Part shown: in pieces, positions 1 through 64,000 of the stretch | How positions within the stretch are numbered: position 1 is the first letter of the stretch | Layout: each line of letters begins with the position of its first letter | From: Patescibacteria group bacterium | GTDB taxonomy: Bacteria; Patescibacteriota; Minisyncoccia; Phycocordibacterales; GCA-2747955 | DNA: 64,000 nt | Direction of reading: 5' to 3' | Assembly: GCA_048538215.1 (NCBI GenBank) | Contig: JBLYPV010000001.1 | Span: forward strand, 11,495-75,494 | Translations under genes and position numbers: made by a program | The notes under the pieces: generated by a model | Told to the model about the DNA's origin: nothing | The model's input: only the letters and a program-made list of their open reading frames with translations | Databases searched by the model: none

Positions 1-1842
1 ACTGCATGGCACTCCGCCAAGCTTATAGATCCTTTATCCAACGGTGCAGTCTTACCTATAGTGCACCTCAATGGATATAAAATATCAGGCCCCACTATCT
101 ATGGCCGTATGAGCAATCAAGAGCTTGAGCGCCTATTTCTTGGGTTAGGATATGATCCTATCTTTGTAGATTCATATACTGCAGATGATGTGCACCAGGA
201 TATGGCTCAGGCGATAGATAAGGCGGTATCTGCAATACATGATATTCAGCGTAGAGCACGGAAAGGGAATGAGGATGTACAGCCAATATGGCCAGTAATT
301 TTGATGCGTACTCCCAAGGGCTGGCACAGTATTGAAGAATTAGCGGGCAAAAAAATAGAGGATAATCATTATGCCCACCAAGTAATTTTTGAGAATCCTA
401 GAGTGAATACTTTCGAGCGTGATTTGCTTGAATCATGGCTCCGTGCATATAAATTTACAGAAATTTTTGATGGCCAATCATTTGATGCAGACATTAAATC
501 ATTAGTCCCATCTCCCGATCGAGCAATGGGTAATACTAAGTATGCTAAGGGCGGGGAAGCTGTATACAAAGCGCTTAATACTTCAGCTTTAGATGATTTA
601 GAGTACACCGCTACCTGCACCTTGTATGATGCTGAGTGCCCAGAGCAGAGTGCTATGCGCTTGGTAGGAATGTATTTGCGTGATATTTGTATTCGCAATC
701 AAGATGTACGCAATTTTCGTATGTTTTCACCGGATGAAACATACTCCAACAAGCTCGATGCGATATTTGAAGCAACTACTCGGGCTTTCATTTGGCCACT
801 TAAAGATTGGGATAATAATTTATCCCGTGATGGACGAGTAATTGAGATGCTTTCAGAGCATACGCTCCAGGGCTTGATGCAGGGCTATGTGCTCACAGGG
901 CGCCACGCTGTATTACCTACATATGAAGCGTTTGCACAGATTATCTCTAGTATGAGTGATCAGTATGCCAAATTTATCAAGGTGGCAAGGGAAGTCTCTT
1001 GGCGGGGTGCATTTCCTTCGCTCAATTACATCCTCTCCTCTTCTGGTTGGCGACAGGAGCATAATGGATTTTCTCATCAAAATCCTGGCTTTATTGATGG
1101 AATTCTTCAGCGCCAAGGTGATTTTACTAATGTCTACCTTCCACCTGATGCTAATGCAGCTCTTGTCTCAATCGATCAAATGATGAAAAGTGAGCAATCA
1201 ATTAATGTATTGGTTTGCGGTAAGCGAGAGCTTCCTTGTTGGCGTACGCTTGACGAAGCACGGGCAGATATGGAAGCAGGGATAGCAATCTGGGATTTTG
1301 CAAGTGATAATGATCCACATATGGTCTTTGCCGCCTGTGGCGATTACATTACCAAGGAGACTCTTGCAGCCATCAGTATCATTCGTACATATATTCCAAA
1401 TTTTCGAGTCCGTATGGTGAGCATCAATCATCTTACTCCACAAGGAGTAGGGGGCTATCATTGTAGTAAGCATATACATCTCGATGAGTATTTTACTACC
1501 GATAAGCCAGTCCTTATTAATTTTCATGGTTACCCACAGACAATCAAACAGATCCTCTTTGATTATGGTTATAACAATAAGCGCTTTACTATCTGTGGCT
1601 ATCGGGAGAGTGGATCAACTACTACGCCATTTGATATGATGGTACGAAATGGCACCGATCGATATCATTTAGTGATGCAGGCTCTTAAAGAGGCCTGGCT
1701 TGCTCAGTGTATTGCTCGCGAGGAGTATGATATTCTTCGTCATGAATTTGAAGCGAAGATTAGCAATTTTACTAAATACATTCTCATTCATGGGAATGAC
1801 CCTGAAGAAATAACAAATTGGCAATGGCATACACACTTATAA
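1..1842 (+). CDS. xfp: Xylulose-5-P/fructose-6-P phosphoketolase, C-terminal ~610 aa; the 5' end lies outside the window
   Basis: The frame is open from base 1 with no upstream stop. The translation (…LPIVHLNGYKISGPTIYGRMSNQELERLF…) matches the phosphoketolase family over its length. The ORF track gives 61..1842. Confidence 0.85.
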   Translation, partial: TAWHSAKLIDPLSNGAVLPIVHLNGYKISGPTIYGRMSNQELERLFLGLGYDPIFVDSYTADDVHQDMAQAIDKAVSAIHDIQRRARKGNEDVQPIWPVILMRTPKGWHSIEELAGKKIEDNHYAHQVIFENPRVNTFERDLLESWLRAYKFTEIFDGQSFDADIKSLVPSPDRAMGNTKYAKGGEAVYKALNTSALDDLEYTATCTLYDAECPEQSAMRLVGMYLRDICIRNQDVRNFRMFSPDETYSNKLDAIFEATTRAFIWPLKDWDNNLSRDGRVIEMLSEHTLQGLMQGYVLTGRHAVLPTYEAFAQIISSMSDQYAKFIKVAREVSWRGAFPSLNYILSSSGWRQEHNGFSHQNPGFIDGILQRQGDFTNVYLPPDANAALVSIDQMMKSEQSINVLVCGKRELPCWRTLDEARADMEAGIAIWDFASDNDPHMVFAACGDYITKETLAAISIIRTYIPNFRVRMVSINHLTPQGVGGYHCSKHIHLDEYFTTDKPVLINFHGYPQTIKQILFDYGYNNKRFTICGYRESGSTTTPFDMMVRNGTDRYHLVMQALKEAWLAQCIAREEYDILRHEFEAKISNFTKYILIHGNDPEEITNWQWHTHL

Positions 1843-2990
1843 TCAATCCTGGATCAAGCTCACGTAAATATGCATTAGCAGATGACGAAGCCCTTGTGTA
1901 TAGCGCTCATGCAGCCCTCGATGAAGCTGGCAAACTTGTATTAGAGATTAATACTGCAGGTAAACAAGAAAAAATAGAGATTCATAGTCTTGAAGATGCC
2001 CTTGGTCGGGTACTTGAAAGTGTTCTTTCTCGAAGTCTTGTGCCAGATTTGGCTCATATTCAATATGTTGTGTTCCGAATAGTCGCTCCTGGTAGTGCTT
2101 ATACGACACATCAATATATAGATGATTCATATATAGCCCAGCTTGCATCACACACTACTCGTGCTCCATTACATATCCCGCCACTTTATGAAGAGATTAT
2201 TGCCGTGCAAGATTTTTTCCCTGATGCACTTCTTTATGCTATATCTGATTCAGCTTTTCATACAACTATTACCGAACATCTTGCTCGTCTGAGTGTTGAT
2301 GCTCAAGATGCACAGAAGTATAATATTCGTCGCTTTGGCTATCATGGGATATCTGCTTCGTCGGTAGTCCGTCAATTACAAGCCAATAATCACACCACAG
2401 ATAGCACGGTCGTAGTGCATTTCGGTGGAGGAATTAGTATACATGCAATAGATGGAGGAGTGTCGGTCAATACTTCAATGGGCTATGATCCTTCAGGGGG
2501 GATGATGATGTCTTCACGAGGTGGTGATGTGAGTGCCGGTGCCATGCTCGCTTTGGCACAAGAAAAGAAGATGAGCCTTAGCGATGCTCAAGCATATCTA
2601 TACACTCAGTGTGGCTTTGAAGGCATAGTAGGAGAGCGCGACATGCGTCGAGTTTTGGAAAAATATGAAGCAGGAGATGCTGATGCTTTGCTTGTGATTG
2701 AAAAATTACGCTTTGAAATTCAATCACAGATTGCCGCCTACACATTCCAAATGGGTGGGATATCCCAGCTGGTACTTACCGGTACTGCATTCTATCGTAA
2801 TCCGATCTTGCGAGATTTAATGTTGAGAGGGCTTGAGTCGCAGGGATTTTTGATTGATGATGCACGCAACAATGCCCTTGAGGCTCAGCCGGGCACTATT
2901 AGCGCTCACCATAGCCAAGTAGCTATCCTAGTATTGCCTGCAGATGAAACAAATGAAATGCTAGCTCTTTTCCGCGAGAATGCCTTATAA
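1818..2990 (+). CDS. ackA: Acetate kinase
   Basis: N-terminus LIINPGSSSRKYAL and the HFGGGISIHAIDGGVSVNTSMGYDPSGG motif match the acetate/propionate kinase family. It overlaps the phosphoketolase 3' end by 25 nt, suggesting an xfp-ackA operon. Confidence 0.8.
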   Translation: MAMAYTLIINPGSSSRKYALADDEALVYSAHAALDEAGKLVLEINTAGKQEKIEIHSLEDALGRVLESVLSRSLVPDLAHIQYVVFRIVAPGSAYTTHQYIDDSYIAQLASHTTRAPLHIPPLYEEIIAVQDFFPDALLYAISDSAFHTTITEHLARLSVDAQDAQKYNIRRFGYHGISASSVVRQLQANNHTTDSTVVVHFGGGISIHAIDGGVSVNTSMGYDPSGGMMMSSRGGDVSAGAMLALAQEKKMSLSDAQAYLYTQCGFEGIVGERDMRRVLEKYEAGDADALLVIEKLRFEIQSQIAAYTFQMGGISQLVLTGTAFYRNPILRDLMLRGLESQGFLIDDARNNALEAQPGTISAHHSQVAILVLPADETNEMLALFRENAL

Positions 2991-3080
2991 TAATACAAAA
3001 GAGAAAAGGTATATAATAGGTACACATTGAGGACATATTAGCATATTGAAAATATCTAATAATAGGAGTATGGTTAGGTT

Positions 3081-3878
3081 ATGGAACGCCATATTCTACA
3101 CAATAGAAAAAAGCAAACAATTGTAGGTATTTTGTATACGCCCCAGTATCATCCTAGGGGTACGGCTATTATTTCTCCAGGATGGCGGAGTAATAAAGAT
3201 GAGGCGGTAGTGATAGCTATAAAAGAGGCCTTCATCCGTGCTCGGTTTCAGGTATTTGTATATGATGCCACTAATTCTCAAGGAGAGAGTGATGGTGACC
3301 CAGCTTTGTCTACTCACGGCTTACACTATGAAGATTTAGAAGACGTGGTGATGTGGGCGCGTGAACAAAAGTGGTTTATCTCACCACTTGTAGTCTCAGG
3401 ACACTCACGAGGAGCGTATGCAGCAGTACGATTTGTACAATCACATCCCACAAGAGTCCGATATCTGGTAGCGGTAGCACCGGTAGTATCAGGCCAACTC
3501 TCAGATAAAACATTTAAACAGAATGACCCTCTTGGCTACGCGCGCTGGAGCGAGCGCAAGCCAGAGATGCCTAATACTGATTATTCAGGAGTACGGCGAT
3601 TATGGTCGAAAATTCGTCGACGGGTTAATTATGATTTGCGTCCGCAGGCCCATCTCATACTTATCCCTACATTGCTTGTAGGTGGCAATCGAGACGTCCG
3701 TTGCCCACCGCGACATTTGCGTAAATTGCATCGTGCAATTGGAAGCCGTGACAAGACGCTTGAGATTATAGAAAAAGCGGTGCATCGATTTTCTACTCCA
3801 GAAAGTCAATCAGCTTTAAGTGATACCATCTATCGTTGGCTTAGCCAGCGATTAGATGCTAGAGATACCAAGCATTAA
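3081..3878 (+). CDS. Alpha/beta-fold serine hydrolase
   Basis: GHSRGA nucleophile-elbow motif (GxSxG) at a position typical of the alpha/beta hydrolase fold; 265 aa. Confidence 0.55.
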   Translation: MERHILHNRKKQTIVGILYTPQYHPRGTAIISPGWRSNKDEAVVIAIKEAFIRARFQVFVYDATNSQGESDGDPALSTHGLHYEDLEDVVMWAREQKWFISPLVVSGHSRGAYAAVRFVQSHPTRVRYLVAVAPVVSGQLSDKTFKQNDPLGYARWSERKPEMPNTDYSGVRRLWSKIRRRVNYDLRPQAHLILIPTLLVGGNRDVRCPPRHLRKLHRAIGSRDKTLEIIEKAVHRFSTPESQSALSDTIYRWLSQRLDARDTKH

Positions 3879-3910
3879 TGTCTTTGGTATGTGTACTATG
3901 TATATATAAA

Positions 3911-3940
3911 AGGCCCGGCGTGCTTGCACGCCGGGCCTCG
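3911..3940. terminator. Perfect GC-rich hairpin (ggcccggcgtgc ttgc acgccgggcc) between convergent genes
   Basis: 12-bp perfect stem seen directly. It is flanked by an A/T run and could terminate both 3081..3878(+) and 3943..4266(-). Confidence 0.55.
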
Positions 3941-3942
3941 GA

Positions 3943-4266
3943 CTACCCATCAAGTGGTGTGGGCATTATCGGCACGAGAGGCCTGGGTGCCTGGCTGATG
4001 CCGAGCCTGTGTAGAGCTTGCTCGGGCGTCCACCCGAGCCCGGCAAGCTCGAGGGCTTTTTTCGCCATTTCCTTGTAGCTCAAGAGCCCAAGCTCTGCCT
4101 CTACATATTGCTCGACCTCGCTCCAGGCGAGCTCAAGAGCCTGCTGTTGGTTTTCAGGGGTCGTTTTGACCTTCGCCCCATCAGCTTGGGGCGAAATCGA
4201 GCCTTGGTAGAGGTGGATTACTTCACCGGAGTCTTTCGTCACGGCACTTTCCTTTCTTTTGCACAA
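3943..4266 (-). CDS. Hypothetical protein, GC-rich composition. The real start is possibly the GTG near 4237.
   Basis: ORF on the minus strand in a locally GC-rich stretch. I judged it more protein-like than the overlapping plus ORF 4018..4311. No recognisable family. Confidence 0.3.
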   Translation of the reverse strand: MCKRKESAVTKDSGEVIHLYQGSISPQADGAKVKTTPENQQQALELAWSEVEQYVEAELGLLSYKEMAKKALELAGLGWTPEQALHRLGISQAPRPLVPIMPTPLDG

Positions 4267-4324
4267 TTAAGGCAAATTATATTTAATATAAATATTTTGT
4301 CAATTTCTTAAAAAATAGAGTATG

Positions 4325-4362
4325 GTAGAAGTTGTCCAAGCTTGGACAACTTCTACCATATT
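4325..4362. terminator. Perfect 16-bp-stem palindrome gtagaagttgtccaag/cttggacaacttctac
   Basis: Seen directly. It lies between 3943..4266(-) and 4433..4876(-). A second hairpin at ~4392-4425 (agcccacg…cgtgggct) is adjacent. Confidence 0.45.
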
Positions 4363-4432
4363 TGAATAGCTAAGTTTTATATACGAGAAAAGCCCACGAG
4401 GGGTGGGCTTTCCCGTGGGCTGGATTCATGAG

Positions 4433-4876
4433 TCAATCAATGTCTGGATCGAAGCGATTTGAGTATTCCCACATTTCTTCCCAATCTCCTCTTGGATCAT
4501 AACAAGGCAGATAGGGCTCGTGGTGCAACAAAATCAATTCGATTTCACAAAAGCAATCTGTAGGATGGTAGCTCAGGAGCTCTCCTATGCGATTGCAAAT
4601 TTCCATCACCCCTGATGCAAGGATGACATCAATACTTTTTTGAGGAATATTGAAGTGATAGCGAGCATGTGCATAAGCTGTCATAGTCAAAGCACGAATT
4701 GCTTCGCGTATTTCTCTACGCTTGGCTTCGCGCAAGCTGTATTGGAGACAGGCCTGCCAACAATCTATATCGGGTCCACAGAGGAATTCCCTAATGTATT
4801 GCATAGGCACTATTTGACCAGATCCTTGCCCTTCATAGGGTATATGCATAAAGATCATAATATCCTCCCGGACCAC
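4433..4876 (-). CDS. Hypothetical protein (147 aa)
   Basis: Clean ORF, Cys/His-containing, no family recognised. Confidence 0.4.
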   Translation of the reverse strand: MVREDIMIFMHIPYEGQGSGQIVPMQYIREFLCGPDIDCWQACLQYSLREAKRREIREAIRALTMTAYAHARYHFNIPQKSIDVILASGVMEICNRIGELLSYHPTDCFCEIELILLHHEPYLPCYDPRGDWEEMWEYSNRFDPDID

Positions 4877-5007
4877 TAGCGTTCTCTATAAGAGTACTAC
4901 GAGCTTTAAAAAGTGTCAAAAAATGTTATTTAGGGCAATAAGAAAATAAGTAGACAAAATAGAATATTTGTTATATACTATTTTTTAATCGTAAGAAGGA
5001 GACCAAT

Positions 5008-5157
5008 ATGAAAATTTTCAAATGGCTTGTAAGCGTCCTTCTTTGGGGGGATGCTAAAGATCCTGAAGAAGAGGAGCCGATCGAGCATTTCGAGGATATG
5101 CTCGAGAGGAAAAAAATTACTCCTCAGAACTTTCGCCAACATGAAGGCGAAATCTGA
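5008..5157 (+). CDS. Small protein (49 aa, MKIFKWLVSVLLWGDAKDPEEEEPIEHFEDMLERKKITPQNFRQHEGEI)
   Basis: Strong SD (aaggaga) 6 nt upstream of the ATG. A Rho-independent terminator follows at 5174-5202. It is below the ORF-track length cutoff. The antisense ORF 4978..5232 is probably spurious. Confidence 0.5.
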   Translation: MKIFKWLVSVLLWGDAKDPEEEEPIEHFEDMLERKKITPQNFRQHEGEI

Positions 5158-5173
5158 TGAGAGGAAGCAAGAT

Positions 5174-5202
5174 TGCGCGGTGGAAGCATCGCGCACTTTT
5201 TT
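5174..5202 (+). terminator. Rho-independent terminator (tgcgcg-loop-cgcgca + TTTTTT)
   Basis: GC stem followed by a T6 run, directly after the small ORF 5008..5157. Confidence 0.6.
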
Positions 5203-5524
5203 ATAGTAGAAATTGTCTGAGTCGGGGCACACCCTCCACCTGGCTTCGTTTATCTATCGGTTTGTCGACAGAGCCGGTTAATTATACCTACTGCTTTCGA
5301 TTCTCACGCAAGCAAAAGAGTTTGCTCGTTTCACTTCTACGAATACAAAAGGCACCACATTCGTAAAGTTTTCTCGTAAAGAAATCGGATGTTGCCGCGC
5401 CTTGGCATGACTAGCTCAGATGGGCTTGGTATGTAACCAATTTCTACGACCAAGTCGCTTACATATACTCTCACCAGGCTCGATTCTTAATTTATTGCAT
5501 AAATACAATCAACCACACTTTTTA

Positions 5525-5560
5525 CTTAAAACAAAAGTCGCTCTTTTGAGCGCTTTGTTT
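5525..5560. terminator. Long A/T-flanked palindromic hairpin (aaaacaaaagtcgctc tttt gagcgctttgtttt)
   Basis: ~16-bp stem, nearly perfect. It could act bidirectionally and separates two halves of the ncRNA-rich region. Confidence 0.45.
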
Positions 5561-5774
5561 TGGGGGAAGTAGGGGGAGTCGGTACCAGGTTGCAAAGCGT
5601 CGCTTGCGCTCGCTAAGCACCTCCTACCCGGCCTCGGCTTGCAAGGCACATGGCCGACCGAGTGCCTTGCATATGCCTCCGTCTTTCGATTCCCCACGCA
5701 GGCAAAGCAGTTTATCTGCTCCACTTTCACTAATAAAAATAGCCCCACTATCGTGGAGCTTATTTTTATACTAG

Positions 5775-6214
5775 TGGAAGTGGGGGGAATCGAACCCCCG
5801 TCCACATACGGATATCTCGTGCACATCTACGAATGCTAGTTTATTTATTATCTCAAGATAATTGAGAGCTTCACGCTAGTGTCTATAAAATAAACTAAAC
5901 GATACTAGAGCTAGTCGTAATTTATTTTATATAGAGATCACGACACTTCTCTATACTATCCTTCTTATCTCACAATAGAGGGGGAATGAAGGAATATTCA
6001 CCCGTTCTACCGCCAAGTACGCTCGGGAGTATAAATGCTCAACCGACGGCTTACGCCATTGCGTATACTGGAGCGAGAGAAGCGTATGGGCTAGCCATAG
6101 CTCCTTTCACTTTTGCGACTACGTTTGCACGTAAAAAGTATGGGCCTTTTACAGATCTGCCCAATCTACATCGCATACACGGATATGTTCGTATTGTCAA
6201 AGCCGGTCACTCCC
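5775..6214 (-). ncRNA. ssrA: tmRNA (SsrA), ~440 nt
   Basis: The minus-strand 3' end …GGACGGGGGUUCGAUUCCCCCCACUUCCA matches the canonical tmRNA TΨC arm and acceptor end (compare E. coli GGACGCGGGUUCAACUCCCGCCAGCUCCACCA). The 5' GGGAGUG pairs with the 3' CACUUCC to form the acceptor stem. An internal tag ORF starts at resume codon GCA (…GCA AAA GUG … UAC GCA AUG GCG UAA) and ends …VYAMA*. CCA is not encoded. It is antisense to the spurious ORF 5986..6225. Confidence 0.8.
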
Positions 6215-6527
6215 ATTTTGCCTAAATAGAGTATATCTAGGTAATAATAATTATACCAATTTAATGATTATAAGCAAGTATTTAGTATATGATATACTAT
6301 CGTCAATTGTGAAAACGGAGAGGGATAATGAAAAAGAAAAGGTTCCCAGGACTGACGTTGCCTGTTGTATTGTTTGGGCTATTTATTACATTGATAGCAC
6401 AATGCACAGCTTAGACGTCACATTTTTCTCACGCGGGCGACTGCGTGAGATTTTTTATTGACTTTTTCAAGATGAAGCATATAATGCCCGAAATTTACGC
6501 AAGTGAGACTTAAAAGGAGTATATCAG

Positions 6528-6680
6528 ATGCGGAAAATGTATGATCTTTTACAAAAAATAGATTGGGTGATGGCGCCAATATTCTTGATCATGGTGATGA
6601 TTATGCTCATCATGGTGATCGCCGTCTATAATCAAAACCAAATCGAGCAATCGGAGATGCACATTCCCTGGGCTGATTAA
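6528..6680 (+). CDS. Small membrane protein (50 aa, one TM helix)
   Basis: SD aaaggag upstream. A hydrophobic core (APIFLIMVMIMLIMVIAVY) is present. A GC hairpin with T-run terminator follows at 6694-6730. Confidence 0.45.
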   Translation: MRKMYDLLQKIDWVMAPIFLIMVMIMLIMVIAVYNQNQIEQSEMHIPWAD

Positions 6681-6693
6681 TCGCTATGTTTGA

Positions 6694-6730
6694 GTCCCGC
6701 GCCTCCGGCGCGGGAATTTCATTTGATTTT
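6694..6730 (+). terminator. Rho-independent terminator (tcccgcgcc tccg gcgcggga + T-rich)
   Basis: Seen directly. Confidence 0.6.
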
Positions 6731-6993
6731 TGATTTTTTGAATATATAATTCTTTAGCTCTAATGGATAGGGAGGAATAAATGAGCAATAATCATCTGAT
6801 CATCTTTGCGATATGGAATAGGGCATTTGGGTCTGCAATTTGGCAGACAATGCCAAAGGGTGTTTTGCCCGTGCCCATCCAGACGCGCCCGCCTTATGAA
6901 GATGAGGAAGTCATCTTTTAGGCGACACAGCTACTCGTACTCCTCGCGTGCTCTATGTATGCGGGGAGGCGGGTTTTCTTTTTGTTAAAAAAT

Positions 6994-8130
6994 ATGATTA
7001 GATATAGGGTAATGCTTAGTGCCAAGCGCTATATACACCATCTTGCTTCTAAGTCTAAAATTACTATCAATGGTAGCCAGCCTTATGATATCCAAGTATA
7101 TGATGATACAGCATATCGTGATATCTATCTATTAGGACGAGTGGGGGTAGGGGAAAGCTTTATGGCGAATAAATGGGATAGTGATGATTTAGTAGAATCA
7201 ATCTCACGTTTAATTTCAAGTGGAGTAGCAGATGAAATGCGCTCCCTGTCCACATTTTTCTTGGCTTGTAAGACCAAGCTTTTTAATCTGCAAAGTCGAA
7301 CACGAGCATTTGAGGTAGCTCGTGCACACTATGATTTTGGCAATGAGCTTTATGAGGTGATGCTCGATTCACGGATGGTATATACTTGCGCTGATTTTCA
7401 ATCAGTAGAGAGTGGGGATTTGGAATCTGCCCAAGAGGCGAAGCTTAAATCAATTTGTGATAAGCTCGATTTGAAGCCAGGCAAGCGCTTACTCGATGTG
7501 GGTTGTGGCTGGGGGAGCTTGATGAAATACGCCGCAGAACATTATGGGGTAGAATGTGTGGGAATCTCGGTATCTCGTGAGCAAACCCAGTGGGCGCATG
7601 ATTCTTTTGGTGATCTGCCGTGCACTATAGAAGTAGTAGATTATCGTGATTTTTATGACGATAGAGGGTTTGATTATATTTGCTCAATTGAGATGATAGA
7701 GGCGGTGGGGCAGAAAAATTTTCGTAGCTATTTTGAAAAATTATATTCTTTGCTTACAAGCGATGGAGCACTTTTGATCCAAGCGATAGTTTCAGATAGT
7801 AAACATGGTGGGGCTGATCCTTGGATAGATAAGTACATTTTCCCTAATGGTACTCTCCCGAGCCACTTGGAATTAGTTGGTGCTACCGAGGATTTGTTCT
7901 ACTGGGAATCGGTAGATAATATTGGTCCCTCCTATGAACACACGCTTTTAGAATGGTGGCGTAATTTAGAGTCAGGTTATTCTAAGCTTCAATTGGATGA
8001 TCCAGAAAAATACACTGATACCGTCTTACGGATGTTTAAATACTATCTCCATTCTTGTGCAGCTCTCTCACGCACTCGCCATATGCACACTTGGCAAATA
8101 GTATATACCCCAAAGCCCTCAAGTCAGTAA
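6994..8130 (+). CDS. cfa: Cyclopropane-fatty-acyl-phospholipid synthase (SAM-dependent methyltransferase)
   Basis: Aligns over its full length to Cfa from memory (ITINGS…, LQSRTRAFEVARAHYDFGNELYEVMLD, LLDVGCGWGSLMKYAAEHYG, DPWIDKYIFPNGTLPS, YYLHSCAALSRTRHMHTWQIV). The ORF track begins at 6955. I moved the start to the internal Met at 6994 from alignment to E. coli Cfa. Confidence 0.85.
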   Translation: MIRYRVMLSAKRYIHHLASKSKITINGSQPYDIQVYDDTAYRDIYLLGRVGVGESFMANKWDSDDLVESISRLISSGVADEMRSLSTFFLACKTKLFNLQSRTRAFEVARAHYDFGNELYEVMLDSRMVYTCADFQSVESGDLESAQEAKLKSICDKLDLKPGKRLLDVGCGWGSLMKYAAEHYGVECVGISVSREQTQWAHDSFGDLPCTIEVVDYRDFYDDRGFDYICSIEMIEAVGQKNFRSYFEKLYSLLTSDGALLIQAIVSDSKHGGADPWIDKYIFPNGTLPSHLELVGATEDLFYWESVDNIGPSYEHTLLEWWRNLESGYSKLQLDDPEKYTDTVLRMFKYYLHSCAALSRTRHMHTWQIVYTPKPSSQ

Positions 8131-8226
8131 TTTCCTATAATTAAGATATACTTTTTAATATATCTTTTTTAAATAATCATACAGTATACTACCTGCTGTC
8201 TTCGGTAAAATTTGTAAATAATAATG

Positions 8227-8775
8227 CTAAATAGACCCAGCGGGAAGCTCGATGACGTAGCGAGCTTCTTGGCTTGGAGTGAAAGTGGTATGATCCTTAT
8301 AGCTTTCTGGAGAAATATTTCGAGCAGTATCCACTACTACCCAATCAGCACTAAGCCAAATAATATCAATTGGAAAATGCATATCCTTCATCCAAATACC
8401 ATGATAGCCATTTTCGGGGAATATAAAGAGCATACCTTGTTGGGACGCTAAATGTTCACGACCACTCAATCCCTGTATTCGAGCATTTCGAGTGTGGGCT
8501 ACTTCCAAGGTATAGCTGATGTCTTTAATAATTGCCGTGGTAGTAGCAAGCTTGGTTTCAGCAATAAAGATATTATCCATTTGTACCACGAGAGGGTGCC
8601 CAGAATCATCACCATTCTTTCCAGTAATTGTTTGCTCATTGAGAGATACACCGTAGAGAATTAATGCAAAAATAAATATAGTAGATATGGTAGGGATAGC
8701 CCACAATAGGGCACGAGTACGCGCACCCGGCTCTTCCATTTCAGAATCAAAATCCATTGCCTTATTGTAGAGCAA
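8227..8775 (-). CDS. DUF192 (COG1430) family protein with N-terminal TM anchor
   Basis: The C-terminal half (MLFIFPENGYHGIWMKDMHFPIDIIWL…) resembles the DUF192 family. Confidence 0.5.
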   Translation of the reverse strand: MLYNKAMDFDSEMEEPGARTRALLWAIPTISTIFIFALILYGVSLNEQTITGKNGDDSGHPLVVQMDNIFIAETKLATTTAIIKDISYTLEVAHTRNARIQGLSGREHLASQQGMLFIFPENGYHGIWMKDMHFPIDIIWLSADWVVVDTARNISPESYKDHTTFTPSQEARYVIELPAGSI

Positions 8776-8783
8776 AAAAGAGT

Positions 8784-9245
8784 TTAACGGAAGCGCACTT
8801 TATGCTCACGAAGTACATCTCGCTCCTGATCTCGCTCTTTGATATCTTCGCGCTTGTCGTGCTTTTTCTTTCCACGCACGAGTGCTAGTTCGAGCTTAAT
8901 TTTGCCATTTGCACGACCAATGGCTTTGGGGACAAGAGTAATTCCTTTATTATGTACGGCTTTTTGAATCTCAATAATTTCTTTTTTGTTTAGCAAAAGT
9001 ATGCGATCACGACGAGGATTACTACTAGGAGAATTTGCCACCTGGTAAGGGGGGATATGGAATTCACGCAGGAGGATAGTATATCTACCCGCTTCTTCTT
9101 GCACGGTGATGTACGCCCCATCCATTGATGGGGTATTTGTTTGTAGAGATTTCGCTTCATCCCCAAGAAGGGAGATGCCCGCCATGTAAGTATCGAGCAC
9201 TTCATAGGAATGATGGAGCTTTTTGTTGCGAGCTACTACTTGCAT
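8784..9245 (-). CDS. smpB: SsrA-binding protein SmpB
   Basis: HSYEVLDTYMAGISLLGDEAKSL…NPRRDRILLLNKKEI…IKLELALVRGKKKHDKRE matches SmpB. It lies ~2.6 kb from the tmRNA. Confidence 0.85.
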   Translation of the reverse strand: MQVVARNKKLHHSYEVLDTYMAGISLLGDEAKSLQTNTPSMDGAYITVQEEAGRYTILLREFHIPPYQVANSPSSNPRRDRILLLNKKEIIEIQKAVHNKGITLVPKAIGRANGKIKLELALVRGKKKHDKREDIKERDQERDVLREHKVRFR

Positions 9246-9300
9246 AGATACATTATACCAATGATACGCTTATGGGCACAGAGGAGAGAAGTTTGGTATA

Positions 9301-11373
9301 ATGCGCGATATGTCAGATAAGCACAACAAGAAAAAAACCAATAAATCAAAATTTCCTAAGCTACCCAAGCTTCCAAGGGGGGGCTTGAAAGATGCAGAGA
9401 AAAATAAAAAACAAAGTAGTGACAAGAAGATGAAACAAAAAATGTTTTCACAGTTTTCTACCGCCCTACTTATTTTTATGTTGATTGTGGCACTATACGC
9501 AAGCTTTGCTAATGAAGCACCAAAATCCGAAGAGGTATCAATCTCCGATATTGCTCGGGCAGTTCAAGCAGAGGAAGTATCTAGTATTAAGGTAGTGCGC
9601 AGTGAAATTACTGCTACCTATAAAAATGGTGATATCCGTAAGGCTAAGCGAGAATCGGATGTGTCACTTTCTGAAAGCTTAAGCAATTTTGGTGTGACCC
9701 CCGAAAAGCTTAATATGATTAATATCACCGTAAGTGAGCCATCGGCTTTAGTACGGTTTTCTGAAAATCTTCTGCCCTATCTCTTTCCTTTGTTGCTACT
9801 TGGTTTGATTTTGTATTTTTTGTTTCGTTCTACGAAAGGTCAAGGAGGTGGGGCAATGCAAGCATTTACCTTCGGATCATCTCGAGCAAGATTTATTGAT
9901 CCAAGTGATGAAAAACAAAAGATTACCTTCGATGATGTGGCTGGGAGTGAAGAGGCAAAGCAAGATTTGCAAGAAATTGTAGAATTTCTCAAAAGACCTA
10001 AAAAATTTACTCAAATTGGAGCAGAGATACCCAAGGGTGCGCTTTTGATGGGAGAGCCCGGCACTGGTAAAACACTTTTGGCTCGTGCGGTAGCAGGTGA
10101 AGCAGGCGTACCATTTTATTCGGTATCTGCTTCTGAATTTGTTGAAATGTTTGTGGGGGTGGGAGCATCGCGCGTACGCGATATGTTTGCTCAAGCCAAA
10201 CGGAGCTCACCGGCAATTATTTTTATTGATGAGATTGATGCTATTGGGCGTGTGCGTGGAGGTGGTACTGGGGGTGGCAACGATGAACGCGAGCAAACAC
10301 TTAATCAAATTCTCGTCGAGATGGATGGCTTTGAGCGGAATGAAGCAGTGATTGTGCTGGCTGCCACTAATCGCCCTGAGGTGCTTGACCCAGCTCTCTT
10401 GCGTCCTGGTCGTTTTGATCGACGCATTACGATTGATTTACCCGATCGCAAGGCACGAAATGAAATCCTTGAAATTCACTCTGCTCGTAAGAAAATGGGG
10501 GAAGATGTAAACCTTGATGAGATTGCACGACGCACACCAGGTATGAGTGGCGCAGATTTATATTCAGTAATGAATGAGGCAGCTATTTTTGCTGCTCGTG
10601 ATAATCGCAAGCAAATTGCTCAATACGATATTATTCAAGGAGTGGAAAAGGTGGCAATGGGACCAGAGCGAAGATCTCGTCGTATTGGAACGGAAGAAAA
10701 AGAGCTTACTGCTTACCATGAAGTAGGACACGCTATTATTGCTACCGTGCTTGAACATGCCGATCCAGTGACGAAGGTTACCGTAATTCCACGAGGACGA
10801 GCTATGGGCTACGTGTATCAAACACCTGAAGAAGATCGCTATAGTGTGACGCATAAAGACTTTTTGGCAAAAATATCAGTAGCGCTTGCAGGATATGCTA
10901 GTGAGCGTAAGTATTTTGATGATGTTTCTACTGGGCCTAGTAATGATTTACAGCAAGCCACTGCTATGGCTCGTAATATGGTCACCCGCTATGGAATGTC
11001 TGATATTGCAGGTGTTTTGGCATGGGAGCGGGCTGCTACAGCTAATGATGCTTACGCACCTTCTCCTGAGCGTGAATATTCTCCAGACACTGCCAAGATA
11101 ATTGATGACGAGATAAAGAAGATTATGGATGAGCAGATGAAGGAGGTAGAAAATCTACTCGATATATATGAAGATGCACATCATAGTATCGCAAAGCAAC
11201 TCCTTGAGGCAGAAACATTCGACAGAGAAGAATTTGAAGAAATTGCTCGTGAAGCAGGAGTGCCTATAAAAAATCGTGCTATGCGTAAGCCACGAGGAAT
11301 TCTCAAGTACACCAATCCACCTCATCCTTCAGATATAAGCACATCACAAGACAGCACTAGTTTGGATGCATAA
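9301..11373 (+). CDS. ftsH: ATP-dependent zinc metalloprotease FtsH
   Basis: AAA+ Walker [23 protein letters not shown] and the HExxH zinc site ([10 protein letters not shown]) are present. An N-terminal TM region is present. The N-terminal tail is Lys-rich. Confidence 0.9.
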
Positions 11374-11393
11374 TTTAGTAGGGAATAGACATT

Positions 11394-11651
11394 ATGCAAA
11401 AAAATAAAATTACTGCATTGCAAAAATCAATTGGCTGGCTAGGCGCAATCTGTCTGGTATTGGCGTATGCGCTACTTACTTTTGAATTTGCTCAACAAAA
11501 AGGCTTGCTTTTCAATGGACTTCAATTTATTGGAGGAGTATCACTTGCGTATCGGGTATATTTAGATAAAAATTGGTCGAATCTCGCTCTCGAATTTTTC
11601 TTTGTAGCAGTTGCTGTGTATGCGGTGGTCCAAGCTCTACTTGCCAGCTAG
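11394..11651 (+). CDS. Small membrane protein (85 aa, 2-3 TM)
   Basis: Hydrophobic ORF immediately after ftsH. Confidence 0.4.
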   Translation: MQKNKITALQKSIGWLGAICLVLAYALLTFEFAQQKGLLFNGLQFIGGVSLAYRVYLDKNWSNLALEFFFVAVAVYAVVQALLAS

Positions 11652-11654
11652 ACT

Positions 11655-13211
11655 TTAGGCTCTCTTTTTAACATTTTTATGTTGTTGTTTTGCTAGATGA
11701 GATCGGATCTTACGCCGTGCCTCGGTACTTTTGGTAAATTCTAGCCATTTTGCTGAAGGAGAAGCGTGTGGTTTGGTAATTATTTCTACAATATCACCAT
11801 TACGAAGTGGTGTATCAAGGGAGACAAGCTTTCCTCCTATCTTTGCCCCAGCGGTATGGTGGCCAATCTCACTATGTACGAGATAGGCGAAGTCAATAGG
11901 GGTAGACCCTTGAGGTAAATCAATGACAGCCCCTACGGGGGTAAAGACAAAAATACGATGAGAGAAAAAATCTTCTTTCAATTTTTGTTCAAATTGCTCT
12001 GAATCGAGGGCCTCATCACTATTGGCAGCTAAGCTTGATAGCCAATCTGGAATAGTGGCATCATCATTTGCATCTCGTGCTTGACGATTGGAGATAAATC
12101 GATGCAATAGTTTGGCGACCCAGGATTGATCTTTAGAATCAATATTTGCTGGTAGGGATCCAGTAGCACTTTTATATCCCAAGTGTGAAGCTGCACCATA
12201 TTCTGCTCGATTATGCATTTCTTCAGTACGAATCTGAATTTCCACCAAGCCTCCATCGCCAGTAAAGATGGTGGTGTGAATTGATTGGTAGCCATTTGGC
12301 TTTTCGAAGGCGATGTAATCCTTGATCCGCCCAGGCATCGGTCGATAGTTTTGATGGATAATTCCCAGCACCTGGTAGCAGGCAGGCTTATCAGGTACGA
12401 TAATACGCAATGCAGCTATATCATATATTTTTTCGGTATCCCATTTTTTGCGTTCGAGTTTTTTGTAAAGAGAATACATACCTTTTACTCTTCGGCTTGT
12501 ATGAAAATCACGAATATGATTTTCTGCTAATTTACGCTTAATTGAACGATCAATTTTTTCGAGCTTTGCGAGCGTCTGCTTACTCCGCTCTTTCATTATT
12601 GCCCGTGTTTTCTTGTATGCCTCAGGATATACATAAGGGAATGCCAAATCTTCAAGTTGTCGAGAGAGAGTAGAGATACCTAATCGATAAGCTAGGGGAG
12701 CATAAATTTCAAGAGTCTCAATGGCAATACGCTCTCGCTTGTCTTCTCGTACTGAGTCAAGCGTTTGCATATTGTGCAGTCGGTCTGCTAGCTTGATGAT
12801 AATGACACGGATATCTTTTGCGCTCGCAATAAAGAATTTTCTCAATGATTCATTATGGCGACGCATACCTTGGTAACGTACTTTACCAAGCTTGGTCACT
12901 CCATCTACTAACTCAGCGATCTCTTTGCCAAATGTTTTTTCTACTGATTCCTCGCTTGCCATTCCATCTTCTACTGCATCATGCAAAAGTCCAGCGGCGA
13001 TTACCCGCTTACGCATTCCTAGGCTTGAGAGATTTTTGGCGGTCTCTACCAGGTGATAGAAGTATGGCTCTCCCGATTTTCTTTTTTGTCCCTCATGGGC
13101 AATTTCGGCAAATTCAAAAGCTCGCCTAATTAAAGCTTTTGCATCTTTATCAAAGGGCACGGGTGCCACATTGTAGATTTCTTCTAGTTTGGATTCCAAT
13201 TCTGGGGTCAT
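11655..13211 (-). CDS. rel: Short bifunctional (p)ppGpp synthetase/hydrolase Rel (HD + synthetase + TGS domains, no ACT domain)
   Basis: The HD motif (LLHDAVEDG), the synthetase region (YQSIHTTI…, RIKDYIAF) and a C-terminal TGS-like region (…PQGSTPIDFAYLVHSEIGHH…) are all present. The protein is only 518 aa. Confidence 0.85.
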   Translation of the reverse strand: MTPELESKLEEIYNVAPVPFDKDAKALIRRAFEFAEIAHEGQKRKSGEPYFYHLVETAKNLSSLGMRKRVIAAGLLHDAVEDGMASEESVEKTFGKEIAELVDGVTKLGKVRYQGMRRHNESLRKFFIASAKDIRVIIIKLADRLHNMQTLDSVREDKRERIAIETLEIYAPLAYRLGISTLSRQLEDLAFPYVYPEAYKKTRAIMKERSKQTLAKLEKIDRSIKRKLAENHIRDFHTSRRVKGMYSLYKKLERKKWDTEKIYDIAALRIIVPDKPACYQVLGIIHQNYRPMPGRIKDYIAFEKPNGYQSIHTTIFTGDGGLVEIQIRTEEMHNRAEYGAASHLGYKSATGSLPANIDSKDQSWVAKLLHRFISNRQARDANDDATIPDWLSSLAANSDEALDSEQFEQKLKEDFFSHRIFVFTPVGAVIDLPQGSTPIDFAYLVHSEIGHHTAGAKIGGKLVSLDTPLRNGDIVEIITKPHASPSAKWLEFTKSTEARRKIRSHLAKQQHKNVKKRA

Positions 13212-13332
13212 AGGTACAGTATATCACGGCAATATTGTATTATACTTGTATTTTTTGTAATTCAATCGTAGATATAAAATATAAAAGGAGGGGATTAGTT
13301 TGCTTGATAGGCATACAATAAATATGTAAAAA

Positions 13333-13362
13333 AAGCGTGGCACCCTAGGGGGTGCCACGCAG
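13333..13362 (-). terminator. Hairpin gcgtggcaccc taggg ggtgccacgc + T7 on the minus strand
   Basis: Lies immediately 3' of the minus-strand gene 13372..13782. Confidence 0.55.
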
Positions 13363-13371
13363 TCGGAACTC

Positions 13372-13782
13372 TCACCTGCTCAGCATAAATCGTATGACGA
13401 TGCCAGAGATGTTGGCAAAGACCAATACGAGGATGAGCCAAGATGAGAGGACGAATATTCGAATAAGTCCATCACCCCCCATCATCCATTCTGTAAAGTA
13501 TAAAAATGTGGGGAGGGGCATAATCTCAGCTATATCTCTATATATAGGGCCAATGCTCTCTTCATCCCCCGCTACTATATTTAAAATTATGCCAGATACC
13601 AAGGCTAAATGTATTAAGACAAATATGTTTTTTGCATTTTCTTGAGAAAGTAGCAAAGAGGGAAAAATAAAATTATCCCCTGCTGTTGCCAATACAAAAA
13701 TATAGGATATATACCCTGCAAAAGTAAGGCAGGCGATAGAGCGGAGCTGGCTCGTGGTCATTAGAGATCTCCTTTGACTCAA
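13372..13782 (-). CDS. Membrane protein (136 aa, multi-TM)
   Basis: Hydrophobic ORF. Confidence 0.4.
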   Translation of the reverse strand: MSQRRSLMTTSQLRSIACLTFAGYISYIFVLATAGDNFIFPSLLLSQENAKNIFVLIHLALVSGIILNIVAGDEESIGPIYRDIAEIMPLPTFLYFTEWMMGGDGLIRIFVLSSWLILVLVFANISGIVIRFMLSR

Positions 13783-13888
13783 GGCTCAATTAAGTAAAAC
13801 TATACTTATAAAAACAACTCTGTCAATAAATATATCTTTTGCACTATTCCTCTTACGAGGAAAGCTAATTTTTGCTATACTAAGCCTC

Positions 13889-14659
13889 ATGGCGATCATA
13901 GATGTCACAAGACCTGGAAGTAAAATAGAGCAGGGCAATCTCCATATTCTCACCAAATCACAACGTCGGCTTGAGGAGCTTTTTACTAGTATGGGGTTTC
14001 AAATTGCGCTTGGTCCTGAAGCTGAACACGAATTTTACAATTTTGATGCACTCAATGTACCAAAAGATCACCCTGCACGGGATATGCAAGACACTTTTTT
14101 TCTCTCCGATGTACCTGAGACAGTTTTGCGTACACATTGTACAGCAGTGGACATCCATTATATGGAGCATCACGAAGCCCCCCTCCGAGTACTTGCGCCT
14201 GGACGCGTATATCGTAATGAATCAATTGATGCTACACATGAAGCCCAATTTTATCAGCTTGATGGCTTGGTAGTTGGGAAAACTATTTCCTTGGCTAATC
14301 TTAAATATATTTTAGGATCGGTAGTGCGGGCTTTTCTTGAGGATGAGAGTATTAAAGTGCGCTTTCGTCCGGGCTATTTTCCTTTTGTAGAGCCGGGAGT
14401 GGAGCTTGATATTTCTTGTGTTCACTGTAAAACAACAATCAGCCGGGAGTGTAATGTATGTAAAGGTTCGGGATGGATTGAGCTACTGGGGGCAGGGATG
14501 CTTCATCCCAATGTACTTCGTGCAGTAGATATTGATCCGAAAAAATATTCAGCACTTGCTTTTGGTATAGGGCTTGAGCGTTTGGTAATGCTTAAATATG
14601 GGATCGAAGATATTCGTAATTTTTATGATGGCGAGATTCCATTTCTAAAGCAGTTTTAA
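13889..14659 (+). CDS. pheS: Phenylalanine--tRNA ligase alpha subunit (short form, catalytic core only)
   Basis: FTSMGFQIALGPEAEHEFYNFDALNVPKDHPARDMQDTFF matches the PheS core, and pheT lies directly downstream. The ~90-aa N-terminal coiled-coil of canonical PheS is absent. Confidence 0.85.
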   Translation: MAIIDVTRPGSKIEQGNLHILTKSQRRLEELFTSMGFQIALGPEAEHEFYNFDALNVPKDHPARDMQDTFFLSDVPETVLRTHCTAVDIHYMEHHEAPLRVLAPGRVYRNESIDATHEAQFYQLDGLVVGKTISLANLKYILGSVVRAFLEDESIKVRFRPGYFPFVEPGVELDISCVHCKTTISRECNVCKGSGWIELLGAGMLHPNVLRAVDIDPKKYSALAFGIGLERLVMLKYGIEDIRNFYDGEIPFLKQF

Positions 14660-14662
14660 TAT

Positions 14663-16633
14663 TTGATTATGAAGTTTTCTTATAATTGGCTACAAGAATA
14701 TATTAGTGACCCTCTACCACCAGTAGAGGAGCTTGCCAATGCTCTTGGTATGCATTCATTCGAGCTTGAGGGGGTAGAAGCACTCGAGAATGGTGATTAT
14801 CTTATCGATTGGGATATCTTGCCCAATAGGAGTAGTGATTGCCTCTGTTATGAAGGAGTAGCTCGGGAAATTGCTGCTGTCTGTGAGCTTAGATTTAAGC
14901 CCTACCTGCAAGATCTTCAAGAAGCTTCGGGAGTACAGAGAAGTGATGAGATGATTGATTTCTCTTTAGATACTGATCTAGTGCCTCGGGCCACCAAGCG
15001 CTATGTTGAAGGAATTACCATAGGGCCTTCACCTGATTGGCTTCGTGAGCGTTTGGAATCTATTGGACAGAAATCTATTAATAATGTAGTAGATATTACT
15101 AATTATGTAATGTTTGTCACTGGCCAGCCAGTGCACGCTTTTGATTATGATAAGTTGGCTGGGGGAGGCGAGGCTCGTCGGATGAGCATCCGCCATGCTC
15201 AAGATGGAGAAGTAGTGCATACGCTGGACGGTGGAGAATATACACTTGATACATCAATGCTTGTTGTAGCTGATGCGGAGAAGGCGCTCGACATCGCTGG
15301 TATCAAAGGGGGTAATAACAGCGGAGTAGATGAGAGTACTACACGAATAGTCCTTTCGGCTTGTAATTATGATTATGCGGTAATTAGGCAGACTTCAAGA
15401 AAATTAAAGCTCACTACTGATGCATCTAAGCGCTATGAAAATGAAGTGCCATTATGTAAGGCTGATAGGGCAATGGCTCTCTTGACCCACTTGCTTGAGT
15501 CGGAATGTGGGGCACGAGTAAGCCCAGACATTATTGATACTGCTCCACAAATTTCTAGCGAGGTAGCCCCAATTACTTTTACTTTAGATCATACGAATAA
15601 CCTATTAGGCCTCGAGCTTACAGCCGAGGAGGTAATTAGCTTACTTGCTCGTTTGGAGATACACACCACCTCCCCCCAAGACAGTGTACTGAGGGCTCTT
15701 GCTTTGCCCGAGCGTTTGGACCTTCGTATTGCTGAAGATATTATCGAAGAAATTGGGCGATTGTATGGCTATACAAATATTCCTGAGCTGGCAATCGAAG
15801 AAGGATTTCCTATACCAGAAATAAATATACTTAAACAATCCTGGTATTCAATAGGGGATACATTGGTCAATCTTGGATTTTATGAGGTATATAATCGTTC
15901 ACTTGTTGCAAGTGGTAGGGTGGCTCTTGCCAATGCCTTACACAGTGAAGCAGGAAATTTACGTGACAATTTGCACACCGCTCTCCTTGATCGAGTAGCT
16001 AGAAATAGTATCCATAGTGAAGAGCCAAAGCTTTTTGAGATTGGCAAAGTGTTTACAGGTATAAGTGATGATGGAGTAGATGAGCATTGGTCTTTTGCGG
16101 GCATTATGGGTCACCAAAAAATTAAAGACAAGCACAAGCAAGATATTTTTTTGCAAACCAAAGGGGTGCTTGAAACAGCTTTTCATACCATAGGAGTGCG
16201 TAATCTAAGCTGGGAAGAGGCAGGTGAGGAAGAGGTGATAGCGCTACTTCGCTGTGGTGATGATGAAATCGGCTTTGTTGGGGTAAATTACTGGGAAATT
16301 AATTTTGAAAAACTTATCAAATATATCGATAGAAGTGTTTCTTATGTGCCACCATCACGCTTTCCTAAAATTGACCGCGATGTCGCCGTATGGGTACCAC
16401 TTGATATTCGAGTGCGTGATGTACGGGCATTAATTGAAGGCTCGGGGCCAGAAAAATGTATCAGCACGACACTTTTTGATGTCTATGAAGATATTGATAA
16501 TAATCGTAAGTCAATTGGCTTCCGATTAGTTTTCCAGTGTTGGGATCAGACATTATCAGATGAATATGCTAATGAACAAATGCAAAAGGTGTACAAAGTA
16601 CTTCAGGCACAAGAGGGCTTTGAAATTCGATAA
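14663..16633 (+). CDS. pheT: Phenylalanine--tRNA ligase beta subunit (656 aa)
   Basis: Begins 4 nt after pheS. The B3/4 and B5 regions are recognisable. Confidence 0.8.
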   Translation: MIMKFSYNWLQEYISDPLPPVEELANALGMHSFELEGVEALENGDYLIDWDILPNRSSDCLCYEGVAREIAAVCELRFKPYLQDLQEASGVQRSDEMIDFSLDTDLVPRATKRYVEGITIGPSPDWLRERLESIGQKSINNVVDITNYVMFVTGQPVHAFDYDKLAGGGEARRMSIRHAQDGEVVHTLDGGEYTLDTSMLVVADAEKALDIAGIKGGNNSGVDESTTRIVLSACNYDYAVIRQTSRKLKLTTDASKRYENEVPLCKADRAMALLTHLLESECGARVSPDIIDTAPQISSEVAPITFTLDHTNNLLGLELTAEEVISLLARLEIHTTSPQDSVLRALALPERLDLRIAEDIIEEIGRLYGYTNIPELAIEEGFPIPEINILKQSWYSIGDTLVNLGFYEVYNRSLVASGRVALANALHSEAGNLRDNLHTALLDRVARNSIHSEEPKLFEIGKVFTGISDDGVDEHWSFAGIMGHQKIKDKHKQDIFLQTKGVLETAFHTIGVRNLSWEEAGEEEVIALLRCGDDEIGFVGVNYWEINFEKLIKYIDRSVSYVPPSRFPKIDRDVAVWVPLDIRVRDVRALIEGSGPEKCISTTLFDVYEDIDNNRKSIGFRLVFQCWDQTLSDEYANEQMQKVYKVLQAQEGFEIR

Positions 16634-16979
16634 GAAGTTTGACAATAGAGTATTAAGAGTGAAAGTGTAGGGTACACAAAAAGCCGTTCTATAAAAAGAC
16701 CGGCTTTTTGCATAGAATGACTTCACAAAATAAGAAAAGTCGATGTGGAAGTCGTTTTTCTAGAAAAATAACGAACGACCGCAGGCTATTATACTTGGAT
16801 AATATATGCCTGCAATTGTGGATTAATTAGACATAAAACCTAATAAAATACAACGAATGGGGGTAGTATTTAGTGTAAGGTGCAAATAAATACTACCTTA
16901 TTTGCTAGCTTGATTGAGCAAAGAGATATAAATGTGCTACAATTGCAGTCGTTAATTTATCAGTAATTATATATACACT

Positions 16980-17450
16980 ATGGAGGGAGAAGAACGAGTA
17001 TTATTGATCATCAAGCCCGATGCAATTCAGCGAGGCTTGATGGGGGAGATCGTGAGCCGTTTTGAGCGGAAGGGCTTTAAGATTATCGGGACTAAAATGG
17101 AAAGAATGGGTGATATTTTGCTTGATGAGCACTACGCTCATATTGCTAACAAGCCATTTTTTAAAGGGATTAAGGATTTTATGATGTCCGCCCCCGTTAT
17201 TTTGATGGCTGTTTCGGGTATTAACGGAGTGAAGGCTGCACGATTGATTACTGGGCCTACTGATGGCTCTATTGCTGATGCTGGTACTATTCGCGGAGAT
17301 ATGTCACTTTCAATTCAATCAAATTTGATTCATACTTCTGATTCTGTGGAAAATGGAAAAATAGAGGTAGATCGTTTCTTTAGCAAAGAAGAGCTGTTTG
17401 ATTACGAGCAACAAAGTGCTAAATACATCTACGCCGATAAGCATTTTTAG
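16980..17450 (+). CDS. ndk: Nucleoside diphosphate kinase
   Basis: ERVLLIIKPDAIQRGLMGEIVSRFERKGFKI…NLIHTSDS matches the Ndk family, including the catalytic His. Confidence 0.85.
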   Translation: MEGEERVLLIIKPDAIQRGLMGEIVSRFERKGFKIIGTKMERMGDILLDEHYAHIANKPFFKGIKDFMMSAPVILMAVSGINGVKAARLITGPTDGSIADAGTIRGDMSLSIQSNLIHTSDSVENGKIEVDRFFSKEELFDYEQQSAKYIYADKHF

Positions 17451-17627
17451 AATCATATATATCGTTTGGCTCTTTCTTAAAACGAGGTATAATGAAGACA
17501 TGGGGTTGGTCGATGAAAAACTAGCTACCCATGCAATAAAGGATGCTCTCGTTTGGCTATGCCGTGGTATGGTCTCCGAGCGGCAATTCCACCCTAGATT
17601 AATTCTAGGTTTTCATGCCAGCCCCCC

Positions 17628-17662
17628 TTTGAAAATCCTGTGCTTATAGCACGGGATTTTCT
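17628..17662 (+). terminator. 12-bp-stem hairpin (aaaatcctgtgc ttat agcacgggatttt) + T-run
   Basis: Seen directly. It closes a ~160-nt structured untranslated segment that begins after a TATAAT at 17488. Confidence 0.55.
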
Positions 17663-17724
17663 GTTAGAAGAATTGACAAGATGCATATATAGATTTAGTA
17701 GTTTGTTTTGGTATAGAGTATATA

Positions 17725-18171
17725 ATGTATCTAATGATTAGCATTCAACATATTTTATTCAAAAAACGCTATTTTGATCGGCGAGTATATGCATTTATTG
17801 TTGCTTTCTCAGCTATCATTGTATTTGATATATATGCCGTGGCTAATGTAATGTACTACCGATATGGATGGCTAGATAATCCGGTGCATTTAATAGCTGG
17901 ATGGATGCTTGGCTTAGCTCTATATTATCTAGTCTATGCAAATGTATATACAGCAAAATATTTTAATCAGAAGCTTGAGAGGGCACAGGTATTTAGTGTT
18001 GTGGTATTTTGGGTCCTCGTGGTTGCACTCACCTGGGAAGTAGTTGAATTCTTGTATGGCCGTACTTTTCTTAGCCCTAATTTTGCTTTAGATTTATTTC
18101 TTGATATTAGTATGACGAGTCTTGGAGCTCTTATGGCTTACCTAATGATCCGCTATTATAAAAAATTATAA
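17725..18171 (+). CDS. Membrane protein (148 aa, 4 TM)
   Basis: Hydrophobic ORF. Confidence 0.4.
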   Translation: MYLMISIQHILFKKRYFDRRVYAFIVAFSAIIVFDIYAVANVMYYRYGWLDNPVHLIAGWMLGLALYYLVYANVYTAKYFNQKLERAQVFSVVVFWVLVVALTWEVVEFLYGRTFLSPNFALDLFLDISMTSLGALMAYLMIRYYKKL

Positions 18172-18191
18172 TTGTGTAGCTTCTTTATATA

Positions 18192-18228
18192 CAAAAGCCC
18201 CGCGCCAAAGGCGCGGGGCTTTTGTATA
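18192..18228. terminator. Bidirectional terminator caaaagccccgcgcc aaa ggcgcggggcttttg
   Basis: Perfect 15-bp stem with A/T runs on both sides, between the convergent genes 17725..18171(+) and rpsA(-). Confidence 0.65.
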
Positions 18229-18249
18229 TTTAATAGACAGCACCACCAC

Positions 18250-19335
18250 CTAAGCCACCAAAGATAAAGTCATTTTTTCTTTAGCAGCGTCGAAAGCATT
18301 AATTTTGAAAGTGTATGCCATTCCCAGAGAAAGCTTTTCTCGTAATTGAGACATATTTTCAAAATCAGATATATGTACAAGACCAGCAACTCCTTCTTCT
18401 ACAGATACGAGGGCACCATGCTCATTATATCGGATAACAATGGCTTGTACTTCCATACCTTTTTCATATTTTTGCTCAGCTGATTTCCAAGGGCTGTCAC
18501 TTAATGCCTTGATAGAAAGAGATACTTTATCTGGAGTGACATCAATAATTTTTACCCGTACCTTTTCTCCAATTTGATAGAGAGTCTCTGGATTTTCTAC
18601 GAGTGACCAAGAAAGCTCACTGATGTGTACTAGTCCTTCAAGTCCTTCAGCAATTTTTACAAATACTCCAAATTCCACTGCGCCGGTGACTTCTCCATCC
18701 AAGATATCACCTATCTTGTATACCTCTGTAAGATCAGTATCAATAGCAGTACGACCCTCATATGAATCACCATGATTTGCCTTATGTCCCTTATCTTTTT
18801 TCTCACTAAAAATAAGCTTTTCTTCGGCAGGGTCTACACTAATAATTTGCACATCAAGCTTTTCTCCTACGAGCTTTTCAAGCTCCATCAAGATACGATT
18901 TTTATCACCCCCTGAAACTTTTGGATAATTTTCGTTTCCAAGCTGGCTTGCGGGCAGAAATCCAGTAATTCCTTGCCACTGGATCATAAGACCGCCCTTA
19001 TTGGCTTCTTTGACCACAAGTGAGAGTACAGTGCTATTTGTACGAGCATCTTCCGCTTCTTGCCAAATAGTAGCTTTGCGAGCCTCCTTAAGTGAAAGCT
19101 CTATGTATCCTTCATATCCCTCGGTTTCTATTACTTGAGCTATGATTGAATCTCCTACGGAGATTGTTTTGATAATATCTTTGATTGAGAGAAATTCACG
19201 CCCAAAGACGATGCCAGTCCCGTAAGGGGAAAGATCGATATACATTGAATTTTTATCAATGTCGATGACGGTGCCTTCTGCGTTTGCCCCTGCCACAAGT
19301 GGCAAAGTGGCTTCCTCAAAATAAGTATGAGTCAT
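18250..19335 (-). CDS. rpsA: 30S ribosomal protein S1 (4 S1 domains, 361 aa)
   Basis: Repeated S1-domain motifs (GxV…G.FV.I…GL.HISE). Confidence 0.8.
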   Translation of the reverse strand: MTHTYFEEATLPLVAGANAEGTVIDIDKNSMYIDLSPYGTGIVFGREFLSIKDIIKTISVGDSIIAQVIETEGYEGYIELSLKEARKATIWQEAEDARTNSTVLSLVVKEANKGGLMIQWQGITGFLPASQLGNENYPKVSGGDKNRILMELEKLVGEKLDVQIISVDPAEEKLIFSEKKDKGHKANHGDSYEGRTAIDTDLTEVYKIGDILDGEVTGAVEFGVFVKIAEGLEGLVHISELSWSLVENPETLYQIGEKVRVKIIDVTPDKVSLSIKALSDSPWKSAEQKYEKGMEVQAIVIRYNEHGALVSVEEGVAGLVHISDFENMSQLREKLSLGMAYTFKINAFDAAKEKMTLSLVA

Positions 19336-19667
19336 AGTAAAGTGAGTTATTCAAATAGGGTGCTCAGTATCCAGCGCTATACAAAGGTGGTACCTTTATA
19401 TTTTCAAATTCCATATACCGAGTGCTACCACTATCTGAGGGTTTATAAGATGGGGCAGGGTGCCCCAGGATTCCAACCTCTTTGCAAATTGTACAACTTT
19501 TTAAAAAAGTGGGTAAACAAGCTTGAGGTAAAGAATGCTCGAAATAATAGCACATAGATATAATTTTTCAATTGTTTAAGGGCATAGTTTTTAAGGATAG
19601 AAAGCTACGGTAAATCCCCAATTTTAAGGCTGATTTTCAAAGAGTAAAATGCTATAATAGGGCGGTT

Positions 19668-20309
19668 ATGGTGATACAACGACTAGGACAATACTGCACG
19701 AAATTACAGGTAGGAGACCAGGTGATTGGCATCAATTCACCTAGTAAAGACTCTATATTTAAGACGGTCCGTTTTGGCTCACAGGTGGCGCTACAATCTT
19801 TAGCGCACCCTGATTTTAATGGTACTGATAATTTACAAGGTAAGGCAGATAATGATTGTTATACGGTGCGTGGCCCCGGGGAGTATGAAATATCTGATAT
19901 ATTTATACATGCTTTTGCTACCAGATCATCTTATGGAGGTAGAGGAGATCAGATAAATACACTGTATTCGATTCTTTTTGACGGTATTAATATAGTGTAT
20001 ATTGGCCCACTTACTAATACTGATATTCCTGAAGAAGCTCAAGAAGATTTGTATCAAGCAGACATTATTTTTATCCCAATCGGTGGTGGAGATGTCTTGG
20101 GCTCTGAAGAAGCGTATAATTTTGTCAAAAAATTTTCACCTCGAGTGGTAATTCCTATAGGATATGATGAAAATAAGAATAAGGCGGATCTTAAGGCATT
20201 TACCGCACACTTTGGCGAACACGCACAAAGCGAAGACAAGCTTACCATTAAGAAGAAGGATGTAGAGCATGAACGAATGGATGTAGTAGTCTTAGCTGAG
20301 CAGAAATAA
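19668..20309 (+). CDS. MBL-fold-like protein (degenerate; no HxHxDH motif seen)
   Basis: The C-terminal half (DIIFIPIGGGDVLGSEEAYNFVKKFSPRVVIPIGY) resembles UPF0173/metallo-beta-lactamase-fold hydrolases. The metal-binding histidines are not evident. Confidence 0.3.
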   Translation: MVIQRLGQYCTKLQVGDQVIGINSPSKDSIFKTVRFGSQVALQSLAHPDFNGTDNLQGKADNDCYTVRGPGEYEISDIFIHAFATRSSYGGRGDQINTLYSILFDGINIVYIGPLTNTDIPEEAQEDLYQADIIFIPIGGGDVLGSEEAYNFVKKFSPRVVIPIGYDENKNKADLKAFTAHFGEHAQSEDKLTIKKKDVEHERMDVVVLAEQK

Positions 20310-20322
20310 TTAGAATTATCCT

Positions 20323-22785
20323 ATGGCGGAACATACAGACAATAATAAAAATAAACAAGCAGGGCATGACCGTATAATGCCCCAGAGTATTGTGGAGCAG
20401 ATGCGTAAATCTTACCTAGATTATGCGATGTCCGTAATCACATCTCGTGCCCTGCCTGATGTGCGTGATGGGCTCAAGCCAGTACACCGACGAATTATCT
20501 ATGTAATGCAGGAGATGAATCTCACTGCATCTTCTCGCTTCCGCAAATCTGCTGCTGTGGTGGGAGATGTGATGGGTAAATACCATCCACATGGAGACTC
20601 GGCAATTTACGATTCTATGGTGGGAATGGCGCAGGATTTTAACTACCGCTACCCACTTGTATGGGGGCAGGGAAATTTTGGATCAATTGATGGCGATAGC
20701 CCAGCTGCTATGCGTTATACCGAAGCTAAGATGACGCGTATTACCGCTGAATTGCTTGCTGATATCAACAAAAATACCGTTAATTATGCTGATAATTATG
20801 ATGGATCAAGGCAAGAGCCTACCGTGTTGCCCACGCGAGTGCCCAATATTCTTCTCAATGGGGGGCTTGGAATTGCAGTAGGAATGGCCACCAATATTCC
20901 ACCTCATAATCTGACGGAAGTATGTAATGCGCTTATTGAGGTGATTGATAATCCTGATGCTACCACTGAAATATTACTCGAATATATCACCGGCCCTGAT
21001 TATCCTACTGGTGGTATGATATTTGATGCACAGGCGATTCGTGAAGCTTATGAAACGGGTCGTGGAGGGGTCACCACTCGTGGACACGCAATAATTGAAG
21101 AGGGCAAGGGAGGTACCAATCAAATTATTGTAAGCTCTCTTCCATATCGAGTAAATAAGGCTACTTTTGTTGAAAAAATTGCTACTTTATTTAGAGATAA
21201 AAAACTTGAAGGGCTTAAGGATTTGCGTGATGAATCCACTAAGGATATTCGAGTAGTAATCGAGCTCAAACGAGGCGCACAGCCACAACGCATTCTCAAT
21301 GCCTTGTACAAAAATACTCAGCTTGAGGACAATTTTAATTTTAATATGGTGTGTTTGGTGGATGGAGTGCCACAGACTATGAATCTCAAAGGGATTTTGG
21401 GAGAATTCATCAAGCACCGTCAAGAGGTAGTCACGCGAGCTACACAATTTGATTTAGATAAAGCAGAGGCACGGGCACATATAGTAGAAGGACTTAAAGT
21501 GGCACTCGATCATATCGATGAGGTAATCAAGCTTATTCGTGCTTCTCGAGATACAAAAACAGCTCATGCTGGTTTGATGAAAAAATTTTCTTTTTCTCAT
21601 ATCCAAGCTACAGCAATTCTTGAAATGCGCTTACAAAAGCTTTCTGGTCTTGAGCGTAGTAAGGTTGAGGATGAACTCAAAGAGCTTAAGAAAACCATTA
21701 AGGATCTTAAGGCAATCCTTAAGGATCCACAAAAAGTGCTCGATATTATTAAAGAGCAAACAATCGCTATTCGAGATAAGTATGGCGATGAGCGTCGCAC
21801 ACAGGTAATTCCACAAGCTTTAGGCTCTCTCAGTGCTGAAGATCTAATCCCAGAAGAGGAATCCACACTCATTCTCACCTCTGGGGGCTACATCAAGCGT
21901 ACCAATCCTGATGAATTTAAGGCACAAAAACGTGGTGGTAAGGGCGTAGTAGATATGAATACCAAAGAGGAAGATGTAATTGCAGAGTTTATTACTGCTT
22001 CTACTCACGCCGATGTGTTATTTTTTTCTTCTTTAGGAAAAGTGTATGTTACAAAAATGTACGATTTGCCGGAAGGTAGGCGAGCTACACGAGGTAAGTA
22101 TATTGCTAATTTTTTGCCACTTGCAGAAGATGAGACGATTACATCCGTACTAGCTCTAGCAAAAGGCTTCAAAAAAGCAGAGGGGGCACTGATGATGGTC
22201 ACCCAAGACGGAACAATTAAAAAAACAGACATTAATGCTTTTGCTAATGTGAGATCAAATGGCATTATTGCAATTAATCTTAAAGACAATAACAAATTGG
22301 TAGATGCACGTGTAGTCAAAGCAGGGGATACAGTGTTGCTCGCAAGTCACAAAGGGCAAGCAATTCGTTTTAAAGAAGATGACATTCGAGCAATGGGCCG
22401 GACTGCTTCAGGAGTACGGGGGATGAAATTGTCGCAAGGTGATTACGTAGTATCAATGTCTGTTATTCCTAAAGAATGGGCGAATACCTCTCTTTTGATT
22501 CTTGGGGAGCATGGATACGGAAAAAAGACTGATGTACAGGATTATAAGATTCAGGGTCGAGGAGGCTCGGGGGTGAAAGCTATGAAGGTAACTTCCAAAA
22601 CAGGGCCAGTAGTGGGAGCTCTTCTGATAAGTGCTGAGCACCAGGAGGTGATTGCTATGAGTAGCAAATCGCAAGTAATACGCCTTTCGCTTGATGATAT
22701 TCCACTCCTCGGTCGGGATACTCAGGGGGTGCGTGTTATGCGACTAAAAACAGGTGACACCATAGCTAGCTTTGTACGGGTATAG
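20323..22785 (+). CDS. gyrA: DNA gyrase subunit A
   Basis: The [10 protein letters not shown] catalytic-Tyr region and QRFR-like motifs are present. C-terminal beta-pinwheel repeats are present. Confidence 0.92.
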
Positions 22786-22816
22786 AGGCTTGTGATATAA
22801 ATTTCTCATATCTATA

Positions 22817-23761
22817 TTACTCATCGCTCTCTACAGCCAATTTCTGTACAGGTAATGGATAATAGCTATCGATATCTTTTGCTACGTTTGCTCTTACTTT
22901 TTCATCTGGATTAGTGTGATGTACTTCGTAGTATAAGCCGAGCGCTGCCTCACGCGCTTGGGCTGGGTCATCGCTCACTAATTTACGCAGATACTCATCT
23001 GATCCGGGAGATTGTACTAGATCAGCCAAGACCATTAGTCGTTGGGCGTCGATACTAGTATCAGTGATAGTTTCTGGATTTTCATATAGTTTAGCTGCCC
23101 AATCCAAATACTCATTATCTAAATTAGCATTTTGTATATTATTTCGTTTGAGAATATCAAGGATGCGATTGATTGAGGTATGCACGGAGCTATCCTTTTT
23201 GCCCTCACTGTTATTAGCAGTTAGATATTGGTAATAGCCACGAGCCGAGCTTTTTGGATTGACTGCTTGTGGATTCCAATCGGATTCAATATCAATAAAT
23301 AAATCTAGTAGCTTATCAAGCTCTACAATAAATCTCTCGGAGTCTACACCGAGACGCTCAGCTTCTTGCTTGGCAATAAAATCAAATAAGTATAAAGGGT
23401 ACTTAAATTCGCTCATAGAGCGCCATTCTTCTGGGCGTATTTCTGCTCGAGGTGTATGGGAAGAGGGCTTCTCCACCTCTACTCGTATCTTCGTTTGTCG
23501 CCTTGGCTCAATATCGGAAGTATAACCTAAAGATGTTTGTCGCTCTTGTTGCTTGATGGATTCCTCGACACTTTCTTGCGTTTGGTATGGAGCTGAATCA
23601 TTATATGAGTAAGCTGGATTAAGATCATGAGAGATGGCGGTCGATATTCCTCCAATCACAGCTGTATTACCAAGTATAGCGGCTATCTTTGCTTTCCGTG
23701 AAAGAGCGCTTTGGGGATGTTGTTTTTCTACTTTTTTGTGAATACTAGGGATGCCTTCCAT
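22817..23761 (-). CDS. Membrane-anchored SLT-domain (lytic transglycosylase-like) protein
   Basis: IESDWNPQAVNPKSSARGYYQYL fits the SLT family-1 catalytic motif (ES…NP.A.S..GA.G..Q). One TM helix is present. It is a paralog of 23823..24611. Confidence 0.5.
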   Translation of the reverse strand: MEGIPSIHKKVEKQHPQSALSRKAKIAAILGNTAVIGGISTAISHDLNPAYSYNDSAPYQTQESVEESIKQQERQTSLGYTSDIEPRRQTKIRVEVEKPSSHTPRAEIRPEEWRSMSEFKYPLYLFDFIAKQEAERLGVDSERFIVELDKLLDLFIDIESDWNPQAVNPKSSARGYYQYLTANNSEGKKDSSVHTSINRILDILKRNNIQNANLDNEYLDWAAKLYENPETITDTSIDAQRLMVLADLVQSPGSDEYLRKLVSDDPAQAREAALGLYYEVHHTNPDEKVRANVAKDIDSYYPLPVQKLAVESDE

Positions 23762-23822
23762 CTATAAATTATAGCAAAAAATGATTAGAAATAAGCTTGC
23801 CAATATGGGGTAATGTTGATAT

Positions 23823-24611
23823 TTATCTCTGTGCTACTACCTGAGAGTGATGAGCAAAGTATTCTTGGTATACACGCTGAGTACGGCGAATGGTAAACTG
23901 ATCGGGATTAGTATGGTGATAGCGATAGTAGGCGGTAATTCCTGCTTCGTCATCTCCTGCTAAGAATTGGCGGAAGTAATCGGTGCCTCGTTCATAATCT
24001 TGCTCAATAATATTGATTATCATCAATACAGCCTGACGATTATAGGCTACATCATAGATGGCCTGAGGATTATAGTAGAGGTGCACACTCCAACGAGGAA
24101 TGGCGCCAATATCATAACGCCTATAGTAGTTGATGAGTCGATTATGGGCTGTTTGTATTGATTCGTCTTTAAATTGAAAGTATGACATTGCTCCAGATTG
24201 GTTGTACGCACGAGAATTCATCTCACTTTCAATTTGAGCTACCATATCAATATACGTATCGGTACGCTTTGCCCAAGCGTCACCTGTAATACGATGACGA
24301 GATACTTCATTAAGGATAATATTTCGCAGTGCTGGATCCCAATCTTCAGGAATAGTAACAGAAGCTCCATCTGATTGTGGATTGGTGGTATATGCCCAAG
24401 CAGAGGTGGGGGTATAGAGCAGAGTCGGGGCGATTAGTATTCCTAGAGCTAATATGCCTAAACAAACGCGTACACGCAAATAGCGCTTAATTTGGTGTAT
24501 TTTGTCTGCTTTTGAAGCAAGAGAAAAAAATCCAATATGCGGGCCATCTGGCCCCAGGGGTATCGGCACATCACCTGCATCAGGTGATGAGCTATGTGAC
24601 ACATGAGTCAT
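23823..24611 (-). CDS. Membrane-anchored SLT-domain (lytic transglycosylase-like) protein, paralog
   Basis: IESEMNSRAYNQSGAMSYFQF motif. It shares the C-terminal …YY..HHTNPD… region with the adjacent gene. Confidence 0.45.
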   Translation of the reverse strand: MTHVSHSSSPDAGDVPIPLGPDGPHIGFFSLASKADKIHQIKRYLRVRVCLGILALGILIAPTLLYTPTSAWAYTTNPQSDGASVTIPEDWDPALRNIILNEVSRHRITGDAWAKRTDTYIDMVAQIESEMNSRAYNQSGAMSYFQFKDESIQTAHNRLINYYRRYDIGAIPRWSVHLYYNPQAIYDVAYNRQAVLMIINIIEQDYERGTDYFRQFLAGDDEAGITAYYRYHHTNPDQFTIRRTQRVYQEYFAHHSQVVAQR

Positions 24612-24704
24612 AGTGAGTGCATTATATACACATTGACAAAAATGTCAATGTGTTATCAACATACTGATATTTGAGCTCTGCTGACTATGTGCTAGGCTCA
24701 ATGT

Positions 24705-25133
24705 ATGAAAAAAATGATGGCACTCCTTGTTGGCAATAAGCGGGATGTGTTTTGGGGAGTAGTAAACGCACTTATAGTGTCAAGTGTTGTGTATTGGATC
24801 AATTATGGTGAGTACGGCGTATTGGCGGCCACCATTAAGCAGGCAATATACGCTTTGTTTTTTGGCTCACATATGGTGAGAGTGGCTCGCTTTGTCTCTT
24901 CCTGGGCTTTATCACACTACTATATCCCTAATGCGCTCGCTGTGTGGATAGGGATTGGCTCGGCTTTTCTTTTAAACACTAGCGCTATTACTATTTTGCA
25001 TACAGTAAAGGGTACACCACACCCACTACATACTATTTTTGCTATTACAACTATGTCTTTGGTGGGGCTTAGTATTGTGGGGCATATAGAAGTTCGTCGT
25101 CTGCGGAGCACTAAGCACCAAATTGATTTATAG
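24705..25133 (+). CDS. Membrane protein (142 aa, 4 TM)
   Basis: Hydrophobic ORF. Confidence 0.4.
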   Translation: MKKMMALLVGNKRDVFWGVVNALIVSSVVYWINYGEYGVLAATIKQAIYALFFGSHMVRVARFVSSWALSHYYIPNALAVWIGIGSAFLLNTSAITILHTVKGTPHPLHTIFAITTMSLVGLSIVGHIEVRRLRSTKHQIDL

Positions 25134-25200
25134 GAGAGGACCCCACCTTCTTGGGTGACTTTTTATTTATATACGATAAATCTCTGCTATACTAGCGGAT

Positions 25201-26997
25201 ATGAAACAAGAGCATATTCGCAATTTTTCTATCATTGCCCATATTGATCATGGTAAATCGACTTTGTCCGACAGAATGCTTGATGAAACTCACACAGTAG
25301 AGGATAGAAAAATGCAAGATCAAATGCTTGATACTATGGAGCTTGAGCGAGAACGAGGTATTACTATCAAGATGCAACCAGTGAGGATGAAATATGAATA
25401 TGAAGATAATGAATATATTTTGAACCTGATTGATACGCCAGGCCATATTGATTTTTCTTATGAAGTCTCTCGTTCACTCAAAGCAGTGGAAGGAGCGGTG
25501 GTGCTCGTGGATGCTACCCAGGGCATACAAGCACAGACACTCACTACTCTTGAAATGGCACAAGAGGCTGGCTTGTGCATTATTCCAGCACTTTCCAAAA
25601 CAGATAGCCCACTTGCACGTATAGAAGAGGTAAAGGAAGAGCTTGCTTTATTGGTAGATTGTGAGCTTGAAGATATTATCGAGACATCGGGGAAAACAGG
25701 TGCTGGAGTAGCCCAATTGCTCGATCGAGTAGTAAAAGAAGTGCCACCACCTCGATCTACCTATACTCAAGCGGGAGATGTGCGAGCTTTGGTTTTTGAT
25801 TTTAAATACCATCCAAATAAGGGGATTGTGGTCTTTGTACGGATGCTCGACGGGGAGCTAGAAAAAGGGCAGGATATGATTTTCAAGGCAGTAGGAGAAA
25901 AATTTAATGCCCAAGAGGTAGGATTTTTTAGTCCAGAAGAGGTACCTACTAAGGTACTATATCCAGGCGAAATCGGCTATATTGTAACCGGTATTAAAAA
26001 GCCAGGTATTGCGAGCGTAGGGGATACAATCGTACGTAGTGCGAATCCACTTGAGGAATTTGGAGGCTATCGTACCCCACGCCCAGTGGTCTGGGCATCA
26101 ATCTATCCTGAGGATCAGGATGATTTTGAGCACCTAAAGGCATCGCTCTCTCGACTCAAACTTTCAGATAGCTCTCTTTCATATGACGAGGAGACTAGTG
26201 GCTCGCTTGGTCGAGGATTTCGCTGTGGCTTTTTGGGAATGTTGCACTTAGAGATCGTCACTGAGCGCTTGCGACGAGAGTTTGATCTCGCGCTTATTAT
26301 TACTCAGCCAAGTATTGAGTATCACATTACTCGGACAAATGGTGCTCAAGAGATTATCTACAATCCATCGCTCTTTCCTGATATGGGAGAGATAGCGAAT
26401 ATTGAGGAGCCATGGGTAGAGCTTAAGATTATTACTCCAGATGATTATACTGGAGTGGTCTCGCAACTTTTGTTTCATCATGAGGGGCAGATGAAATCAA
26501 GCTATACTATTGGAGATGGGAGGATTGAAATTGTTGGCGAGCTACCACTTCGTGAGCTTATGAGAGGATTTTTCGATGAGCTTAAATCACATACTTCTGG
26601 CTTTGCTTCGCTTTCATATGAGCCACTTGAATATCGTAAAGCTGAGGTAAGTCGTATGGATATTTTGATTGCCGATGAGGTCATCCCGGCCTTTGCCCGG
26701 GTGGTATCCAAGGCCCGGGCACAAGAGGAGGCTGAGCTTGTGGTCGAACGATTGTATGAAGTGATGCCACGGCAAAATTTTGTAATGAAAATACAGGCTC
26801 ATGCCTTGGGACGCATACTTTCATCTAAGACGATCAAGGCATTTCGAAAAGATGTTACGGCAAAGTTGTATGGTGGTGATGTAACACGAAAGCGTAAATT
26901 GCTTGAAAAGCAAAAGAAAGGAAAAAGTAAAATGAAAGCACAAGGAAAAGTAGACATTCCTCAAAACGTTTTTATGCATATGATGCGATCAAAGTAA
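25201..26997 (+). CDS. lepA: Elongation factor 4 (LepA)
   Basis: NFSIIAHIDHGKSTL, DTPGH and the LepA-specific C-terminal domain are present. Confidence 0.92.
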   Translation: MKQEHIRNFSIIAHIDHGKSTLSDRMLDETHTVEDRKMQDQMLDTMELERERGITIKMQPVRMKYEYEDNEYILNLIDTPGHIDFSYEVSRSLKAVEGAVVLVDATQGIQAQTLTTLEMAQEAGLCIIPALSKTDSPLARIEEVKEELALLVDCELEDIIETSGKTGAGVAQLLDRVVKEVPPPRSTYTQAGDVRALVFDFKYHPNKGIVVFVRMLDGELEKGQDMIFKAVGEKFNAQEVGFFSPEEVPTKVLYPGEIGYIVTGIKKPGIASVGDTIVRSANPLEEFGGYRTPRPVVWASIYPEDQDDFEHLKASLSRLKLSDSSLSYDEETSGSLGRGFRCGFLGMLHLEIVTERLRREFDLALIITQPSIEYHITRTNGAQEIIYNPSLFPDMGEIANIEEPWVELKIITPDDYTGVVSQLLFHHEGQMKSSYTIGDGRIEIVGELPLRELMRGFFDELKSHTSGFASLSYEPLEYRKAEVSRMDILIADEVIPAFARVVSKARAQEEAELVVERLYEVMPRQNFVMKIQAHALGRILSSKTIKAFRKDVTAKLYGGDVTRKRKLLEKQKKGKSKMKAQGKVDIPQNVFMHMMRSK

Positions 26998-27180
26998 TGC
27001 TCAATGCCTATTAGTAGAATAGGTATATCAAAGGCATAGCTGCCATTGAGAGTGCTACAAAAGAGCCCATCACGATCCAAAATATCCGTATCCATTTGCT
27101 TTGCTTTCCAAACATATTATAGCCCTATTGTACTATGCTTGGGGAAGGTATGCCAAGTGGGGTATAATACTATATGATAT

Positions 27181-27552
27181 ATGAGTAGGGCTACAATTAT
27201 TTGGTATAGAAATCTTAAGTACATCACAATTATTATTGTGATAATTGTAGGTATTATTATGCTTTTGATGGGGATTATAAACCTGTATGGCACTTATCAG
27301 GAAGCTTCTTCTCGCTATCATCAAGCTCAAATAGAACAAGAATTGTTGATCGATAGGAAAGAAGAGCTAGAAGAGCGCAATAATCTCCTTAATACTCCTA
27401 CAGGAAAGCGGGATTTTTTGGTAGAGCGAAAAGCTATGATCAGTAAAGGGGAAAGGGTACTTATTTTAGTGGAAGACGATCGCTTGGTTTCACAAGAGGG
27501 GAGTAATAAAGAAGTGGTGGATATACCATGGTGGCGATGGTGGGCTCGTTGA
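27181..27552 (+). CDS. FtsB/DivIC-like septum formation initiator (TM + coiled coil). The real start may be the internal Met (MLLMGIINLYG…).
   Basis: One TM helix is followed by a coiled coil (QAQIEQELLIDRKEELEERNNLLN). It converges on ftsA. Confidence 0.45.
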   Translation: MSRATIIWYRNLKYITIIIVIIVGIIMLLMGIINLYGTYQEASSRYHQAQIEQELLIDRKEELEERNNLLNTPTGKRDFLVERKAMISKGERVLILVEDDRLVSQEGSNKEVVDIPWWRWWAR

Positions 27553-27568
27553 TATGAATGCTATTTAT

Positions 27569-28714
27569 TTAGGCAAAATAAGCACGCATTTTTATCCATA
27601 TATTGCGTAGAATTTTTGTGAGGAAATTACGCTTTTGGACTCGCTCAAGCTCAAGAGCATTGATAGCCACTCCGTATACACTTGACCAAGCAATTTCTCG
27701 CTCATCTTGCTCTTTCCGATAAGCACGCACTACTGCTCGACGAGTAGGGATTTTGAGAGTATCTTTGGCAATCTGCTCAATTCCTTGTACGAGTGCTCCA
27801 CCACCGCAGAGAATTGCTCCGCCAGGCAAATTTCCTTTTTTATTAATATTTTTGAGCTGGACATTGATTTTACGAAAAAGTTCTTGACAGTTTTTATTTA
27901 TAATTTTATTGAGTCGAGCCAGAGTGAGTGATTCTGGTAGGGGCCCACCTTTTTTAATAAGCTCCGCTTCTGAGAGAGAAATTTGGAGCTCAAGAGCAAT
28001 GGCTTGGGTGAGGTCATCACTACCGCTGTCTAGATAGCCAATGTAAACTGGCTTATCCTGCTCGTAGACAATAAAAGAAGTGGTATCACTTCCAATGTCT
28101 ATTAATACACATCCCACTCTTCGATCAATAGTATTGAGTGAAACAATACTGGATCCTACCACCGCTGGGAAAAAATGGGCCACAGATACATCTAAGGTAT
28201 CGAGCACATCTTCGATTGCGTCCATATTTTGGCTTGCGTAATTGAAAAGCATTACAGAAACCTCCAATTTTTTACCCTGCATACCAATGGGCTCGGATAT
28301 GGTTTCTTTGCCGTCGAGCTTGTAGCCCAAGATAATTTTATCTATATTTCGTTCGTTGGTGCCTAAAGATCGATGAATTGATCGCCTGGTAGCATTTTCG
28401 ATGTCAACTTCTGTGACGTAGCCATTTCCATGACTTACCGCCACGGTAGACGATGCAATCTTTGTGCTAAGGGGGCTTCCTCCTGCGGTAATATGTAATT
28501 CCTCGATAGTTTGCCCTAATTGTTTTTCAGTAAGGCGAAGTGCCTTTTTTATCGCTATGGTTGCCTCAGACTTATTTGTGAGATAGCCCGCTCGGATTCC
28601 TTGGGATGACGCATCTGCACGGGCTTGTAAAACAATACGCCCGTCGGATACTTCACCAGCAACAACTCGGATGGTGTTACTTCCAATATCAATAGCGGCA
28701 ATGGGATGGGACAT
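27569..28714 (-). CDS. ftsA: Cell division protein FtsA (actin-like ATPase)
   Basis: N-terminal AAIDIGSNTIRVVAGE and overall ASKHA-fold similarity to FtsA/PilM. Confidence 0.7.
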   Translation of the reverse strand: MSHPIAAIDIGSNTIRVVAGEVSDGRIVLQARADASSQGIRAGYLTNKSEATIAIKKALRLTEKQLGQTIEELHITAGGSPLSTKIASSTVAVSHGNGYVTEVDIENATRRSIHRSLGTNERNIDKIILGYKLDGKETISEPIGMQGKKLEVSVMLFNYASQNMDAIEDVLDTLDVSVAHFFPAVVGSSIVSLNTIDRRVGCVLIDIGSDTTSFIVYEQDKPVYIGYLDSGSDDLTQAIALELQISLSEAELIKKGGPLPESLTLARLNKIINKNCQELFRKINVQLKNINKKGNLPGGAILCGGGALVQGIEQIAKDTLKIPTRRAVVRAYRKEQDEREIAWSSVYGVAINALELERVQKRNFLTKILRNIWIKMRAYFA

Positions 28715-28960
28715 ATCAATAGTAAAAAAGTTTATACGATAAATATCACAAGGCGATGCTTGTCACTCTGTGTAGGGCACTAATGCTTTTTCCATTGTAT
28801 CACTTATATACGATTGCTTCCAATTCGCCGATAGTGGAAAACAGCCAGCTTCTACAACAAAAAGAGAAGTATATAGCTAAGGCCTAGCTTGTAGTATTAT
28901 AGACAAAACTCTGCATTTTAGTACAGAGTTTTGTGTATATTTCCAATATATGTAGAGGAA

Positions 28961-29185
28961 TTATTTTATTTTTCCGAGCTTGCGTAGATGATCGCGCTCT
29001 ACTTGTTTGTTTATTCGTCGTAGTGCTTGTTGTTTACGCTTGAGATTTGAGGGCTCTCGTTCTTGAAATTTTAAGCTCTTGAGCTTTGAGACTACCCCTG
29101 AAGAACGAACCTGCATAGTAAAGCGCTTCAATACCTGAGTAGCATTTTCATTGTCTCGTTTGTGTATGTGTACATTTGTTGCCAT
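28961..29185 (-). CDS. rpsU: 30S ribosomal protein S21
   Basis: HKRDNENATQVLKRFTMQVRSSGVVSKLK…EREPSNLKRKQ parallels S21 ([44 protein letters not shown]). Confidence 0.65.
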   Translation of the reverse strand: MATNVHIHKRDNENATQVLKRFTMQVRSSGVVSKLKSLKFQEREPSNLKRKQQALRRINKQVERDHLRKLGKIK

Positions 29186-29229
29186 ATCAAGCGCAAGGAT
29201 ACCATAGTCATTGCTATTTGCAAGAGTCT

Positions 29230-30348
29230 TTAGATTACTTTCTTCATATAGCGGGCTAATTCAGCCACACTCACTTCGTCTTGGGCGCTTGTTTCCATAT
29301 TTCTCACAAGCACTTTACCGCGATTAGCCTCTTGTTGGCCAATAATCAAAGCGTATTGTGCTTTGTTGGCTACTGCCTCTTCGAGTTGTTGAGATATTTT
29401 ACTCTCATCAAGAGAGTGATAGATGGGGACACAGGCGGCCTTCATAGCTTCGAGGATATCAAGAGACTTCATACGAGCATTACTACCAATTTTTATTAAA
29501 TGAATACTTACATCTTTACGGCTTATTTGATTGGCCCTTGGTAGGCGTTTGAAATCCATGGAGAGCCCTACTGCAGAGATTTTGCGCTTGCGCGTGGTTT
29601 GCGAGGCGAGCTCATCATAGCGACCACCTCGAGCAAGAATCTGTGATTTCTTTTCTTTACCACTACGGCCCGAAATAGTAAAGATAAGCTTCGAGAAGTA
29701 ATTTTTATGCCCCATAAGAGAGTCATTGATTTGGTAAGCAAGCCCCGCACCTTCGAGGTACTCTAATACTTCTTTGAAATGAGATGAGCTTTCATCTGAA
29801 AGGAAGTAGATGGGCTTGGGAGCATCTTCATTAATTTCTTGCATATACTCTTTTGAAGAGCAAAATAATTGCATTACTTCATTCTGATTGATTTTTTTAC
29901 GCTCAGGAGCTTTCAAGATCTCTGATTTTTCTCTGTAGTAAGTAAGTAATTCTTTTTCAAATCGTTTAACTGATTCTTTGTCACCTATTGAATTGAGCTC
30001 TATGCAAAGGTCTTTATAGCCTTCTTCTTTAAGAATGGAGAGAGCTGTTTGAATTACCATTGCTTCAGCAAGAGCATTGTCTACACCAATGACATCCAAG
30101 CCCATAGTGTATGCTTTAGCAGAGGCGCCCTTTTCTTTTATTAAGGGCTTGTTGTAAAAAAGCATTGATTTTGGTATTTCACGCTTCAAGTCGTACGCTC
30201 GAGTATAGTACTTGAGTACTTTAAGCTTCTCTTCCTCGGCTCGCTCTCCAGAGGCCTTATTACCAGAGCTTTCTTTTATCTCAGCAAAATCGAAGCCATA
30301 ATGCATCGCTGTTTGCTCTGGGGTATAGCGTTGTTTTTTCTTATTCAT
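29230..30348 (-). CDS. hisS: Histidine--tRNA ligase (short, 372 aa)
   Basis: Class II motifs including motif 3 (GGRYD) and a C-terminal anticodon-binding domain. Confidence 0.85.
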   Translation of the reverse strand: MNKKKQRYTPEQTAMHYGFDFAEIKESSGNKASGERAEEEKLKVLKYYTRAYDLKREIPKSMLFYNKPLIKEKGASAKAYTMGLDVIGVDNALAEAMVIQTALSILKEEGYKDLCIELNSIGDKESVKRFEKELLTYYREKSEILKAPERKKINQNEVMQLFCSSKEYMQEINEDAPKPIYFLSDESSSHFKEVLEYLEGAGLAYQINDSLMGHKNYFSKLIFTISGRSGKEKKSQILARGGRYDELASQTTRKRKISAVGLSMDFKRLPRANQISRKDVSIHLIKIGSNARMKSLDILEAMKAACVPIYHSLDESKISQQLEEAVANKAQYALIIGQQEANRGKVLVRNMETSAQDEVSVAELARYMKKVI

Positions 30349-30371
30349 AATTAAAAGTGGATAGTGTTGTT

Positions 30372-30998
30372 TTATGTGTTTGATTGATCAGGTACAGCAT
30401 CACCCTGTCGGTATCGCCCTGGCATAAGATCAATCTTATTCAAAGGGAATAAACGGAGTACCGGCTCTCCGCGGATGTTGTCTATGTTAAGTGGCCCCCA
30501 TGATCGTGAATCGAAGCTATCAATCCGATTGTCACCCATCATAAAATATTCGTCATCATCAAGCTCCATAAGAGTAGTGCCTAGAGTGCGACTTGATGCG
30601 TAGGGCTCTTCGAGTAGTATTTCTTCATGATCCTCACTTTGTGCATACACATGACCATCATGGATGGAAATGGTTTCTCCGGGTAAGCCAATTACTCGTT
30701 TAATATAAAATTTATCTTCTTCTACAGGTGAGCGAAATACCAAAACATCACCACGATCAATTGACCCAAGCTTGTATTCAAATTTATTAATAATGAGATA
30801 GTGTCCGGTGGCATAAGTATCAGCCATTGAAACACCAGTTACAATGTAGGGCTCAGCCACAAAGTAGCGTATAGGAAGAACTACCAAGAGTACAATCAAG
30901 GCAAAGTCTAAAAGCTCGCGTGTCCAACTGCGAGGCTTGGGGGGTGTATTTTTGTCTTCTTCTGCCATAGGCTTTGAGCTTTGAGTACCGCGAAACAT
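30372..30998 (-). CDS. lepB: Signal peptidase I
   Basis: Catalytic Ser box (VTGVSMADTY), Lys box, GDNR…S.DSR. Confidence 0.85.
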   Translation of the reverse strand: MFRGTQSSKPMAEEDKNTPPKPRSWTRELLDFALIVLLVVLPIRYFVAEPYIVTGVSMADTYATGHYLIINKFEYKLGSIDRGDVLVFRSPVEEDKFYIKRVIGLPGETISIHDGHVYAQSEDHEEILLEEPYASSRTLGTTLMELDDDEYFMMGDNRIDSFDSRSWGPLNIDNIRGEPVLRLFPLNKIDLMPGRYRQGDAVPDQSNT

Positions 30999-31057
30999 TA
31001 GGCGGGATTATATCAGAAAAAGACCATATTGTATATGGTAGTTTTGATTTTTAATTT

Positions 31058-31663
31058 TTGGATTATACTGTAAGTATGTATTACATCATTGGCTTAGGTA
31101 ATCCCGGCAATCAATATCAATATACACCACACAATATTGGGAGAGAATTACTTGAAGAGCTTGTAAGGATGAGATATGGTGATAAACCTTGGAGATCAGA
31201 AAAACGCGCGCGAGTACTCAAAGATTCTATTGGGGAGCTGCCTGTAGAGTACATCCTTCCTGATACCTTTATGAATCGCTCGGGCGAGGTATTTCGTGAT
31301 AAAAAGATAGAAAATGCAGAGTTTGTAATTGTTATTTATGATGATATCAGCTTGCCTTTTGGCGAGATTCGTCTTTCAAAATCTCGTGGAGATGGGGGGC
31401 ACAATGGCATAAAATCTATCGAGGAATCACTCAAATCCCGGAGTTTTATCCGCTTTAGAGTGGGAGTAGCTCCTCGAGACATTTTTGGAAGATTACGAAT
31501 TCCACAAGGTGGAGTGCCTCGTACCAATTACTTGGTGGGCAAAAAGATGTCGGTCCGCAAGCGGGCACAGTATCAAGCGCTCGCACAAAGGATAGATACT
31601 TTTATTGAATATATCCTCAAGGAAGGATACGAGTATGCGGTAAGCAAACAGGGTGATTTATAA
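31058..31663 (+). CDS. pth: Peptidyl-tRNA hydrolase
   Basis: YIIGLGNPGNQYQYTPHNIG N-terminal signature. Confidence 0.85.
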   Translation: MDYTVSMYYIIGLGNPGNQYQYTPHNIGRELLEELVRMRYGDKPWRSEKRARVLKDSIGELPVEYILPDTFMNRSGEVFRDKKIENAEFVIVIYDDISLPFGEIRLSKSRGDGGHNGIKSIEESLKSRSFIRFRVGVAPRDIFGRLRIPQGGVPRTNYLVGKKMSVRKRAQYQALAQRIDTFIEYILKEGYEYAVSKQGDL

Positions 31664-31752
31664 AATAAGCAAGAAGAAATATTAAAATAGGGCATTGTTT
31701 CTGTCCCCAGGTAAGCTCTCGTATTTTCTCTTATGTCATTTATAATGAGTAT

Positions 31753-32295
31753 ATGCAATTCTCTAATCCTGATCAAATTCTTGCAAATGTAGGCATCTCT
31801 CCTGGGTCAGTAGTAGTAGATTTTGGGGCCGGAAGTGGATTCTATAGTATAGCAGCCGCACGACTCGTGGGCTCTGGTGGTCGAGTGTATGCTATCGATA
31901 TTCAACACGCCTTACTTGAGCGCCTCAAAGAAGCTGCACATAGTGAAGGGCTCTCTCAGCTTGATACGGTATGGGGGGACATCGAGACTTATGGCGGTAC
32001 TCGTCTGCGTGATGGTACTGCTGATGTGGTCATTTGTGCAAATATTCTTTTCCAGCTTGAAAATCGAAGGGCTGGGATAGATGAAGCCAAACGGCTCTTG
32101 CATCCAAGTGGTCGGATGCTTGTCATTGATTGGGATGATAGCCATTTTGGTATGGGCCCAGATCCATCACTAATCATTACTAGAGATGAGGCGGTGGAGC
32201 TATTGGAGTCACAAGGTTTAGTAGTCGAATCGGACACACCCGCAGGGGATCATCACTGGGGGCTTATCCTACGCCACGCACATAATACTGTATGA
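31753..32295 (+). CDS. Class I SAM-dependent methyltransferase (180 aa)
   Basis: Motif I VVDFGAGSGFYS and a Methyltransf_11-like layout. Confidence 0.6.
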   Translation: MQFSNPDQILANVGISPGSVVVDFGAGSGFYSIAAARLVGSGGRVYAIDIQHALLERLKEAAHSEGLSQLDTVWGDIETYGGTRLRDGTADVVICANILFQLENRRAGIDEAKRLLHPSGRMLVIDWDDSHFGMGPDPSLIITRDEAVELLESQGLVVESDTPAGDHHWGLILRHAHNTV

Positions 32296-33608
32296 ATACA
32301 AACAAACGATTTTCTATCTTCCAAATAGCTATGATAGCCATCTTTGGCTTACTTGCTCTTGCGGGAGTGGTAGCATTTGCCACCTATCGAGCTCCCGAGC
32401 CGGCTTCGATGATAGGTAAGGTGGATATTTGGGGCACCTATGATGCAGATATGTTTAATCGCTACTTACGAGAGCTCAAAGAGCAAGATGAATCGCTCAA
32501 GAAAGTATCCTATCGTGAGCTTGATCCCTCAGATTTTAGACAAGATGTATTAGAGGCAATGGCGAGTGGAAATTCTCCTGATTTACTTTTTATCCCTGAG
32601 TACGTCCTGTATCCATATCTCGACAAGATAGTGACCATCCCCTCAAGTTCGTATTCTCGTAGTGATTTTATTAATAATTTTGTAGATGCAAGTGAGATTT
32701 ATTTTCAAAATGATGGAATCGTGGGACTGCCATTAGCAGTGGATCCCTTGGTGGTCTATTGGAATAGAGATATCTTTGCTTCAGCTGGGGTGCCACGCCC
32801 GCCATCAAGCTGGACAGAATATTTTTCTCTCGCTCAAAAGCTTTCTCAGGTAGATGAGAGCTTGAGTATCAAGCAGTCGGCTATTGCTCTGGGAGAAAGT
32901 GATAATATCAATTATTTTCGTGAAATTATGGCTACTTTGATTCTTCAAATTGGTAACCCAATTATTAGCCGAGACGAAGATGGTAGATTGCGAGCACAGC
33001 TTGAGGGAGATCGTGATACAGAGTCGGCTCAAGCGGCTGTTCGATTCTTTACTGAGTTTTCAAATGCATCCAAGGCAGCCTACTCTTGGAATCGCTCTAT
33101 GCCTACAAGTAGAGATGCTTTTTTGGCAGGTGATTTGGCAATCTATCTAGCTCCTATCTCGGATATATTTTCTATACGTGTTGCTAATCCTAATCTTAAT
33201 TTTGCTATTGCTGAGATCCCATCAGTGGATACCACCATTTCTCGTCGCAAGGCAGTGTACGCTACTTTGTATGGATTTGTCATTCCGAAAGTATCAGACA
33301 ATAGAGGCGGGGCTTATCAAGCAGCTATAGCACTAACAAGTGATCAAGGAGTGCGTACATTTACCGGAATCACTGGTCTAGGCCCTGCTCGACGAGATCA
33401 AACAGCTGAAAGCTCGGAGGAGGCTTATCGTGATATTGTGAAGAGAGAAGCGCTCTATGCTCAGACCTTTCTCGATCCTCAGTATCAAAGTACCCAGCAA
33501 GTATTAGCCGATATGGTGGAGTATGTGACGAGTGGACAGCGATCAATCAGCAATGCCTTATATGTGTCCAACGCAGCCTTACGGACGGTAATTAATAATG
33601 CAAAGTAA
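32292..33608 (+). CDS. Membrane-anchored extracellular solute-binding protein (ABC-type, family 1)
   Basis: N-terminal TM anchor, then an SBP_bac_1-like core (…DLLFIPEYVLYPYLDKIV…AVDPLVVYWNRDIF…). No permease or ATPase gene is adjacent. Confidence 0.55.
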   Translation: MNTNKRFSIFQIAMIAIFGLLALAGVVAFATYRAPEPASMIGKVDIWGTYDADMFNRYLRELKEQDESLKKVSYRELDPSDFRQDVLEAMASGNSPDLLFIPEYVLYPYLDKIVTIPSSSYSRSDFINNFVDASEIYFQNDGIVGLPLAVDPLVVYWNRDIFASAGVPRPPSSWTEYFSLAQKLSQVDESLSIKQSAIALGESDNINYFREIMATLILQIGNPIISRDEDGRLRAQLEGDRDTESAQAAVRFFTEFSNASKAAYSWNRSMPTSRDAFLAGDLAIYLAPISDIFSIRVANPNLNFAIAEIPSVDTTISRRKAVYATLYGFVIPKVSDNRGGAYQAAIALTSDQGVRTFTGITGLGPARRDQTAESSEEAYRDIVKREALYAQTFLDPQYQSTQQVLADMVEYVTSGQRSISNALYVSNAALRTVINNAK

Positions 33609-35157
33609 TATGAAAATTATGAATAATCAAAAAATAGCAATTTTACACCATAATAAGTATTTATTTTTGATTAATAATTACTTATTATTATCTATAGCGC
33701 TTATGGTAATGGTATCTATCGTTGCGTTACCAAAAAGTTTATACGCAGATGTCTCTTCAGAAAATACTACGAATCAGGAGGTTGATTATCATGAGGTGGT
33801 TCCCGCATTAGATGATTACTTTTGGTCTTGGGATATTTTACCGAGTGAGGTTGATAAAGATGACCTGGATACATTTCTAGAAAATGGGATCTCTGGAGAT
33901 CAAATCGGAGTTGTCAAGAAACAATTATTGCCTATTAAGCCAGCTTCATATACGGGTACTCTAACGTCATATATGATGAGTCAGTGTTTATTAGAAAAGT
34001 CTCAATATCCCTCTGCTGGAAATTGTTATATAGCTTGCACAAGAACAGCAACTGATAGTGATTGGGTGTCTGGATCACAGTGCGAAGGGAAGTCTCCGAA
34101 AGGGTATTATTTTTTTTATGTTGAATCATTAGGATCAAGAGTCGTAGTAGAAGATACATTAATTGGACAGGCGGGAGCGAATCTTGCATCTTATATTATA
34201 GATAATGAAGTTGAGGCAAAATGTTTTAAAGACGATTTAAGTACTGGTAAAACTGCTCGTGAGCAATGCGAAGAAGCTATGGCTCCTTATAAAGACTGGA
34301 TTCCAGAAACTACAAATTCAATGAGTGATAATTTCGCTGGCACTGGTTGGGATTGGTTTGATAATCTCACTACAATTGTAAGACCATTTTCAAGCTCAGT
34401 TTCTTTTCGGTGTACTGAATTGGGCGAAGATAATTTTTTTAATAATTACGATGTTGGAGATTATTGCTTTAATTATGCAGCTAGAAATTCTGATGCACGT
34501 ATTGATATTAATGTGGGCACAGGAGATACCTGCTTTTATAGCGAAGATAGATGTATTCTTACAGTGGCGACTGCATATGCAGGACTAGTTATTGTAAATG
34601 AAGACGGAGAGGAAATCCCAGTTAACCGTACAATTAGAAATTCAGATTATTGTCGAGCAGATAAAGACGATGCAGGCAGGGAGGTATATTGTATGAATGA
34701 CAGGGGTATTCCTATCCAGAATGCAAATCCGATCAATGAAGCATTATACCAAGACCAGTATGAACAGTGGCAAGCTCAAGTGCAAGCACATACTGCTGCT
34801 GTGGACGCCTATGAGGCTGCTGGTACTCAAGCCTTAAAGGAAGCGGGAGCATTAGTGCCGTGTATGGGGACCGATTGTGGGTGGAAGGAGCTCATTGATT
34901 TAATTAATCGAATTATTCGCTTTATGATCACTATCGCAGCTGTATTGCTAGTGCTTATGATTATCTATGCAGGATTCCAGCTCGTAAGTGCTCGAGGAAA
35001 TGCAGCGGCTCTCACAAAAGCTAAAAGTGCTCTCTGGAAGGCGATTGCAGGCTTTGTTTTAGTGCTCACCGCCTGGCTGATTGTGAATGCGGTAGTGAGC
35101 TTGATTCTCAAAGATGAATTTAAAGATGATCCGAATGTGAATATCTTGAAGAATTAG
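33598..35157 (+). CDS. Large secreted Cys-rich protein (≥24 Cys) with a C-terminal two-helix TrbC/VirB2-like pilin module
   Basis: An N-terminal signal/TM is followed by a ~380-aa Cys-rich ectodomain. The last ~80 aa (IIRFMITIAAVLLVLMIIYAGFQLVSARGNAAALTKAKSALWKAIAGFVLVLTAWLIVNAVVSLIL) have the same helix-loop-helix layout as the six downstream small proteins. Confidence 0.6.
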   Translation: MQSNMKIMNNQKIAILHHNKYLFLINNYLLLSIALMVMVSIVALPKSLYADVSSENTTNQEVDYHEVVPALDDYFWSWDILPSEVDKDDLDTFLENGISGDQIGVVKKQLLPIKPASYTGTLTSYMMSQCLLEKSQYPSAGNCYIACTRTATDSDWVSGSQCEGKSPKGYYFFYVESLGSRVVVEDTLIGQAGANLASYIIDNEVEAKCFKDDLSTGKTAREQCEEAMAPYKDWIPETTNSMSDNFAGTGWDWFDNLTTIVRPFSSSVSFRCTELGEDNFFNNYDVGDYCFNYAARNSDARIDINVGTGDTCFYSEDRCILTVATAYAGLVIVNEDGEEIPVNRTIRNSDYCRADKDDAGREVYCMNDRGIPIQNANPINEALYQDQYEQWQAQVQAHTAAVDAYEAAGTQALKEAGALVPCMGTDCGWKELIDLINRIIRFMITIAAVLLVLMIIYAGFQLVSARGNAAALTKAKSALWKAIAGFVLVLTAWLIVNAVVSLILKDEFKDDPNVNILKN

Positions 35158-35211
35158 AGCTTTGTTGAAATCTCTATGACAGCTTTATAAAAGAGTGATA
35201 CACTACTAATT

Positions 35212-35583
35212 ATGAAATACTTATCCTTGCTCGTTAGTCGATCAAAATATACCGCCCTACTATTTTTCTTGTCTGTTGCTTTAGTGCATGCAGAAGGAGG
35301 AGACGGTACACTCATCAATCCTTTGGCTGGTGATATGACACTGATGCAATTTGTCACCTTTTTGGTGCGTGATGTTTTGGTAGGGATAATTGCTCCTATT
35401 GTACTCACCCTTGCGCTTCTTTATACTGGCTTTATGTTTATCTCCGCTCAAGGAAATCCTAGCAAACTCCAAGATGCTCAGCGTAATTTTGTTTATGTCA
35501 TCGTGGGAGGAATTTTACTTCTCGGAGCATATGTGATTCTTGCGGTGATTACCAATACGGTCGATCAGCTCACGGTAAATTAA
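35212..35583 (+). CDS. TrbC/VirB2-like pilin candidate 1 (Sec signal peptide + two hydrophobic helices)
   Basis: Signal peptide …ALVHA|EGG. The mature ~95 aa has two TM helices split by a short polar loop (YTGFMFISAQGNPSK) and a WG/GxxxG-rich helix 2. This is the VirB2/TrbC architecture. Confidence 0.55.
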   Translation: MKYLSLLVSRSKYTALLFFLSVALVHAEGGDGTLINPLAGDMTLMQFVTFLVRDVLVGIIAPIVLTLALLYTGFMFISAQGNPSKLQDAQRNFVYVIVGGILLLGAYVILAVITNTVDQLTVN

Positions 35584-35593
35584 TGATTATTGT

Positions 35594-35890
35594 ATGCGTA
35601 CATTATATTACTTCATACTTCTAACACTTCCTACTCTAGCTTTTGCTCAAACTTTCAAGAGCTTGGTAGATGATCTTGTTTTTATCATCAATGCCTCCAT
35701 CGGAATAATAGTGGCTTTGTCTGTAGCAGTATTTTTTTACGGGATGGCAATGTATGTGTTTCGTATGGGATCAGGATCTACTGAGGGTCATACAGGTGGC
35801 TATAATTTGATGATGTGGGGGATTTTGATTTTTTTCGTGATGGCCTCAGTGTGGGGGATTGTCAATTTGGTAGCTGGAAGCTTTTTCTAA
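35594..35890 (+). CDS. TrbC/VirB2-like pilin candidate 2
   Basis: Signal peptide …LAFA|QT. FFYGMAMYVFRMGSGS loop; LMMWG…SVWGIVNL in helix 2. Confidence 0.55.
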   Translation: MRTLYYFILLTLPTLAFAQTFKSLVDDLVFIINASIGIIVALSVAVFFYGMAMYVFRMGSGSTEGHTGGYNLMMWGILIFFVMASVWGIVNLVAGSFF

Positions 35891-35909
35891 AGAAATAGAT
35901 AATACTAGT

Positions 35910-36281
35910 ATGAAATATGCACCTAAAATTACTATCTATTCGATGCTCGTCCTCGGAGGCACTATACCTCACCTAGCCTATGGGTATAGAATAGACAATG
36001 TATATTCTTTGTTTATTCTTCTTGATTATCTGATAGTACTGGCAGTGCAAATTGCTTTTGCGCTGGCGGTGGTGGCTTTTTTCTATGGATTGGCTCTCTA
36101 TATTTTTAAGTCAGGCAATCATAGTGCTAATGCGCAGGGGATTCGACTTATGCTCTGGGGGGTCGTGGCACTTTTTGTGATGGTTTCAATTTGGGGGATA
36201 GTGATAATCCTACAAGATTCTTTTGGAGTGGATAATAGAGATACACCACGCTACCCCCAGCTACACATCAGGGGGCGCTAA
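35910..36281 (+). CDS. TrbC/VirB2-like pilin candidate 3
   Basis: Same architecture. FFYGLALYIFKSGNHS loop; LMLWGVVALFVMVSIWGIV. Confidence 0.55.
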   Translation: MKYAPKITIYSMLVLGGTIPHLAYGYRIDNVYSLFILLDYLIVLAVQIAFALAVVAFFYGLALYIFKSGNHSANAQGIRLMLWGVVALFVMVSIWGIVIILQDSFGVDNRDTPRYPQLHIRGR

Positions 36282-36415
36282 CTTTATCTAAAGGGACAAG
36301 ACGATGTGCATTTGTCCCAATGATACTTGTGGATAGCGCACTTCCACTTCAAGGAGAGCTTGGTATGATACAAATATACTTATAAATATAGTAGATAACA
36401 ATAAATGATAACAAT

Positions 36416-36772
36416 ATGAAACAAATAGTAATTTCAGGCCTTGCCTTAGCTCTACCTTTTCTTGCTTTAGCACAAAATGCTGAAGGGAAAGGCCTTGGTG
36501 GAGTACTTGATAGCATTGGAAAATTGCTCGATCTCGCCATCGGCCTCCTCTTTGCTCTCGCCGTCCTCGCCTTTTTCTACGGCTTGGCAATCTACATATT
36601 CAAATCAGGAAAAGAGAAGCAGGAAGGAATCAATATTATGGTAATGGGCACCATTGCACTTTTTGTAATGGCTTCTATTTACGGTATTATTGGATTGCTA
36701 CAGAATAGCTTTGAGGTGACAGGGAGTGAAGAAATAGGTCTCCCTGATCCTACTCTAGGAATAGGAAATTAA
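36416..36772 (+). CDS. TrbC/VirB2-like pilin candidate 4
   Basis: Signal peptide …LALA|QNA. Its core is identical at the DNA level over ~161 bp to candidate 5. Confidence 0.6.
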   Translation: MKQIVISGLALALPFLALAQNAEGKGLGGVLDSIGKLLDLAIGLLFALAVLAFFYGLAIYIFKSGKEKQEGINIMVMGTIALFVMASIYGIIGLLQNSFEVTGSEEIGLPDPTLGIGN

Positions 36773-36816
36773 TTACTTCTTTTAATTTTTAATAAAATAC
36801 GATAATATTCACATAT

Positions 36817-37164
36817 ATGAAATATACAACACTCGGAATTATAAGTTTGGTCGTTCCTTTTTTGGCTTTTGCTCAAGCTAACGGAAGTAGTAATCTTGAA
36901 GGGCTTCTCAAGAGTATAGGAGGATTACTTGATACTGCCATCGGCCTCCTCTTTGCTCTCGCCGTCCTCGCCTTTTTCTACGGCTTGGCAATCTACATAT
37001 TCAAATCAGGAAAAGACAAGCAGGAGGGAATCAATATTATGGTAATGGGCACCATTGCACTTTTTGTAATGGCTTCTATTTACGGTATTATTGGATTATT
37101 GCAAGATAGTTTTAATGTCAAAAAAGATGGTAGCGAAATTACGCTACCTAAAGCACCTAAGTAA
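36817..37164 (+). CDS. TrbC/VirB2-like pilin candidate 5
   Basis: Signal peptide …LAFA|QA. The core 36937-37097 is identical to 36536-36696 apart from one E/D change. Confidence 0.6.
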   Translation: MKYTTLGIISLVVPFLAFAQANGSSNLEGLLKSIGGLLDTAIGLLFALAVLAFFYGLAIYIFKSGKDKQEGINIMVMGTIALFVMASIYGIIGLLQDSFNVKKDGSEITLPKAPK

Positions 37165-37270
37165 ATAGTTAGAAAATCTTATTAGGGTATCATTATAGAT
37201 AAGATTTTATTTTATAAATTAAAATAAAGGATGTTCTTATGTGCCATTGAGATATCAGCAAATCATTTTT

Positions 37271-37615
37271 ATGAAATACCACACAGCATTTCTATTTTTC
37301 TTACCCGCGGTAGTTTTTGCTGATGCCATCACTATTGATCAAGGCGTGATTCAATTAATTAATAATTTTATAAACGCCATCATCAATCCAATGATTGTCT
37401 TATTGATAGCGGCGGCGCTCTTGCTATTTTTATGGGGGCTATTACGACTCATGATAGATCTATCAAATGGAGGAAAGGGAGAGGAGGGGAAGCGGCATAT
37501 GCTATGGGGGCTTGTGGGCTTGATTGTTATGATTAGTGTTTGGGGGATTATTAATCTCATCGCCAATTCAATCGGAGCAGAAGTATCACAAATAGACGCT
37601 TCTGATAATTTTTAG
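37271..37615 (+). CDS. TrbC/VirB2-like pilin candidate 6 (start probably at MKYHTAFL; the ORF track starts at 37241)
   Basis: Signal peptide …VVFA|DA. Two helices with a charged loop (SNGGKGEEGKRH); MLWGLVGLIVMISVWGIINL. Confidence 0.5.
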   Translation: MKYHTAFLFFLPAVVFADAITIDQGVIQLINNFINAIINPMIVLLIAAALLLFLWGLLRLMIDLSNGGKGEEGKRHMLWGLVGLIVMISVWGIINLIANSIGAEVSQIDASDNF

Positions 37616-37807
37616 CTTATTATTCTAGCTATTCATTTTATTCTGATGGTGTAGCTAAATAGCTCAAAATGGAGTTGCCTATACTACAATATGGTGAATA
37701 TGGCTATTGCCTGGGCTACTAATATTTTCTCAATACTGCTCCAGATTAAGGTTTTCCCCATAAAATAACTTGGTGGCTCTATCTAAGCAGGATATAATCA
37801 AGCTAAT

Positions 37808-38380
37808 ATGAAAAGTACCGGCATCGGAGCTTCATTTATTCCCAAGGAGGAAGTACGAGCAAAAGGATCACGCCACACCCCTCTCGCTTCTAATCTATTT
37901 TTATTGATTGGGATTGTGGTATTCCTTGCAGCTCTTTTGGCTTCACTTGGAATCTTTTTGTGGCACGGACAGCTCGAATCAGCCAATGCTCGTGCCCTGC
38001 AAACTCTTGAGAAAAACCGTGAGAATTACGGCATCTCTGCTATTGAGGAATTTATTGATATTAATAATCGTATTCAAGCTGCAGACCAAATTCTCTCCCA
38101 GCATATCTCTGTAGCTCCCATCTTTGCTATGCTGGAGCTTGATACCCTTACGGATATATATCTTCAAGATTTTAGCTTTACCACTGAGGGGAATGAGGTT
38201 TTGATATCTGCTCGAGGATTTGCCCCTACCTATGCTCATGTGGCTTTGCAGGCAGATCAGTATAGTGACAATAATCTTATTAAGGATTTAATTCTATCAG
38301 GGGTGAATCAGGCCCGAGAAGGTGGCATCCAATTTGATGTGAGCTTTGTGGTCGATCGAGATATTTTAATCGTAAATTAA
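37808..38380 (+). CDS. PilN-like bitopic membrane protein (TM + coiled coil + alpha/beta domain)
   Basis: A short cytoplasmic N-terminus and one TM (LFLLIGIVVFLAALLASLGIFLW) are followed by a periplasmic coiled coil. Its size and topology fit the PilN/GspL-periplasmic class. The assignment rests on architecture only. Confidence 0.4.
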   Translation: MKSTGIGASFIPKEEVRAKGSRHTPLASNLFLLIGIVVFLAALLASLGIFLWHGQLESANARALQTLEKNRENYGISAIEEFIDINNRIQAADQILSQHISVAPIFAMLELDTLTDIYLQDFSFTTEGNEVLISARGFAPTYAHVALQADQYSDNNLIKDLILSGVNQAREGGIQFDVSFVVDRDILIVN

Positions 38381-38386
38381 TATTAT

Positions 38387-38941
38387 ATGCAATTAATCGC
38401 TCCCATTATTCTCATACTTATCTCTGGCGGTCTCTTTGTGACTTGGATTGACCCTCAATACCAAGAAATCAAAGATCTACAGCTCGAAAAAGCTCGATAT
38501 GACGAAGCACTTGATCGAGTGGTAGAAATCCGTGAGGCACGAAATCAGATTCAATCACGCTACAATACAATTGAAGACCAAGATTTAGATCGACTGGGTA
38601 AGATGATACCTTCGCATATTGATAATATTCGTTTGATTCTTGATGTAAATAGTGTAGCCAATGCCCGGCAAATGACTATCCGTGATATTAGGATTAACCT
38701 TAATGAAGATAGTTCACCAGGAGCTAAAATATCTGTTGGCAACCAAGGCGCACACAAGAGTGTAGGCTTTCGTTTTACGGTAGTCACTACCTATGAAAAT
38801 TTCAAGAAATTTCTTGATGACTTAGCTCTTTCATTGCGTATTATCGATGTAGAATCGGTTGAGATTAGTAGTATTCAAGATGAAACCAGCTTTTATCGTT
38901 TCGATGTGGGTATCCGTACCTACTGGCTTCCCCAAGAGTAA
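38387..38941 (+). CDS. PilO-like bitopic membrane protein
   Basis: An N-terminal TM is followed by a coiled coil (QYQEIKDLQLEKARYDEALDRVVEIREARNQ) and a ferredoxin-like C-terminus. The assignment rests on architecture only. Confidence 0.4.
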   Translation: MQLIAPIILILISGGLFVTWIDPQYQEIKDLQLEKARYDEALDRVVEIREARNQIQSRYNTIEDQDLDRLGKMIPSHIDNIRLILDVNSVANARQMTIRDIRINLNEDSSPGAKISVGNQGAHKSVGFRFTVVTTYENFKKFLDDLALSLRIIDVESVEISSIQDETSFYRFDVGIRTYWLPQE

Positions 38942-38953
38942 TAAATACACATT

Positions 38954-39385
38954 ATGAATCAAATCAAACAACTCGTATCTCAATACAAAAATATCCTTAT
39001 CGGTGGGGTGGTGGTCGTTGGTGTGTTAGTTGGCTATAATATTTTTTATCTTACCCCTAAAAAAGAAGCTCAGCAGGCGGGGGCGATACGATCAGAAAAT
39101 CAAAACCTTATCTCTAGCGAGATTGGTCGCGAGATTGTGGCTACTCTTAATCGTCTTAAAAGCTTGAATATCGATCCAGATTTCTTTCTTGAAGAGCGAT
39201 TCCAGCGCTTAATGGATTTCTCTGTAGAAATCAAAGAGCAACCAGTGGGTAAAAATAATCCCTTTAGCCGGGTTAATTTAATTGGGAGTGCTCAAGCTGA
39301 AGTAGAGGGAGTGTCTGCACTTGAAGACGCAGTAGAAGTCAATCCTGATACAGATACGCCGGATCTTTCAGGTCCTGGTATCTAA
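38954..39385 (+). CDS. Small bitopic membrane protein of the pilus cluster (PilP-like?)
   Basis: N-terminal TM, a 143-aa acidic C-terminus. Confidence 0.3.
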   Translation: MNQIKQLVSQYKNILIGGVVVVGVLVGYNIFYLTPKKEAQQAGAIRSENQNLISSEIGREIVATLNRLKSLNIDPDFFLEERFQRLMDFSVEIKEQPVGKNNPFSRVNLIGSAQAEVEGVSALEDAVEVNPDTDTPDLSGPGI

Positions 39386-39439
39386 GGGGAGGATGAGAGC
39401 TTGTTGGCTATATGCCAAGATATAACTATATAATAAGAT

Positions 39440-41164
39440 ATGTCACTTGTTTCATACTTAGTACAAGAAAGAATAATAGATGAAATGGATGCTACGCGTA
39501 TCGAAGAAGATGCACAAACAAAAGGTAGCTCTATTGATGAGGCGGTAATTGATGCTGGGGTAGATCCAGATGTGCTTTTTACTGCTAAACAAAAATTTTT
39601 TTCTGACTACGAAGTACGTTATCAGGAGAGTAAGGATATGGTGCCACCAGAAGTGCTTGAATATGTGCCAGAAAATTCTGCTCGGCTCTATGGCTTTGTG
39701 CCTCTAGCAATACGCGATGGAGATATACTCGAAGTAGGTATTCTTGACCCAGATAATCTATCTGCCAAATCTGCTCTCGAATTTATCGCCGGGGCGGAAG
39801 GGATTTCTTATGAACTATATCTTATCTCTTATGATTATTATAGTTTTATTATTGAAAATTATTCAGGGCTTAAAGGTGAGGTACAAGAAGCACTGGGGGC
39901 ACTTGAAGCAGAACAGCAATCATATGCAGCTAAGGTTTCAAAAAGAAAAAATTACCAAGATATTGACGAAACAGAGCGAATTACTGAAGATGCTCCTATT
40001 ACCAAGATAGTATCTAATATTCTCAAGCATGCCGCTGAGACTCGTACCTCTGATGTACACATTGAGCCACTTAGTGGACAAACAGATGTTCGCTATCGTA
40101 TAGATGGCTTACTCCAAAAGGATCTCACTCTCCCTAAAAGTATTCATGAAGCTGTCATAGCTCGCATTAAAATACTTTCAAAGATTAAATTAGATGAGAA
40201 GCGTATTCCGCAAGATGGTCGTTTTTCAGCTAAATTACTAGGGCGAAAAATTGATTTTCGTGTTTCTACTTTTCCTACGTATTATGGAGAGAAATGTGTG
40301 ATGCGTTTGTTGGAATCAGATCGAGGGACACTTAATATTCATGAGCTGGGGCTCGTGGGTGAAAATGCAGAAAAAATGAAGCGAATCATTACAAAGCCCT
40401 ATGGAATTATTCTTGTTTGTGGCCCCACTGGATCGGGTAAAACTACTTCTCTATATTCATTCCTTGATGAGCTTGATAAGCAAACAGTAAATGTAGTGTC
40501 ACTCGAAAATCCAATTGAAATGAATATTGAGGGTGTATCACAATCACAAGTGCGTCCTGATATCGGCTATACTTTTGCCAATGGTTTGCGATCGGTCTTG
40601 CGTCAAGACCCCGACATTATTATGGTCGGTGAAATTCGTGATACCGAGACAGCTCAATTGGCTATCCAAGCAGCGCTTACTGGGCATCTTGTTTTTTCTA
40701 CCATTCACACCAACACAGCATCCGATGTAGTGCAACGATTAGTTGATATGGGGGTAGAGCAGTATTTGATAGGACCAACTATCGTAGCAGCAATTGGGCA
40801 ACGATTGGTGCGTACCATTGCCCCCAACTCAGGCAAAGAAGTACCAATGAGCCCAGCGGTACGAGAGATGATTCGGCATCAAATTTCTGATTTACCAAAA
40901 GAGGTACAAGCACAATTTACCTCTCAAGATACAATGTATGAGGCTGTGCCAAGCGATGCCTATCCCACAGGAGAGAGTGGACGAATTGGCGTATTTGAAA
41001 TTCTCGAAATGAATCCAGAGCTCGAACGCTTGGTGCTCAAAGATCCAAGTAGTCGGGCTATATATGATGAAGCTCGCAAGCACGGCTTCATCACTTTTAA
41101 AGAAGACGCTATTCTCAAGGCCTTGGAGGGTAGGATTACTTTTGAACAAGTAATGAAACTATAA
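39440..41164 (+). CDS. pilB: Type IV pilus/T2SS assembly ATPase (PilB/GspE family) with an N-terminal GspE_N domain
   Basis: Walker A (VCGPTGSGKTTS), Asp box, His box, Walker B (DIIMVGEIRD), and the N-terminal T2SSE_N-like domain. Confidence 0.85.
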   Translation: MSLVSYLVQERIIDEMDATRIEEDAQTKGSSIDEAVIDAGVDPDVLFTAKQKFFSDYEVRYQESKDMVPPEVLEYVPENSARLYGFVPLAIRDGDILEVGILDPDNLSAKSALEFIAGAEGISYELYLISYDYYSFIIENYSGLKGEVQEALGALEAEQQSYAAKVSKRKNYQDIDETERITEDAPITKIVSNILKHAAETRTSDVHIEPLSGQTDVRYRIDGLLQKDLTLPKSIHEAVIARIKILSKIKLDEKRIPQDGRFSAKLLGRKIDFRVSTFPTYYGEKCVMRLLESDRGTLNIHELGLVGENAEKMKRIITKPYGIILVCGPTGSGKTTSLYSFLDELDKQTVNVVSLENPIEMNIEGVSQSQVRPDIGYTFANGLRSVLRQDPDIIMVGEIRDTETAQLAIQAALTGHLVFSTIHTNTASDVVQRLVDMGVEQYLIGPTIVAAIGQRLVRTIAPNSGKEVPMSPAVREMIRHQISDLPKEVQAQFTSQDTMYEAVPSDAYPTGESGRIGVFEILEMNPELERLVLKDPSSRAIYDEARKHGFITFKEDAILKALEGRITFEQVMKL

Positions 41165-41330
41165 AATCTAGGCATCCTGTCTAATTTTCGATTACGTACA
41201 AATTTACCACTAAGAAGTATACTAGAGTATTAGTTTGCGAGCTACCACCTCACTAGTCACTAGTTTTACCAGCTCGTCTGTCCCCAATATTTTTCTTTAT
41301 TAATTATCACTTCTCTATTACAATACAATT

Positions 41331-42389
41331 ATGGACATGAAAGAAGAGTTGAAAAAATTAATTCAAATTGTCGTCTCAGAAGAGGCATCAGATCTTCATC
41401 TTTCGGAAGGGCGCTATCCTACTATTCGAGTATCTGGAGCGCTCATACCGATTACTAAAAGCCGAGAATTATCTGAAGAAGATTTATCTATACTTTTGAA
41501 TTTAATACTCACCCCTGATCAGCGCGAACGATTTATTGCTAATAAAGAGATGGATTTTGCTTTTGAAGCGGGGGGAGTACGCTTTCGTGGCAATGCTTAC
41601 TATCAACAAGGAGATGTCTCTATCGCCTTACGACAAATTAATAATAAAGTAAGCTCTCTTGAAGAGCTTGGATTGCCTAGCATACTCGAAACATTTGCAA
41701 AAAAAGAACAAGGATTTTTCTTAGTGGTAGGGCCTACTGGGCATGGCAAATCTACTACGCTCGCTACTTTAATTGATATTATCAATCAGAGTCGTACAGA
41801 ACACATCGTGACAATTGAAGACCCAGTTGAATTTTTGTTTGAACAAAAGCAGTCTATTATAGATCAACGAGAAGTAGGATTTGATACAAGGAATTTTTCA
41901 GCAGCACTCAGAAGTGCATTCCGACAAGATATTGATGTTTTGATGATAGGAGAGATGCGTGGCCCAGAGACAATGGAGACGGCCATTACCGCTGCTGAGA
42001 CGGGGCACTTAGTATTCTCCACTCTCCATACTAATACCGCTTCACAGACAATCGATCGTATTATCGATACCTTTAGCGGGGATAAGCAAAAACAAATCCG
42101 TACTCAGCTCTCGAGCTCGCTTATGGGAATTTTTTCTCAACGACTCATTCCTTCGGTATCAGGAGGGCGGGTACCTGCCTACGAGCTTTTGATCAATACT
42201 CCTGCTGTTTCCAATTTGATTCGAGAAGGAAGAATTCATGAGATTGATTCTTTTATTGAGACATCTTCACAACACGGTATGATTTCTCTCAATCGGTCGC
42301 TTGCTACCCTTGTGCGTGAGGGGGAGATTTCAGTAGAAGATGCATATCGTTATTCTCCTCAGAGTAAGAATCTAGATCGCTTGCTCTAA
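41331..42389 (+). CDS. pilT: Twitching-motility/retraction ATPase (PilT family)
   Basis: 352 aa. Walker A (VVGPTGHGKSTT), DVLMIGEMRG, GHLVFSTLHTNTA. Confidence 0.8.
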   Translation: MDMKEELKKLIQIVVSEEASDLHLSEGRYPTIRVSGALIPITKSRELSEEDLSILLNLILTPDQRERFIANKEMDFAFEAGGVRFRGNAYYQQGDVSIALRQINNKVSSLEELGLPSILETFAKKEQGFFLVVGPTGHGKSTTLATLIDIINQSRTEHIVTIEDPVEFLFEQKQSIIDQREVGFDTRNFSAALRSAFRQDIDVLMIGEMRGPETMETAITAAETGHLVFSTLHTNTASQTIDRIIDTFSGDKQKQIRTQLSSSLMGIFSQRLIPSVSGGRVPAYELLINTPAVSNLIREGRIHEIDSFIETSSQHGMISLNRSLATLVREGEISVEDAYRYSPQSKNLDRLL

Positions 42390-42401
42390 ATACATATATC
42401 T

Positions 42402-43238
42402 ATGCTTATTACCAAACAAGACGGTAGCCAAGAGGAGTTTGATCCTCATAAGCTTGATGAATCACTCTTGCGTGCGGGCACAAGCAAGGAAGCTCGAGAA
42501 GAGATTATTGAGCGTATCACAGATGAGATTGAAGAGGGTATGAGCACCACGGTCATTTATCGGAAGGCGTATAAATTACTTGAAAAATATGAAAAACGGC
42601 CAGAGGTAACCTTTCGTTATTCTTTGCGTCGAGCAATTGCTGATTTTGGCCCCTCAGGTTTTCCTTTTGAAAAATTTATAGGCGAAGTATACCGCCTTGA
42701 GGGTTATCAAGTAGAGGTAGGAAAAAAAATTAAGGGCAGATGTGCTACTCACGAGCTAGATATTGTGGGGCACAAAGAAGGTGAGATTTTTACCGCTGAG
42801 CTCAAATTTCATAATAAGCAATCAATCCGTACCGATCTGCAGACCACACTCTATATGCGAGCTCGTTTCGATGACCTTATCGCTATAAATTACTATAAAG
42901 ACACAACTCCACGCTTGGCTATTATTACCAATACTAAATTTACCTCAAGTGCTATTAATTATGGTGAATGTATGGGTATTGAGCTTATTGGGTGGAATTT
43001 TCCTCGCAGAGAGGGGAATCTACATGATGTAATTATGAAAAGTGGTATTCATCCACTAACTTGCTTATCATCACTTAGCAAAAGCCAAAAAAGATATTTC
43101 CTTGAAAAAGGATTAGTGCTTTGCCGTGAATTAGTAGAGAATGACATGCAAGCTCTTCGTGAGGCACGGGGGATTGTGCCGGAATCAAAATTGGGAAAAA
43201 TACGAGAAGAAATAGAGCTTATTCAACAGGCAGTATAG
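42402..43238 (+). CDS. ATP-cone domain fused to a restriction-endonuclease-like (Mrr_cat/PD-(D/E)xK) domain
   Basis: N-terminal ITKQDGSQEEFDPHKLDESLLRAG…EEIIERITDEIE matches the ATP-cone (NrdR/RNR N-terminal) pattern. The central FEKFIGEVYRLEGYQVEV…HELDIVGHKEGEIFTAELKF resembles the Mrr-type endonuclease core. Confidence 0.5.
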   Translation: MLITKQDGSQEEFDPHKLDESLLRAGTSKEAREEIIERITDEIEEGMSTTVIYRKAYKLLEKYEKRPEVTFRYSLRRAIADFGPSGFPFEKFIGEVYRLEGYQVEVGKKIKGRCATHELDIVGHKEGEIFTAELKFHNKQSIRTDLQTTLYMRARFDDLIAINYYKDTTPRLAIITNTKFTSSAINYGECMGIELIGWNFPRREGNLHDVIMKSGIHPLTCLSSLSKSQKRYFLEKGLVLCRELVENDMQALREARGIVPESKLGKIREEIELIQQAV

Positions 43239-43320
43239 TATTGACATATTTGCTATCCTTTACATAGTATAGTATATTGCTTGTTAATAGTGGTTTGAGT
43301 CATCACGAAGGGATGAAGGA

Positions 43321-43662
43321 ATGAACATTTTCTTTGTAACAGTAGGGCTTGTGGGCTATCTTACAATTGGCTTTTTCGTCGCCGGGGCTGTCACAGTCCA
43401 AAACAGGGCCTACAATCATAAAGATCGGCCCAAACAGAGCCCAGTCTGGGTGTACCTCGTGTACACATTGATCGTGGCTCTTTGGGTTCTGCGGGTATTT
43501 GCATGGCCCGTGGTCGCCCTGGTCGTTCCATGGTACATGATGAAAAATGCCTGGAACCACCCAGTTTGGTGCTTGAAAGGGTGCCCCTTTCACAAGACCT
43601 TCTTGTCGAATATGATGACAAGAAGGGTGGAGGGCAGAAGCCCTCATGAGCAGAGGTGCTAA
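43321..43662 (+). CDS. Small membrane protein (113 aa, 3-4 TM, Trp/Pro-rich)
   Basis: Hydrophobic ORF followed by a terminator at 43679-43706. Confidence 0.4.
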   Translation: MNIFFVTVGLVGYLTIGFFVAGAVTVQNRAYNHKDRPKQSPVWVYLVYTLIVALWVLRVFAWPVVALVVPWYMMKNAWNHPVWCLKGCPFHKTFLSNMMTRRVEGRSPHEQRC

Positions 43663-43678
43663 GCTATGCATTAGAAAG

Positions 43679-43706
43679 GAGGCGACCCGCACGGGTCGCC
43701 TTTTTC
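43679..43706 (+). terminator. Rho-independent terminator aggcgacccg cac gggtcgcct + T5
   Basis: Seen directly. It is followed by an extended -10 (TGcTACAAT, ~43721-43729) about 9 nt before the frr ATG. Confidence 0.6.
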
Positions 43707-43738
43707 TCTTGTCTTTTCTTTATGCTACAATACTTTTT

Positions 43739-44287
43739 ATGAACGCACAGCAGACATTTAAGGACAAGCTCGACGCAGTAGCTCTTTGGCTTCAAAAAGA
43801 GTATCAAACAATTCGTACCGGCCAAGCAAGCCCTGCTATTTTAGATGGCATTACGGTAGAGGCTTATGGGGTGAAAACACCACTTGCACAAATAGCGGCT
43901 GTTTCTATAGAGGGGACACAATCATTATTAGTGAGTCCTTATGATAAGAATCAAATTAAGCAATTAGAGAAAGCTTTCTATGAGGCCGACCTCGGTCTTT
44001 CTATTGTATCGGGTGAAGCGGGGGTGCGGGTGATTTTTCCTAATCTCACTGCGGAACGACGAGTGATGCTTATTAAGCTTGCTCGTGAAAAGCTTGAGAA
44101 AGCACGAGTATCTGTCCGTCAAGAGCGTGACAGCTATTGGAGCGATATTCAATCTCAGCACAAAGAGGGAGAGATTTCTGAGGATGAAAAGTTTAGCAAA
44201 AAGGAAGAAATGGAGGAGCTTGTAAAGGGGAGTAATGATAGGCTTGATCAATTATTTAAAAATAAAGAGTCTGAAATAAAAGGCTAG
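43739..44287 (+). CDS. frr: Ribosome recycling factor
   Basis: MNAQQTFKDKLDAV…LQKEYQTIRTGQASPAILDGITVEAYG matches RRF. The ORF-track start at 43646 is replaced by the Met at 43739, placed by RRF alignment. An extended -10 (TGcTACAAT) ~9 nt upstream means the transcript is leaderless or nearly so. Confidence 0.8.
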   Translation: MNAQQTFKDKLDAVALWLQKEYQTIRTGQASPAILDGITVEAYGVKTPLAQIAAVSIEGTQSLLVSPYDKNQIKQLEKAFYEADLGLSIVSGEAGVRVIFPNLTAERRVMLIKLAREKLEKARVSVRQERDSYWSDIQSQHKEGEISEDEKFSKKEEMEELVKGSNDRLDQLFKNKESEIKG

Positions 44288-44336
44288 GGATATTATTGCC
44301 AAAAACGGACTCTTATAAATAAAACATTAATATACT

Positions 44337-45434
44337 ATGGATATAGCTATAGGCTTCATTATTGCAATCATAGTGCTTGTATTTGTGCATGAGCTTGGAC
44401 ACTTTCTCTTTGCCAAGTGGGTGGGATGTCGAGTGGATGAATTTTCTGTAGGCTTTCCTCCAGCTCTTTTTTCTCGCACACTTGGGGAGACAAGATATAC
44501 CCTTGGGGCTATTCCCATTGGAGGCTATGTCAAGATTTGGGGAGAAAATGGTAGCGAAGAGGTACAAGAAGACCCAGATAATCCACGCGCCTTATATAAT
44601 CGCCCTCGTTGGGCACAGGCTCTTGTCTTGTTTGGAGGAATTTTATTTAATGTAATTCTAGCGTGGCTTTTATTTAGTATACTTTTTGCTACTGGCATTG
44701 AGGCAAACAGCGAGCGATTTCCAGATGAGCGATTAGCTAATCCAAAAGTGCAAATCACAGGTATTATCGAGGGCTATCCAGCAGCATCTTCTACCTTGAG
44801 TGTAGCAAGTACCATTAATGCAATATATGCAGAAAATGGTGATAGCTTGAGCCCTATTGAGGGGTATCAAGCCGTGCAAGCATTTATTGCCTCACATCCT
44901 CATCAAGTACTTAGTATTACTACTACCAATCAAGCAGGGGAAGTCCTGCAAACATCACTGTCCCCTAAGAGCGAAGGAGGGCGCGCTTTGATTGGTGTAG
45001 AGCTTGCTACCGTAGGCACTATTACTTTGCCCTGGTATCAGGCATTATATGAAGGAGCTAGACTTACCGTAGACCTTACTATAGCCATTTTTAGTTTCTT
45101 AGGAGATTTTCTTGCTGGGCTTTTTACGGGGAGTACTCAGGCAGATAGTATTGCAGGCCCAGTAGGGATTGCTCATTTTGCTGGTGATTCATTTTCGGCT
45201 GGAGCAGGAGAGTTTGCTTGGTTTATAGCCATTCTTTCACTTAACTTGGCGATTTTTAATCTTCTCCCTATTCCAGCCCTTGATGGTGGGCGCTTGGTAC
45301 TTGTGGCGATTGAGTCCGTTATTCGGCGGCCACTTAATCCGCGATGGGCACTATACCTTAATGCAGGTGGGTTTATTTTTTTGATTGGATTGATGGCCTT
45401 GGTGACCATCTTTGATATTTATAAATTATTTTAA
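44337..45434 (+). CDS. rseP: Site-2 protease (RseP/M50 family zinc metalloprotease) with PDZ domain
   Basis: HELGHFLFAK zinc site in TM1, a central PDZ-like segment, a C-terminal LDGG motif. Confidence 0.8.
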   Translation: MDIAIGFIIAIIVLVFVHELGHFLFAKWVGCRVDEFSVGFPPALFSRTLGETRYTLGAIPIGGYVKIWGENGSEEVQEDPDNPRALYNRPRWAQALVLFGGILFNVILAWLLFSILFATGIEANSERFPDERLANPKVQITGIIEGYPAASSTLSVASTINAIYAENGDSLSPIEGYQAVQAFIASHPHQVLSITTTNQAGEVLQTSLSPKSEGGRALIGVELATVGTITLPWYQALYEGARLTVDLTIAIFSFLGDFLAGLFTGSTQADSIAGPVGIAHFAGDSFSAGAGEFAWFIAILSLNLAIFNLLPIPALDGGRLVLVAIESVIRRPLNPRWALYLNAGGFIFLIGLMALVTIFDIYKLF

Positions 45435-45476
45435 AGCCCTCCACTTAGGGACCCGGTCCCTAAGTGGAGGGCTTTG
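45435..45476 (+). terminator. 19-bp perfect-stem hairpin agccctccacttagggacc / ggtccctaagtggagggct
   Basis: Seen directly after the rseP stop, upstream of infA. Confidence 0.55.
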
Positions 45477-45523
45477 GGCTTGCATTACCTTATCCGTATG
45501 ATACAATCCCGACACTGTTTTTT

Positions 45524-45736
45524 ATGACAAAACAACAAGGAGATGTAAGTGTAGGAGTAGTAATCGAGGCCTTGCCCAATACTATGTTTCGACTCAAGAT
45601 GGAAGAAGGTAATGAACATATTGCCTATCTTGGGGGGAAGATGAAGTTGCACCGTATACGAGTGCTTGTGGGTGACAAAGTAGAAGTCCAAATGGATCCA
45701 TATGGAGGCAAGGGCCGAATTGTAAAGCGCCTCTAA
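45524..45736 (+). CDS. infA: Translation initiation factor IF-1
   Basis: MTKQQGDVSVGVVIEALPNTMFRLKMEEGNEHIAYLGGKMKLHRIRVLVGDKVEVQMDPYGGKGRIVKRL. The start is placed at the conserved Met rather than the ORF-track start at 45464. Confidence 0.85.
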   Translation: MTKQQGDVSVGVVIEALPNTMFRLKMEEGNEHIAYLGGKMKLHRIRVLVGDKVEVQMDPYGGKGRIVKRL

Positions 45737-45748
45737 ACATATACGCGT

Positions 45749-45874
45749 ATGAAAGTAAAATCATCTATCAAAAAGATATGTAAAGATTGTAAAATTGTAC
45801 GACGCAATGGGCGACTTTATAATATCTGCTCAAATCCGCAGAATGGACAACGGCATAAGCAACGCCAAGGTTAG
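45749..45874 (+). CDS. rpmJ: 50S ribosomal protein L36
   Basis: [41 protein letters not shown] (41 aa, CxxC…C…H zinc ribbon). It is below the ORF-track cutoff and in the canonical infA-rpmJ-rpsM position. Confidence 0.85.
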
Positions 45875-45903
45875 GATCTTAATAAGATAAATAGTATTAG
45901 AAT

Positions 45904-46284
45904 ATGCGAATCGCAGGAATCACCATCCCAGAAGATAAAAGACTCGAGATAGCTCTCACGGCTGTTTTTGGTGTAGGACGGCCTCAAGCTCGTCGTATTT
46001 TGGATGAATGTTCTATTGATGCTAGTGTGCGTGCAAATGATCTGAGTGATGAGCAAGAGCTTGCTATTCGAGAAGCAGTAGAACACTTGACCATTGAGGG
46101 AGATTTGCGTCGTGAGCGAAGCGCTAATATCAAACGATTGATTGATATTCAGTCATACCGAGGAATGCGACATTCTCGTAAGCTTCCTACTCGTGGTCAA
46201 AATACTAAAACAAATTCTCGCACTATGCGTGGTAATACACGTGCCACTGCTGGAAGTGGTCGAGTTAAAGTCAGTAAGACTTAG
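45904..46284 (+). CDS. rpsM: 30S ribosomal protein S13
   Basis: MRIAGITIPEDKRLEIALTAVFGVGRPQARRIL… canonical S13. Confidence 0.92.
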   Translation: MRIAGITIPEDKRLEIALTAVFGVGRPQARRILDECSIDASVRANDLSDEQELAIREAVEHLTIEGDLRRERSANIKRLIDIQSYRGMRHSRKLPTRGQNTKTNSRTMRGNTRATAGSGRVKVSKT

Positions 46285-46314
46285 TAATTATAAATATATC
46301 GTATAGATTGAGTT

Positions 46315-46749
46315 ATGGGTAAAAAACGAATTGCCAGTAAGGGTGGAGATAATAAAAACAATGCACTACGGTCAAGAGCTCTTTCTCGTGGAGGAAAAAG
46401 AAAGCTCGCAAGTGGGATTTTGCATATAGAATCTACTTATAATAATACACGTGTTTCTCTCACCGATATAGAAGGTAATATGTTTTTTACCTCGTCTGCA
46501 GGCGCTCTGGGCTTTAAGGGGGCGAAAAAGGGCACACCTTTTGCTGCAGCTAAGGTAGGAGAGCTTATTGGTGAGCAAGCCTTGACTGCCGGGGTGCAAG
46601 AGGTACGAGTAATTGTCAAAGGGGTGGGTGCAGGGCGTGACTCTGCTGTGCGTGCGTTTATTGGTAAAGGGATTGCTATCATTTCTATTATTGATCGAAC
46701 TCCTGTGCCTCATGGTGGGGTAACCCGGCGTAAGCCACGCCGAGTATAG
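46315..46749 (+). CDS. rpsK: 30S ribosomal protein S11
   Basis: GILHIESTYNNTRVSLTDIEGN…SSAG matches S11. Confidence 0.92.
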   Translation: MGKKRIASKGGDNKNNALRSRALSRGGKRKLASGILHIESTYNNTRVSLTDIEGNMFFTSSAGALGFKGAKKGTPFAAAKVGELIGEQALTAGVQEVRVIVKGVGAGRDSAVRAFIGKGIAIISIIDRTPVPHGGVTRRKPRRV

Positions 46750-46778
46750 GGGCGTAAAGTAATAATAATATATCTAGT

Positions 46779-47384
46779 ATGTTAAAAATCGGACCACAAT
46801 ATAAAATAGCTCGACGATTAGGACCAATCTTCGAAAAGACTCAGACACAGAAGTTTGCTACTCGACTCCAACAACGAGAGCAGAGAGCTGGCCGTCGTCG
46901 AGGTCGACAGCCATCAGCATATGCTCTGGAGCTTTTAGAAAAGCAAAAATTACGCTTCAGCTATGGCCTTAAGGAGAAGCATCTAGCTAATTATGTAGAA
47001 AAGGCTCTCAATGCTCATGATGCTACCGATAAGACGCTTTTTGCTTTACTCGAGCGCCGTCTTGATTCAATCGTGTATCGTGCTGGCTTTGCTGCTACCC
47101 GTCGTCAGGCTCGTCAGCTTGTCTCACATGGACATTTTCTTCACAATGGTCGTCGTGTCACCGTGCCATCTATTCAAGTGCAGGTAGGTGATACTATTGA
47201 GGTAAGACAGGGAAGTAAGAGTAGCCCCCTCTTTAGTGACCTAGCTGGGCGCTTGAATGATCACAAAAACCCTGCTTGGATTACTAGCAAGTTACAAGAA
47301 CTACAAATCGAGGTGGTCGATAATCCGAGCACTACCATCTATGAGTTTGATTACAAAAAGATCATTGAGTACTATACCCGATAG
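46779..47384 (+). CDS. rpsD: 30S ribosomal protein S4
   Basis: S4 N-terminal and S4-domain (RLDSIVYRAGFAATRRQARQLVSHGHF). Confidence 0.9.
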   Translation: MLKIGPQYKIARRLGPIFEKTQTQKFATRLQQREQRAGRRRGRQPSAYALELLEKQKLRFSYGLKEKHLANYVEKALNAHDATDKTLFALLERRLDSIVYRAGFAATRRQARQLVSHGHFLHNGRRVTVPSIQVQVGDTIEVRQGSKSSPLFSDLAGRLNDHKNPAWITSKLQELQIEVVDNPSTTIYEFDYKKIIEYYTR

Positions 47385-47432
47385 TACTCAGCTGACTATA
47401 ATTTAATTAGTAATATACCTAACAACGCGCGT

Positions 47433-48116
47433 ATGAGTAACATCACCCTACCAACAAAGCCACAACAAATTTCAAACGATGGATTTAAAGCACAATTTGT
47501 CATAGAAAATTTATATCCTGGATATGGGCACACCTTTGGAAATTCTCTTCGTCGAATTATCCTTTCTTCAATCCCTGGGGTAGCAGTCACCTCGGTGCAA
47601 ATTGATGGGATAGATCATGAATACTCTACCATCGATGGAGTAAAAGAAGATGTTGTGACTATTTTAATGAACCTTAAGCGAGTCGTTTTTCGCCTGGAAG
47701 GTGATGAGGAGATAGAGTGTACCCTTAAAGTACAAGGAGATAAGCGATATACTGCTCAGGATATTACTGCTCCATCACAAGTGGAAATTATTAATCCTGA
47801 TACACCAATTTGTACCGTCAATGACAAGAAAGCGTCATTTAATATCACTTTTGTAATAAAAAAGGGTATTGGATATGTAGCTAAAGAGGATTTGTATGAG
47901 GGCAAGCTTCCTGTAGGGCTCTTGGTAATGGATACCTCATTTACGCCCATTCGGAGAGTAACTTACGAGGTGGAAAATATGCGTGTAGGAGATCGTACTG
48001 ATTTCAATAAGATTATTATGTATCTTGAGACAGATGGCACCCTTACCCCACAAGAGGCGATGGATCAGTCAATTTCAATTATGCACGAACAAATTAGCGC
48101 TATGATTGATGCGTAA
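47433..48116 (+). CDS. rpoA: DNA-directed RNA polymerase alpha subunit, N-terminal domain only (227 aa; no alpha-CTD)
   Basis: YPGYGHTFGNSLRRIILSSIPGVAVTSVQIDG… matches the alpha-NTD. The ORF stops at 48116 and rplQ starts at 48150, leaving no room for the ~85-aa CTD. Confidence 0.85.
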   Translation: MSNITLPTKPQQISNDGFKAQFVIENLYPGYGHTFGNSLRRIILSSIPGVAVTSVQIDGIDHEYSTIDGVKEDVVTILMNLKRVVFRLEGDEEIECTLKVQGDKRYTAQDITAPSQVEIINPDTPICTVNDKKASFNITFVIKKGIGYVAKEDLYEGKLPVGLLVMDTSFTPIRRVTYEVENMRVGDRTDFNKIIMYLETDGTLTPQEAMDQSISIMHEQISAMIDA

Positions 48117-48149
48117 ATGAGGCAGATCTAATGTAATAAGAAGAATACC

Positions 48150-48515
48150 ATGCGACACCACAACACTAACAGAAAATTCGGACGCGAAAGAAATTCACGC
48201 AAGGCACTTATGCGATCTTTGGCTATTGCTCTTCTTGAGCGTGGGCAGATAGAGACTACCGAAGCAAAGGCCAAAGAGCTACGGCCATTTGTAGAGAAGC
48301 TCATTACCAAGGGCCGTGAAGATACTTTGGCTAATCGTCGGCATTTATTGTCGGTACTTGGCTCGGGAGGAGCTCCTGCGGTACAAAAAATTATGGAAGA
48401 ATACGCAAAGGAATATCAGGATCGCCCTGGTGGATATTTGCGTGTTGTTAAAACACGAGAGCGAATCGGTTCAGATGGTGCACAAATGGCAACTATTGAA
48501 TTTGTGGGCAAGTAA
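48150..48515 (+). CDS. rplQ: 50S ribosomal protein L17
   Basis: MRHHNTNRKFGRERNSRKALMRSLAIALLERGQIETTEAKAKELRPFVEKLIT canonical L17. Confidence 0.9.
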   Translation: MRHHNTNRKFGRERNSRKALMRSLAIALLERGQIETTEAKAKELRPFVEKLITKGREDTLANRRHLLSVLGSGGAPAVQKIMEEYAKEYQDRPGGYLRVVKTRERIGSDGAQMATIEFVGK

Positions 48516-48545
48516 TGTATACTAGCGCGAGTATAAATTGATACT

Positions 48546-48911
48546 ATGACAGTACAAGAAGATATAATCACATACGAAATAGATGCACAAGGAAGACGAC
48601 TTGGGCATATAGCTAGTGAAATAGCAGTCTTACTGATGGGTAAAAATATCCCAGGATATCGAGCTAATGCAGTTAGCCGTGTGCATGTAGTAGTGAGCAA
48701 CGCATCACTTATGGATATTAGCCAAACAAAAAAAGATACAAAAATCTACGACCGCTATACATTCTATCCGGGAGGACGCAAAGAGGAGAATATGCAAAAA
48801 GTGATTACTGATAAGGGATATGGTGAAGTGCTTGCTCGTGCGGTCAGGGGGATGCTTCCAAAAAATAAATTGCAATCTGAGCGTATGAAAAAGCTCACTA
48901 TTAATGAATAA
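48546..48911 (+). CDS. rplM: 50S ribosomal protein L13
   Basis: LGHIASEIAVLLMGKN…YRYTFYPGG matches L13. Confidence 0.85.
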   Translation: MTVQEDIITYEIDAQGRRLGHIASEIAVLLMGKNIPGYRANAVSRVHVVVSNASLMDISQTKKDTKIYDRYTFYPGGRKEENMQKVITDKGYGEVLARAVRGMLPKNKLQSERMKKLTINE

Positions 48912-49398
48912 TTATATGGCAGATCAAGTACACCGAAATATCACCAAAAAAAGAAAGGGGCAAGTGCTCTCTCGAGTGCGAGAACTAATCAAGGCAAGAG
49001 CTCCAAAAGGAGAGTATATAGAAGCGATTGGTCGTCGTAAGACTGCTACTGCTCGAGTACGACTTGTACCTGCGAAAGAAAATACCATGGTGGTCAATGG
49101 TCTCGATGCAAAAGAGTATTTTAAAACAGATCGTTTGACAAAAATTGCACGAGAAGCTCTCGATGATACAGAAGTGGGGGGCACATATAGTGCAAGTGTT
49201 TTTGTACGGGGAAGCGGTATGAATGCTCAAGCAGAAGCGATTCGGCTCGGAGTAGCCCGTGCAATGGTGCAAGAAAATGAAGATACTCGCTCTTATCTTA
49301 AGCACAAAGGCTGGCTCAAACGAGATCCACGAAGTGTTGAGCGTAAGAAATTTGGATTACTCAAGGCACGCAAGGCACCTACTTGGGTCAAGCGATAA
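48904..49398 (+). CDS. rpsI: 30S ribosomal protein S9 with a ~30-aa basic N-terminal extension
   Basis: From YIEAIGRRKTATARVRLVPA… to the C-terminal …KKFGLLKARKAPTWVKR it matches S9. The first ~30 residues have no counterpart in E. coli S9. Confidence 0.85.
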   Translation: MNNYMADQVHRNITKKRKGQVLSRVRELIKARAPKGEYIEAIGRRKTATARVRLVPAKENTMVVNGLDAKEYFKTDRLTKIAREALDDTEVGGTYSASVFVRGSGMNAQAEAIRLGVARAMVQENEDTRSYLKHKGWLKRDPRSVERKKFGLLKARKAPTWVKR

Positions 49399-49408
49399 AT
49401 CTATATTT

Positions 49409-49452
49409 GATATAAAGAAAAAAGTAGTATTTAGTGTCAGCTGACACTAAAT
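49409..49452. terminator. Perfect 18-bp palindromic hairpin gtagtatttagtgtcagc/gctgacactaaatactac flanked by A/T runs
   Basis: Lies immediately after rpsI. Its stem shares the gtagtatttagtg…taaatactac arms with the hairpin at 16868-16905. Confidence 0.65.
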
Positions 49453-49544
49453 ACTACTTTTTTCTTTGTGCAAAAAATTATTTTAAGAAGTATTACAAGT
49501 AACAACTAGTCGAAATGAAAACTACCTTTTGGTAGTTTTCTTTG

Positions 49545-49618
49545 TGCGAATGCCAGGATTCGAACCTGGGACCTCATCATTATCAGTGATGCGCTCTAAC
49601 CAACTGAGCTACACTCGC
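49545..49618 (-). tRNA. tRNA-Ile (anticodon GAU)
   Basis: Minus-strand read GCGAGUGUAGCUCAGUUGGUUAGAGCGCAUCACUGAUAAUGAUGAGGUCCCAGGUUCGAAUCCUGGCAUUCGCA gives a cloverleaf with a 7-bp acceptor stem, D-loop GUUGGUUAG, anticodon loop CUGAUAA and a T-loop UUCGAAU. CCA is not encoded. The hairpin at 49516-49540 downstream on the minus strand is a likely terminator. Confidence 0.85.
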
Positions 49619-49781
49619 AAGTGAGGAACTAAAGCCAAGCGAAGCTTGGATTTATATTCCGAACGCCACGAGTGCAAGATCCCTCTTACACTCGCAAGTG
49701 AGCACCAGTATAGCAAAAAAATACTTGCAATCAATAGTATCAATAGGCAGTATTCATACACACTCTGGTATAATAATTTCT

Positions 49782-51167
49782 ATGACGCAAGGCGAATCCT
49801 GGTATACCCCCCATATTAAGGGTAAGAAAATTCTCAAAATGGGTCTCGGGCCACTTGGGCGATCATACGGTGACATTATATTCTTGGCACAAAATGGCGC
49901 TGAACTTATCGTCACTGATTTACGAGATGGTGATGATGTGCAAGACTCGGTAAAGCGGATTAAGTCTGAGCTTACTGCAGTAGAATGTAAGCGGATTAAT
50001 TGGGTTTTGGGAAGGCATCGTAAAAAAGATTTTCAAACAGCTGATATTGTTTTGCGTGCTCCTAATGCGCCTTATGATAGCCCCTACATTGAAGCAGTCC
50101 ACAGTAAGGGAAAAGTGGCCTATTCTTCGGCAGCGTGGCTTTGTGAGCTTGTTCGCAAGCAATTTGGTGATGAAGTAATCACCATTGGCGTTACGGGCAG
50201 TAAGGGCAAATCTACAGTCACTGGAGCAATTGAATTTATGCTCAAACAATCAGATAGGCGATTTCATTTAGCAGGCAATGTGCGAGGAATTGCTAATCTT
50301 CCTGTTTTGGCGAAAGTAAAAAGGGGAGACATTATTCTTATGGAGCTCGATTCTTGGCAGTTACAAGGATTTGGTGACGCACATATTTCACCTGATATCG
50401 CTGTATTTACTAATTTTTTCCCTGACCATATGGATTACTACAAAGGGTCAATGAAGCGCTATTTTAAAGATAAGGCAAATATTTTTCGCTATCAAAAACA
50501 CCCATGTGTTTTTGCCTCAAGGCAAGCAAAAGGACAAATTAAAGAGTATGGTCGTAGTAATGATATTGAGCGGATACGGAGTGTGACCAAGCAATCATTA
50601 CCAGATGACTGGAATTTTGCTCTCTTTGGTGATCATAATTTACGCAATTTGGCTTTAGTGTATGCGGTAGGGCAATATTTAGAGCTTGATGAAGCAGTTG
50701 TTAAAAAGGGAGTGGAGCATTTTGGTGGTGTGCCAGGGCGTATGGAATACTTGGGAAAGTATGCCGGTAGGGAATTTTGGAATGATAATAATTCCACTAA
50801 TCCAATATCGACTGCTCTTTCGCTTGAGGCACTTTCTAATCATTATGCTAAGCGTCTTATCTGGTGGGGAGGTGGGGCAGATAAAAAATCTGAGTATGAT
50901 GAATTAGCTCGTATGGTAAAAAAATATAGTAAATTACAAATTCTTTTTCCAGGCAGTGGCACTGATATATTGATAGACAAGCTGTATGCTGATGAATACC
51001 ATCGAGCTGACAGTATTCAAGAAGCACTTGAGATTATTAAGAAAGAAAGCAGGCGAGGTGATGTAATACTTTTTTCTCCAGGCTGCGCCTCATTCGGTAT
51101 GTTTGCTAATGAGTATGATAGAAATGATCAAGTGGTTCGAGCAATTAGAAATTTTGACAAGAAGTAG
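49782..51167 (+). CDS. murD: UDP-N-acetylmuramoyl-L-alanine--D-glutamate ligase (Mur ligase family). The ORF-track start at 49698 is less likely.
   Basis: Mur ligase P-loop GVTGSKGKSTV. The N-terminal Rossmann-like domain and its position next to murC favour MurD. I chose the start at MTQGESWY… because 49698 overlaps a tRNA-flanking repeat. Confidence 0.65.
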   Translation: MTQGESWYTPHIKGKKILKMGLGPLGRSYGDIIFLAQNGAELIVTDLRDGDDVQDSVKRIKSELTAVECKRINWVLGRHRKKDFQTADIVLRAPNAPYDSPYIEAVHSKGKVAYSSAAWLCELVRKQFGDEVITIGVTGSKGKSTVTGAIEFMLKQSDRRFHLAGNVRGIANLPVLAKVKRGDIILMELDSWQLQGFGDAHISPDIAVFTNFFPDHMDYYKGSMKRYFKDKANIFRYQKHPCVFASRQAKGQIKEYGRSNDIERIRSVTKQSLPDDWNFALFGDHNLRNLALVYAVGQYLELDEAVVKKGVEHFGGVPGRMEYLGKYAGREFWNDNNSTNPISTALSLEALSNHYAKRLIWWGGGADKKSEYDELARMVKKYSKLQILFPGSGTDILIDKLYADEYHRADSIQEALEIIKKESRRGDVILFSPGCASFGMFANEYDRNDQVVRAIRNFDKK

Positions 51168-51179
51168 TAGAATAAAAGT

Positions 51180-52487
51180 ATGAAGTCAGTATATCTTGTA
51201 GGCATAGCTGGGGCAGGAATGTCGGGATTAGCCCGGTACTTTCATCACCATAAATATGCGGTCTATGGTACGGATACTCAATTAGGAGAAAAGAGTAAAG
51301 TATTAGAAAAAGAAATTAGAGCTACTATCGCAGCAAATCATAGTGGGGATAATATCCCCAGCCATTGTGAGCTTGTTATCCATACACCTGCTGTGGATAA
51401 ATCAAATCCAGAGCTTCAGTATGCTCGTGAGCACAATATTCCCGTTTATTCTTATCCTGAATATTTAGGCATTATTTCCAAGCAGTATACTACTATTGCA
51501 GTAGCTGGTACTAATGGCAAGACCACCACTACGGCGATGATCGCTACGGTACTTGATGAGCTGGGGCTCGATCCTACAGTAATTGTGGGAGGAGAAATGC
51601 CACGATTCGGCTCGAATTTTAGGGCTGGTAAAGGCAAGTATTTTGTAGTCGAAGCATGTGAATACAAAGAATCTTTTCTTCATCTCTCTCCTGATATTTT
51701 AGTGCTCACGAATGTTACTCCAGACCATCTAGATTATTTTGGTAGCACGGAAGCTTATTATGAAGTATTTCGATCTCTTATAGATCGCATATCAAAGAAG
51801 GGGACACTGGTCGCTAATTTTAGTGATACACATCTAGATACGCTATTCCAACGAGCGCACGCTCGTGGAATAAATATTATTAATTACGCTCCTTATACCT
51901 TTAATGATTGGCATCTCTCAATTCCTGGCTCTTATAATGTGAGTAATGCTGCAGCTGCTTTGGCAGGGAGTATTCAGCTGGGGCTTGATGCAGGCAAAGT
52001 ACAGAAAATAATCGAAAAAGATTTTCAGGCTCCGCGTCGTCGATTTGAATATTTGGGTACGACTACAACGGGGGCAGCTATCTATGACGATTATGCTCAT
52101 AATCCAGAAGCAATTGAGCTTCTGATTGAGGGGATAAGAGATCGATACGATCGAGAGAAAATTGTGATGGTATTCCAACCGCATTTGTATTCACGCACCC
52201 AGGATTTTTTTGACGAATTCGCACAAGCACTCAAGGAAGTAGATACACTATATCTCTTACCTATTTATGGCGCCCGTGAGCAATCACAAGATTTTAATGT
52301 CTCTTCCGAGAAACTTGCGCAAGCGATTCGTGATACGGGAAGAGATGTCGAAGTATTTTTTTGTGAGGATATACCCACCTGCATTACGCGCATCGAAGAA
52401 GCTGGATATAGTAAAGAAAATATCCTTATTTGTACTGGAGCTGGAGAGGCAAACAAGGTGGGTAATGCTCTGGCACAGAGAGAATAA
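51180..52487 (+). CDS. murC: UDP-N-acetylmuramate--L-alanine ligase
   Basis: IAVAGTNGKTTTTAMIATVL P-loop, and the MurC-type N-terminus (VYLVGIAGAGMSGLA). Confidence 0.85.
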   Translation: MKSVYLVGIAGAGMSGLARYFHHHKYAVYGTDTQLGEKSKVLEKEIRATIAANHSGDNIPSHCELVIHTPAVDKSNPELQYAREHNIPVYSYPEYLGIISKQYTTIAVAGTNGKTTTTAMIATVLDELGLDPTVIVGGEMPRFGSNFRAGKGKYFVVEACEYKESFLHLSPDILVLTNVTPDHLDYFGSTEAYYEVFRSLIDRISKKGTLVANFSDTHLDTLFQRAHARGINIINYAPYTFNDWHLSIPGSYNVSNAAAALAGSIQLGLDAGKVQKIIEKDFQAPRRRFEYLGTTTTGAAIYDDYAHNPEAIELLIEGIRDRYDREKIVMVFQPHLYSRTQDFFDEFAQALKEVDTLYLLPIYGAREQSQDFNVSSEKLAQAIRDTGRDVEVFFCEDIPTCITRIEEAGYSKENILICTGAGEANKVGNALAQRE

Positions 52488-52492
52488 TATTT

Positions 52493-53101
52493 ATGGATGA
52501 TAGAGAGATATTAGAGGAAGTAGCACGCATTAAATACCTTTATAAAATGAAGGGGGTATTTCGCTATGGCCAAGATCGTGACCCTTGGCAACGAGCTGAA
52601 TCAAATGCAGAACACTTGTATGGGATGATGATCTTAGTAAATTATTTTCTCCCTCTTGAAGATCAAGAAGCTAAGCTTGATCGACAAAGGATTTTTGATC
52701 TAATTCTCGTGCATGATATTGATGAGATAGAAAATGGTGATATTATCAGCTACAAAAAAACAGAAAAAGATAGGGAACAAGAGCGATTGGCTTTACAAGT
52801 CGCTCTAGAAAAAGTACCGAGTAATCTAGCAATTGATATTAAAGCGCTTTCGAATGAATATGAAGCACAAGATACTCCCGAAGCACGATTTACCAAGGCG
52901 ATTGACAAAATAGAGCCTCTATTTGAAGTATTTGATAAGTATGGCAAGCACATAATGGTCGCAAATAAAACTACTTACGAGCAGGCGATGCAGGACAAAG
53001 AAGAGTATTTAGAAAATTATCCTGTGATGATGAAGTATTTACACGTTTTGGCTCAAGAGATGCGCTCACGAGGCTATTTTTATGACAAGAGTAATACATA
53101 A
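52493..53101 (+). CDS. HD-domain phosphohydrolase (YfbR-like 5'-deoxynucleotidase family)
   Basis: H…HD metal motif (LILVHDIDEIENGD) in a ~200-aa HD_3-type protein. Confidence 0.6.
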   Translation: MDDREILEEVARIKYLYKMKGVFRYGQDRDPWQRAESNAEHLYGMMILVNYFLPLEDQEAKLDRQRIFDLILVHDIDEIENGDIISYKKTEKDREQERLALQVALEKVPSNLAIDIKALSNEYEAQDTPEARFTKAIDKIEPLFEVFDKYGKHIMVANKTTYEQAMQDKEEYLENYPVMMKYLHVLAQEMRSRGYFYDKSNT

Positions 53102-53426
53102 ACAATTTGGGCCAAGCTTTGCCGAGCGGGTATTGCAAGGGGCGCTTGCGATACCTTTTGGGAGAGTATGCACCTATGGACACTTGGCACGCCAAGCTGG
53201 GGGTAGTGGGCAGGCAGCACGGAGCGTGAGCGCCATTTTGGCAAAATATGAACAGAAAAATTCTGATCTAGATATTCCCTGGCATCGAATAGTGTATGCT
53301 GATGGAAGAGTGTGGCTTGGAGAGAAAGAAAAGATACGTCGTAAGCAGTATAAGGCAGAGGGAATTGAGATAGATAAAAAAGGAAAGATTATTAATTTTT
53401 ATGATATTTTATTTACTTTTGATTGA
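53082..53426 (+). CDS. Alkyltransferase-like (ATL) protein, an MGMT DNA-binding domain with Trp in place of the acceptor Cys
   Basis: …DIPWHRIVYADGRV… carries the PWHR motif where O6-alkylguanine transferases have PCHR. The helix-turn-helix region (FGRVCTYGHLARQAG) is present. Confidence 0.7.
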   Translation: MTRVIHKQFGPSFAERVLQGALAIPFGRVCTYGHLARQAGGSGQAARSVSAILAKYEQKNSDLDIPWHRIVYADGRVWLGEKEKIRRKQYKAEGIEIDKKGKIINFYDILFTFD

Positions 53427-53476
53427 GAAGTGATATAGTATTTTTTAATCGCACTTAAAAAAGAAGAGGTGATATT

Positions 53477-54133
53477 ATGTTTCATAGACATAGTCTGCCA
53501 GACAGAGCTACTGTCTTGAGTACAGTGGAAAGTTTGCGTAATTTATATGCTCTTAGGCGAGTTGTTCGTTGGGGGAATAATCGTCTTGAATCTGTCAGGA
53601 TTGAGTCAGTAACAGAGCACACATTCAATACTTCACCATTAGCAGACCTTTTTTATCATCTTGATCCGGAGGTACAAGGGATTGATTTGGGACGAGTGCA
53701 TACCTTGCTTCGGTATCATGATTTTGCTGAAGTTGGAGCAGAGGGGGACATCCCACAAACAAAAAAGAATGATGCTCTTGAGCTCTCGTCTCTTGATGAG
53801 CTAGAAAGAATTATGGCTAATCATCCCCTACCGCTTCGCAAGTATATTAGAGAGGCAGTAGAAGAATTTGATAAAGCAGAAAGCAGAGAAGCACAATTTG
53901 CCTTAGCCTGTGACAAGCTAGAACCAAGTTTTGAGCTTTATTTTCATGGGGTCGAACGAGTGCTCCCACCTATGTCGCGGTGTATACCAGAAAATGCATG
54001 GCATGGTTGGACAAGTACCGCTCGTATTCGTGCAACAGGAAAATTTCCAGTGATGCATCATTATGGAAACATTCTTGCCCAGGAAATTGAGAAAAAAATA
54101 GAAGCTTATCGCCGGTCTTTTGCAGTAGAGTAG
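53477..54133 (+). CDS. HD-domain phosphohydrolase, paralog of 52493..53101
   Basis: LLRYHDFAEVGAEGD HD motif and a similar size. It flanks the ATL gene on the other side. Confidence 0.55.
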   Translation: MFHRHSLPDRATVLSTVESLRNLYALRRVVRWGNNRLESVRIESVTEHTFNTSPLADLFYHLDPEVQGIDLGRVHTLLRYHDFAEVGAEGDIPQTKKNDALELSSLDELERIMANHPLPLRKYIREAVEEFDKAESREAQFALACDKLEPSFELYFHGVERVLPPMSRCIPENAWHGWTSTARIRATGKFPVMHHYGNILAQEIEKKIEAYRRSFAVE

Positions 54134-54290
54134 CCCCAGCCGCTCTATAGCTGAAGAAGATCATTAATGTGCACGTAAAGTTGTCGCCCGGGGTTTGTTT
54201 AGAATTCCGGGCGTTTTTTGATATATTTTCTCGATGTATTAATTTTTAATGTATTAATCCTATAATCAATATTTTATTTTTCGTAAATTC

Positions 54291-54330
54291 AATTCTTCAC
54301 TAGTGCACGGCCGTGCACTAGTGAAGAATT
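54291..54330. promoter_or_regulatory. 40-bp perfect palindrome aattcttcactagtgcacgg|ccgtgcactagtgaagaatt
   Basis: Seen directly. The core cactagtgcacggccgtgcactagtg is repeated exactly at 54944-54969. It overlaps the annotated 5' end of the downstream regulator ORF. Confidence 0.7.
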
Positions 54331-54335
54331 ATGTT

Positions 54336-54917
54336 ATGGTTGAATATATGGAATCAAGACGTATACAAGAAATAAAATTGGAACGGCTAGGAGACCGAGC
54401 ACTAGCACTTCTGAGTGTATTTATAAAAGGTTCTCTAATAGCCTCAGCAGAAGTTGCAGATTTTGCATTTGAAGTGTTTCGATATAAATCAATGAATGAG
54501 GTAGTGTATCCATCCGAAGTTAAGGCTATTACTGATAGATTAAAACGATCTGGGCTCATAAGTGGGAATGATAAATCTGGCTATAAGATTACTAAGCGTG
54601 GACATTGGGAGCTTGCTCGTCATCGCTATAAAGATAATCCTGAAAATCATATTCCAGAAAAATGGGATAGAAAATGGCGAGTAGTAATATTTGATGTTCC
54701 CGAAATGGCACATAAATATCGTGATATTTTACGTCGGGCAATAGCTGGATATGGGATGTATCAGCTTCAGCAAAGCGTGTGGGTATATCCATATCGATGC
54801 GAAGAATTTATTCGTTCGATCAAAGAGGATATTGGATTTAAATCAGAAGTATTATATATGTTGGTAGATAAAATAGACCATCAAAAAGAATTAGAACGAG
54901 AATTTAATTTACTATAG
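54336..54917 (+). CDS. PaaX-like transcriptional regulator (wHTH N-domain + WDxKW middle domain). The start is at 54336 or 54348.
   Basis: N-terminal winged-helix-like region. The WDRKWRVVIFDVPEMAHKYRDILRRAIAGYGMYQLQQSVWVYP segment parallels the PaaX WDGKWLLLL…QGFG… middle domain, recalled from memory. The ORF-track start at 54303 lies inside the palindrome and is unlikely. Confidence 0.5.
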   Translation: MVEYMESRRIQEIKLERLGDRALALLSVFIKGSLIASAEVADFAFEVFRYKSMNEVVYPSEVKAITDRLKRSGLISGNDKSGYKITKRGHWELARHRYKDNPENHIPEKWDRKWRVVIFDVPEMAHKYRDILRRAIAGYGMYQLQQSVWVYPYRCEEFIRSIKEDIGFKSEVLYMLVDKIDHQKELEREFNLL

Positions 54918-54939
54918 GGACGGAGGCAAAATAAAATAT

Positions 54940-54973
54940 TCCCCACTAGTGCACGGCCGTGCACTAGTGGGGA
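54940..54973. promoter_or_regulatory. Second copy of the palindrome (tccccactagtgcacggccgtgcactagtgggga)
   Basis: The 26-bp core is identical to that at 54291-54330. The outer arms differ (ttcttc/gaagaa versus cccc/gggg) but stay self-complementary. Confidence 0.7.
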
Positions 54974-55084
54974 GGGTGTCTTAGGGGTGATTGTGAGTGA
55001 TTATATAGGAGTTAGGCTTATAAATATTATGATTCTTTGGGGAGATTTTGATATACTGGATATATAGTATTAAGAGCAGATGAT

Positions 55085-55972
55085 ATGGAATTAAACCTTC
55101 GTAGTAAAAAAGAAATTCAATTGGATATTGATGCAGTCGAGGCTCAAATGGGCAGCCCAGATTTTTGGGCTGAGCCTAGTCGAGCACAAGAGGTAATCGC
55201 CCAACTTGAAGGACTTAAGGCAGAGCTTGAGACGGGTGACAGATATGGAGTGGGGCCTGCTAGCGTATCTATCTATGCAGGAGCAGGGGGAGAAGATAGT
55301 GAAGATTTTGTACGAATTCTCTCACAGATGTATCAGGGATTTGCCGACAAAGAGGGCTATAAAATAGATTTTCTTGATGAAGCTTCTAACGATACCAATG
55401 GCTATAAGCGAATTGCTTTCAAAATCAGTGGCTTAGGGGCATATGGCAAGCTCAAGGGGGAAGACGGAGTGCATCGCTTGGTACGCAAAAGTCCTTTTAA
55501 TGCTAAATCAAAGCGACATACTTCGTTTGCACTTGTAGATATTGATCCAGAGATTAAAGCGCAAGAATTCTCTCTTGATGAATCAGAGCTTGAAATAAGC
55601 TATACCAAATCGGGTGGGGCTGGCGGACAAAATGTAAACAAGCGTGAGACCGCTGTGCGTATTACACATCCCAAAACAGGTATTTCTGCGCATGTATCAT
55701 CTGAACGTTCTCAGCATCAGAACAAAGAGCTTGCTCTCGAGCTTATTCGTGCCAAGCTTTATAAAAAGCATCTTGGGGATGAAGAAAAGCGACTGCTCGG
55801 CCATACACCAGAAGAACAAATTCGTATTGAATGGGGTAATCAGATCAGAAGCTATATCTTTGATCCTTATCAGATGATTAAGGATCATCGGCTTGGCATA
55901 GATGTGCATCAGATTGATAAAGTATTAGGTGGTGATTTGCATTATTTTTATCAAGCCATCAAGCAAGAATAA
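55085..55972 (+). CDS. prfB: Peptide chain release factor 2 (compact, 295 aa, no programmed frameshift)
   Basis: SPF tripeptide (LVRKSPFNAK), GGQ (SGGAGGQNVNKRETAVRITH). It aligns to E. coli RF2 but lacks ~25 N-terminal aa and ~45 aa of domain 1. There is no CUU UGA site upstream. Confidence 0.8.
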   Translation: MELNLRSKKEIQLDIDAVEAQMGSPDFWAEPSRAQEVIAQLEGLKAELETGDRYGVGPASVSIYAGAGGEDSEDFVRILSQMYQGFADKEGYKIDFLDEASNDTNGYKRIAFKISGLGAYGKLKGEDGVHRLVRKSPFNAKSKRHTSFALVDIDPEIKAQEFSLDESELEISYTKSGGAGGQNVNKRETAVRITHPKTGISAHVSSERSQHQNKELALELIRAKLYKKHLGDEEKRLLGHTPEEQIRIEWGNQIRSYIFDPYQMIKDHRLGIDVHQIDKVLGGDLHYFYQAIKQE

Positions 55973-56027
55973 TGTGAACAACATCGTAGAGCAGAGCTAA
56001 TTCTGTCTGGTATAATGATGAAGTTGT

Positions 56028-56711
56028 ATGATTTATCTTGATAATGTATCCATTCAATATCGAGCCGGAGATGTCGGACTTCAAGATGTCACCCTCTCTA
56101 TTTCTCAAGGAGAATTTGTCACCGTTATTGGACATAGCGGTGCGGGTAAAACATCTTTGATTAAGGTATTGCTCGCTGAGACGCATCCAAGCTCTGGTAA
56201 GGTATTTTTTGATTCACTTGATTTGGCCACTATTAAGCCAAGCCGACTCAATCAATTTCGTCGCAGAATTGGTGTAGTCTTCCAGGAATTTCGATTACTT
56301 TCAAATAAGACGGTGTATGAAAATGTGGCCTTTGCTATGCAAGCGGCAGGTAAAAGTGATGCGGAGATTGCTGAGGATGTACCTTACGTTTTGCGCTTAG
56401 TGGGCTTATCTGAGAAGGCTACACGATTTCCTCAAGATCTTTCAGGTGGGCAAAAACAGCGAGTCGCAATTGCACGAGCCATTGTCAATCAGCCGGATGT
56501 AGTGATTGCAGATGAGCCTACCGGAAACCTCGATGCGGAAAATACCATTGAGATTATCAATATCTTGCGTAAGATCAACGAGCTTGGGACTACAGTAATT
56601 CTCACTACTCACGATGAATCAATTCTCAAATATGTTGACAAGCGTATCCTCACTATGGATCACGGTAAGATTATCAAAGACGAGCAAAAGGAGAGTGCGT
56701 CACTCAAATAA
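56028..56711 (+). CDS. ftsE: Cell division ABC transporter ATP-binding protein FtsE
   Basis: Walker A GHSGAGKTSL, signature LSGGQKQRVAIARA, Walker B VVIADEPTGNLD. Paired with ftsX. Confidence 0.8.
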   Translation: MIYLDNVSIQYRAGDVGLQDVTLSISQGEFVTVIGHSGAGKTSLIKVLLAETHPSSGKVFFDSLDLATIKPSRLNQFRRRIGVVFQEFRLLSNKTVYENVAFAMQAAGKSDAEIAEDVPYVLRLVGLSEKATRFPQDLSGGQKQRVAIARAIVNQPDVVIADEPTGNLDAENTIEIINILRKINELGTTVILTTHDESILKYVDKRILTMDHGKIIKDEQKESASLK

Positions 56712-56726
56712 ATTAATCAATAGTAT

Positions 56727-57644
56727 ATGTTTACCAATCTCAAGCGCATCATTAAGTCAGGCACCGTTGGTTTTTACCGCAATGTGTCGGTGTCAATTTC
56801 TGCAATTTTAATTATTGCTATCGCTTTATTCACCTTCGCTTCACTTTATATGGGTAGCAAGGTTTTGAGTGCAAGTATTACTCAGCTTGAACAGAAAGTA
56901 GACATCAATGTATATTTTACCCCAGATGCACCAGAGCAAAGTATTCAAGCTATCAAGCGTCAGCTTGAGCGTATCAATCAAGTAAGCTCTGTTGAATATA
57001 TTACTCGTGATGAAGCCCTGGAGCGATTTAAGGCAAGTAACGCTCATAATCAAGAAATCCTTGATTCGCTTGAGGTATTGGAAGATAATCCTCTTGGTGC
57101 GAGCTTTAATATCAGTGCCAAGCAAATTAGCCAATATGGTGAAATTGCGAGCTTCCTCGATGAAGTACAAGTGCAAGATGAATTTGTGGGCTTGATTGAT
57201 ACGGTTAATTATAATCAAAACAAAAAAGCAATTGACAAAATCCGCACCCTCATTGATTACGCTCAGCAATTTGGAGTGGTGCTCGTGATTGTGCTCTCAC
57301 TACTTTCGGTAATTATTGTATACAATACTATCCGTCTCACCATCTATACTGTACGAGAAGAAGTGTCAGTAATGCGCTTGGTAGGTGCAAGTAAATTTTT
57401 TGCTCGTGGACCTTTTGTAATCGAGGGGGTATTTTACGGCATTATGGGAGCAGTCTTAGCCCTTGCGGTCATCGCTCCTGCCTTATACTACGCAGCTCCA
57501 TATCTTGGTCAGGTATTTGTACTTAATATTTTTGATCTTTTCCTTGACGACTTTTGGCTTATTTTTGGCTCTATGCTCGCTATTGGAGTATTTCTCGGGC
57601 TATTATCATCTGTACTAGCTATTCGGCGCTATCTCGATATTTAA
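56727..57644 (+). CDS. ftsX: Cell division permease-like protein FtsX
   Basis: N-terminal TM, large extracytoplasmic loop, C-terminal three TM helices. Immediately downstream of ftsE. Confidence 0.75.
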   Translation: MFTNLKRIIKSGTVGFYRNVSVSISAILIIAIALFTFASLYMGSKVLSASITQLEQKVDINVYFTPDAPEQSIQAIKRQLERINQVSSVEYITRDEALERFKASNAHNQEILDSLEVLEDNPLGASFNISAKQISQYGEIASFLDEVQVQDEFVGLIDTVNYNQNKKAIDKIRTLIDYAQQFGVVLVIVLSLLSVIIVYNTIRLTIYTVREEVSVMRLVGASKFFARGPFVIEGVFYGIMGAVLALAVIAPALYYAAPYLGQVFVLNIFDLFLDDFWLIFGSMLAIGVFLGLLSSVLAIRRYLDI

Positions 57645-57656
57645 TTCCACCTGTGT

Positions 57657-59366
57657 ATGACAGATTCTTCAAGGCAATCATCTAAACAAACCAAGCATAA
57701 TACAAAATATATTTTTGTTGTAGGTGGGGTGATGTCTGGGGTGGGTAAGGGGGTGGCCAGCTCGAGCCTGGGTAAGATTCTCCAATTTCATGGCTTGAAC
57801 GTTTCAGCAATTAAGATTGATCCTTATGTCAACGTAGATGCCGGCACCATGAATCCAACCGAGCATGGAGAGGTCTTTGTGCTGGATGATGGCTATGAGA
57901 CGGATCAAGATATGGGTAATTATGAACGCTTTCTTAATAAATCACTTACGAGCGATAGCTATATGACCACAGGGAGTGTGTATCAAAAAGTAATTGCTGA
58001 TGAACGGGCTCTTAAATATAAAGGTAAATGTGTGGATGTGGTGCCTCATGTCCCACTTTCAATTATTGAACAAATCAAGAGGGCCGCTCGGCTTGAGCAG
58101 GCAGATGTTATGCTTGTAGAGATTGGGGGGACTCTCGGTGAATATCAAAATATTCTTTTTCTGGAGGCTGCGAGAATGATGAAGAATGAGTTTCCCCAGG
58201 ATGTCGCCTACATACTCGTTTCTTATCTACCATCACCACAAAAAGTGGGAGAAATGAAGACAAAGCCCACTCAATATGCAGTGCGTACTATGGCACAATC
58301 TGGCTTGATACCAGATATTATTATTGGGCGTTCGGAGGTGCCTATGGATGCTAAGCGAAAAGAAAAGATTGCTTTTTCTTGCTCAATTAATCCAAAAGAT
58401 GTGATATCCGCACCTGATATCGATAGTATCTATGATGTGCCAGAGAATTTTATGAAAGAGGGTTTGGATGATCGGATTATGGAAAAGCTTGGTATTAAGA
58501 AGACACAATTTCGTACTAATAATAAAGCGATTGACGCATGGAATGATTTTGTAAAGAAAAGCAAAAATGGCTCACAGATTGTAAAAATTGCTATTGTAGG
58601 CAAGTATTTTGATACTGGAGATTTTGTACTTTCTGATGCGTATTTATCAGTAATAGAGGCACTCAAATTTTCTGCATATAAAGTAGGAGTGAAGCCGGAA
58701 CTACACTGGATTAATTCTAAGCATTTTGAAGGCGCTAAGCCAGAAAAGGATGTGGCGGTACTCGCCCATTTTGATGGGGTGCTCGTGCCGGGTGGCTTTG
58801 GACAGACGGGGATTGAGGGAAAAATTAAAGCTATACAATATGCTCGAGAACAAAAAATACCATATTTTGGTATTTGCTATGGGATGCAACTTGCCGCTAT
58901 CGAATATGCACGAAATAAATGTGGTATAAAGGATGCTACCACCTATGAGCTTGATCCCAATCCAGACAATCCCAATTTAGTAGTGACTATTTTGCCGGAA
59001 CAACTTGATAAGATGGAAGCAGGTGACTTTGGAGGTAGTATGCGATTGGGGGCTTATCCTGCAAATATCGTGGAAGGATCGCTCGCAGCTAATTTATACG
59101 GGGATACTAGTGTTAGCGAGCGTCATCGCCATCGCTATGAGCTTAATCCAGATTTTGAGAGCATACTTACCAAAGCAGGAATGCGTGTATCAGGACGGTC
59201 TCCCGATGGACGCTTGCCAGAAATTATTGAGCTAGACAGGAAAGAGCATCCATTTTTTATAGGAGTGCAGTTTCACCCCGAGCTCAAAGCACGACCGCTT
59301 GATCCGCATCCGATTTTTACAGGCTTTGTCAAAGCATGTGCCAAAGGAAAAACTAATACAAAATAA
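57657..59366 (+). CDS. pyrG: CTP synthase
   Basis: N-terminal synthetase domain (KYIFVVGGVMSGVGKG) and a C-terminal glutamine amidotransferase (GICYGMQ, HPE). Confidence 0.92.
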   Translation: MTDSSRQSSKQTKHNTKYIFVVGGVMSGVGKGVASSSLGKILQFHGLNVSAIKIDPYVNVDAGTMNPTEHGEVFVLDDGYETDQDMGNYERFLNKSLTSDSYMTTGSVYQKVIADERALKYKGKCVDVVPHVPLSIIEQIKRAARLEQADVMLVEIGGTLGEYQNILFLEAARMMKNEFPQDVAYILVSYLPSPQKVGEMKTKPTQYAVRTMAQSGLIPDIIIGRSEVPMDAKRKEKIAFSCSINPKDVISAPDIDSIYDVPENFMKEGLDDRIMEKLGIKKTQFRTNNKAIDAWNDFVKKSKNGSQIVKIAIVGKYFDTGDFVLSDAYLSVIEALKFSAYKVGVKPELHWINSKHFEGAKPEKDVAVLAHFDGVLVPGGFGQTGIEGKIKAIQYAREQKIPYFGICYGMQLAAIEYARNKCGIKDATTYELDPNPDNPNLVVTILPEQLDKMEAGDFGGSMRLGAYPANIVEGSLAANLYGDTSVSERHRHRYELNPDFESILTKAGMRVSGRSPDGRLPEIIELDRKEHPFFIGVQFHPELKARPLDPHPIFTGFVKACAKGKTNTK

Positions 59367-59369
59367 TAT

Positions 59370-59528
59370 ATGTCGCAACTTATTGTCGGACTCTCACTTA
59401 TTATCCTCGGCTCACTTACTATGCTAGAGCATATTGGTGTAATAGAGATTATTGTTGGCTGGCGGTATATATCATCACTATTGGTGATAATCCTAGGAGT
59501 GTATCTCCTTATTCGTGCTAAAAAATAA
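59370..59528 (+). CDS. Small membrane protein (52 aa, 2 TM)
   Basis: MSQLIVGLSLIILGSLTMLEHIGVIEIIVGWRYISSLLVIILGVYLLIRAKK. It begins 4 nt after pyrG and is followed by the terminator at 59533-59566. Confidence 0.4.
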   Translation: MSQLIVGLSLIILGSLTMLEHIGVIEIIVGWRYISSLLVIILGVYLLIRAKK

Positions 59529-59532
59529 AAAT

Positions 59533-59566
59533 AAAGCTCGCTGGAATAGCGAGCTTTATTTTTATG
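59533..59566. terminator. Bidirectional terminator aaagctcgct ggaata gcgagcttt + T-run
   Basis: Seen directly between pyrG/small ORF (+) and the META-domain genes (-). Confidence 0.6.
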
Positions 59567-59587
59567 TAGTAGAGAATTGGTATTTTT

Positions 59588-60031
59588 TTAATACACACTA
59601 AATCTCATCAAAGCGCCAGTATTCGTATGTAATTCTAAATCTCCAGATTCATTTATTTGATAGCTAGCTATATTTTGAATATCATCAAGATAGATTTTTT
59701 CGAGAGTTTTTCCGCTGCAAGCCATTTCGGTCACCCCCAATTGTCCAATAGTAATATGAGTGTCATTAAGCTCGAATGAGCCAAAAGCAGTATTGCAATC
59801 AGTCCCCGTAGAGAATTGTCCATCAGCTAAAAAACGGACAAGAAAATCTTCGGGATTATGAGGAGCTCGGGTGTCTCCATTGCTATAGCTTGTTTGCTCC
59901 CACTGCCAGGAATGTGAAGTAAGAGGGTGATTGCTATTGGGATGTGAGATATCAATATATCCAGCTCCCTGGGCATACCACATACCCATACCTAAGATAA
60001 CAAAAATTCCCAAAATACTTAGCGCTTTCAT
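59588..60031 (-). CDS. Secreted META-domain (HslJ-like, DUF306) protein
   Basis: Signal peptide, then …FLADGQFSTGTDCNTAFGSFELNDTHITIGQLGVTEMACSG…, which resembles the META/HslJ domain. Confidence 0.5.
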   Translation of the reverse strand: MKALSILGIFVILGMGMWYAQGAGYIDISHPNSNHPLTSHSWQWEQTSYSNGDTRAPHNPEDFLVRFLADGQFSTGTDCNTAFGSFELNDTHITIGQLGVTEMACSGKTLEKIYLDDIQNIASYQINESGDLELHTNTGALMRFSVY

Positions 60032-60079
60032 ATACTATAGGGCTATTAGCTAATAAATAATAAAGGCAGAAATAAATTA

Positions 60080-60547
60080 TTATATTTCTGTTACAGGAGC
60101 AAAGTACATAATGGTACCATCGGCTGTTTCAAGCTCGAGTAGGCCTTCTGCATTAATGCGAGCATTATTTACTTGATTAAGATCGTCCAAGTATACTCGC
60201 TCTTGGATATCGCCAGCACAGGCCATTAAGGTAACAGCCATAGGGCCAAAGGTAATAGTTTCTCCATCAAGGGTGTATGAGCCGGAAGCGGTATTACAAT
60301 CAGTACCAGTAGAGAATTGCCCATCGGCAGTGAATCTTGATTCGAATAATTCAGGATGCTCTGAGATGACCTCATCTCCATTTTGGTAGACTGTGCTATC
60401 CCACTGCCAGCTCGTGTCTGCAAGACTTGGCCCTGTTTGATTGCTAAAGATGCCGATCTGATTTGTATAGGCATACCAGGTGCCAGCTCCTAAAGCGATT
60501 AGTAATACTAAAACTATAATTTTTTTCATATAGAAGTATTGTAGCAT
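60080..60547 (-). CDS. Secreted META-domain protein, tandem paralog
   Basis: …FTADGQFSTGTDCNTASGSYTLDGETITFGPMAVTLMACAG…. Highly similar to the neighbouring gene. Confidence 0.5.
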   Translation of the reverse strand: MLQYFYMKKIIVLVLLIALGAGTWYAYTNQIGIFSNQTGPSLADTSWQWDSTVYQNGDEVISEHPELFESRFTADGQFSTGTDCNTASGSYTLDGETITFGPMAVTLMACAGDIQERVYLDDLNQVNNARINAEGLLELETADGTIMYFAPVTEI

Positions 60548-60636
60548 TAATTTTACTCAACTTATACTCATAAAATATCGTATAATTAGCTAACTGGCTG
60601 GGTAGGTGGGCTTTTTGGATACAATAAAAAACTCTC

Positions 60637-60688
60637 CTTAGGAGAGGTGATTCGAGGGCTTCGGATGAGCCCTCGAATCGATGATTTA
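60637..60688 (-). terminator. Tandem hairpins (ttcgagggct…agccctcgaa, then ctctcc taa ggagag + T6) on the minus strand
   Basis: Lies immediately 3' of the minus-strand gene 60689..61417. Confidence 0.6.
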
Positions 60689-61417
60689 TCAACTTGGATG
60701 GAAGAGTAATCGAGCTTCTGCCCGAAATCCCTCGCCGGGCTTGAGTGATTTTTGCTCACCTTGTTTTCGCCCAGGATGCAGAAGCATCACCGCTAGGTAG
60801 CGTGCGATGTCTGTGGAGAATATTGCCCAGCACTCCCAATTGCTGGCATTCTCCACCTTGGTGACGCCACTTGCTGTACCAAGCTCAAGATACGCACTTG
60901 CTGTGGGCCAAAGCTCAGGAGGAGCGGACTCCTTGATGTCTGTCCAATCAATTAGGGCGCCTTTTTCATCCCGGAGGGTGAAATTTTGCCCATAAGTGGC
61001 GAGGTAGAATATCATAGCGAAATTGAGCGGTAGGGGATTTTCTTCATTGCCCTCATCTTTGTGCAAGATGGAGAAGCTATGCTCAAGCTCCTGCATATTC
61101 CCGTGAGCGGACTCACGAATTTGCTGGCAGAAGAGGGCAGGCCAATTCCACCTTTGATGAAAGGTAAATGAGCTGATCTCTCCCTGATCGCCCCGGCGAA
61201 AATTTGTGTGATCGGTGGGGCGAAGCTTTCGACTGCTCTCGTAGAGAGCAGTATCGAGGAGCTCCCCAGGGCTTGCTTCCCGCACGATGGGGTAGCAGAT
61301 GAGGCTCCCACCGTGCTTCCTCTCGTTATCGAGAGGATAGAGAATGGGCACGCCGGTGTGGCTCGTCCAGAGAGTGATCCGTCCGTTGGTCGGATCGATA
61401 TGATGATTAGTGCTCAT
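60689..61417 (-). CDS. Aldose-1-epimerase-fold-like protein (weak assignment). Noticeably higher GC than its surroundings.
   Basis: KHGGSLICYP… loosely resembles the HGG(I/V)P.C.PWFG region of D-hexose-6-phosphate mutarotases. Its codon usage is GC-rich (~50%+) against a ~40% background. Confidence 0.3.
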   Translation of the reverse strand: MSTNHHIDPTNGRITLWTSHTGVPILYPLDNERKHGGSLICYPIVREASPGELLDTALYESSRKLRPTDHTNFRRGDQGEISSFTFHQRWNWPALFCQQIRESAHGNMQELEHSFSILHKDEGNEENPLPLNFAMIFYLATYGQNFTLRDEKGALIDWTDIKESAPPELWPTASAYLELGTASGVTKVENASNWECWAIFSTDIARYLAVMLLHPGRKQGEQKSLKPGEGFRAEARLLFHPS

Positions 61418-61592
61418 CTGGCACTCCTCTTTTCTAATGTGCGATTTGACTGTAATGATACAATTATTTAATGAATAGTCAAGGTATTCGTAATATCAGA
61501 TTTATTTTAATCAAAGCTGTATTATACACATATAGTAATTTATATTAAAATTACATAGAAAAGTAGTAATTTTTTGATACAATGTTTGACAT

Positions 61593-61795
61593 TGCCAGAT
61601 GCGTCTTGTGGTAATGGCAATGGTTCTGGTCCCAAGCTTGAATCTAGCATCTAGGTACACGAACCGTCTCTCGAGAATGATACAATTTATATATTGCCAG
61701 ATCGTCTAATGGTAGGACGACCGGTTCTGGTCCCAAGCTTGAATCTAGCATCTAGGTACACGAACCGTCTCTCGAGAATGATACAATTTATATAT
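61593..61795 (+). repeat. Two tandem ~101-bp decayed copies of the tRNA-Gln unit (the 5' half is tRNA-like; the 3' half has diverged)
   Basis: Copy 2 (61695-61795) shares the first 39 nt exactly with the intact tRNA (tgccagatcgtctaatggtaggacgaccggttctggtcc). Copy 1 (61593-61694) is further degraded in the D-arm. Copies 1 and 2 share an identical tail. Each unit keeps the upstream gatacaat motif. Confidence 0.7.
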
Positions 61796-61866
61796 TGCCA
61801 GATCGTCTAATGGTAGGACGACCGGTTCTGGTCCGGTTAATCTAGGTTCGAGTCCTAGTCTGGCAG
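61796..61866 (+). tRNA. tRNA-Gln (anticodon CUG)
   Basis: UGCCAGA U CGUC UAAUGGUAG GACG ACCGG UUCUGGU CCGGU UAAU CUAGG UUCGAGU CCUAG UCUGGCA G. All stems pair, the anticodon loop is UUCUGGU, and CCA is not encoded. Confidence 0.8.
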
Positions 61867-62038
61867 CAAAAATAATATCATTGCATGAGTTTGTAAATGG
61901 CTCCCGTCTGGTAGCTTGTAGCAAAGCAAAAACACTCTAGTGAGTGTTTTTGCTTTGGAGATGTTGACCTTTGCCAACATCTCAGTGCTTATAACTTGAT
62001 CATTCTCTAATCAGATAAGCCCTCTATAATTTAGAGTA

Positions 62039-62191
62039 TTATCTTTTCTTTTTTGTAGCGGTCTTTTTGGCCTTAGATGATGCTCCAGTTGCAACACTTT
62101 TGGTCTTTGAAGCGGGCTTTTTATTTCTTGAAACACTAGGAGATTTTTTTGCCACCTTCTTAGATGCTTGCTTTGTATTTGCCATTTCCAT
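62039..62191 (-). CDS. Lys/Ala/Ser-rich small basic protein (50 aa), weakly supported
   Basis: MEMANTKQASKKVAKKSPSVSRNKKPASKTKSVATGASSKAKKTATKKKR. Its composition is histone-H1/Hc1-like. No clear SD is present. It is below the ORF-track cutoff. Confidence 0.3.
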   Translation of the reverse strand: MEMANTKQASKKVAKKSPSVSRNKKPASKTKSVATGASSKAKKTATKKKR

Positions 62192-62399
62192 GCAATTACT
62201 TTAATAATCACGACGCATGGTCGCTTAGACTGAATATACACTTTTTATTTTTTAATTCTATCTACTTTAATAACAATTTTTTGTAATCAAATAAATTATA
62301 TAGTGATGACAAAGTGGGCTTAAAATTTGATATAAAGAGCACTAATTTTGTTTTGAAGCAATCTAATTAGCGTACCTTACATAAATATATATTCGTAGT

Positions 62400-62580
62400 A
62401 TGAACAAAGATACCGTACAAATTAGAATTGATCGCAAGACTAAACAAGAGGCACGAAAAATCTTGGATCAATTAGGGATGATATGTCTATTGCAGTAAAG
62501 TCGTTTGTAAATAATGAGGGTATCGTCAGGAGATCCCCTTGGATCTCAAAACAAAAATGGATTTACTTTGGAGTAAGAAT
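62400..62580 (+). pseudogene. DinJ/RelB-like antitoxin remnant (frameshifted)
   Basis: MNKDTVQIRIDRKTKQEARKILDQLGM matches the DinJ N-terminus, then stops after 32 aa. The continuation (MSIAVKSFVNNEGI…) is in another frame. Confidence 0.5.
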
Positions 62581-62671
62581 GAGCCTTGCTGGAAGAAGTT
62601 GTAGATGGTAAAAAATGGAGAAAGGATTTGTGATATATAGATGCTCTTATGGCAGATGTAAATAATTAGAT

Positions 62672-62948
62672 ATGAAATATCAAGTGGTACGAACTGCTCG
62701 TTTTAAGAAAGCTTTTAAGCGCATTAAACAAATACAAGGATTGAAGGAAGAAATTTTTTAGAGGTTGCTACTACTCTTGGATCAGGAGAAAAACTAAGCT
62801 CACAGTATAGGGACCATAAACTTAATGCTAATTTCAAAAATTTAGAGAGTGCCCTCTAGTGCCAGATGTATTGTTGATTTATGAAATTGATGGAGAGATA
62901 TTGATCTCTACTCTTATTAATATTGGTGATCATAATCAGGTATCCTAA
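62672..62948 (+). pseudogene. YafQ/RelE-family toxin remnant (two frameshifts)
   Basis: Three frame segments (MKYQVVRTARFKKAFKRIKQ…EEIF; EVATTLGSGEKLSSQYRDHKLNANFKN; RECPLVPDVLLIYEIDGEILISTLINIGDHNQVS) together reconstruct a ~92-aa YafQ-like protein. Confidence 0.5.
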
Positions 62949-63056
62949 GGCCCATTAAAGTATTAGAGAGTGGTCTTATTATCTCTTGCCCTGTTCGCCA
63001 TCGAAGGGCTATTGGGGCAGGTATTACAAATAAAAATGTTATATAATAAATTTGTT

Positions 63057-63278
63057 ATGAGTGATAACAAAGACAAAAGAGGGAAGCCCGATAGCTATCT
63101 AATTAGCTTCAAGCAGAAGTATGAAGTTGATTATGCCGTCAAACAGCTACAGAAGCAGTTTGAAAATAAAACCAAAGAGCAAGTAACAAAAGCTCTAACA
63201 GATGCTGCTAAAACAGTAGACCCAAGTAGGGGGCGGGAAAGAATTATGAAGGAGGCTCGCAAGAATTTGCGCACATAG
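63057..63278 (+). CDS. DUF3606-like small protein
   Basis: MSDNKDKRGKPDSYLISFKQKYEVDYAVKQL…VTKALTDAAKTVDPSRGRERIMKEARKNL resembles the DUF3606 pattern (…DR.RI…EDYEV.YW.KK.GVS…L..AV..VG…). A TATAAT precedes it. The ORF-track start at 62970 is replaced by the Met at 63057, with a TATAAT 13 nt upstream. Confidence 0.4.
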   Translation: MSDNKDKRGKPDSYLISFKQKYEVDYAVKQLQKQFENKTKEQVTKALTDAAKTVDPSRGRERIMKEARKNLRT

Positions 63279-63334
63279 CTATCGATAAATAAAGCTATAA
63301 CAAAAAAATACTTGCTTATAGTATAATAGGTACT

Positions 63335-63862
63335 ATGAAAGTATCACATTTTATTTTTGGAATCGGAATATCGCTATGGGCTATTCCGATGGCGTTTTCT
63401 TCAGATGTTTTTTTGCATATCATTGTTGCCTCTGCGCAAGATTATGAATGCAACATTTACTCCACTAATGCCGTAGGATGTGAAGCATATGCAGATATCA
63501 AGTACAACTGTCTTTTTCCGGATGAATTAAATGAAATACGCACTGCTGAAGCAAAGACGGGGGCATATACCTATCCAGATTTTTGCTTGGTTACCTGCGC
63601 TGAACAAAGCGGAATTCCTCAAGGATGCAGAGCTGGAAGAGTAGGTATCGCTCAAGTAGGTGTAGCAGAAGTAGACATAGTTGTCTCGGAAGATAGAGCT
63701 CTGCCTCAGGTTGATCCAGAGGAGAAAACTATTATAGAAAATGCTTATCAAGGAGCTAAGCTCGCACTTGATAGATTTTGGAAATGGCTTAAGAGGGTGA
63801 GTGCTGGCGATACATTTGAATTGGAGCCCATGAGTACTCCTGTTGCTGGCGTGCGGGGCTAG
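63335..63862 (+). CDS. Secreted Cys-containing hypothetical protein (175 aa)
   Basis: Signal peptide (MKVSHFIFGIGISLWAIPMAFS), 8 Cys, no family recognised. Confidence 0.4.
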   Translation: MKVSHFIFGIGISLWAIPMAFSSDVFLHIIVASAQDYECNIYSTNAVGCEAYADIKYNCLFPDELNEIRTAEAKTGAYTYPDFCLVTCAEQSGIPQGCRAGRVGIAQVGVAEVDIVVSEDRALPQVDPEEKTIIENAYQGAKLALDRFWKWLKRVSAGDTFELEPMSTPVAGVRG

Positions 63863-64000
63863 ATTTAGATCCTCGTTTGAAATCGAGAATAAAGAGTATA
63901 TTTTTTTCTTCAGTAATCCACATTTACATATATACCCTATGGGGGTATACTAGGTATATGAAAGTAGGAATCAAAAAGCAGGTAAGTAATCGTATCAATC

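Follow-up and report, generated by a model that had tools for sequence, protein, structure and literature searches.

A T-loop sublocation within tRNA attB sites is said to have been described by Williams in 2002 for the islands of tyrosine integrases. In the CTX-phi attP(+) hairpin and the integron attC, an inverted copy beside att enables one strand to fold on itself into a mimic of the double-stranded target, and the junction left after integration at folded sites of this type reads att, loop, inverted copy. The bridge (seek) RNAs of IS110/IS1111 elements and the EBS-IBS pairings of group II introns share a non-coding part that is complementary to the insertion target. MITEs, CIMEs, REPINs and RPEs are small, multi-copy, protein-less and structured, and are presumably moved in trans. 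Among eukaryotes, Dada transposons specifically target multicopy small-RNA genes, those for tRNA among them, and so leave single-copy functional genes undisrupted, as summarized in the abstract of PMC8869645.

The window analysed here is a 64,000-nt stretch of a Patescibacteria contig (JBLYPV010000001.1), and our subject is the kilobase that holds its tmRNA gene. We consider it rather likely that this interval consists of a tmRNA followed by two successive, same-strand insertions of a small non-autonomous element, belonging to a CPR family found at tRNA and tmRNA 3' ends. Searches of the full-text literature did not turn up any account of an element of this kind (the texts covered exclude a 2026 preprint of possible relevance, on the mining of non-coding elements), and the family appears to be undescribed so far.

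The tmRNA gene and the two elements behind it

The features of the interval are, in the direction of tmRNA transcription:

6230-6259, minus strand: promoter-like site upstream of the tmRNA, TTGGTA-18-TATACT, a consensus scan match only
5772-6214, minus: tmRNA (ssrA), 443 nt; Rfam RF00023, 87.2 bits, E = 1.9e-32
6051-6128, minus: tmRNA tag frame, ANVVAKVKGAMASPYASLAPVYAMA plus stop, 25 aa, with the GCA resume codon aligned to the Rfam consensus
5772-5792, minus: copy 1, the proximal direct repeat, i.e. the tmRNA 3' end from T-loop position 56, CGATTCCCCCCACTTCCACTA
5732-5771, minus: spacer of element 2, with a terminator hairpin (stem 5741-5760) and U-tract, from terminator scan and fold
5563-5731, minus: element 2, the younger; model R1, 104.4 bits, E = 3.9e-30
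5721-5730, minus: acceptor guide of element 2, GTGAAAGTGG
5698-5719, minus: hairpin PH of element 2
5687-5695, minus: T guide of element 2, GGGGAATCG
5683-5686, minus: AAAG of element 2
5582-5682, minus: body of element 2, with two hairpin arms, including GCAAGGCAC/GTGCCTTGC
5561-5581, minus: copy 3, the distal repeat of element 2, a degenerate displaced tmRNA 3' end, CGACTCCCCCTACTTCCCCCA, CCA-terminated
5525-5560, both strands: bidirectional terminator hairpin (stem 5539-5552), directly behind the displaced tmRNA end
5342-5524, minus: 183-nt stretch between the elements, holding the tmRNA-end-like CGATTTCTTTAC
5206-5341, minus: element 1, older and decayed; model R1, 50.6 bits, E = 2e-13
5331-5340, minus: acceptor guide of element 1, GTAGAAGTGA
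5308-5329, minus: PH of element 1
5298-5305, minus: T guide of element 1
5294-5297, minus: AAAG of element 1
5225-5293, minus: body of element 1
5204-5224, minus: remnant of the distal repeat of element 1, CGACTCAGACAATTTCTACTA
5174-5195, plus: terminator hairpin of the convergent small ORF 5008-5157, from terminator scan, adjoining the oldest tmRNA-end remnant

The RF00023 match to the tmRNA spans the full model (1-374), with a score of 87.2 against a gathering score of 47. ARAGORN, run on the window, missed the gene and was overruled by this match and by the tag frame, which runs from resume codon to stop and has a hydrophobic C-terminus. A preliminary description had called the tmRNA unusually long, and at 443 nt it does exceed the 372-400 nt of four related loci; of the tag proposed there, the VYAMA ending stands, while the length is 25 aa rather than about 21. 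A related 25-aa tag (ANSIVAKVVSPYFTADDFKFAFARA) is encoded by the tmRNA of a relative (L031), which marks this length as a trait of the lineage, not an oddity. The partner gene smpB (Pfam SmpB, E = 1.8e-40) occupies minus-strand positions 8784-9245, and the alanine identity pair G3.U70 is present in the acceptor stem (5' GGGAGUG / 3' CACUUCC, G3 opposite U). The encoded 3' end reads ...CCACUA, without CCA; this terminal segment, copy 1, was probably brought in by the element. The terminator in the spacer is predicted to end the tmRNA transcript.

The interval had been described as lacking credible protein coding, and its ORFs are indeed all at most 105 aa (the longest, 5509-5826, overlaps element 2 and the tmRNA 3' end); the 45-aa ORF 5337-5474 and the flanking ORFs 4433-4876 and 5008-5157 gave no Pfam match. 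Across 5100-6350, Rfam assigned only the tmRNA, even at E <= 10, leaving the elements without a credible match, and no single known RNA explains the region; sub-threshold matches overlap the tmRNA 3' end or terminators, far below gathering scores. The two segments noticed at the outset as paralogous are related beyond chance: blastn aligns 5283-5364 with 5672-5754 at 71% identity over 83 nt (E = 1e-5 in the 64-kb window), and counts two copies and no third in the window. The similarity runs upstream to ~5222 and ~5610, and the proposed unit size of 85 nt has to be replaced, since covariance model R1 places units of ~135-170 nt at 5563-5731 and 5206-5341, of which the paralogous segments are the 5' halves, on the tmRNA strand. 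The plus-strand reading is superseded as well: conserved G.U pairs and folding energies indicate the minus strand, that of the tmRNA, as the functional one. The hairpins cited as mutually compensated (ctacgaat/attcgtag and gctccac/gtggagc) are not positionally homologous when aligned and thus give no evidence of compensation; the actual hairpin in element 2 is the tmRNA terminator at 5741-5760, and genuine compensation was found elsewhere in the element family. The bidirectional hairpin was recognized correctly, being terminator-like on both strands, and so was the strong structure of the block 5561-5675, which is the 3' half of element 2. Small RNAs, repeats and remnants of a tmRNA-associated integration had been offered as identities, and each is partly right, except that independent 85-nt small RNAs and the scars of a conventional island do not hold.

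By its R1 match, its co-oriented position downstream of the tmRNA and its guide, element 2 belongs to the new family. The guide pairs with copy 1 at 9/9 and 9/10 positions, 18/19 in total to the tmRNA end. Copy 3 is 17/21 identical to the last 21 nt of the tmRNA, and no other site in the window exceeds 15/21. The elements would owe their position to insertion into the 3' end of the tmRNA, as this copy and the terminator after it suggest; the hairpin at 5525-5560 may be the earlier tmRNA terminator. Element 1 shares 60% identity with element 2 over 126 aligned positions. Its guide and repeat are degenerate, and the repeat remnant, 14/21 identical to the tmRNA end, is by itself not above chance; the end helix GUAGAAGU/AUUUCUAC has been retained through a double change. 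Element 2 gives the impression of recent function, and element 1 that of a decaying predecessor. The stretch between them has no similarity to any of the fetched loci; CGATTTCTTTAC sits 28 nt upstream of the element 1 guide. A third decayed copy in this stretch, an idea formed by eye, was rejected (best score 1.4 bits with model R1, filters off).

Anatomy and distribution of the element family

At E < 1e-12, model R1 finds 49 copies at 35 loci. Loci were gathered by a motif taken from the element itself: a search of a genome collection gave 22 loci (19/22 records named Patescibacteria lineages and 3/22 only 'bacterium'), and a metagenome scan gave 23 further ones. All named source genomes of the R1 family are Patescibacteria (CPR), and as far as sampled the family is confined to them. 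Phage and plasmid collections contained no match to the element. Two motif matches came from viral contigs; one (L024) lacks the hairpin and lies, by eye, in G+C-rich coding-like sequence, and was judged a chance match, and the other (L025) is assumed to be the same.

The copies are co-oriented with, and lie just downstream of, genes for tRNA-Gly (TCC, GCC, CCC), Pro, Arg, Lys, Leu, Val, Trp, Met and Ala and for tmRNA, about 12 different targets in all; tmRNA is hit recurrently (two copies in the window, and L031 and L027). Inserts measure 110-210 nt, and each copy stands between direct repeats of tRNA positions 56-74, perfect (19/19) in eight loci and 18/19 in one; the perfect repeats are only 100-170 nt apart. 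CCA follows the distal repeat copy in 4-5 of 11 clear cases and never the proximal copy.

Within each copy lies a guide, split by a hairpin, that is complementary to exactly positions 56-74. Its T part pairs 9/9 with the adjacent gene in ~30 of 45 copies, and its acceptor part pairs 10/10 in six loci (L008, L020, L023, L031, L047, L048). The guide follows the neighbouring tRNA through variants of the T-stem (GA, GG, GT, CG, AA) and of the T-loop (CGAAT/GGATTCG, CAAAT/GATTTG, CGAGT/GGACTCG, CGAAC/GGGTTCG). Guide-target mismatches comprise 17 G.U against 27 A.C, a count that does not separate the two strands; since G.U is not in excess, the complementarity may be kept by copying or conversion between the inverted repeats and not by selection on RNA pairing. 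A T-arm or tRNA pseudogene was rejected as the identity of the guide, which complements the 3' strand and does not copy the 5' half: it has A opposite U70 in the window and U opposite A68 in L009, unlike the tRNA's own 5' strand. Nor is it a tRNA-like minihelix, whose discriminator base and CCA would stay unpaired beyond a 12-bp acceptor-T stack: the pairing of the guide extends over positions 73-74 and takes in T-loop positions 56-60.

The R1 fold has 49 pairs, of which 90% of cells pair, against 69.8% after shuffling and 34-44% with slid partners, and 44 pairs show changes on both sides; fitting the alignment to the model inflates these pair counts, and the slid control argues against model fitting being the whole of the effect. 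The covariation score is 0.47, against 0.15 and 0.08 in controls. In three loci (L012, L014, L015) hairpin PH is wholly rewritten and is still a hairpin. Conserved G.U (25/49 sequences) falls on the tRNA-sense strand, which also folds better in 25/32 bodies (p = 1.6e-5).

In the direction of the tRNA, a unit comprises (i) a copy of the last ~19 nt of the gene, from T-loop position 56 to position 74, by which the host gene stays intact; (ii) a short spacer, often with a terminator hairpin; (iii) a guide, the reverse complement of those 19 nt, that a PH of ~9 bp interrupts exactly at the boundary of T-stem and acceptor stem; and (iv) a three-way-junction body of 50-110 nt. The original 3' end of the gene, with its CCA and terminator, lies displaced beyond the unit, where it pairs with the guide and closes the fold.

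Mobility and rival explanations

Copies in nested or tandem arrangement are seen in the window and in four other loci (L013, L018, L045, L035), one of which (L035) differs from its relative L007 by exactly one extra unit of 117 nt. Genome fragments may carry several copies, up to four in L009. Among syntenic loci, about half have an element at tRNA-Pro and tRNA-Arg, a figure biased by collection with the element's own motif. We have thus documented an anatomy with direct repeats, guide-target covariation, a conserved fold, nesting and arrays, and patchy occupancy; that the unit is mobile and non-autonomous we infer from this anatomy, as our searches met no enzyme, excised form or pair of empty and filled alleles within a single population. 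No ORF or promoter-like site was found inside the element, and no recombinase was recognized by eye among the neighbours at the loci, where the syntenic genes look like housekeeping genes. A 79-aa GIY-YIG ORF lies between tmRNA and element in L027. As the element's enzyme it was rejected: its homologues stand behind tmRNA or tRNA genes in L051, L054 and L052 without an R1 element and without a 3'-end repeat, which makes it a separate cassette nested in L027.

The element would be expressed as part of the tRNA or tmRNA transcript or when a terminator is read through, its conserved core would be recognized by an enzyme encoded elsewhere, and pairing of the guide with positions 56-74 would set the destination or hold the recombination site. 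For both window copies expression is doubtful, given the terminator between tmRNA and element 2 and the lack of a promoter-like site in a scan of the minus strand at 5200-5770. A stronger proposal, which we advance tentatively and hold to be possible rather than likely, is programmable insertion guided by nucleic acid: the split 19-nt guide would pair with gene positions 56-74, and the fold would select the site for an enzyme acting in trans. The carried or duplicated 3' end would then pair with the opposite DNA strand, and a single core would have been redirected to a dozen or more RNA genes as its guide was rewritten.

A host-useful RNA would also be compatible with a core that is conserved, within syntenic housekeeping tRNA clusters, in several CPR classes. 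Such a domesticated RNA would be inherited vertically, cotranscribed with tRNA or tmRNA, and act in tRNA 3'-end metabolism (processing, quality control, or as a decoy or sponge); its end helix would be built from the duplicated tRNA 3' end, and element 1 would be a dying paralogue. The strong structural covariation, the shared orientation with the tRNA, the many loci that have no terminator between tRNA and element, the terminators placed right after the distal repeat (L016, L022) and the double change preserving the end helix of element 1 speak for it, as does the recurrence of a syntenic tRNA-Gly/Pro/Arg cluster whose neighbours resemble, by eye, CCA-adding enzyme, RNase Y and the like. We nevertheless regard it as unlikely, because tandem and nested copies with relatives differing by exactly one unit, patchy occupancy of orthologous tRNAs, some 12 target genes each with a matched guide, the commonness of degenerate copies and a terminator between tRNA and element in at least eight loci all count against it, and the displaced CCA-bearing end is a signature of insertion.

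That signature, in the form of the displaced tmRNA 3' end of the window, could also be claimed for scars of integrase-mediated islands or prophages that once occupied the tmRNA or tRNA gene and left attL and attR after internal deletion. The 3' ends of these genes are classic island sites with direct repeats, and the abstract of PMC3146451 places Dehalococcoides islands at ssrA. But the interior, uniformly small in 49 copies, has a conserved structure with covariation and is not random leftover DNA, perfect repeats stand as close together as given above, phage and plasmid collections lack the element, no integrase fragment was recognized by eye near any locus, and an internal guide to the att core would have no role, so that this origin is largely refuted and most improbable. 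About equally remote is an intron in the T-loop, in which splicing would join positions 1-55 to positions 56-74 and the CCA of the distal copy; the guide would align the 3' exon, and the element would be removed together with the proximal copy. Introns in rRNA genes are a known feature of CPR bacteria, CCA and terminator stand on the distal and not the proximal copy, and the guide pairs with the distal copy. However, the proximal copy already completes the tRNA or tmRNA (full genes are called by Rfam and ARAGORN), guides continue to match the proximal copy where the distal one has decayed (element 2, 17/21; L005; L008; L009-1518), and no Rfam family except tmRNA, group I and II introns included, matches the interval at E <= 10. 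Chance similarity between two unrelated hairpin-rich intergenic segments, for which only the low complexity of terminator regions could be cited, is already refuted by the blastn result, by the covariance-model E-values of 4e-30 and 2e-13 and by 47 further members.

If insertion by a small element is the right explanation, tRNA genes have a widespread parasite or commensal in the CPR bacteria, whose genomes are tiny and hold few recognized mobile elements. Only ~150 nt long, it would mend each gene that it enters, and by base pairing it appears to specify the address of its own target, a compact natural case of insertion addressed by sequence. As guide, target and a dozen natural retargeting events are visible in sequence, the rules are directly testable by mutating the guide. 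It would also account for 'partial tRNA' or tmRNA-end repeats and for structured intergenic blocks left blank by annotation pipelines; caution would be due with CPR tRNA 3' ends, which would often be borne by an element and lack CCA. Even if the host-RNA explanation were correct, an uncatalogued and strongly covarying RNA family of ~50 members remains.

Comparison with known systems

With tRNA and tmRNA islands the elements share a target that runs from T-loop to 3' end, a supplied replacement 3' end, displacement of the original as a direct repeat (17/21 in the window, 19/19 in eight loci) and arrays from repeated use of a site. Islands, however, are kilobases long and carry an integrase, whereas the inserts here measure 110-200 nt and hold none; they have one conserved interior with a covarying single-strand fold for ~12 targets, and an internal reverse complement of the att core. 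Bacterial miniature elements are alike in being small, multi-copy, protein-less, structured and presumably moved in trans, but the present elements lack terminal inverted repeats of fixed sequence and the short target-site duplication of MITEs: their ends are the target-derived 19-nt direct repeat, their sole inverted repeat is guide against repeat and is target-specific, and they combine a target-matched guide with strict specificity of target and orientation. Dada transposons resemble them in choosing tRNA-type targets, but are eukaryotic and encode a transposase, and the abstract of PMC8869645 reports neither a guide nor an RNA fold.

The order copy 1, spacer, guide matches the junction of att, loop and inverted copy at CTX-phi or attC-type sites. 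The target here is instead a tRNA end, not dif or attI, a link to Xer or IntI would be hypothetical, and conserved G.U pairs and GA-rich loops suggest RNA over DNA. As in bridge RNAs and the EBS-IBS pairing, the complementary part changes with the target; in contrast, no DEDD recombinase, intron-encoded protein or other ORF lies in or beside the element, and a single contiguous 19-nt guide split by a hairpin, with 19-nt direct repeats, would take the place of two loops or a short EBS. Bridge RNAs bind target and donor by separate loops; here one guide region was recognized, and donor and target would be the same sequence. A catalytic intron core, P3-P9 or domains V/VI, is likewise not indicated, as Rfam gave no intron match at E <= 10 and the size is 110-170 nt. 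If its guide does direct insertion, the element would be a protein-less guide-plus-cargo unit of ~150 nt, unlike bridge RNAs, introns and CRISPR-associated transposons.

Distribution and anatomy of the elements

The two segments that the preliminary description took for paralogous elements of about 85 nt are indeed related (71% identity over 83 nt, E = 1e-5 within the window, blastn). Their similarity continues upstream, and nhmmer found no further copy in the 64 kb. A motif built from the shared core, CTTTCGATT-N2-3-CACGCARGCAAA, retrieved 22 loci from a species-representative genome collection, where 19 records bear the name of a Patescibacteria lineage and the other three only that of a 'bacterium', and 23 more loci, duplicates among these, from a metagenome collection (L-numbers denote loci outside the window). 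The lineages are Saccharibacteria, Parcubacteria, Paceibacteria, Minisyncoccia, Nomura-, Yonath-, Vogel- and Campbellbacteria. No match came from phage and plasmid collections. Two matches in a viral collection, L024 with its hairpin missing and L025 known from the motif match alone, we judge to be chance.

In nearly every locus the motif adjoins a tRNA 3' end on the opposite strand; read on the tRNA strand, the element is co-oriented with the tRNA and lies downstream of it. The window agrees, both copies being on the tmRNA strand. Targets are tRNA-Gly (TCC, GCC, CCC), Pro, Arg, Lys, Leu, Val, Trp, Met and Ala, and also tmRNA (twice in the window, and in L031 and L027).

The tRNA-sense order of parts is: gene ending in copy 1 (its last 19 nt, from T-loop position 56 to position 74), spacer, 10-nt acceptor guide, A, 9-bp hairpin (PH), GU, 9-nt T guide, AAAG, a body of two hairpin arms, and copy 3, a second copy of positions 56-74. 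The spacer measures 0-70 nt; it is often formed by a terminator hairpin, or else by either of two short sequences that are conserved. Copies 1 and 3 form perfect 19/19 direct repeats in eight loci, and match at 18/19 in one. Copy 3 continues into CA (...ACCA) in 4-5 of 11 clear cases, usually with a terminator, and copy 1 never does; copy 3 is therefore taken as the original end of the gene, copy 1 having arrived with the insert.

Guide-target match, fold and turnover

Read together, the two guide halves form the reverse complement of positions 56-74, which coincide exactly with the segment that is repeated. In about 30 of 45 copies the T guide makes 9/9 pairs with the gene next to it; the acceptor guide makes 10/10 in L008, L020, L023, L031, L047 and L048, and 9/10 in the younger window copy (element 2). 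Guides track the T-stem of their targets through five dinucleotides (GA with CTCCC, GG with CCCCC, GT with CACCC, CG with CCGCC, AA with CTTCT), and the T-loop as well, as four examples illustrate:

Guides and the T-loop and stem of their targets
CAGGATTCG, target CGAATCCTG, tRNA-Arg
CAGGACTCG, target CGAGTCCTG, tRNA-Arg
CCGAGATTTG, target CAAATCTCGG, tRNA-Pro
TAGGGTTCG, target CGAACCCTA, tRNA-Lys

Against the G3.U70 pair of the tmRNA the guide sets an A across from U70, and against a C.A mismatch of tRNA-Arg it sets a U across from A68. That it might be a copy of the tRNA 5' half was considered and rejected, the guide being the complement of the 3' strand. It still fits copy 1 where copy 3 is decayed or missing (L005, L008, L009-1518 and element 2). 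Part of the match could alternatively have a neutral source, namely quasi-palindrome correction acting between the guide and copy 1. Orphan copies, beside which neither a tRNA nor a tmRNA gene was detected, occur in L006 (4203-4368), L019 (6708-6816 and 2858-2991) and L004 (949-1098); the guide of the L006 orphan fits a tmRNA-type end.

RNAalifold folded 16 copies into 34 pairs, 17 with compensatory changes. This structure, with an end helix added by hand, became the covariance model R1 (147 positions, 49 pairs), which detects 49 copies at E < 1e-12 and scores the window segments at 104 bits (5563-5731, element 2) and 51 bits (5206-5341, the older, decayed element 1). In an alignment fitted to the model, which favours structure, 90% of cells are paired (69.8% when shuffled, 34-44% with partners slid), the covariation score is 0.47 (0.15 and about 0.08, respectively), and 44 of 49 pairs change on both sides. 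The slid control, together with PH hairpins wholly rewritten in L012, L014 and L015, argues that the covariation signal is real. Two results favour the tRNA-sense strand as the folded one: 25 of 49 sequences keep a G.U pair at the same place in the second arm, and folding energy is lower on this strand for 25 of 32 bodies (p = 1.6e-5). Guide-target mismatches (17 G.U versus 27 A.C) do not help in this choice.

Several signs point to insertion and turnover: (i) Fragments carry several copies, each behind a different tRNA, four in L009 and two or three in each of L005, L012, L013, L014, L015, L016, L018 and L040. (ii) In the window, L013, L018 and L045, older copies sit farther from the gene than younger ones. 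(iii) L035 (2448-2787) has two identical 117-nt tandem units and a remnant behind tRNA-Gly(TCC), while its relative L007 has one unit and the same remnant, the downstream gene being shifted by exactly 117 nt. (iv) Within one syntenic cluster, tRNA-Pro and tRNA-Arg(TCG) carry an element in about half of the loci, the sample being biased. (v) Two L009 copies share an identical 90 nt behind different tRNAs, implying conversion between copies.

Neighbouring genes, judged by eye, are housekeeping-like (CCA-adding enzyme, YraN-like protein, RNase Y, Mur ligase, protease). The putative CCA-adding enzyme gene (about 500 aa, by eye) is syntenic with element-bearing tRNA-Gly/Pro/Arg in L016, L012, L013, L014, L018 and others. 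Element-borne tRNA ends have no encoded CCA.

The tmRNA locus and neighbouring genes

Rfam places a complete tmRNA of 443 nt at 5772-6214 (-), with 87.2 bits against a gathering score of 47 and model positions 1-374 covered. ARAGORN made no tmRNA call there, yet called those of L031, L051 and L054. The 3' end is encoded as ...CCACUA rather than CCA, and smpB is found on this strand too, 2.6 kb upstream. tmRNAs of four related loci measure 372-400 nt (three by Rfam, L031 by ARAGORN; its Rfam length is 398) with tags of 11, 17 and 25 aa. The window tmRNA is long among its relatives, its unusual length having been noticed earlier, but its long tag is shared by L031. The tag frame, starting at the resume codon aligned to the Rfam consensus, reads ANVVAKVKGAMASPYASLAPVYAMA*; the VYAMA ending predicted earlier is correct, and its length is 25 aa instead of about 21.

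Element 2 and its surroundings on the minus strand
5772-5792 (-), copy 1
5732-5771 (-), spacer and terminator
5721-5730 and 5687-5695 (-), guides
5698-5719 (-), PH
5582-5682 (-), body
5561-5581 (-), copy 3, 17/21 identical, CCA at end
5525-5560, terminator directly behind copy 3

The minus strand runs from tmRNA through copy 1, terminator, element 2, displaced tmRNA end (with CCA) and terminator to a 183-nt stretch, element 1, a weak older tmRNA-end remnant and a terminator common to a convergent small ORF. The preliminary description, read on the plus strand, had two of these parts under other names: its GC-rich block is the body of element 2, and its bidirectional hairpin, terminator-like on both strands at 5539-5552, is the terminator behind the displaced tmRNA end. 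Its pair of compensated hairpins dissolves, since the columns are not homologous; the real hairpin in the second segment is the tmRNA terminator (5741-5760).

Elements 1 and 2 are 60% identical over 126 aligned positions. Element 1 retains an 8-bp end helix, GUAGAAGU/AUUUCUAC, with one G-C to A-U double change versus the present tmRNA end. The oldest segment (14/21) ends in ...CUACUA versus ...CCACUA in the present gene, one C-to-U change in the last six bases, and is a weak candidate for what is left of a yet older tmRNA end. The 183-nt stretch (5342-5524) gives no support for a third copy: it has no R1 match and no similarity to any retrieved locus. Its plus strand carries TAGCTCAGATGGG, resembling a tRNA D-loop, and its minus strand GAATCGAGCC and CGATTTCTTTAC.

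No coding sequence was found inside the elements, nor any promoter-like site on the minus strand of 5200-5770. A 105-aa ORF (5509-5826, -) falls wholly on the tmRNA 3' end and element 2, and for this reason we take it to be spurious. Three plus-strand ORFs flank the RNA region: 5008-5157 (49 aa, Shine-Dalgarno-like sequence, terminator 5174-5195), 6329-6415 (hydrophobic, then terminator 6427-6450) and 6528-6680 (50 aa, hydrophobic); the first and last have no Pfam match. Two ORFs with no Pfam family, 4433-4876 (-) of 147 aa and 3943-4266 (-) of 107 aa, follow the element array on the strand of the tmRNA and might be cargo from an earlier ssrA insertion.

A 79-aa GIY-YIG nuclease gene (Pfam E = 3e-14) lies 90-180 nt behind tmRNA (L027 721-960, L051 2001-2240, L054 2001-2270) or tRNA-Pro (L052 2001-2240), co-oriented. 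Its homologues form 108 clusters at 44-77% identity (103 at 56% or more), and those with a name are all Patescibacteria. Its leader begins at the RNA gene end (CCACTG CTTCGC..GCTTCGCAGTGC), with repeated CACTGC/GCAGTG. Neither R1 element nor 3'-end repeat was found in L051, L052 and L054, and the gene looks like a second, separate cassette using tRNA/tmRNA 3' ends. A more distant 91-aa GIY-YIG ORF (L038 989-1264; also L041, L042) is directly upstream of an element-bearing tRNA-Gly; it is missing in the close relative L040, so that the ORF itself is variable.

Proposed mechanism and known systems

To the observed anatomy, repeats, guide-target match, fold and turnover we add a reading as guided insertion. 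The unit would enter the gene at or across positions 56-74, either by recombination of its own copy of this segment with the gene or by a staggered insertion duplicating the segment. Either route would leave the gene intact and give the unit the gene's promoter upstream and the old 3' end with its terminator downstream; the guide could then pair with the old gene end, closing the fold. Because one conserved core fits a dozen different 19-mers, the moving factor probably recognises the core, with the address supplied by pairing. The active form may be RNA or folded single-stranded DNA, with the G.U pattern pointing rather to RNA.

No family in Rfam 15 covers the element, and a full-text literature search found no description of such an element. 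Its layout of copy 1, loop and inverted copy recalls the CTX-phi and integron attC hairpins. Complementarity to the target is likewise a feature of bridge RNAs and group II introns, but the family lacks the proteins and cores that define these. Among known kinds, tRNA/tmRNA-targeting integrative elements come closest; the family differs from them in size, in having no gene, and in its covarying fold and internal guide; guided insertion of this sort, if proven, would be categorically new.

Follow-up and report, generated by a model that had tools for sequence, protein, structure and literature searches.

Do secreted pilins of the VirB2/TrbC type serve here as subunits of a filament driven by a type IV pilus (T4P) motor, or do two systems merely lie side by side? 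The question is raised by a 64,000-nucleotide stretch of a Patescibacteria genome (hereafter the window), in which a tandem array of seven pilin-like genes is directly followed by T4P genes. The original prediction described the array as wired to this motor, with the juxtaposition of two systems as its alternative. Our best reading is that the array probably encodes Sec-exported pilins of a patescibacterial type IV secretion system (T4SS) specified elsewhere in the genome, juxtaposed with an independent T4P module.

All seven array ORFs are present and co-oriented on the plus strand, at 33598–37615 of the window (the position classes A–D are those proposed below):

33598–35157, plus strand: 519-aa protein; class A, first-position pilin; PF18895 36.3 bits (cutoff 26.6), residues 434–499
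35212–35583, plus strand: pil2, 123 aa; class B, second-position TrbC-like pilin; motif YTGFMFISAQGN
35594–35890, plus strand: pil3, 98 aa; class C, middle pilin, FFYG type
35910–36281, plus strand: pil4, 123 aa; class C, middle pilin; PF18895 23.8 bits, E 4.8e-5
36416–36772, plus strand: pil5, 118 aa; class C, middle pilin; PF18895 21.9 bits
36817–37164, plus strand: pil6, 115 aa; class C, middle pilin; PF18895 16.8 bits, TrbC 16.9 bits
37241–37615, plus strand: pil7, 124 aa; class D, last-position pilin; motif INAIINP...LWG; PF18895 34.7 bits (cutoff 26.6)

In NCBI, pil7 starts at M11 (37271), giving 114 aa, and the 519-aa protein carries the name "pilin". Since array orthologues are present in other genomes, these ORFs are real genes rather than chance ORFs. 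Reading of the seven sequences revealed an N-terminal hydrophobic leader with an AxA-like site in every one (LAFA↓Q, LALA↓Q, VFA↓D, VHA↓E) and two more hydrophobic segments beyond it, which agrees with the predicted layout of a Sec-type signal peptide plus a two-helix hairpin. The proposed loop FFYG(L/M)A(I/M)Y(I/V)F(K/R)(S/M)G is found in pil3–pil6, whereas different versions of it occur in pil2, pil7 and the 519-aa protein.

Profile searches placed these proteins among conjugative pilins. The 519-aa protein and pil7 exceed the curated cutoff of PF18895 (T4SS_pilin), and five of the seven fall below it; below-cutoff matches were obtained for pil2 (23.6 bits), pil4, pil5 and pil6, with E values of 2e-4 or better for the first three, and the pil3 match is weak alone (E 0.68). 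Moreover, pil2 matched PF04956 (TrbC) with 25.2 bits (cutoff 27.9; E 2e-5), a match also present in the source database's precomputed annotation. The family NF045849 ("pilin-like conjugal transfer protein") matched pil7 with 30.4 bits (E 2.2e-7) and four more array proteins more weakly (E 1.4e-4 to 0.028), all five under the 40-bit cutoff; pil5 and pil6 gave no match. None of the seven matched N_methyl in the Pfam search, no other significant family was detected for any of them, matches to PHROG (holin) profiles were zero, and a six-frame motif scan found no class-III leader in the window. The PF18895 and PF04956 matches, together with the missing N_methyl match and class-III leader, uphold the predicted assignment to the VirB2/TrbC type rather than to type IV pilins.

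The PilN/PilO-like, PilB and PilT genes that follow the array are present as described:

37808–38380, plus strand: PilN-like bitopic protein, 190 aa; no Pfam match; one TM segment
38387–38941, plus strand: PilO, 184 aa; PF04350 34.4 bits (cutoff 22)
38954–39385, plus strand: third bitopic T4P-module protein, family unnamed, 143 aa; no Pfam match
39440–41164, plus strand: PilB-type extension ATPase, 574 aa (NCBI name, GspE/PulE family protein); T2SSE 388 bits and MshEN 35 bits (GspE_N-type domain)
41331–42389, plus strand: PilT-type retraction ATPase, 352 aa; T2SSE 163.6 bits

All ORFs of at least 240 aa were Pfam-scanned or read, and no candidate for VirB4, VirB6, VirD4, PilC or PilD emerged in the window, as predicted; PilM is also absent from it. 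An FtsA/PilM-like gene (27569–28714, minus strand) was considered as PilM and rejected, being an FtsA orthologue.

We compared the junction with 80 PilB loci from other species, in which the order PilN-like, PilO, 143-aa protein, PilB, PilT is conserved. Across these loci, 76 ORFs are homologous to the PilN-like protein, a 143-aa homologue lies between PilO and PilB in ~68, PilT follows PilB in nearly all, and PilM (PF11104, 140 bits) stands directly 5' of the PilN-like gene in ~63. In L056, PilC, N_methyl pilins and PilD occur alongside this module. The stretch at 37808–42389 is a typical copy of this Paceibacterial PilM-PilN-PilO-(143-aa protein)-PilB-PilT module, except that it has no pilM in the usual position and lacks PilC, PilD and pilins. 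Judged by these comparisons, the T4P genes after the array form an independent, conserved module; its counterparts in relatives open with pilM and are accompanied by PilC, PilD and class-III pilins of their own.

The array–T4P junction is confined to one narrow lineage, comprising the window, L001 and L165. With a broadened pilin HMM, an array at the pilN junction was found only in L001 among the PilB loci (1–2 of 80 overall). Of 44 homologous arrays for which 1 kb or more could be read downstream (5 kb or more for 25 of them), none had a T4P homologue nearby at a threshold of E 0.01, and L081 and L083 have no T4P genes either. It is highly improbable that the VirB2-like proteins build an unconventional filament which the neighbouring PilB and PilT, with the PilN/PilO-like proteins, extend and retract. 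Such a hybrid would suit the adjacency and co-orientation of the genes in the three genomes that kept the junction, the window's lack of a class-III pilin, PilC, PilD and PilM, and the presence in L056 of a T4SS_pilin-tailed protein encoded between the class-III pilin genes and PilD, within the T4P locus. However, none of the 44 arrays has the junction, its 1–2 occurrences among the other PilB loci are roughly the number that chance placement in 0.6–1 Mb genomes would produce, and the T4P module of the relatives comes with conventional PilM, PilC, PilD and N_methyl pilins. The pilin leaders are of the signal peptidase I type, not the prepilin-peptidase type, and the two gene sets are parted by 192 nt (from pil7 to the PilN-like gene), more than any other intergenic gap of the region. 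Two-helix Sec-dependent pilins are, moreover, assembled by no PilB/PilC platform that we know of. The junction is a local rearrangement in a narrow lineage, at which pilM no longer stands, and is not evidence for a hybrid machine. The claim that the array is wired to the T4P motor is not supported, and comparative genomics supports the juxtaposition of two systems that had been offered as its alternative.

On its other side, the array adjoins two genes:

31753–32295, plus strand: class I SAM-dependent methyltransferase, 180 aa; Pfam Methyltransf_31/11/25
32292–33608, plus strand: membrane-anchored orphan solute-binding protein (SBP), 438 aa; SBP_bac_8 76 bits, SBP_bac_1 48 bits

The SBP is of family 1/8, carbohydrate type, with one N-terminal TM segment. 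Its start overlaps the methyltransferase 3' end by 4 nt, and the SBP gene in turn runs 11 nt into the 519-aa gene. Of 80 metagenomic loci, 74 have a methyltransferase homologue directly 5' of the SBP (median gap 7 nt), and a pilin gene begins no more than 400 nt past the SBP in 66 of 68 SBP loci (median gap 5 nt). Methyltransferase, orphan SBP and pilin array together make up a compact unit that is widely conserved, with the array at its downstream end. No ABC permease was found near the SBP, and no T4SS core gene is conserved near the unit in 80 SBP-linked loci, a single one of which (L135) has a VirD4/TraD-like ATPase adjoining it.

These surroundings would accommodate a different role, in which the array proteins are small, integral, non-filament membrane proteins acting with the SBP and the methyltransferase, for example in a membrane-embedded uptake or sensing complex, and resemble VirB2 through ancestry or hairpin shape only. 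Such a complex would fit a tight, widespread unit with no conserved T4SS core gene nearby and an SBP with no adjoining permease, as well as the fact that most array members score under the Pfam cutoff and that a cleavable leader is missing from most class D orthologues. A fold comparison with solved pilins showed no detectable similarity and is not diagnostic. We nevertheless regard this role as unlikely. GyrA and other housekeeping genes show equally conserved synteny with the unit, so gene order alone is no proof of shared function, and two members pass the curated T4SS_pilin cutoff. Furthermore, outside relatives could be detected only among conjugation pilin-like genes: a tblastn search with pil2 of 7.3 Gb of plasmids gave only two matches, in genes annotated as TrbC/VirB2 or Mbov_0395 pilin-like, one of them ~4 kb upstream of a VirB4-like CD1110 ATPase. 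A homologous array of Saccharibacteria forms part of the T4SS cluster and is essential along with it (PMC10633639).

Pilin arrays of this kind have already been described for Patescibacteria (PMC12102498, PMC10633639, PMC12857230), and the high novelty implied by the array is therefore not warranted. A survey reported 441 VirB2 arrays of 2–11 genes, with ~25% identity, in 383 Patescibacteria assemblies (PMC12102498); it found VirB2-like pilins in 1,948 assemblies also carrying VirB4, with a pilin gene near virB4 in 1,135 of them (PMC12102498, Quinonero-Coronel et al. 2025). The T4SS cluster SEML1_0006-0019 of Southlakia epibionticum ML1 includes an array of six pilins (Wang et al. 2023, PMC10633639) that is essential (PMC10633639; PMC12857230), and the "Sec secreted array" of TM7x is another known example. 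The array papers cited here report no filament of such proteins from any patescibacterium. Like the published arrays, the present one is a chromosomal tandem of small, Sec-dependent, divergent two-helix pilins in a reduced monoderm genome, detected by PF18895 and PF04956, with low internal identity (18–48% for most pairs; the published arrays average 25%). It differs in abutting a T4P module instead of virB4, in coming from a Paceibacteria-type metagenome-assembled genome, whereas published arrays are reported to be most abundant in Microgenomatia and Saccharimonadia, and in sitting within the methyltransferase-SBP-array unit, of which the papers cited here make no mention.

The Mbov_0395/ICE_MMCAP2_0565 family (NF045849) of monoderm conjugative elements likewise consists of small two-helix membrane proteins, and its Pontibacillus plasmid member, clustered with the CD1110 ATPase and a peptidoglycan hydrolase, is a tblastn match of pil2. 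Each of those genes occurs as a single copy within a T4SS cluster, whereas the arrays here are linked to an SBP. With VirB2 (Ti), TrbC (RP4) and TraA (F) of PF04956, the array proteins share a Sec-type leader, two hydrophobic helices and a short polar/basic loop, although pil2 stays below that family's cutoff and the host is a monoderm.

Across genomes, the array is an ordered set of four ancient, position-specific pilin classes: class A, with an additional ectodomain, stands first, the TrbC-like class B comes second, class C fills the middle in variable copy number (four here), and class D comes last. Best cross-array matches of the 519-aa protein are first-position genes in 40 of 47 arrays, those of pil2 second-position genes in 34 of 47, those of pil3 middle-position genes in 39 of 45, and those of pil7 last-position genes in 31 of 47. 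Position is kept by the best cross-array matches in 72% (first), 52% (second), 83% (middle) and 87% (last) of cases. Homologous arrays hold 2–7 genes, and the middle-class copy number differs between genomes. Within the present array, identity rises above the range of most pairs for pil4/pil5 (60%) and pil5/pil6 (73% aa); pil3 is 42–43% identical to pil4–pil6. Nucleotide identity of pil5 and pil6 is ~100% over nt 121–270 and 40–70% at both ends. As originally noted, the variation lies mainly in the mature N-terminus and the C-terminal tail, and the hairpin core is conserved. In solved conjugative pili, the N- and C-terminal ends face the pilus exterior; by analogy, the variable termini of the array proteins may correspond to exterior ends.

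Antigenic or host-range variation has been proposed for the VirB2 paralogues of Bartonella and Anaplasma. Variation by alternative pilins has also been suggested for Patescibacteria arrays (PMC12102498), and the seven genes could accordingly be interchangeable major pilins instead of ordered, specialised subunits. Variable ends around a conserved core, the differing middle-class copy number in arrays of 2–7 genes, and the identical core with diverged ends in pil5/pil6 all speak for this. Yet it seems quite unlikely for the array as a whole: the first, second and last positions each have their own orthologous class even though the SBP is only 34–40% identical across genomes, and the middle class alone behaves as an expandable set. 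An orthologous class of its own at each position across distant genomes fits fixed, distinct roles. Most of the array's divergence reflects ancient position-specific subfunctionalisation, not recent paralogue diversification. The type IV pilus pilin sets (PilA plus PilE/FimU/PilVWX-type) offer an analogy only, having ordered tandem subunit classes, one with a large extra domain; the array differs from them in its fold and in lacking a class-III leader, an N_methyl motif and conserved PilB/PilC/PilD linkage.

Taking the array as pilins of a T4SS encoded elsewhere, we propose a plausible route to a pilus. Each pilin would pass through Sec, lose its leader to signal peptidase I and stay in the membrane as a hairpin of two helices. 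The 33 kb upstream and the 26 kb downstream of the array contain no VirB4, VirB6 or VirD4 gene; a VirB4/VirB6-type (monoderm, MPF-FATA-like) machine elsewhere in the 623-kb genome would extract and polymerise the pilins. Class B or class C would supply the bulk subunit, with classes A and D as low-copy specialised subunits, and class A may display its Cys-rich ectodomain at the surface or tip. The product could be a conjugative-type pilus or a pilus-like conduit used in host-cell contact.

The window also holds a signal peptidase of the class expected to cut Sec-type pilin leaders, which is context and not a proven partner:

30372–30998, minus strand: signal peptidase I (LepB); Peptidase_S26 145.6 bits

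In the 519-aa protein, a signal peptide is followed by a Cys-rich ectodomain of ~380 aa and a long helix, and a VirB2-like hairpin (~429–503) forms the C-terminal part. Its ectodomain is lineage-specific, and 14 Cys are common to this protein and P0011. Neither sequence profile nor fold search detected similarity to solved pilin chains, and a profile search of PDB sequences returned transmembrane-helix noise only. The AF2 model of the ectodomain has a pLDDT of 42 and is unusable; that of mature pil7 (pLDDT 72) is a two-helix hairpin, with helices at 7–48 and 54–88.

The array and its neighbours occupy the following positions.

31753–32295 (+), class I methyltransferase
32292–33608 (+), membrane-anchored solute-binding protein (SBP)
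33598–37615 (+), seven consecutive co-oriented ORFs encoding proteins of 519, 123, 98, 123, 118, 115 and 124 aa; the six small genes are called pil2–pil7 in array order
37808–42389, type IV pilus (T4P) module

The seven array genes are separated by intergenic gaps of 10–134 nt. The proteins match entries of an NCBI MAG exactly (tags from ACKKL4_00215 through 00245 and beyond), and the 519-aa protein is already named "pilin" there. All seven proteins have an N-terminal hydrophobic leader that ends, as read from the sequence, in an AxA-like cleavage site, and alignment and hydropathy place two more hydrophobic segments around a short polar, Lys/Arg-containing loop. Alignment, hydropathy and cleavage sites together describe the Sec-type (signal peptidase I) leader and the two-helix organization of VirB2/TrbC pilins. 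In the 519-aa protein, the signal peptide precedes a ~380-aa ectodomain with 14 conserved Cys residues, and the hairpin module forms the C-terminal 90 residues. AlphaFold2 modelled mature pil7 as two long helices (pLDDT 72); the model of the 519-aa protein, computed from a two-sequence alignment, has a pLDDT of 42. The loop motif FFYG...Y.F(K/R).G, which the original prediction had taken to be conserved across the array, is present in four of the seven proteins (pil3–pil6), and the other three have different but alignable versions. A signal peptidase I gene (30372–30998, −; Peptidase_S26, 145.6 bits) lies ~750 nt upstream of the methyltransferase–SBP–pilin genes; this is the enzyme class expected to process pilin leaders, and the proximity of its gene may be coincidental.

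In family profile searches, PF18895 (T4SS_pilin, cutoff 26.6) was passed by the 519-aa protein (36.3 bits) and pil7 (34.7 bits), and it remained the best match, below cutoff, of pil2 (23.6 bits), pil4 (23.8 bits), pil5 (21.9 bits) and pil6 (16.8 bits). pil3 matched PF18895 at an E value of 0.68 only; it is 42–43% identical to pil4–pil6. NCBIfam NF045849 ("Mbov_0395 family pilin-like conjugal transfer protein") matched five of the seven array proteins. No significant match of the seven to a non-pilin family was obtained in these searches, and a PHROGs scan for holin-like families returned zero matches among the array proteins, so that the concern that a family such as the holins stood behind the small proteins was not borne out. 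A tblastn search of 7.3 Gb of plasmid sequence with pil2 gave two weak matches only (E 0.04 and 0.1), both to genes annotated as TrbC/VirB2 or Mbov_0395 pilin-like; one of these, on a Pontibacillus plasmid, lies ~4 kb upstream of a gene for a VirB4-like CD1110 ATPase. A profile built from the pilin alignment retrieved only GPCRs and other transmembrane-helix noise from the PDB sequences.

Class-III prepilins are recognized by a short basic leader, a cleavage motif of G followed by F/M-T/S-L-I/L-E with the cut between the two, and one N-terminal hydrophobic helix. A six-frame motif scan of the window gave no class-III leader candidate in the region. In the HMM comparison proposed with the original prediction, pil2 came near the cutoff of the TrbC/VirB2 family PF04956 (25.2 against 27.9 bits) and PF07963 (N_methyl) matched none of the seven array proteins; a genuine class-III pilin from L056, a locus with a canonical T4P gene set, scores 38.9 bits. 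The matches to PF18895 and PF04956, together with the absence of a class-III leader and of an N_methyl match, support the assignment of the array proteins to the VirB2/TrbC-type pilins rather than the type IV pilins, as had been argued from the sequence.

Directly after the array come genes for a 190-aa bitopic, PilN-like protein, PilO (PF04350, 34.4 bits), a 143-aa bitopic protein, a PilB-type ATPase (NCBI MFW0870887.1; T2SSE, 388 bits, plus MshEN) and a PilT-type ATPase (T2SSE, 163.6 bits), an arrangement that had been read correctly at the outset. PilB-type and PilT-type T2SSE ATPases with PilO identify 37808–42389 as a T4P module. PilM, PilC, PilD and class-III pilins are absent from the window, and neither VirB4, VirB6 nor VirD4 was found in its 64 kb when the large ORFs were compared with Pfam and read directly; with the six-frame motif scan, this upholds the earlier list of missing VirB4, VirB6, VirD4, PilC and PilD genes. 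One gene was considered as a displaced PilM, the FtsA/PilM-like gene at 27569–28714 (−). It carries an SHS2_FTSA domain and scores 150–159 bits against FtsA-like orthologues versus at most 54 bits against PilM; because this sole FtsA/PilM-like gene of the window is an FtsA orthologue, PilM is absent too.

The original prediction wired the array to this T4P motor and named the juxtaposition of two systems as the alternative. The junction recurs in two genomes of the window's own narrow lineage: L001, the closest relative (PilB 66% identical, fully syntenic with the window), and L165 (pil2 80% identical), the third genome with an array–T4P junction. We examined the closest relatives of PilB from 80 species-level genomes, all of them Paceibacteria/Parcubacteria-type MAGs. 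The order PilN-like, PilO, 143-aa protein, PilB, PilT is kept throughout these loci, and in ~63 of the 80 a ~370-aa PilM (PF11104, 119–140 bits) stands directly upstream of the PilN-like gene. A pilin HMM was built first from the seven paralogues and then from 26 sequences of four arrays, with the same answer. Among the PilB loci, the 26-sequence HMM placed an array upstream of the PilN-like gene in L001 only; elsewhere it found one isolated T4SS_pilin-tailed protein (L056) and one fragment (L023). The array occurs in the PilB neighbourhood of only 1–2 of the 79 loci other than L001. By a rough estimate, random gene placement across 80 genomes of 0.6–1 Mb would put about as many pilin-like genes (two or three) within ~20 kb of PilB as were seen.

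The comparison from the side of the arrays gave a similar picture. Downstream of the array, no homologue of any of the five T4P genes (E ≤0.01) was detected, whether the minimum length of following sequence was set at 1 kb (44 arrays), 2 kb (40), 3 kb (35) or 5 kb (25); in the pilin-homologue loci L081 and L083, unrelated opposite-strand genes come after the array. The conserved association with PilB/PilC/PilD that characterizes type IV pilins is thus missing from the arrays. Within the window, the 192 nt between pil7 and the PilN-like gene are the largest gap of the stretch; a promoter and terminator scan returned counts at shuffle level and was uninformative on array–T4P co-transcription. 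With the junction confined to L001 and L165 beyond the window and none of 44 arrays followed by a T4P homologue, the proposed wiring does not hold up, and a hybrid machine in which a T4P motor drives a VirB2-like filament is very unlikely, its adjacency notwithstanding. Other genomes keep a pilM-headed T4P module and a methyltransferase–SBP–array unit, which favours the alternative of two juxtaposed systems. Judged from gene order across genomes, the adjacency is a lineage-specific rearrangement that set two independent units side by side and parted pilM from the PilN-like gene.

Several features of individual T4P loci were also recorded. In L056, the T4P module is accompanied by PilC, two N_methyl pilins and PilD. 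Between the class-III pilin genes and PilD, this canonical T4P locus (13611–20166) also has a gene for a secreted protein of 445 aa that combines thrombospondin type 3 repeats with a T4SS_pilin/TrbC-like hairpin at its C-terminus; 241-aa ORFs that look transposase-like by eye lie upstream of the pilin genes (14902–15627, −) and between the 445-aa protein and PilD (18596–19321, +). PilB is in two ORFs of 268 and 287 aa in L165 (13815–15484), and another genome (L002, 1949–3655) has breaks in PilB as well as in the PilN-like gene. These splits could reflect sequencing error in low-coverage MAGs, or T4P decay in a lineage in which pilM has been separated. Twelve nucleotides after PilT, a 278-aa protein with an N-terminal ATP-cone as its one assigned part is encoded (42402–43238, +), in the same place as in L001 and L165; a homologue in the SBP-linked locus L116 lies away from any T4P gene.

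Upstream, the array belongs to a conserved compact unit of a class I methyltransferase, a membrane-anchored orphan SBP (SBP_bac_8/1, weakly MalE-like) and then the pilins. A metagenome scan with the SBP as query returned 80 loci at 34–40% identity, and a pilin array lies behind the SBP in 66 of the 68 with enough sequence. Median gaps are 7 nt between methyltransferase and SBP and 5 nt between SBP and pilin, and GyrA is usually just upstream; in the window, the methyltransferase overlaps the SBP gene, which in turn overlaps the 519-aa gene. Across the window (31753–33608), the SBP-linked loci L084–L163, and L081, L083 and L165, the methyltransferase and SBP genes precede the array by overlaps or gaps of a few nucleotides in most cases. 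Because of these overlaps and tiny gaps, co-transcription within the unit is likely. GyrA is equally syntenic with the unit, and conserved order alone is therefore no proof of a joint function of the pilins with the SBP and methyltransferase. No ABC permease was found near the SBP in the window or in the SBP-linked loci.

No T4SS core gene adjoining the unit is conserved among the 80 SBP-linked loci. Large ATPases near these arrays were considered as VirB4 candidates and proved to be housekeeping proteins (FtsH, ClpB, IF-2, ABC, SMC), except for one VirD4/TraD-like protein in L135, the only T4SS-type ATPase adjoining any of the 80 arrays. In this stretch of L135 (2452–9998), the 922-aa coupling-protein ATPase (TIGR03743, 57 bits; NF045973; TraG-D_C) is encoded directly upstream of the unit, and genes for a VWA-domain protein and a reverse transcriptase of group II intron type come before it. 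Since it is a single case, its adjacency counts for no more than the T4P adjacency of the array.

The position of a pilin within its array is itself conserved. In a best-hit analysis across arrays, by which the pilin classes were defined, the best matches held position for first (72%), second (52%), middle (83%) and last (87%) genes; by these matches, the array is therefore a series of four or more old pilin classes in fixed order. The first, class A (the 519-aa protein), has the Cys motif and a variable ectodomain. Class B (pil2) is TrbC-like with the motif Y.GF.F.SAxGN, class C (pil3–pil6) is of the FFYG type and variable in copy number, with four copies in the window, and class D (pil7) has the motif IINP...LWG. 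Class D orthologues elsewhere are mostly without a cleavable leader, which pil7 and a few relatives possess; in most other arrays (L084–L163) the class D pilins are 85–99 aa long and start just before helix 1, with a leader alignment occupancy of 0.09–0.32.

Within each class, conservation is highest in the hairpin core (2.2–3.1 bits per column) and lowest in the mature N-terminus and C-terminal tail (0.6–1.3 bits per column), in agreement with the earlier reading that variation is concentrated in these two parts. Most pairs among the seven are 18–48% identical, with pil4/pil5 at 60% and pil5/pil6 at 73%. At the nucleotide level, pil5 and pil6 are ~100% identical over a 150-nt hairpin core (36536–36685 versus 36937–37086) and 40–70% identical at both ends, comprising the leader and mature N-terminus on one side and the C-terminal tail on the other. 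Such a mosaic suggests either that older paralogues exchanged the core by gene conversion or that the ends change very rapidly. The presence of four orthologous classes, rather than interchangeable paralogues, predicts a heteromeric structure with specialized subunits and qualifies the idea of antigenic variation.

Patescibacteria, which live attached to host cells, represent a substantial part of the diversity of bacteria; in the only patescibacterial species studied genetically, a T4SS with a pilin array and the T4P are both essential. Quinonero-Coronel et al. 2025 (PMC12102498), whose search used PF18895 and PF04956 among other models, reported 1,948 Patescibacteria assemblies in which VirB2-like pilins occur together with VirB4, the pilin gene being near virB4 in 1,135, and 441 arrays of 2–11 pilin genes with a mean identity of ~25%. 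Their arrays are tandem, or have one non-pilin gene between pilin genes, and are of low mutual identity; the seven consecutive genes of the window form such an array, although pil4/pil5 (60%) and pil5/pil6 (73%) exceed the published maximum identity of 54%. In Southlakia epibionticum, Tn-seq found the pilin series inside the T4SS cluster to be essential (Wang et al. 2023, PMC10633639). A 2025 review (PMC12857230) highlights the patescibacterial pilins as the exception among monoderm T4SSs. The T4P of the phylum are a system of their own, with experimental support, that serves motility, adhesion and competence. The array type is thus already published and the window locus is categorically nothing new; the apparent T4P hybrid dissolves on genome comparison. 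Of modest interest as leads are the conserved unit and the pilin classes defined by position. The SBP link and the position-specific classes are without mention in the cited literature on patescibacterial pilin arrays, and the close packing of Paceibacteria arrays with methyltransferase and orphan SBP genes, away from virB4, could, like the ordered pilin classes, be of use to workers on these systems.

Sequence comparison shows family membership, Sec-type leaders, hairpin topology, an operon-like unit and independence from the T4P for the array. Based on what is known of VirB2/TrbC/TraA biogenesis and on data from Saccharibacteria, we propose a plausible route for its products. The pilins would enter the membrane through Sec, lose their leaders to signal peptidase I (LepB, encoded upstream on the opposite strand at 30372–30998), be stored in the membrane and then be polymerized by a VirB4/VirB6-type monoderm T4SS, presumed to be encoded elsewhere in the genome. 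Class B or class C would form the bulk of the structure, and classes A and D would serve as specialized low-copy subunits. A patescibacterial T4SS pilus is not reported as observed in the cited literature. Tentatively, and with some doubt, the methyltransferase, orphan SBP and four-class array might constitute a functional operon, kept across Paceibacteria apart from virB4, that builds a heteromeric conjugative-type pilus of bulk, tip-ectodomain and terminal subunits, with the SBP in the same host-contact or nutrient-capture device.

The window is otherwise ordinary chromosome, with GyrA, LepA, FtsA, HisS, LepB, Pth, ribosomal proteins, Mur ligases and tmRNA/SmpB. Two tandem paralogues (22817–23761, −, and 23823–24611, −) have no Pfam match and share ES(D/E)(W/M)N...(Y/F)(Y/F)Q(Y/F) and a C-terminal YY..HHTNPD; their ES...N...Y(Y/F)Q(Y/F) stretch recalls the catalytic motif of lytic transglycosylases. 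Considered as VirB1-like lytic transglycosylases, they found no support from Pfam or PDB sequences. The tmRNA (Rfam RF00023, 87 bits), which ARAGORN did not report, lies near its partner gene SmpB (5772–6214, −, and 8784–9245, −). At 61–2990 (+), a phosphoketolase (XFP, cut at the window start) and an acetate kinase, with overlapping ends, form a compact phosphoketolase–acetate fermentation pair typical of reduced genomes.

Follow-up and report, generated by a model that had tools for sequence, protein, structure and literature searches.

A PF18895-type pilin module joined to a large, fast-diverging Cys-rich passenger at the head of a pilin array in Patescibacteria

Arrays of VirB2-like pilin genes have a wide distribution in Patescibacteria, and in Southlakia, the only species studied by genetics, they are essential (PMC12102498, PMC10633639, PMC12857230). 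A T4SS adhesin is not known from the phylum, and adhesins of the PrgB type are reported to be absent from Patescibacteria (PMC12102498). In a 64-kb stretch of DNA from an uncultured, ultra-small Patescibacteria bacterium, called the window in the following, the first gene of such an array encodes a large Cys-rich region ahead of a pilin-like end. This raises the question whether the two parts form one genuine protein, whether the C-terminal part is a pilin at all, and what a subunit with such a passenger may do for the cell. All features described here lie on the forward strand (+).

In its longest form, the open reading frame extends from 33598 to 35157 and encodes 519 aa, as described in the first-pass annotation; six small ORFs with two helices each follow it. 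The ATG at 33610 is probably the true start codon (33610–35157, 515 aa), because all three orthologous genes begin 1 nt after the stop codon of an upstream solute-binding protein (SBP) gene, with the conserved junction TAA/TAG-T-ATG at the three loci. An identical protein in the 515-aa form is deposited at NCBI (MFW0870877.1, "MAG: pilin [Patescibacteria group bacterium]"). Residue numbers throughout refer to the 519-aa form. The first-pass annotation had also raised the possibility that two ORFs were joined by a sequencing or assembly artefact; a frameshift fusion, or no real gene at all, would belong to the same alternative. No supporting evidence for this was found, and its probability is negligible: the same uninterrupted two-part ORF is present in the NCBI MAG, in ENA contig ERZ10759774 NODE_73549 and in JGI data, where three samples each yielded one contig with it, the Cys framework is conserved across the orthologs, and synteny is conserved as well. 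Since the ORF is continuous in three independent assemblies, the fusion is not an artefact, and joining passenger and pilin is a genuine gene architecture.

From the N- to the C-terminus, the protein consists of a signal peptide, an acidic head of about 240 aa, a base of about 90 aa carrying a Cys framework, a helical stalk of about 40 aa, and a mature pilin hairpin. The Sec-type signal peptide (33610–33747) was recognized by hydropathy and sequence from its basic n-region and a hydrophobic core (aa 21–44) within an N-terminal signal or anchor segment at aa ~21–49. It ends in a cleavage-like site, PKSLYA/D, at aa ~50/51, and the orthologs carry canonical AxA/AxG sites (TAFG/Q and AHA/Q), so that cleavage can be predicted. 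The hydrophobic core is long and could serve as an uncleaved anchor, which counts against the reading preferred below. The variable distal head (aa 51–287; 33748–34458), delimited by profile alignment and tblastn and devoid of Pfam and PDB matches, is acidic and contains seven cysteines (C130, C143, C147, C162, C209, C224, C272). The membrane-proximal base (aa 288–377; 34459–34728) was defined by the alignment of the three orthologs and by hhalign; C290, C312, C319, C352, C365 and the motif YCMN(D/N)xGI are invariant in all three. The Q/E/A-rich stalk (aa 378–415; 34729–34842) is supported by ortholog identity and by an AF2 model of aa 375–519 (mean pLDDT 75.6), in which a helix at model residues 4–41 precedes the hairpin. 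Pfam, HMM, BLASTP and AF2 results together delimit a mature PF18895 pilin of class A, present in full as the C-terminal module (aa 416–519; 34843–35157 including the stop codon). It comprises the pre-helix motif GALVPCMGTDCGW, the pair C422-x4-C427, a helix (aa 428–464), a basic loop of the pattern ARGN...K.K...K with the sequence ARGNAAALTKAKSALWK, a second helix (aa 469–508), and an acidic tail; hydropathy places the hydrophobic parts of the two helices at aa 436–464 and 481–504. The pre-helix motif of the small pilins, GxL(I/V)NPLxG, aligns with GALVPCMGTDCG of the fusion.

Thus, a passenger of about 370 aa is placed exactly between a signal peptide and the N-terminus of a mature class-A pilin. 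TraA, TrbC, VirB2 and other conjugative pilins are first synthesized as long-leader precursors and then processed. The passenger might accordingly be a giant pro-region or a factor released after export, leaving a small pilin and a secreted Cys-rich protein. We regard such processing as very improbable, because the junction is preceded by neither a second hydrophobic segment nor a signal-peptidase context, and because its conserved helix and conserved CxxxxC pair look structural rather than like a cleavage linker. In addition, a class-A small pilin is already encoded next door.

The identity of the C-terminal module is supported by several independent searches. Pfam PF18895 (T4SS_pilin) matches aa 434–499 with 36.3 bits (gathering cut-off 26.6; E=6.1e-9), covering profile positions 7–71 of 71, and also matches the ortholog P0002 (28.8 bits). 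An HMM built from the six small pilins, with the fusion left out, recognizes aa 427–501 with E=4e-10 and no other of the 273 ORFs in the window, and BLASTP aligns the fusion to the first small pilin, wp1, with 30% identity (E=2e-10). In a comparison of the pilins, the module falls into class A together with wp1, l1p1 and l2p1, each the first of its array, and not into class B; the A(R/Q)GN loop as well as the pre-helix motif take part in this likeness. The closest small relative found outside the window is the first pilin of a related locus, L002 (59 bits). Like other PF18895 proteins, the fusion has a signal peptide, two hydrophobic helices connected by a short basic loop, and a place in a tandem array whose members are divergent paralogs, but with 515–519 aa it is far from the small single-module size of about 80–190 aa in the described arrays. 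Hence, the proposal that the C-terminal end is shared with the downstream small proteins holds, and the earlier caveat that the helices could be a generic membrane anchor fails, since they are paralogous to the first class-A small pilin including loop and pre-helix motif. Of the term "VirB2-like", only the part resting on PF18895 membership stands. PF04956 (VirB2/TrbC/TraA) has no match in the fusion at E<=1 and reaches E=0.24 in P0002, and fold searches with the hairpin gave generic hairpins and non-specific matches that do not demonstrate likeness to VirB2 or TraA. A search of PDB sequences with the module profile returned spurious GPCR matches only.

The fusion is the first of seven consecutive PF18895-type genes. 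It is followed by wp1 (35212–35583, 123 aa), the closest paralog of its module in the window, which scores below the cut-offs of both PF18895 (E=5.5e-5) and TrbC PF04956 (E=2e-5; 25.2 bits, cut-off 27.9). Five class-B small pilins follow at 35594–37615, assigned by PF18895 matches and mutual similarity: wp2 (35594–35890), wp3 (35910–36281), wp4 (36416–36772), wp5 (36817–37164) and wp6 (37241–37615). A signal peptide and two hydrophobic helices are present in all five, and their PF18895 E-values range from 1.8e-8 (wp6) to 0.68 (wp2). No terminator-like site was found between the array genes; overall, such sites are in slight excess (11 compared with 7.5 expected, sd 2.7), and promoter-like sites are not enriched (27 compared with 33.2 expected from shuffled sequence). 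Directly downstream of the array, co-oriented pilN-like, pilO, pilB and pilT genes follow. Among window ORFs of at least 123 aa, with a few ORFs of 83–175 aa left out, no VirB4-, VirB6- or VirB8-type Pfam family was detected, and the array has no virB4 neighbor within the 64 kb. In this respect it differs from the usual virB4-linked arrays, although linkage to T4SS core genes such as virB4, found in 1135 of 1948 assemblies, is frequent and not obligatory (PMC12102498).

The lack of T4SS core genes in the window counts against a role of the fusion in pilus assembly. The PF18895 hairpin could be a mere two-helix anchor of an envelope protein that never polymerizes, and the small pilins may likewise be plain membrane proteins. 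For a VirB2-type pilus in Patescibacteria, only the "potential" has been reported and none has yet been observed (PMC12857230). Moreover, judged from the published geometry of F- and T-pili, a 37-kDa passenger on every subunit would be hard to fit into a VirB2-type lattice, and the generic hairpins returned by the fold searches would suit an anchor as well. Nevertheless, we consider this explanation somewhat unlikely. With 73% and 56% identity to the orthologs P0002 and P0003, the module is conserved beyond the usual need of an anchor, and the family-specific loop and pre-helix motifs are kept. Also, the position at the head of the array is retained in three genomes, and arrays of this family are usually virB4-linked and in Southlakia essential (PMC12102498, PMC10633639).

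In contrast to the module, the passenger diverges quickly. Compared with P0002 and P0003, the stalk reaches 53% and 40% identity, and the ectodomain, as far as it can be aligned, 32% and 27%. When a profile of the window protein and P0002 was compared with P0003 by hhalign, an alignment was obtained only from aa 288 on, while the head (aa 47–287) was unalignable. On L004, a related metagenome contig, tblastn with the ectodomain found nothing and the head is unrecognizable, whereas the flanking genes are 63–88% and the small pilins 59–80% identical. An additional divergence of the fusion in one lineage only was considered and dropped, because global alignments place the three genomes roughly equidistant from each other. 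An unalignable head combined with a conserved base, stalk and module fits a receptor-binding protein, and it is solely this evolutionary pattern that points to a possible adhesin function.

At least 24 cysteines had been claimed for the extracellular region; the sequence contains 14, namely 12 in the ectodomain proper and two in the CxxxxC pair just ahead of the pilin helix. The region is Cys-rich nonetheless (3.7%, about 7-fold above a background of 0.51%, which was taken from 43 window genes; binomial P=1.6e-8). P0002 retains every one of the 14, a core of five is common to the three orthologs, and the totals are even in each ortholog (14, 14 and 16). Judging from this enrichment, conservation and even number of cysteines, the ectodomain would be extracellular, oxidized and disulfide-bonded.

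The ectodomain, described beforehand as lacking a recognizable domain, gave no match to known domains in Pfam, NCBIfam or PDB sequences, and neither internal repeats nor paralogs of it were found in the window. An AF2 model of the full-length protein reached a pLDDT of 41.9, with the ectodomain unusable, and Foldseek returned no match. As no usable model of the ectodomain was obtained (pLDDT 42), neither a fold nor a ligand can be named, and the lack of an identified fold, ligand site or adhesin domain is a point against a binding role. An exhaustive HMMER search with the ectodomain against 1.84 billion (1.84e9) protein representatives recovered three genes only, the fusion, P0002 and P0003; a further match, P0004, was rejected as a low-complexity junk repeat protein. 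Word-index searches returned only P0002 and a single small pilin (P0005) besides the fusion. Protein patterns and a degenerate DNA pattern for IAGFVLVLTAWLIV gave zero matches in genome and metagenome collections. As P0003 stems from JGI samples, these zeros reflect the content of the collections and not absence. With only three known members, the fusion family is no answer that would hold across the phylum, which also counts against the reading preferred below.

The gene neighborhood offers a different clue to the passenger. Upstream lie a methyltransferase gene (31753–32295) and, overlapping it by 4 nt, the gene of a membrane-anchored SBP (32292–33608; Pfam SBP_bac_8, E=4.6e-21), which ends 1 nt before the fusion; the pair spans 31753–33608. 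The methyltransferase-SBP order recurs in L001 (partial), L002 and L004, and in three assemblies the fusion heads the array and follows the SBP gene at the same distance of 1 nt. Given this tight coupling and synteny, which includes L002, the strongly acidic ectodomain (pI ~4.1) without a recognizable adhesin or lectin domain might be an enzyme, a toxin or a nutrient- or metal-capturing device that works with the SBP, the module only localizing it. However, L002 keeps methyltransferase, SBP and pilin array without the fusion, thus the SBP does not need it. Furthermore, enzymes and proteins that bind a fixed ligand do not usually lose all alignable similarity while their neighbors remain so well conserved, and no catalytic or SBP-like family matched. 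A non-adhesive role of this kind therefore appears improbable.

Comparison with known systems shows which parts of this design are familiar. The patescibacterial arrays of Southlakia epibionticum (SEML1_0014-0019) and TM7x ("signal-peptide array") belong to the same Pfam family, PF18895, share the Sec signal peptide, the two-helix hairpin and the tandem layout of 2–11 divergent paralogs, and are likewise chromosomal in a reduced Patescibacteria genome (PMC12102498; PMC10633639; bioRxiv 10.1101/258137). The Southlakia members are shorter than about 190 aa, with PF18895 beginning by residue ~115 at most, whereas in the fusion the whole passenger lies ahead of it. Large Cys-rich extracellular proteins of Peribacteria (CPR) are exported, strain-variable and proposed to serve in attachment (PMC4736985). 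The fusion resembles them in being Cys-rich, variable and, by prediction, exported; they have about 1,655 aa and about 7% Cys, no fusion to a pilin has been reported for them, and no homology to the fusion was detected.

Outside Patescibacteria, pilin modules with functional additions are well known. FimH and PapG combine an N-terminal receptor-binding domain with a C-terminal pilin domain and are built into the fiber as adhesive subunits. By analogy, the fusion would follow the same design logic, but FimH and PapG have Ig-like pilin domains joined by donor-strand exchange in diderms, while the fusion, which belongs to a monoderm, has a hairpin of membrane helices; it showed no Pfam match to fimbrial families and no sequence relation to FimH or PapG. 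Modular type IV pilins, for instance PilB/PilC of Streptococcus sanguinis, and the large minor pilins of T4P and T2SS also carry a functional, often adhesive domain on a pilin module. They share with the fusion the graft of an extra domain onto a minor subunit, a status that is proposed for the fusion, and they differ by a class III signal peptide, an N-terminal module and a C-terminal extra domain, the reverse of the order seen here with a VirB2-type module. The fusion has no class III signal peptide (G/A-F/M-T/S-L-I/V-E) and its PF18895 module is C-terminal, which sets it apart from T4P, and a motif scan found no class III prepilin motif in the 273 window ORFs. With the T4SS tip proteins VirB5/TraC and the PrgB-type adhesins of Gram-positive T4SS, the fusion would share the proposed role, namely to bring a T4SS-type apparatus into contact with the target cell. 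The searches showed no sequence similarity to these two groups, and VirB5 is not a VirB2 paralog.

Taken together, we favor, with a probability of roughly 0.45, the view that the fusion is a modular pilin of VirB2 type (PF18895) and presents a variable binding head at the surface of the cell or of a filament. After export by Sec, the signal peptide would be cleaved and the C-terminal hairpin inserted N-out/C-out, with the basic loop (R466, K473, K475, K481) in the cytoplasm; the charges along the sequence agree with the positive-inside rule. The acidic, disulfide-stabilized ectodomain would remain outside the cell on its helical stalk of about 40 residues. Since a bona fide pilin module, with wp1 as its nearest paralog in the window, serves as anchor, the fusion may join the membrane pool and the assembly of the six downstream small pilins, most likely as a minor subunit or as the one that initiates the structure. 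The head would then be exposed on the surface or at the tip of a pilin-built structure and could mediate contact with the surface of a host cell. In this way the fusion would be a plausible candidate for a host-contact subunit of the pilin arrays. A stronger version, which we consider clearly unlikely, sees in it the first modular VirB2-type pilin, the array being a surface filament or contact organelle whose host specificity is set by a hypervariable disulfide-bonded head on the initiating or tip subunit. In a bolder extension, the array would be serviced in this lineage by the downstream pilN-like, pilO, pilB and pilT products and not by a VirB4 machine.

Pilin arrays of this phylum have been published before; for the large passenger, no description was found in the literature. 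The weight of the find is limited by the rarity of the family (three genes among about 15 billion proteins), by the uncultured state of the organisms and by the lack of a predicted fold. The large ectodomain is a natural tag by which the structure formed by the array could be located with antibodies or cryo-ET. If the favored reading is true, the principle of the modular pilin, known for type IV and chaperone-usher pili, would be extended to pilins of the conjugative type, and the fast-diverging extracellular head on an array pilin gives a concrete and testable hint that these arrays may have a role in host-cell recognition.

The open reading frame at 33598-35157 (+), annotated as encoding a passenger fused to a pilin module, was confirmed in the window, with a product of 519 aa. 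It lies on a Patescibacteria (CPR) chromosome segment of ~41% GC with dense housekeeping genes, nearly all coding on one strand. Starting at residue 5, the fusion protein is identical to MFW0870877.1 (NCBI 'MAG: pilin [Patescibacteria group bacterium]', 622,806-bp contig). At three orthologous loci, a single nucleotide separates the stop codon of an upstream solute-binding protein (SBP) gene from the fusion ATG (TAA/TAG-T-ATG), which points to ATG 33610 as the probable biological start (515 aa); residue numbers here follow the 519-aa form. Two orthologs were found. P0002 (478 aa, 34% identity) is a continuous fusion on ENA contig ERZ10759774 NODE_73549, followed by orthologs of wp1-wp3, three of the six small pilins (wp1-wp6) that lie downstream of the fusion gene in the window. 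P0003 is the same continuous fusion on three JGI metagenome contigs (L004-L006); with its start corrected to L004:9932 it is 431 aa long and has a canonical signal peptide. L004 and the window are collinear between LepA and ribosomal protein S13. An assembly or ORF-fusion artefact, considered in the first-pass annotation, is ruled out by these unbroken ortholog genes. The fusion architecture is firmly established, and the fusion is a real, well-defined feature.

The C-terminal module matched PF18895 (Pfam 'T4SS_pilin', Patescibacterial VirB2-like pilins) with 36.3 bits (curated cut-off 26.6; E=6e-9); all six small downstream ORFs also gave matches to this family, at E values between 1.8e-8 and 0.68. 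An independent HMM, built from the six small pilins alone, matched aa 427-501 of the fusion (E=4e-10); the 266 other ORFs of at least 50 aa in the window, membrane proteins among them, gave no match. By BLASTP, the fusion shares 30% identity with wp1 (35212-35583; E=2e-10). Furthermore, GALVPCMGTDCG of the fusion aligns with the small-pilin pre-helix motif GxL(I/V)NPLxG, and an A(R/Q)GN loop is common to both, so that the similarity reaches past the helices. Together, these results bear out the earlier observation that the fusion ends in the same two-helix module as the small proteins and contradict a generic anchor unrelated to them. A fold search with the module model matched thousands of generic helical hairpins, and a PDB profile search gave spurious GPCR matches only; the putative VirB2/TraA link is therefore based on Pfam family membership and sub-threshold PF04956 matches of the neighbours. 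That the hairpin serves merely as a membrane anchor is the main rival reading, which we consider unlikely.

The cysteine count is 14 (C130, 143, 147, 162, 209, 224, 272, 290, 312, 319, 352, 365, 422 and 427), not at least 24 as first annotated. Nevertheless, cysteine is exceptionally frequent for this genome, at 3.7% in the ectodomain compared with 0.51% across 43 further genes of the window (P=1.6e-8). All 14 are kept in P0002, and the number of cysteines is even in all three fusion proteins (14, 14 and 16), as would suit an extracellular fold in the oxidised state with putative disulfides. Hydropathy shows one N-terminal signal/anchor segment and two hydrophobic C-terminal helices, whose charge distribution obeys the positive-inside rule for a predicted N-out/C-out hairpin. 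Ortholog alignments, together with an AF2 model that proved usable for aa 375-519 (pLDDT 75.6), delimit five segments: a signal peptide (aa ~5-50); an acidic distal head with seven cysteines (aa 51-287), showing large indels relative to P0002 and unalignable with P0003; a conserved base (aa 288-377) with a framework of five invariant cysteines and a YCMN(D/N)xGI motif; a Q/E/A-rich helix (aa 378-415); and the mature pilin (aa 416-519), in which a conserved C-x4-C is followed by a helix (428-464), a basic loop, a second helix (469-508) and an acidic tail.

Identity to P0002 and P0003 was 73% and 56% for the module, 53% and 40% for the stalk, and 32% and 27% for the alignable ectodomain. In hhalign, the alignment with P0003 covers nothing before aa 288, and the ectodomain had no tblastn match in L004. 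Between window and L004, flanking genes share 63-88% and small pilins 59-80% identity, while only the last 156 aa of the fusion can be aligned with its counterpart (49%); by these alignments, the head evolves by far the fastest of all sequences in the neighbourhood. As first noted, the ectodomain has no recognisable domain: those of the window protein, P0002 and P0003 had no match in Pfam, NCBIfam or PDB sequences. Searched exhaustively with HMMER for the ectodomain, 1.84 billion representatives yielded only these three fusion genes and one low-complexity false match. Pattern scans of a metagenome-contig collection gave zero matches, which cannot be read as absence since L004-L006 encode P0003. 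The proposed Foldseek search for adhesin or lectin folds failed: the full-length AF2 model (2-sequence alignment) was unusable (pLDDT 41.9), and its matches were noise, so that neither a fold nor a lectin or enzyme site can be assigned.

Pairwise scores split the pilins into class A (wp1 and its orthologs, the fusion module and the first pilin of L002, a more distantly related locus) and class B (wp2-wp6 and relatives). L002 carries five small pilins directly after the methyltransferase-SBP gene pair, without a fusion gene, and its first pilin (P0005) is the module's closest small relative found outside the window (59 bits). In the simplest history, a class-A pilin was duplicated and a passenger was gained after the signal peptide, ahead of the mature N-terminus; loss of the fusion in the L002 lineage is a conceivable alternative. 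That the fusion protein is a processed precursor seems very improbable. The C-x4-C of the module occupies the site of a C-x6-C pair (NCGDGQLCNPLAGD) right before the pre-helix motif in the first small pilin of the related locus L001 (1611-1979), and wp1 has no Cys pair there; among class-A pilins, a putative small disulfide loop at the start of the mature protein seems to be gained and lost. Also, wp4 (36416-36772) and wp5 (36817-37164) are a lineage-specific tandem duplicate. Their nucleotide identity is 76% overall and perfect over an 80-nt run spanning the hydrophobic core, suggestive of a recent duplication or of gene conversion; L004 has one gene in their place.

The array is always immediately preceded by a methyltransferase gene and a membrane-anchored SBP gene (SBP_bac_8/SBP_bac_1; window 31753-33608, L002 3946-5782, L004 8066-9930), which overlap by 4 nt, the SBP gene stopping 1 nt short of the fusion gene. 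The pair is kept in L002 despite the missing fusion, and no ABC permease or ATPase gene adjoins the SBP gene. For the fusion, a non-adhesive role linked to the SBP appears improbable, more so than a mere anchor. Downstream of the array, the same strand carries a pilN-like gene (190 aa, no Pfam match), pilO, an unknown gene (143 aa), pilB and pilT (37808-42389), an order kept in L004 and not in L002; this may be mere adjacency in a compact genome. In L004 (15087-16756), the ortholog of the 574-aa PilB ATPase is split into adjacent ORFs of 268 and 287 aa, either by frameshift/pseudogenisation or by sequencing error. Neither a type IV prepilin motif, pilC or pilD nor a VirB4, VirB6 or VirB8-type gene was found within the 64-kb window. 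Elsewhere, phosphoketolase (XFP) adjoins acetate kinase (61-2990), a compact fermentative ATP-yielding pair; a tmRNA gene near smpB (region 5772-6214 and 8784-9245, (-)) matched Rfam RF00023 (87 bits) and was not called by ARAGORN; tRNA genes are Ile-GAT (49544-49618) and Gln-CTG (61796-61867).

VirB2-like pilins occur in tandem arrays of 2-11 divergent members in 383 Patescibacteria assemblies, and the same survey detected no PrgB-like adhesin in the phylum (PMC12102498). In Southlakia epibionticum, an array of this kind is essential (PMC10633639); there, the PF18895 match begins by residue ~115 at the latest. We found no description of a large passenger on a PF18895 or VirB2 module in the open-access literature; the fusion is a modular, passenger-bearing form, new among known Patescibacterial VirB2-like pilins. 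In design it is akin to FimH/PapG, in which a binding domain is joined to a pilin domain, and to modular type IV pilins, but it has none of the features defining membership of either. Cys-rich, strain-variable extracellular proteins were proposed for attachment in CPR bacteria (PMC4736985). The variable head, the conserved base, stalk and pilin module and the place at the head of the array are most consistent with a recognition subunit displayed on the surface, which would co-assemble with the small pilins. We assign this reading a probability of about 45%; a place at the tip or as a minor subunit is its least secure element. The function is inferred from the evolutionary pattern only. Reviews treat a Patescibacterial pilus as a possibility only (PMC12857230) and the role of the T4SS as 'completely unknown' (PMC11665869). 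The weight of the fusion is limited by its very rare lineage, but it gives a testable handle on what the pilin arrays do.
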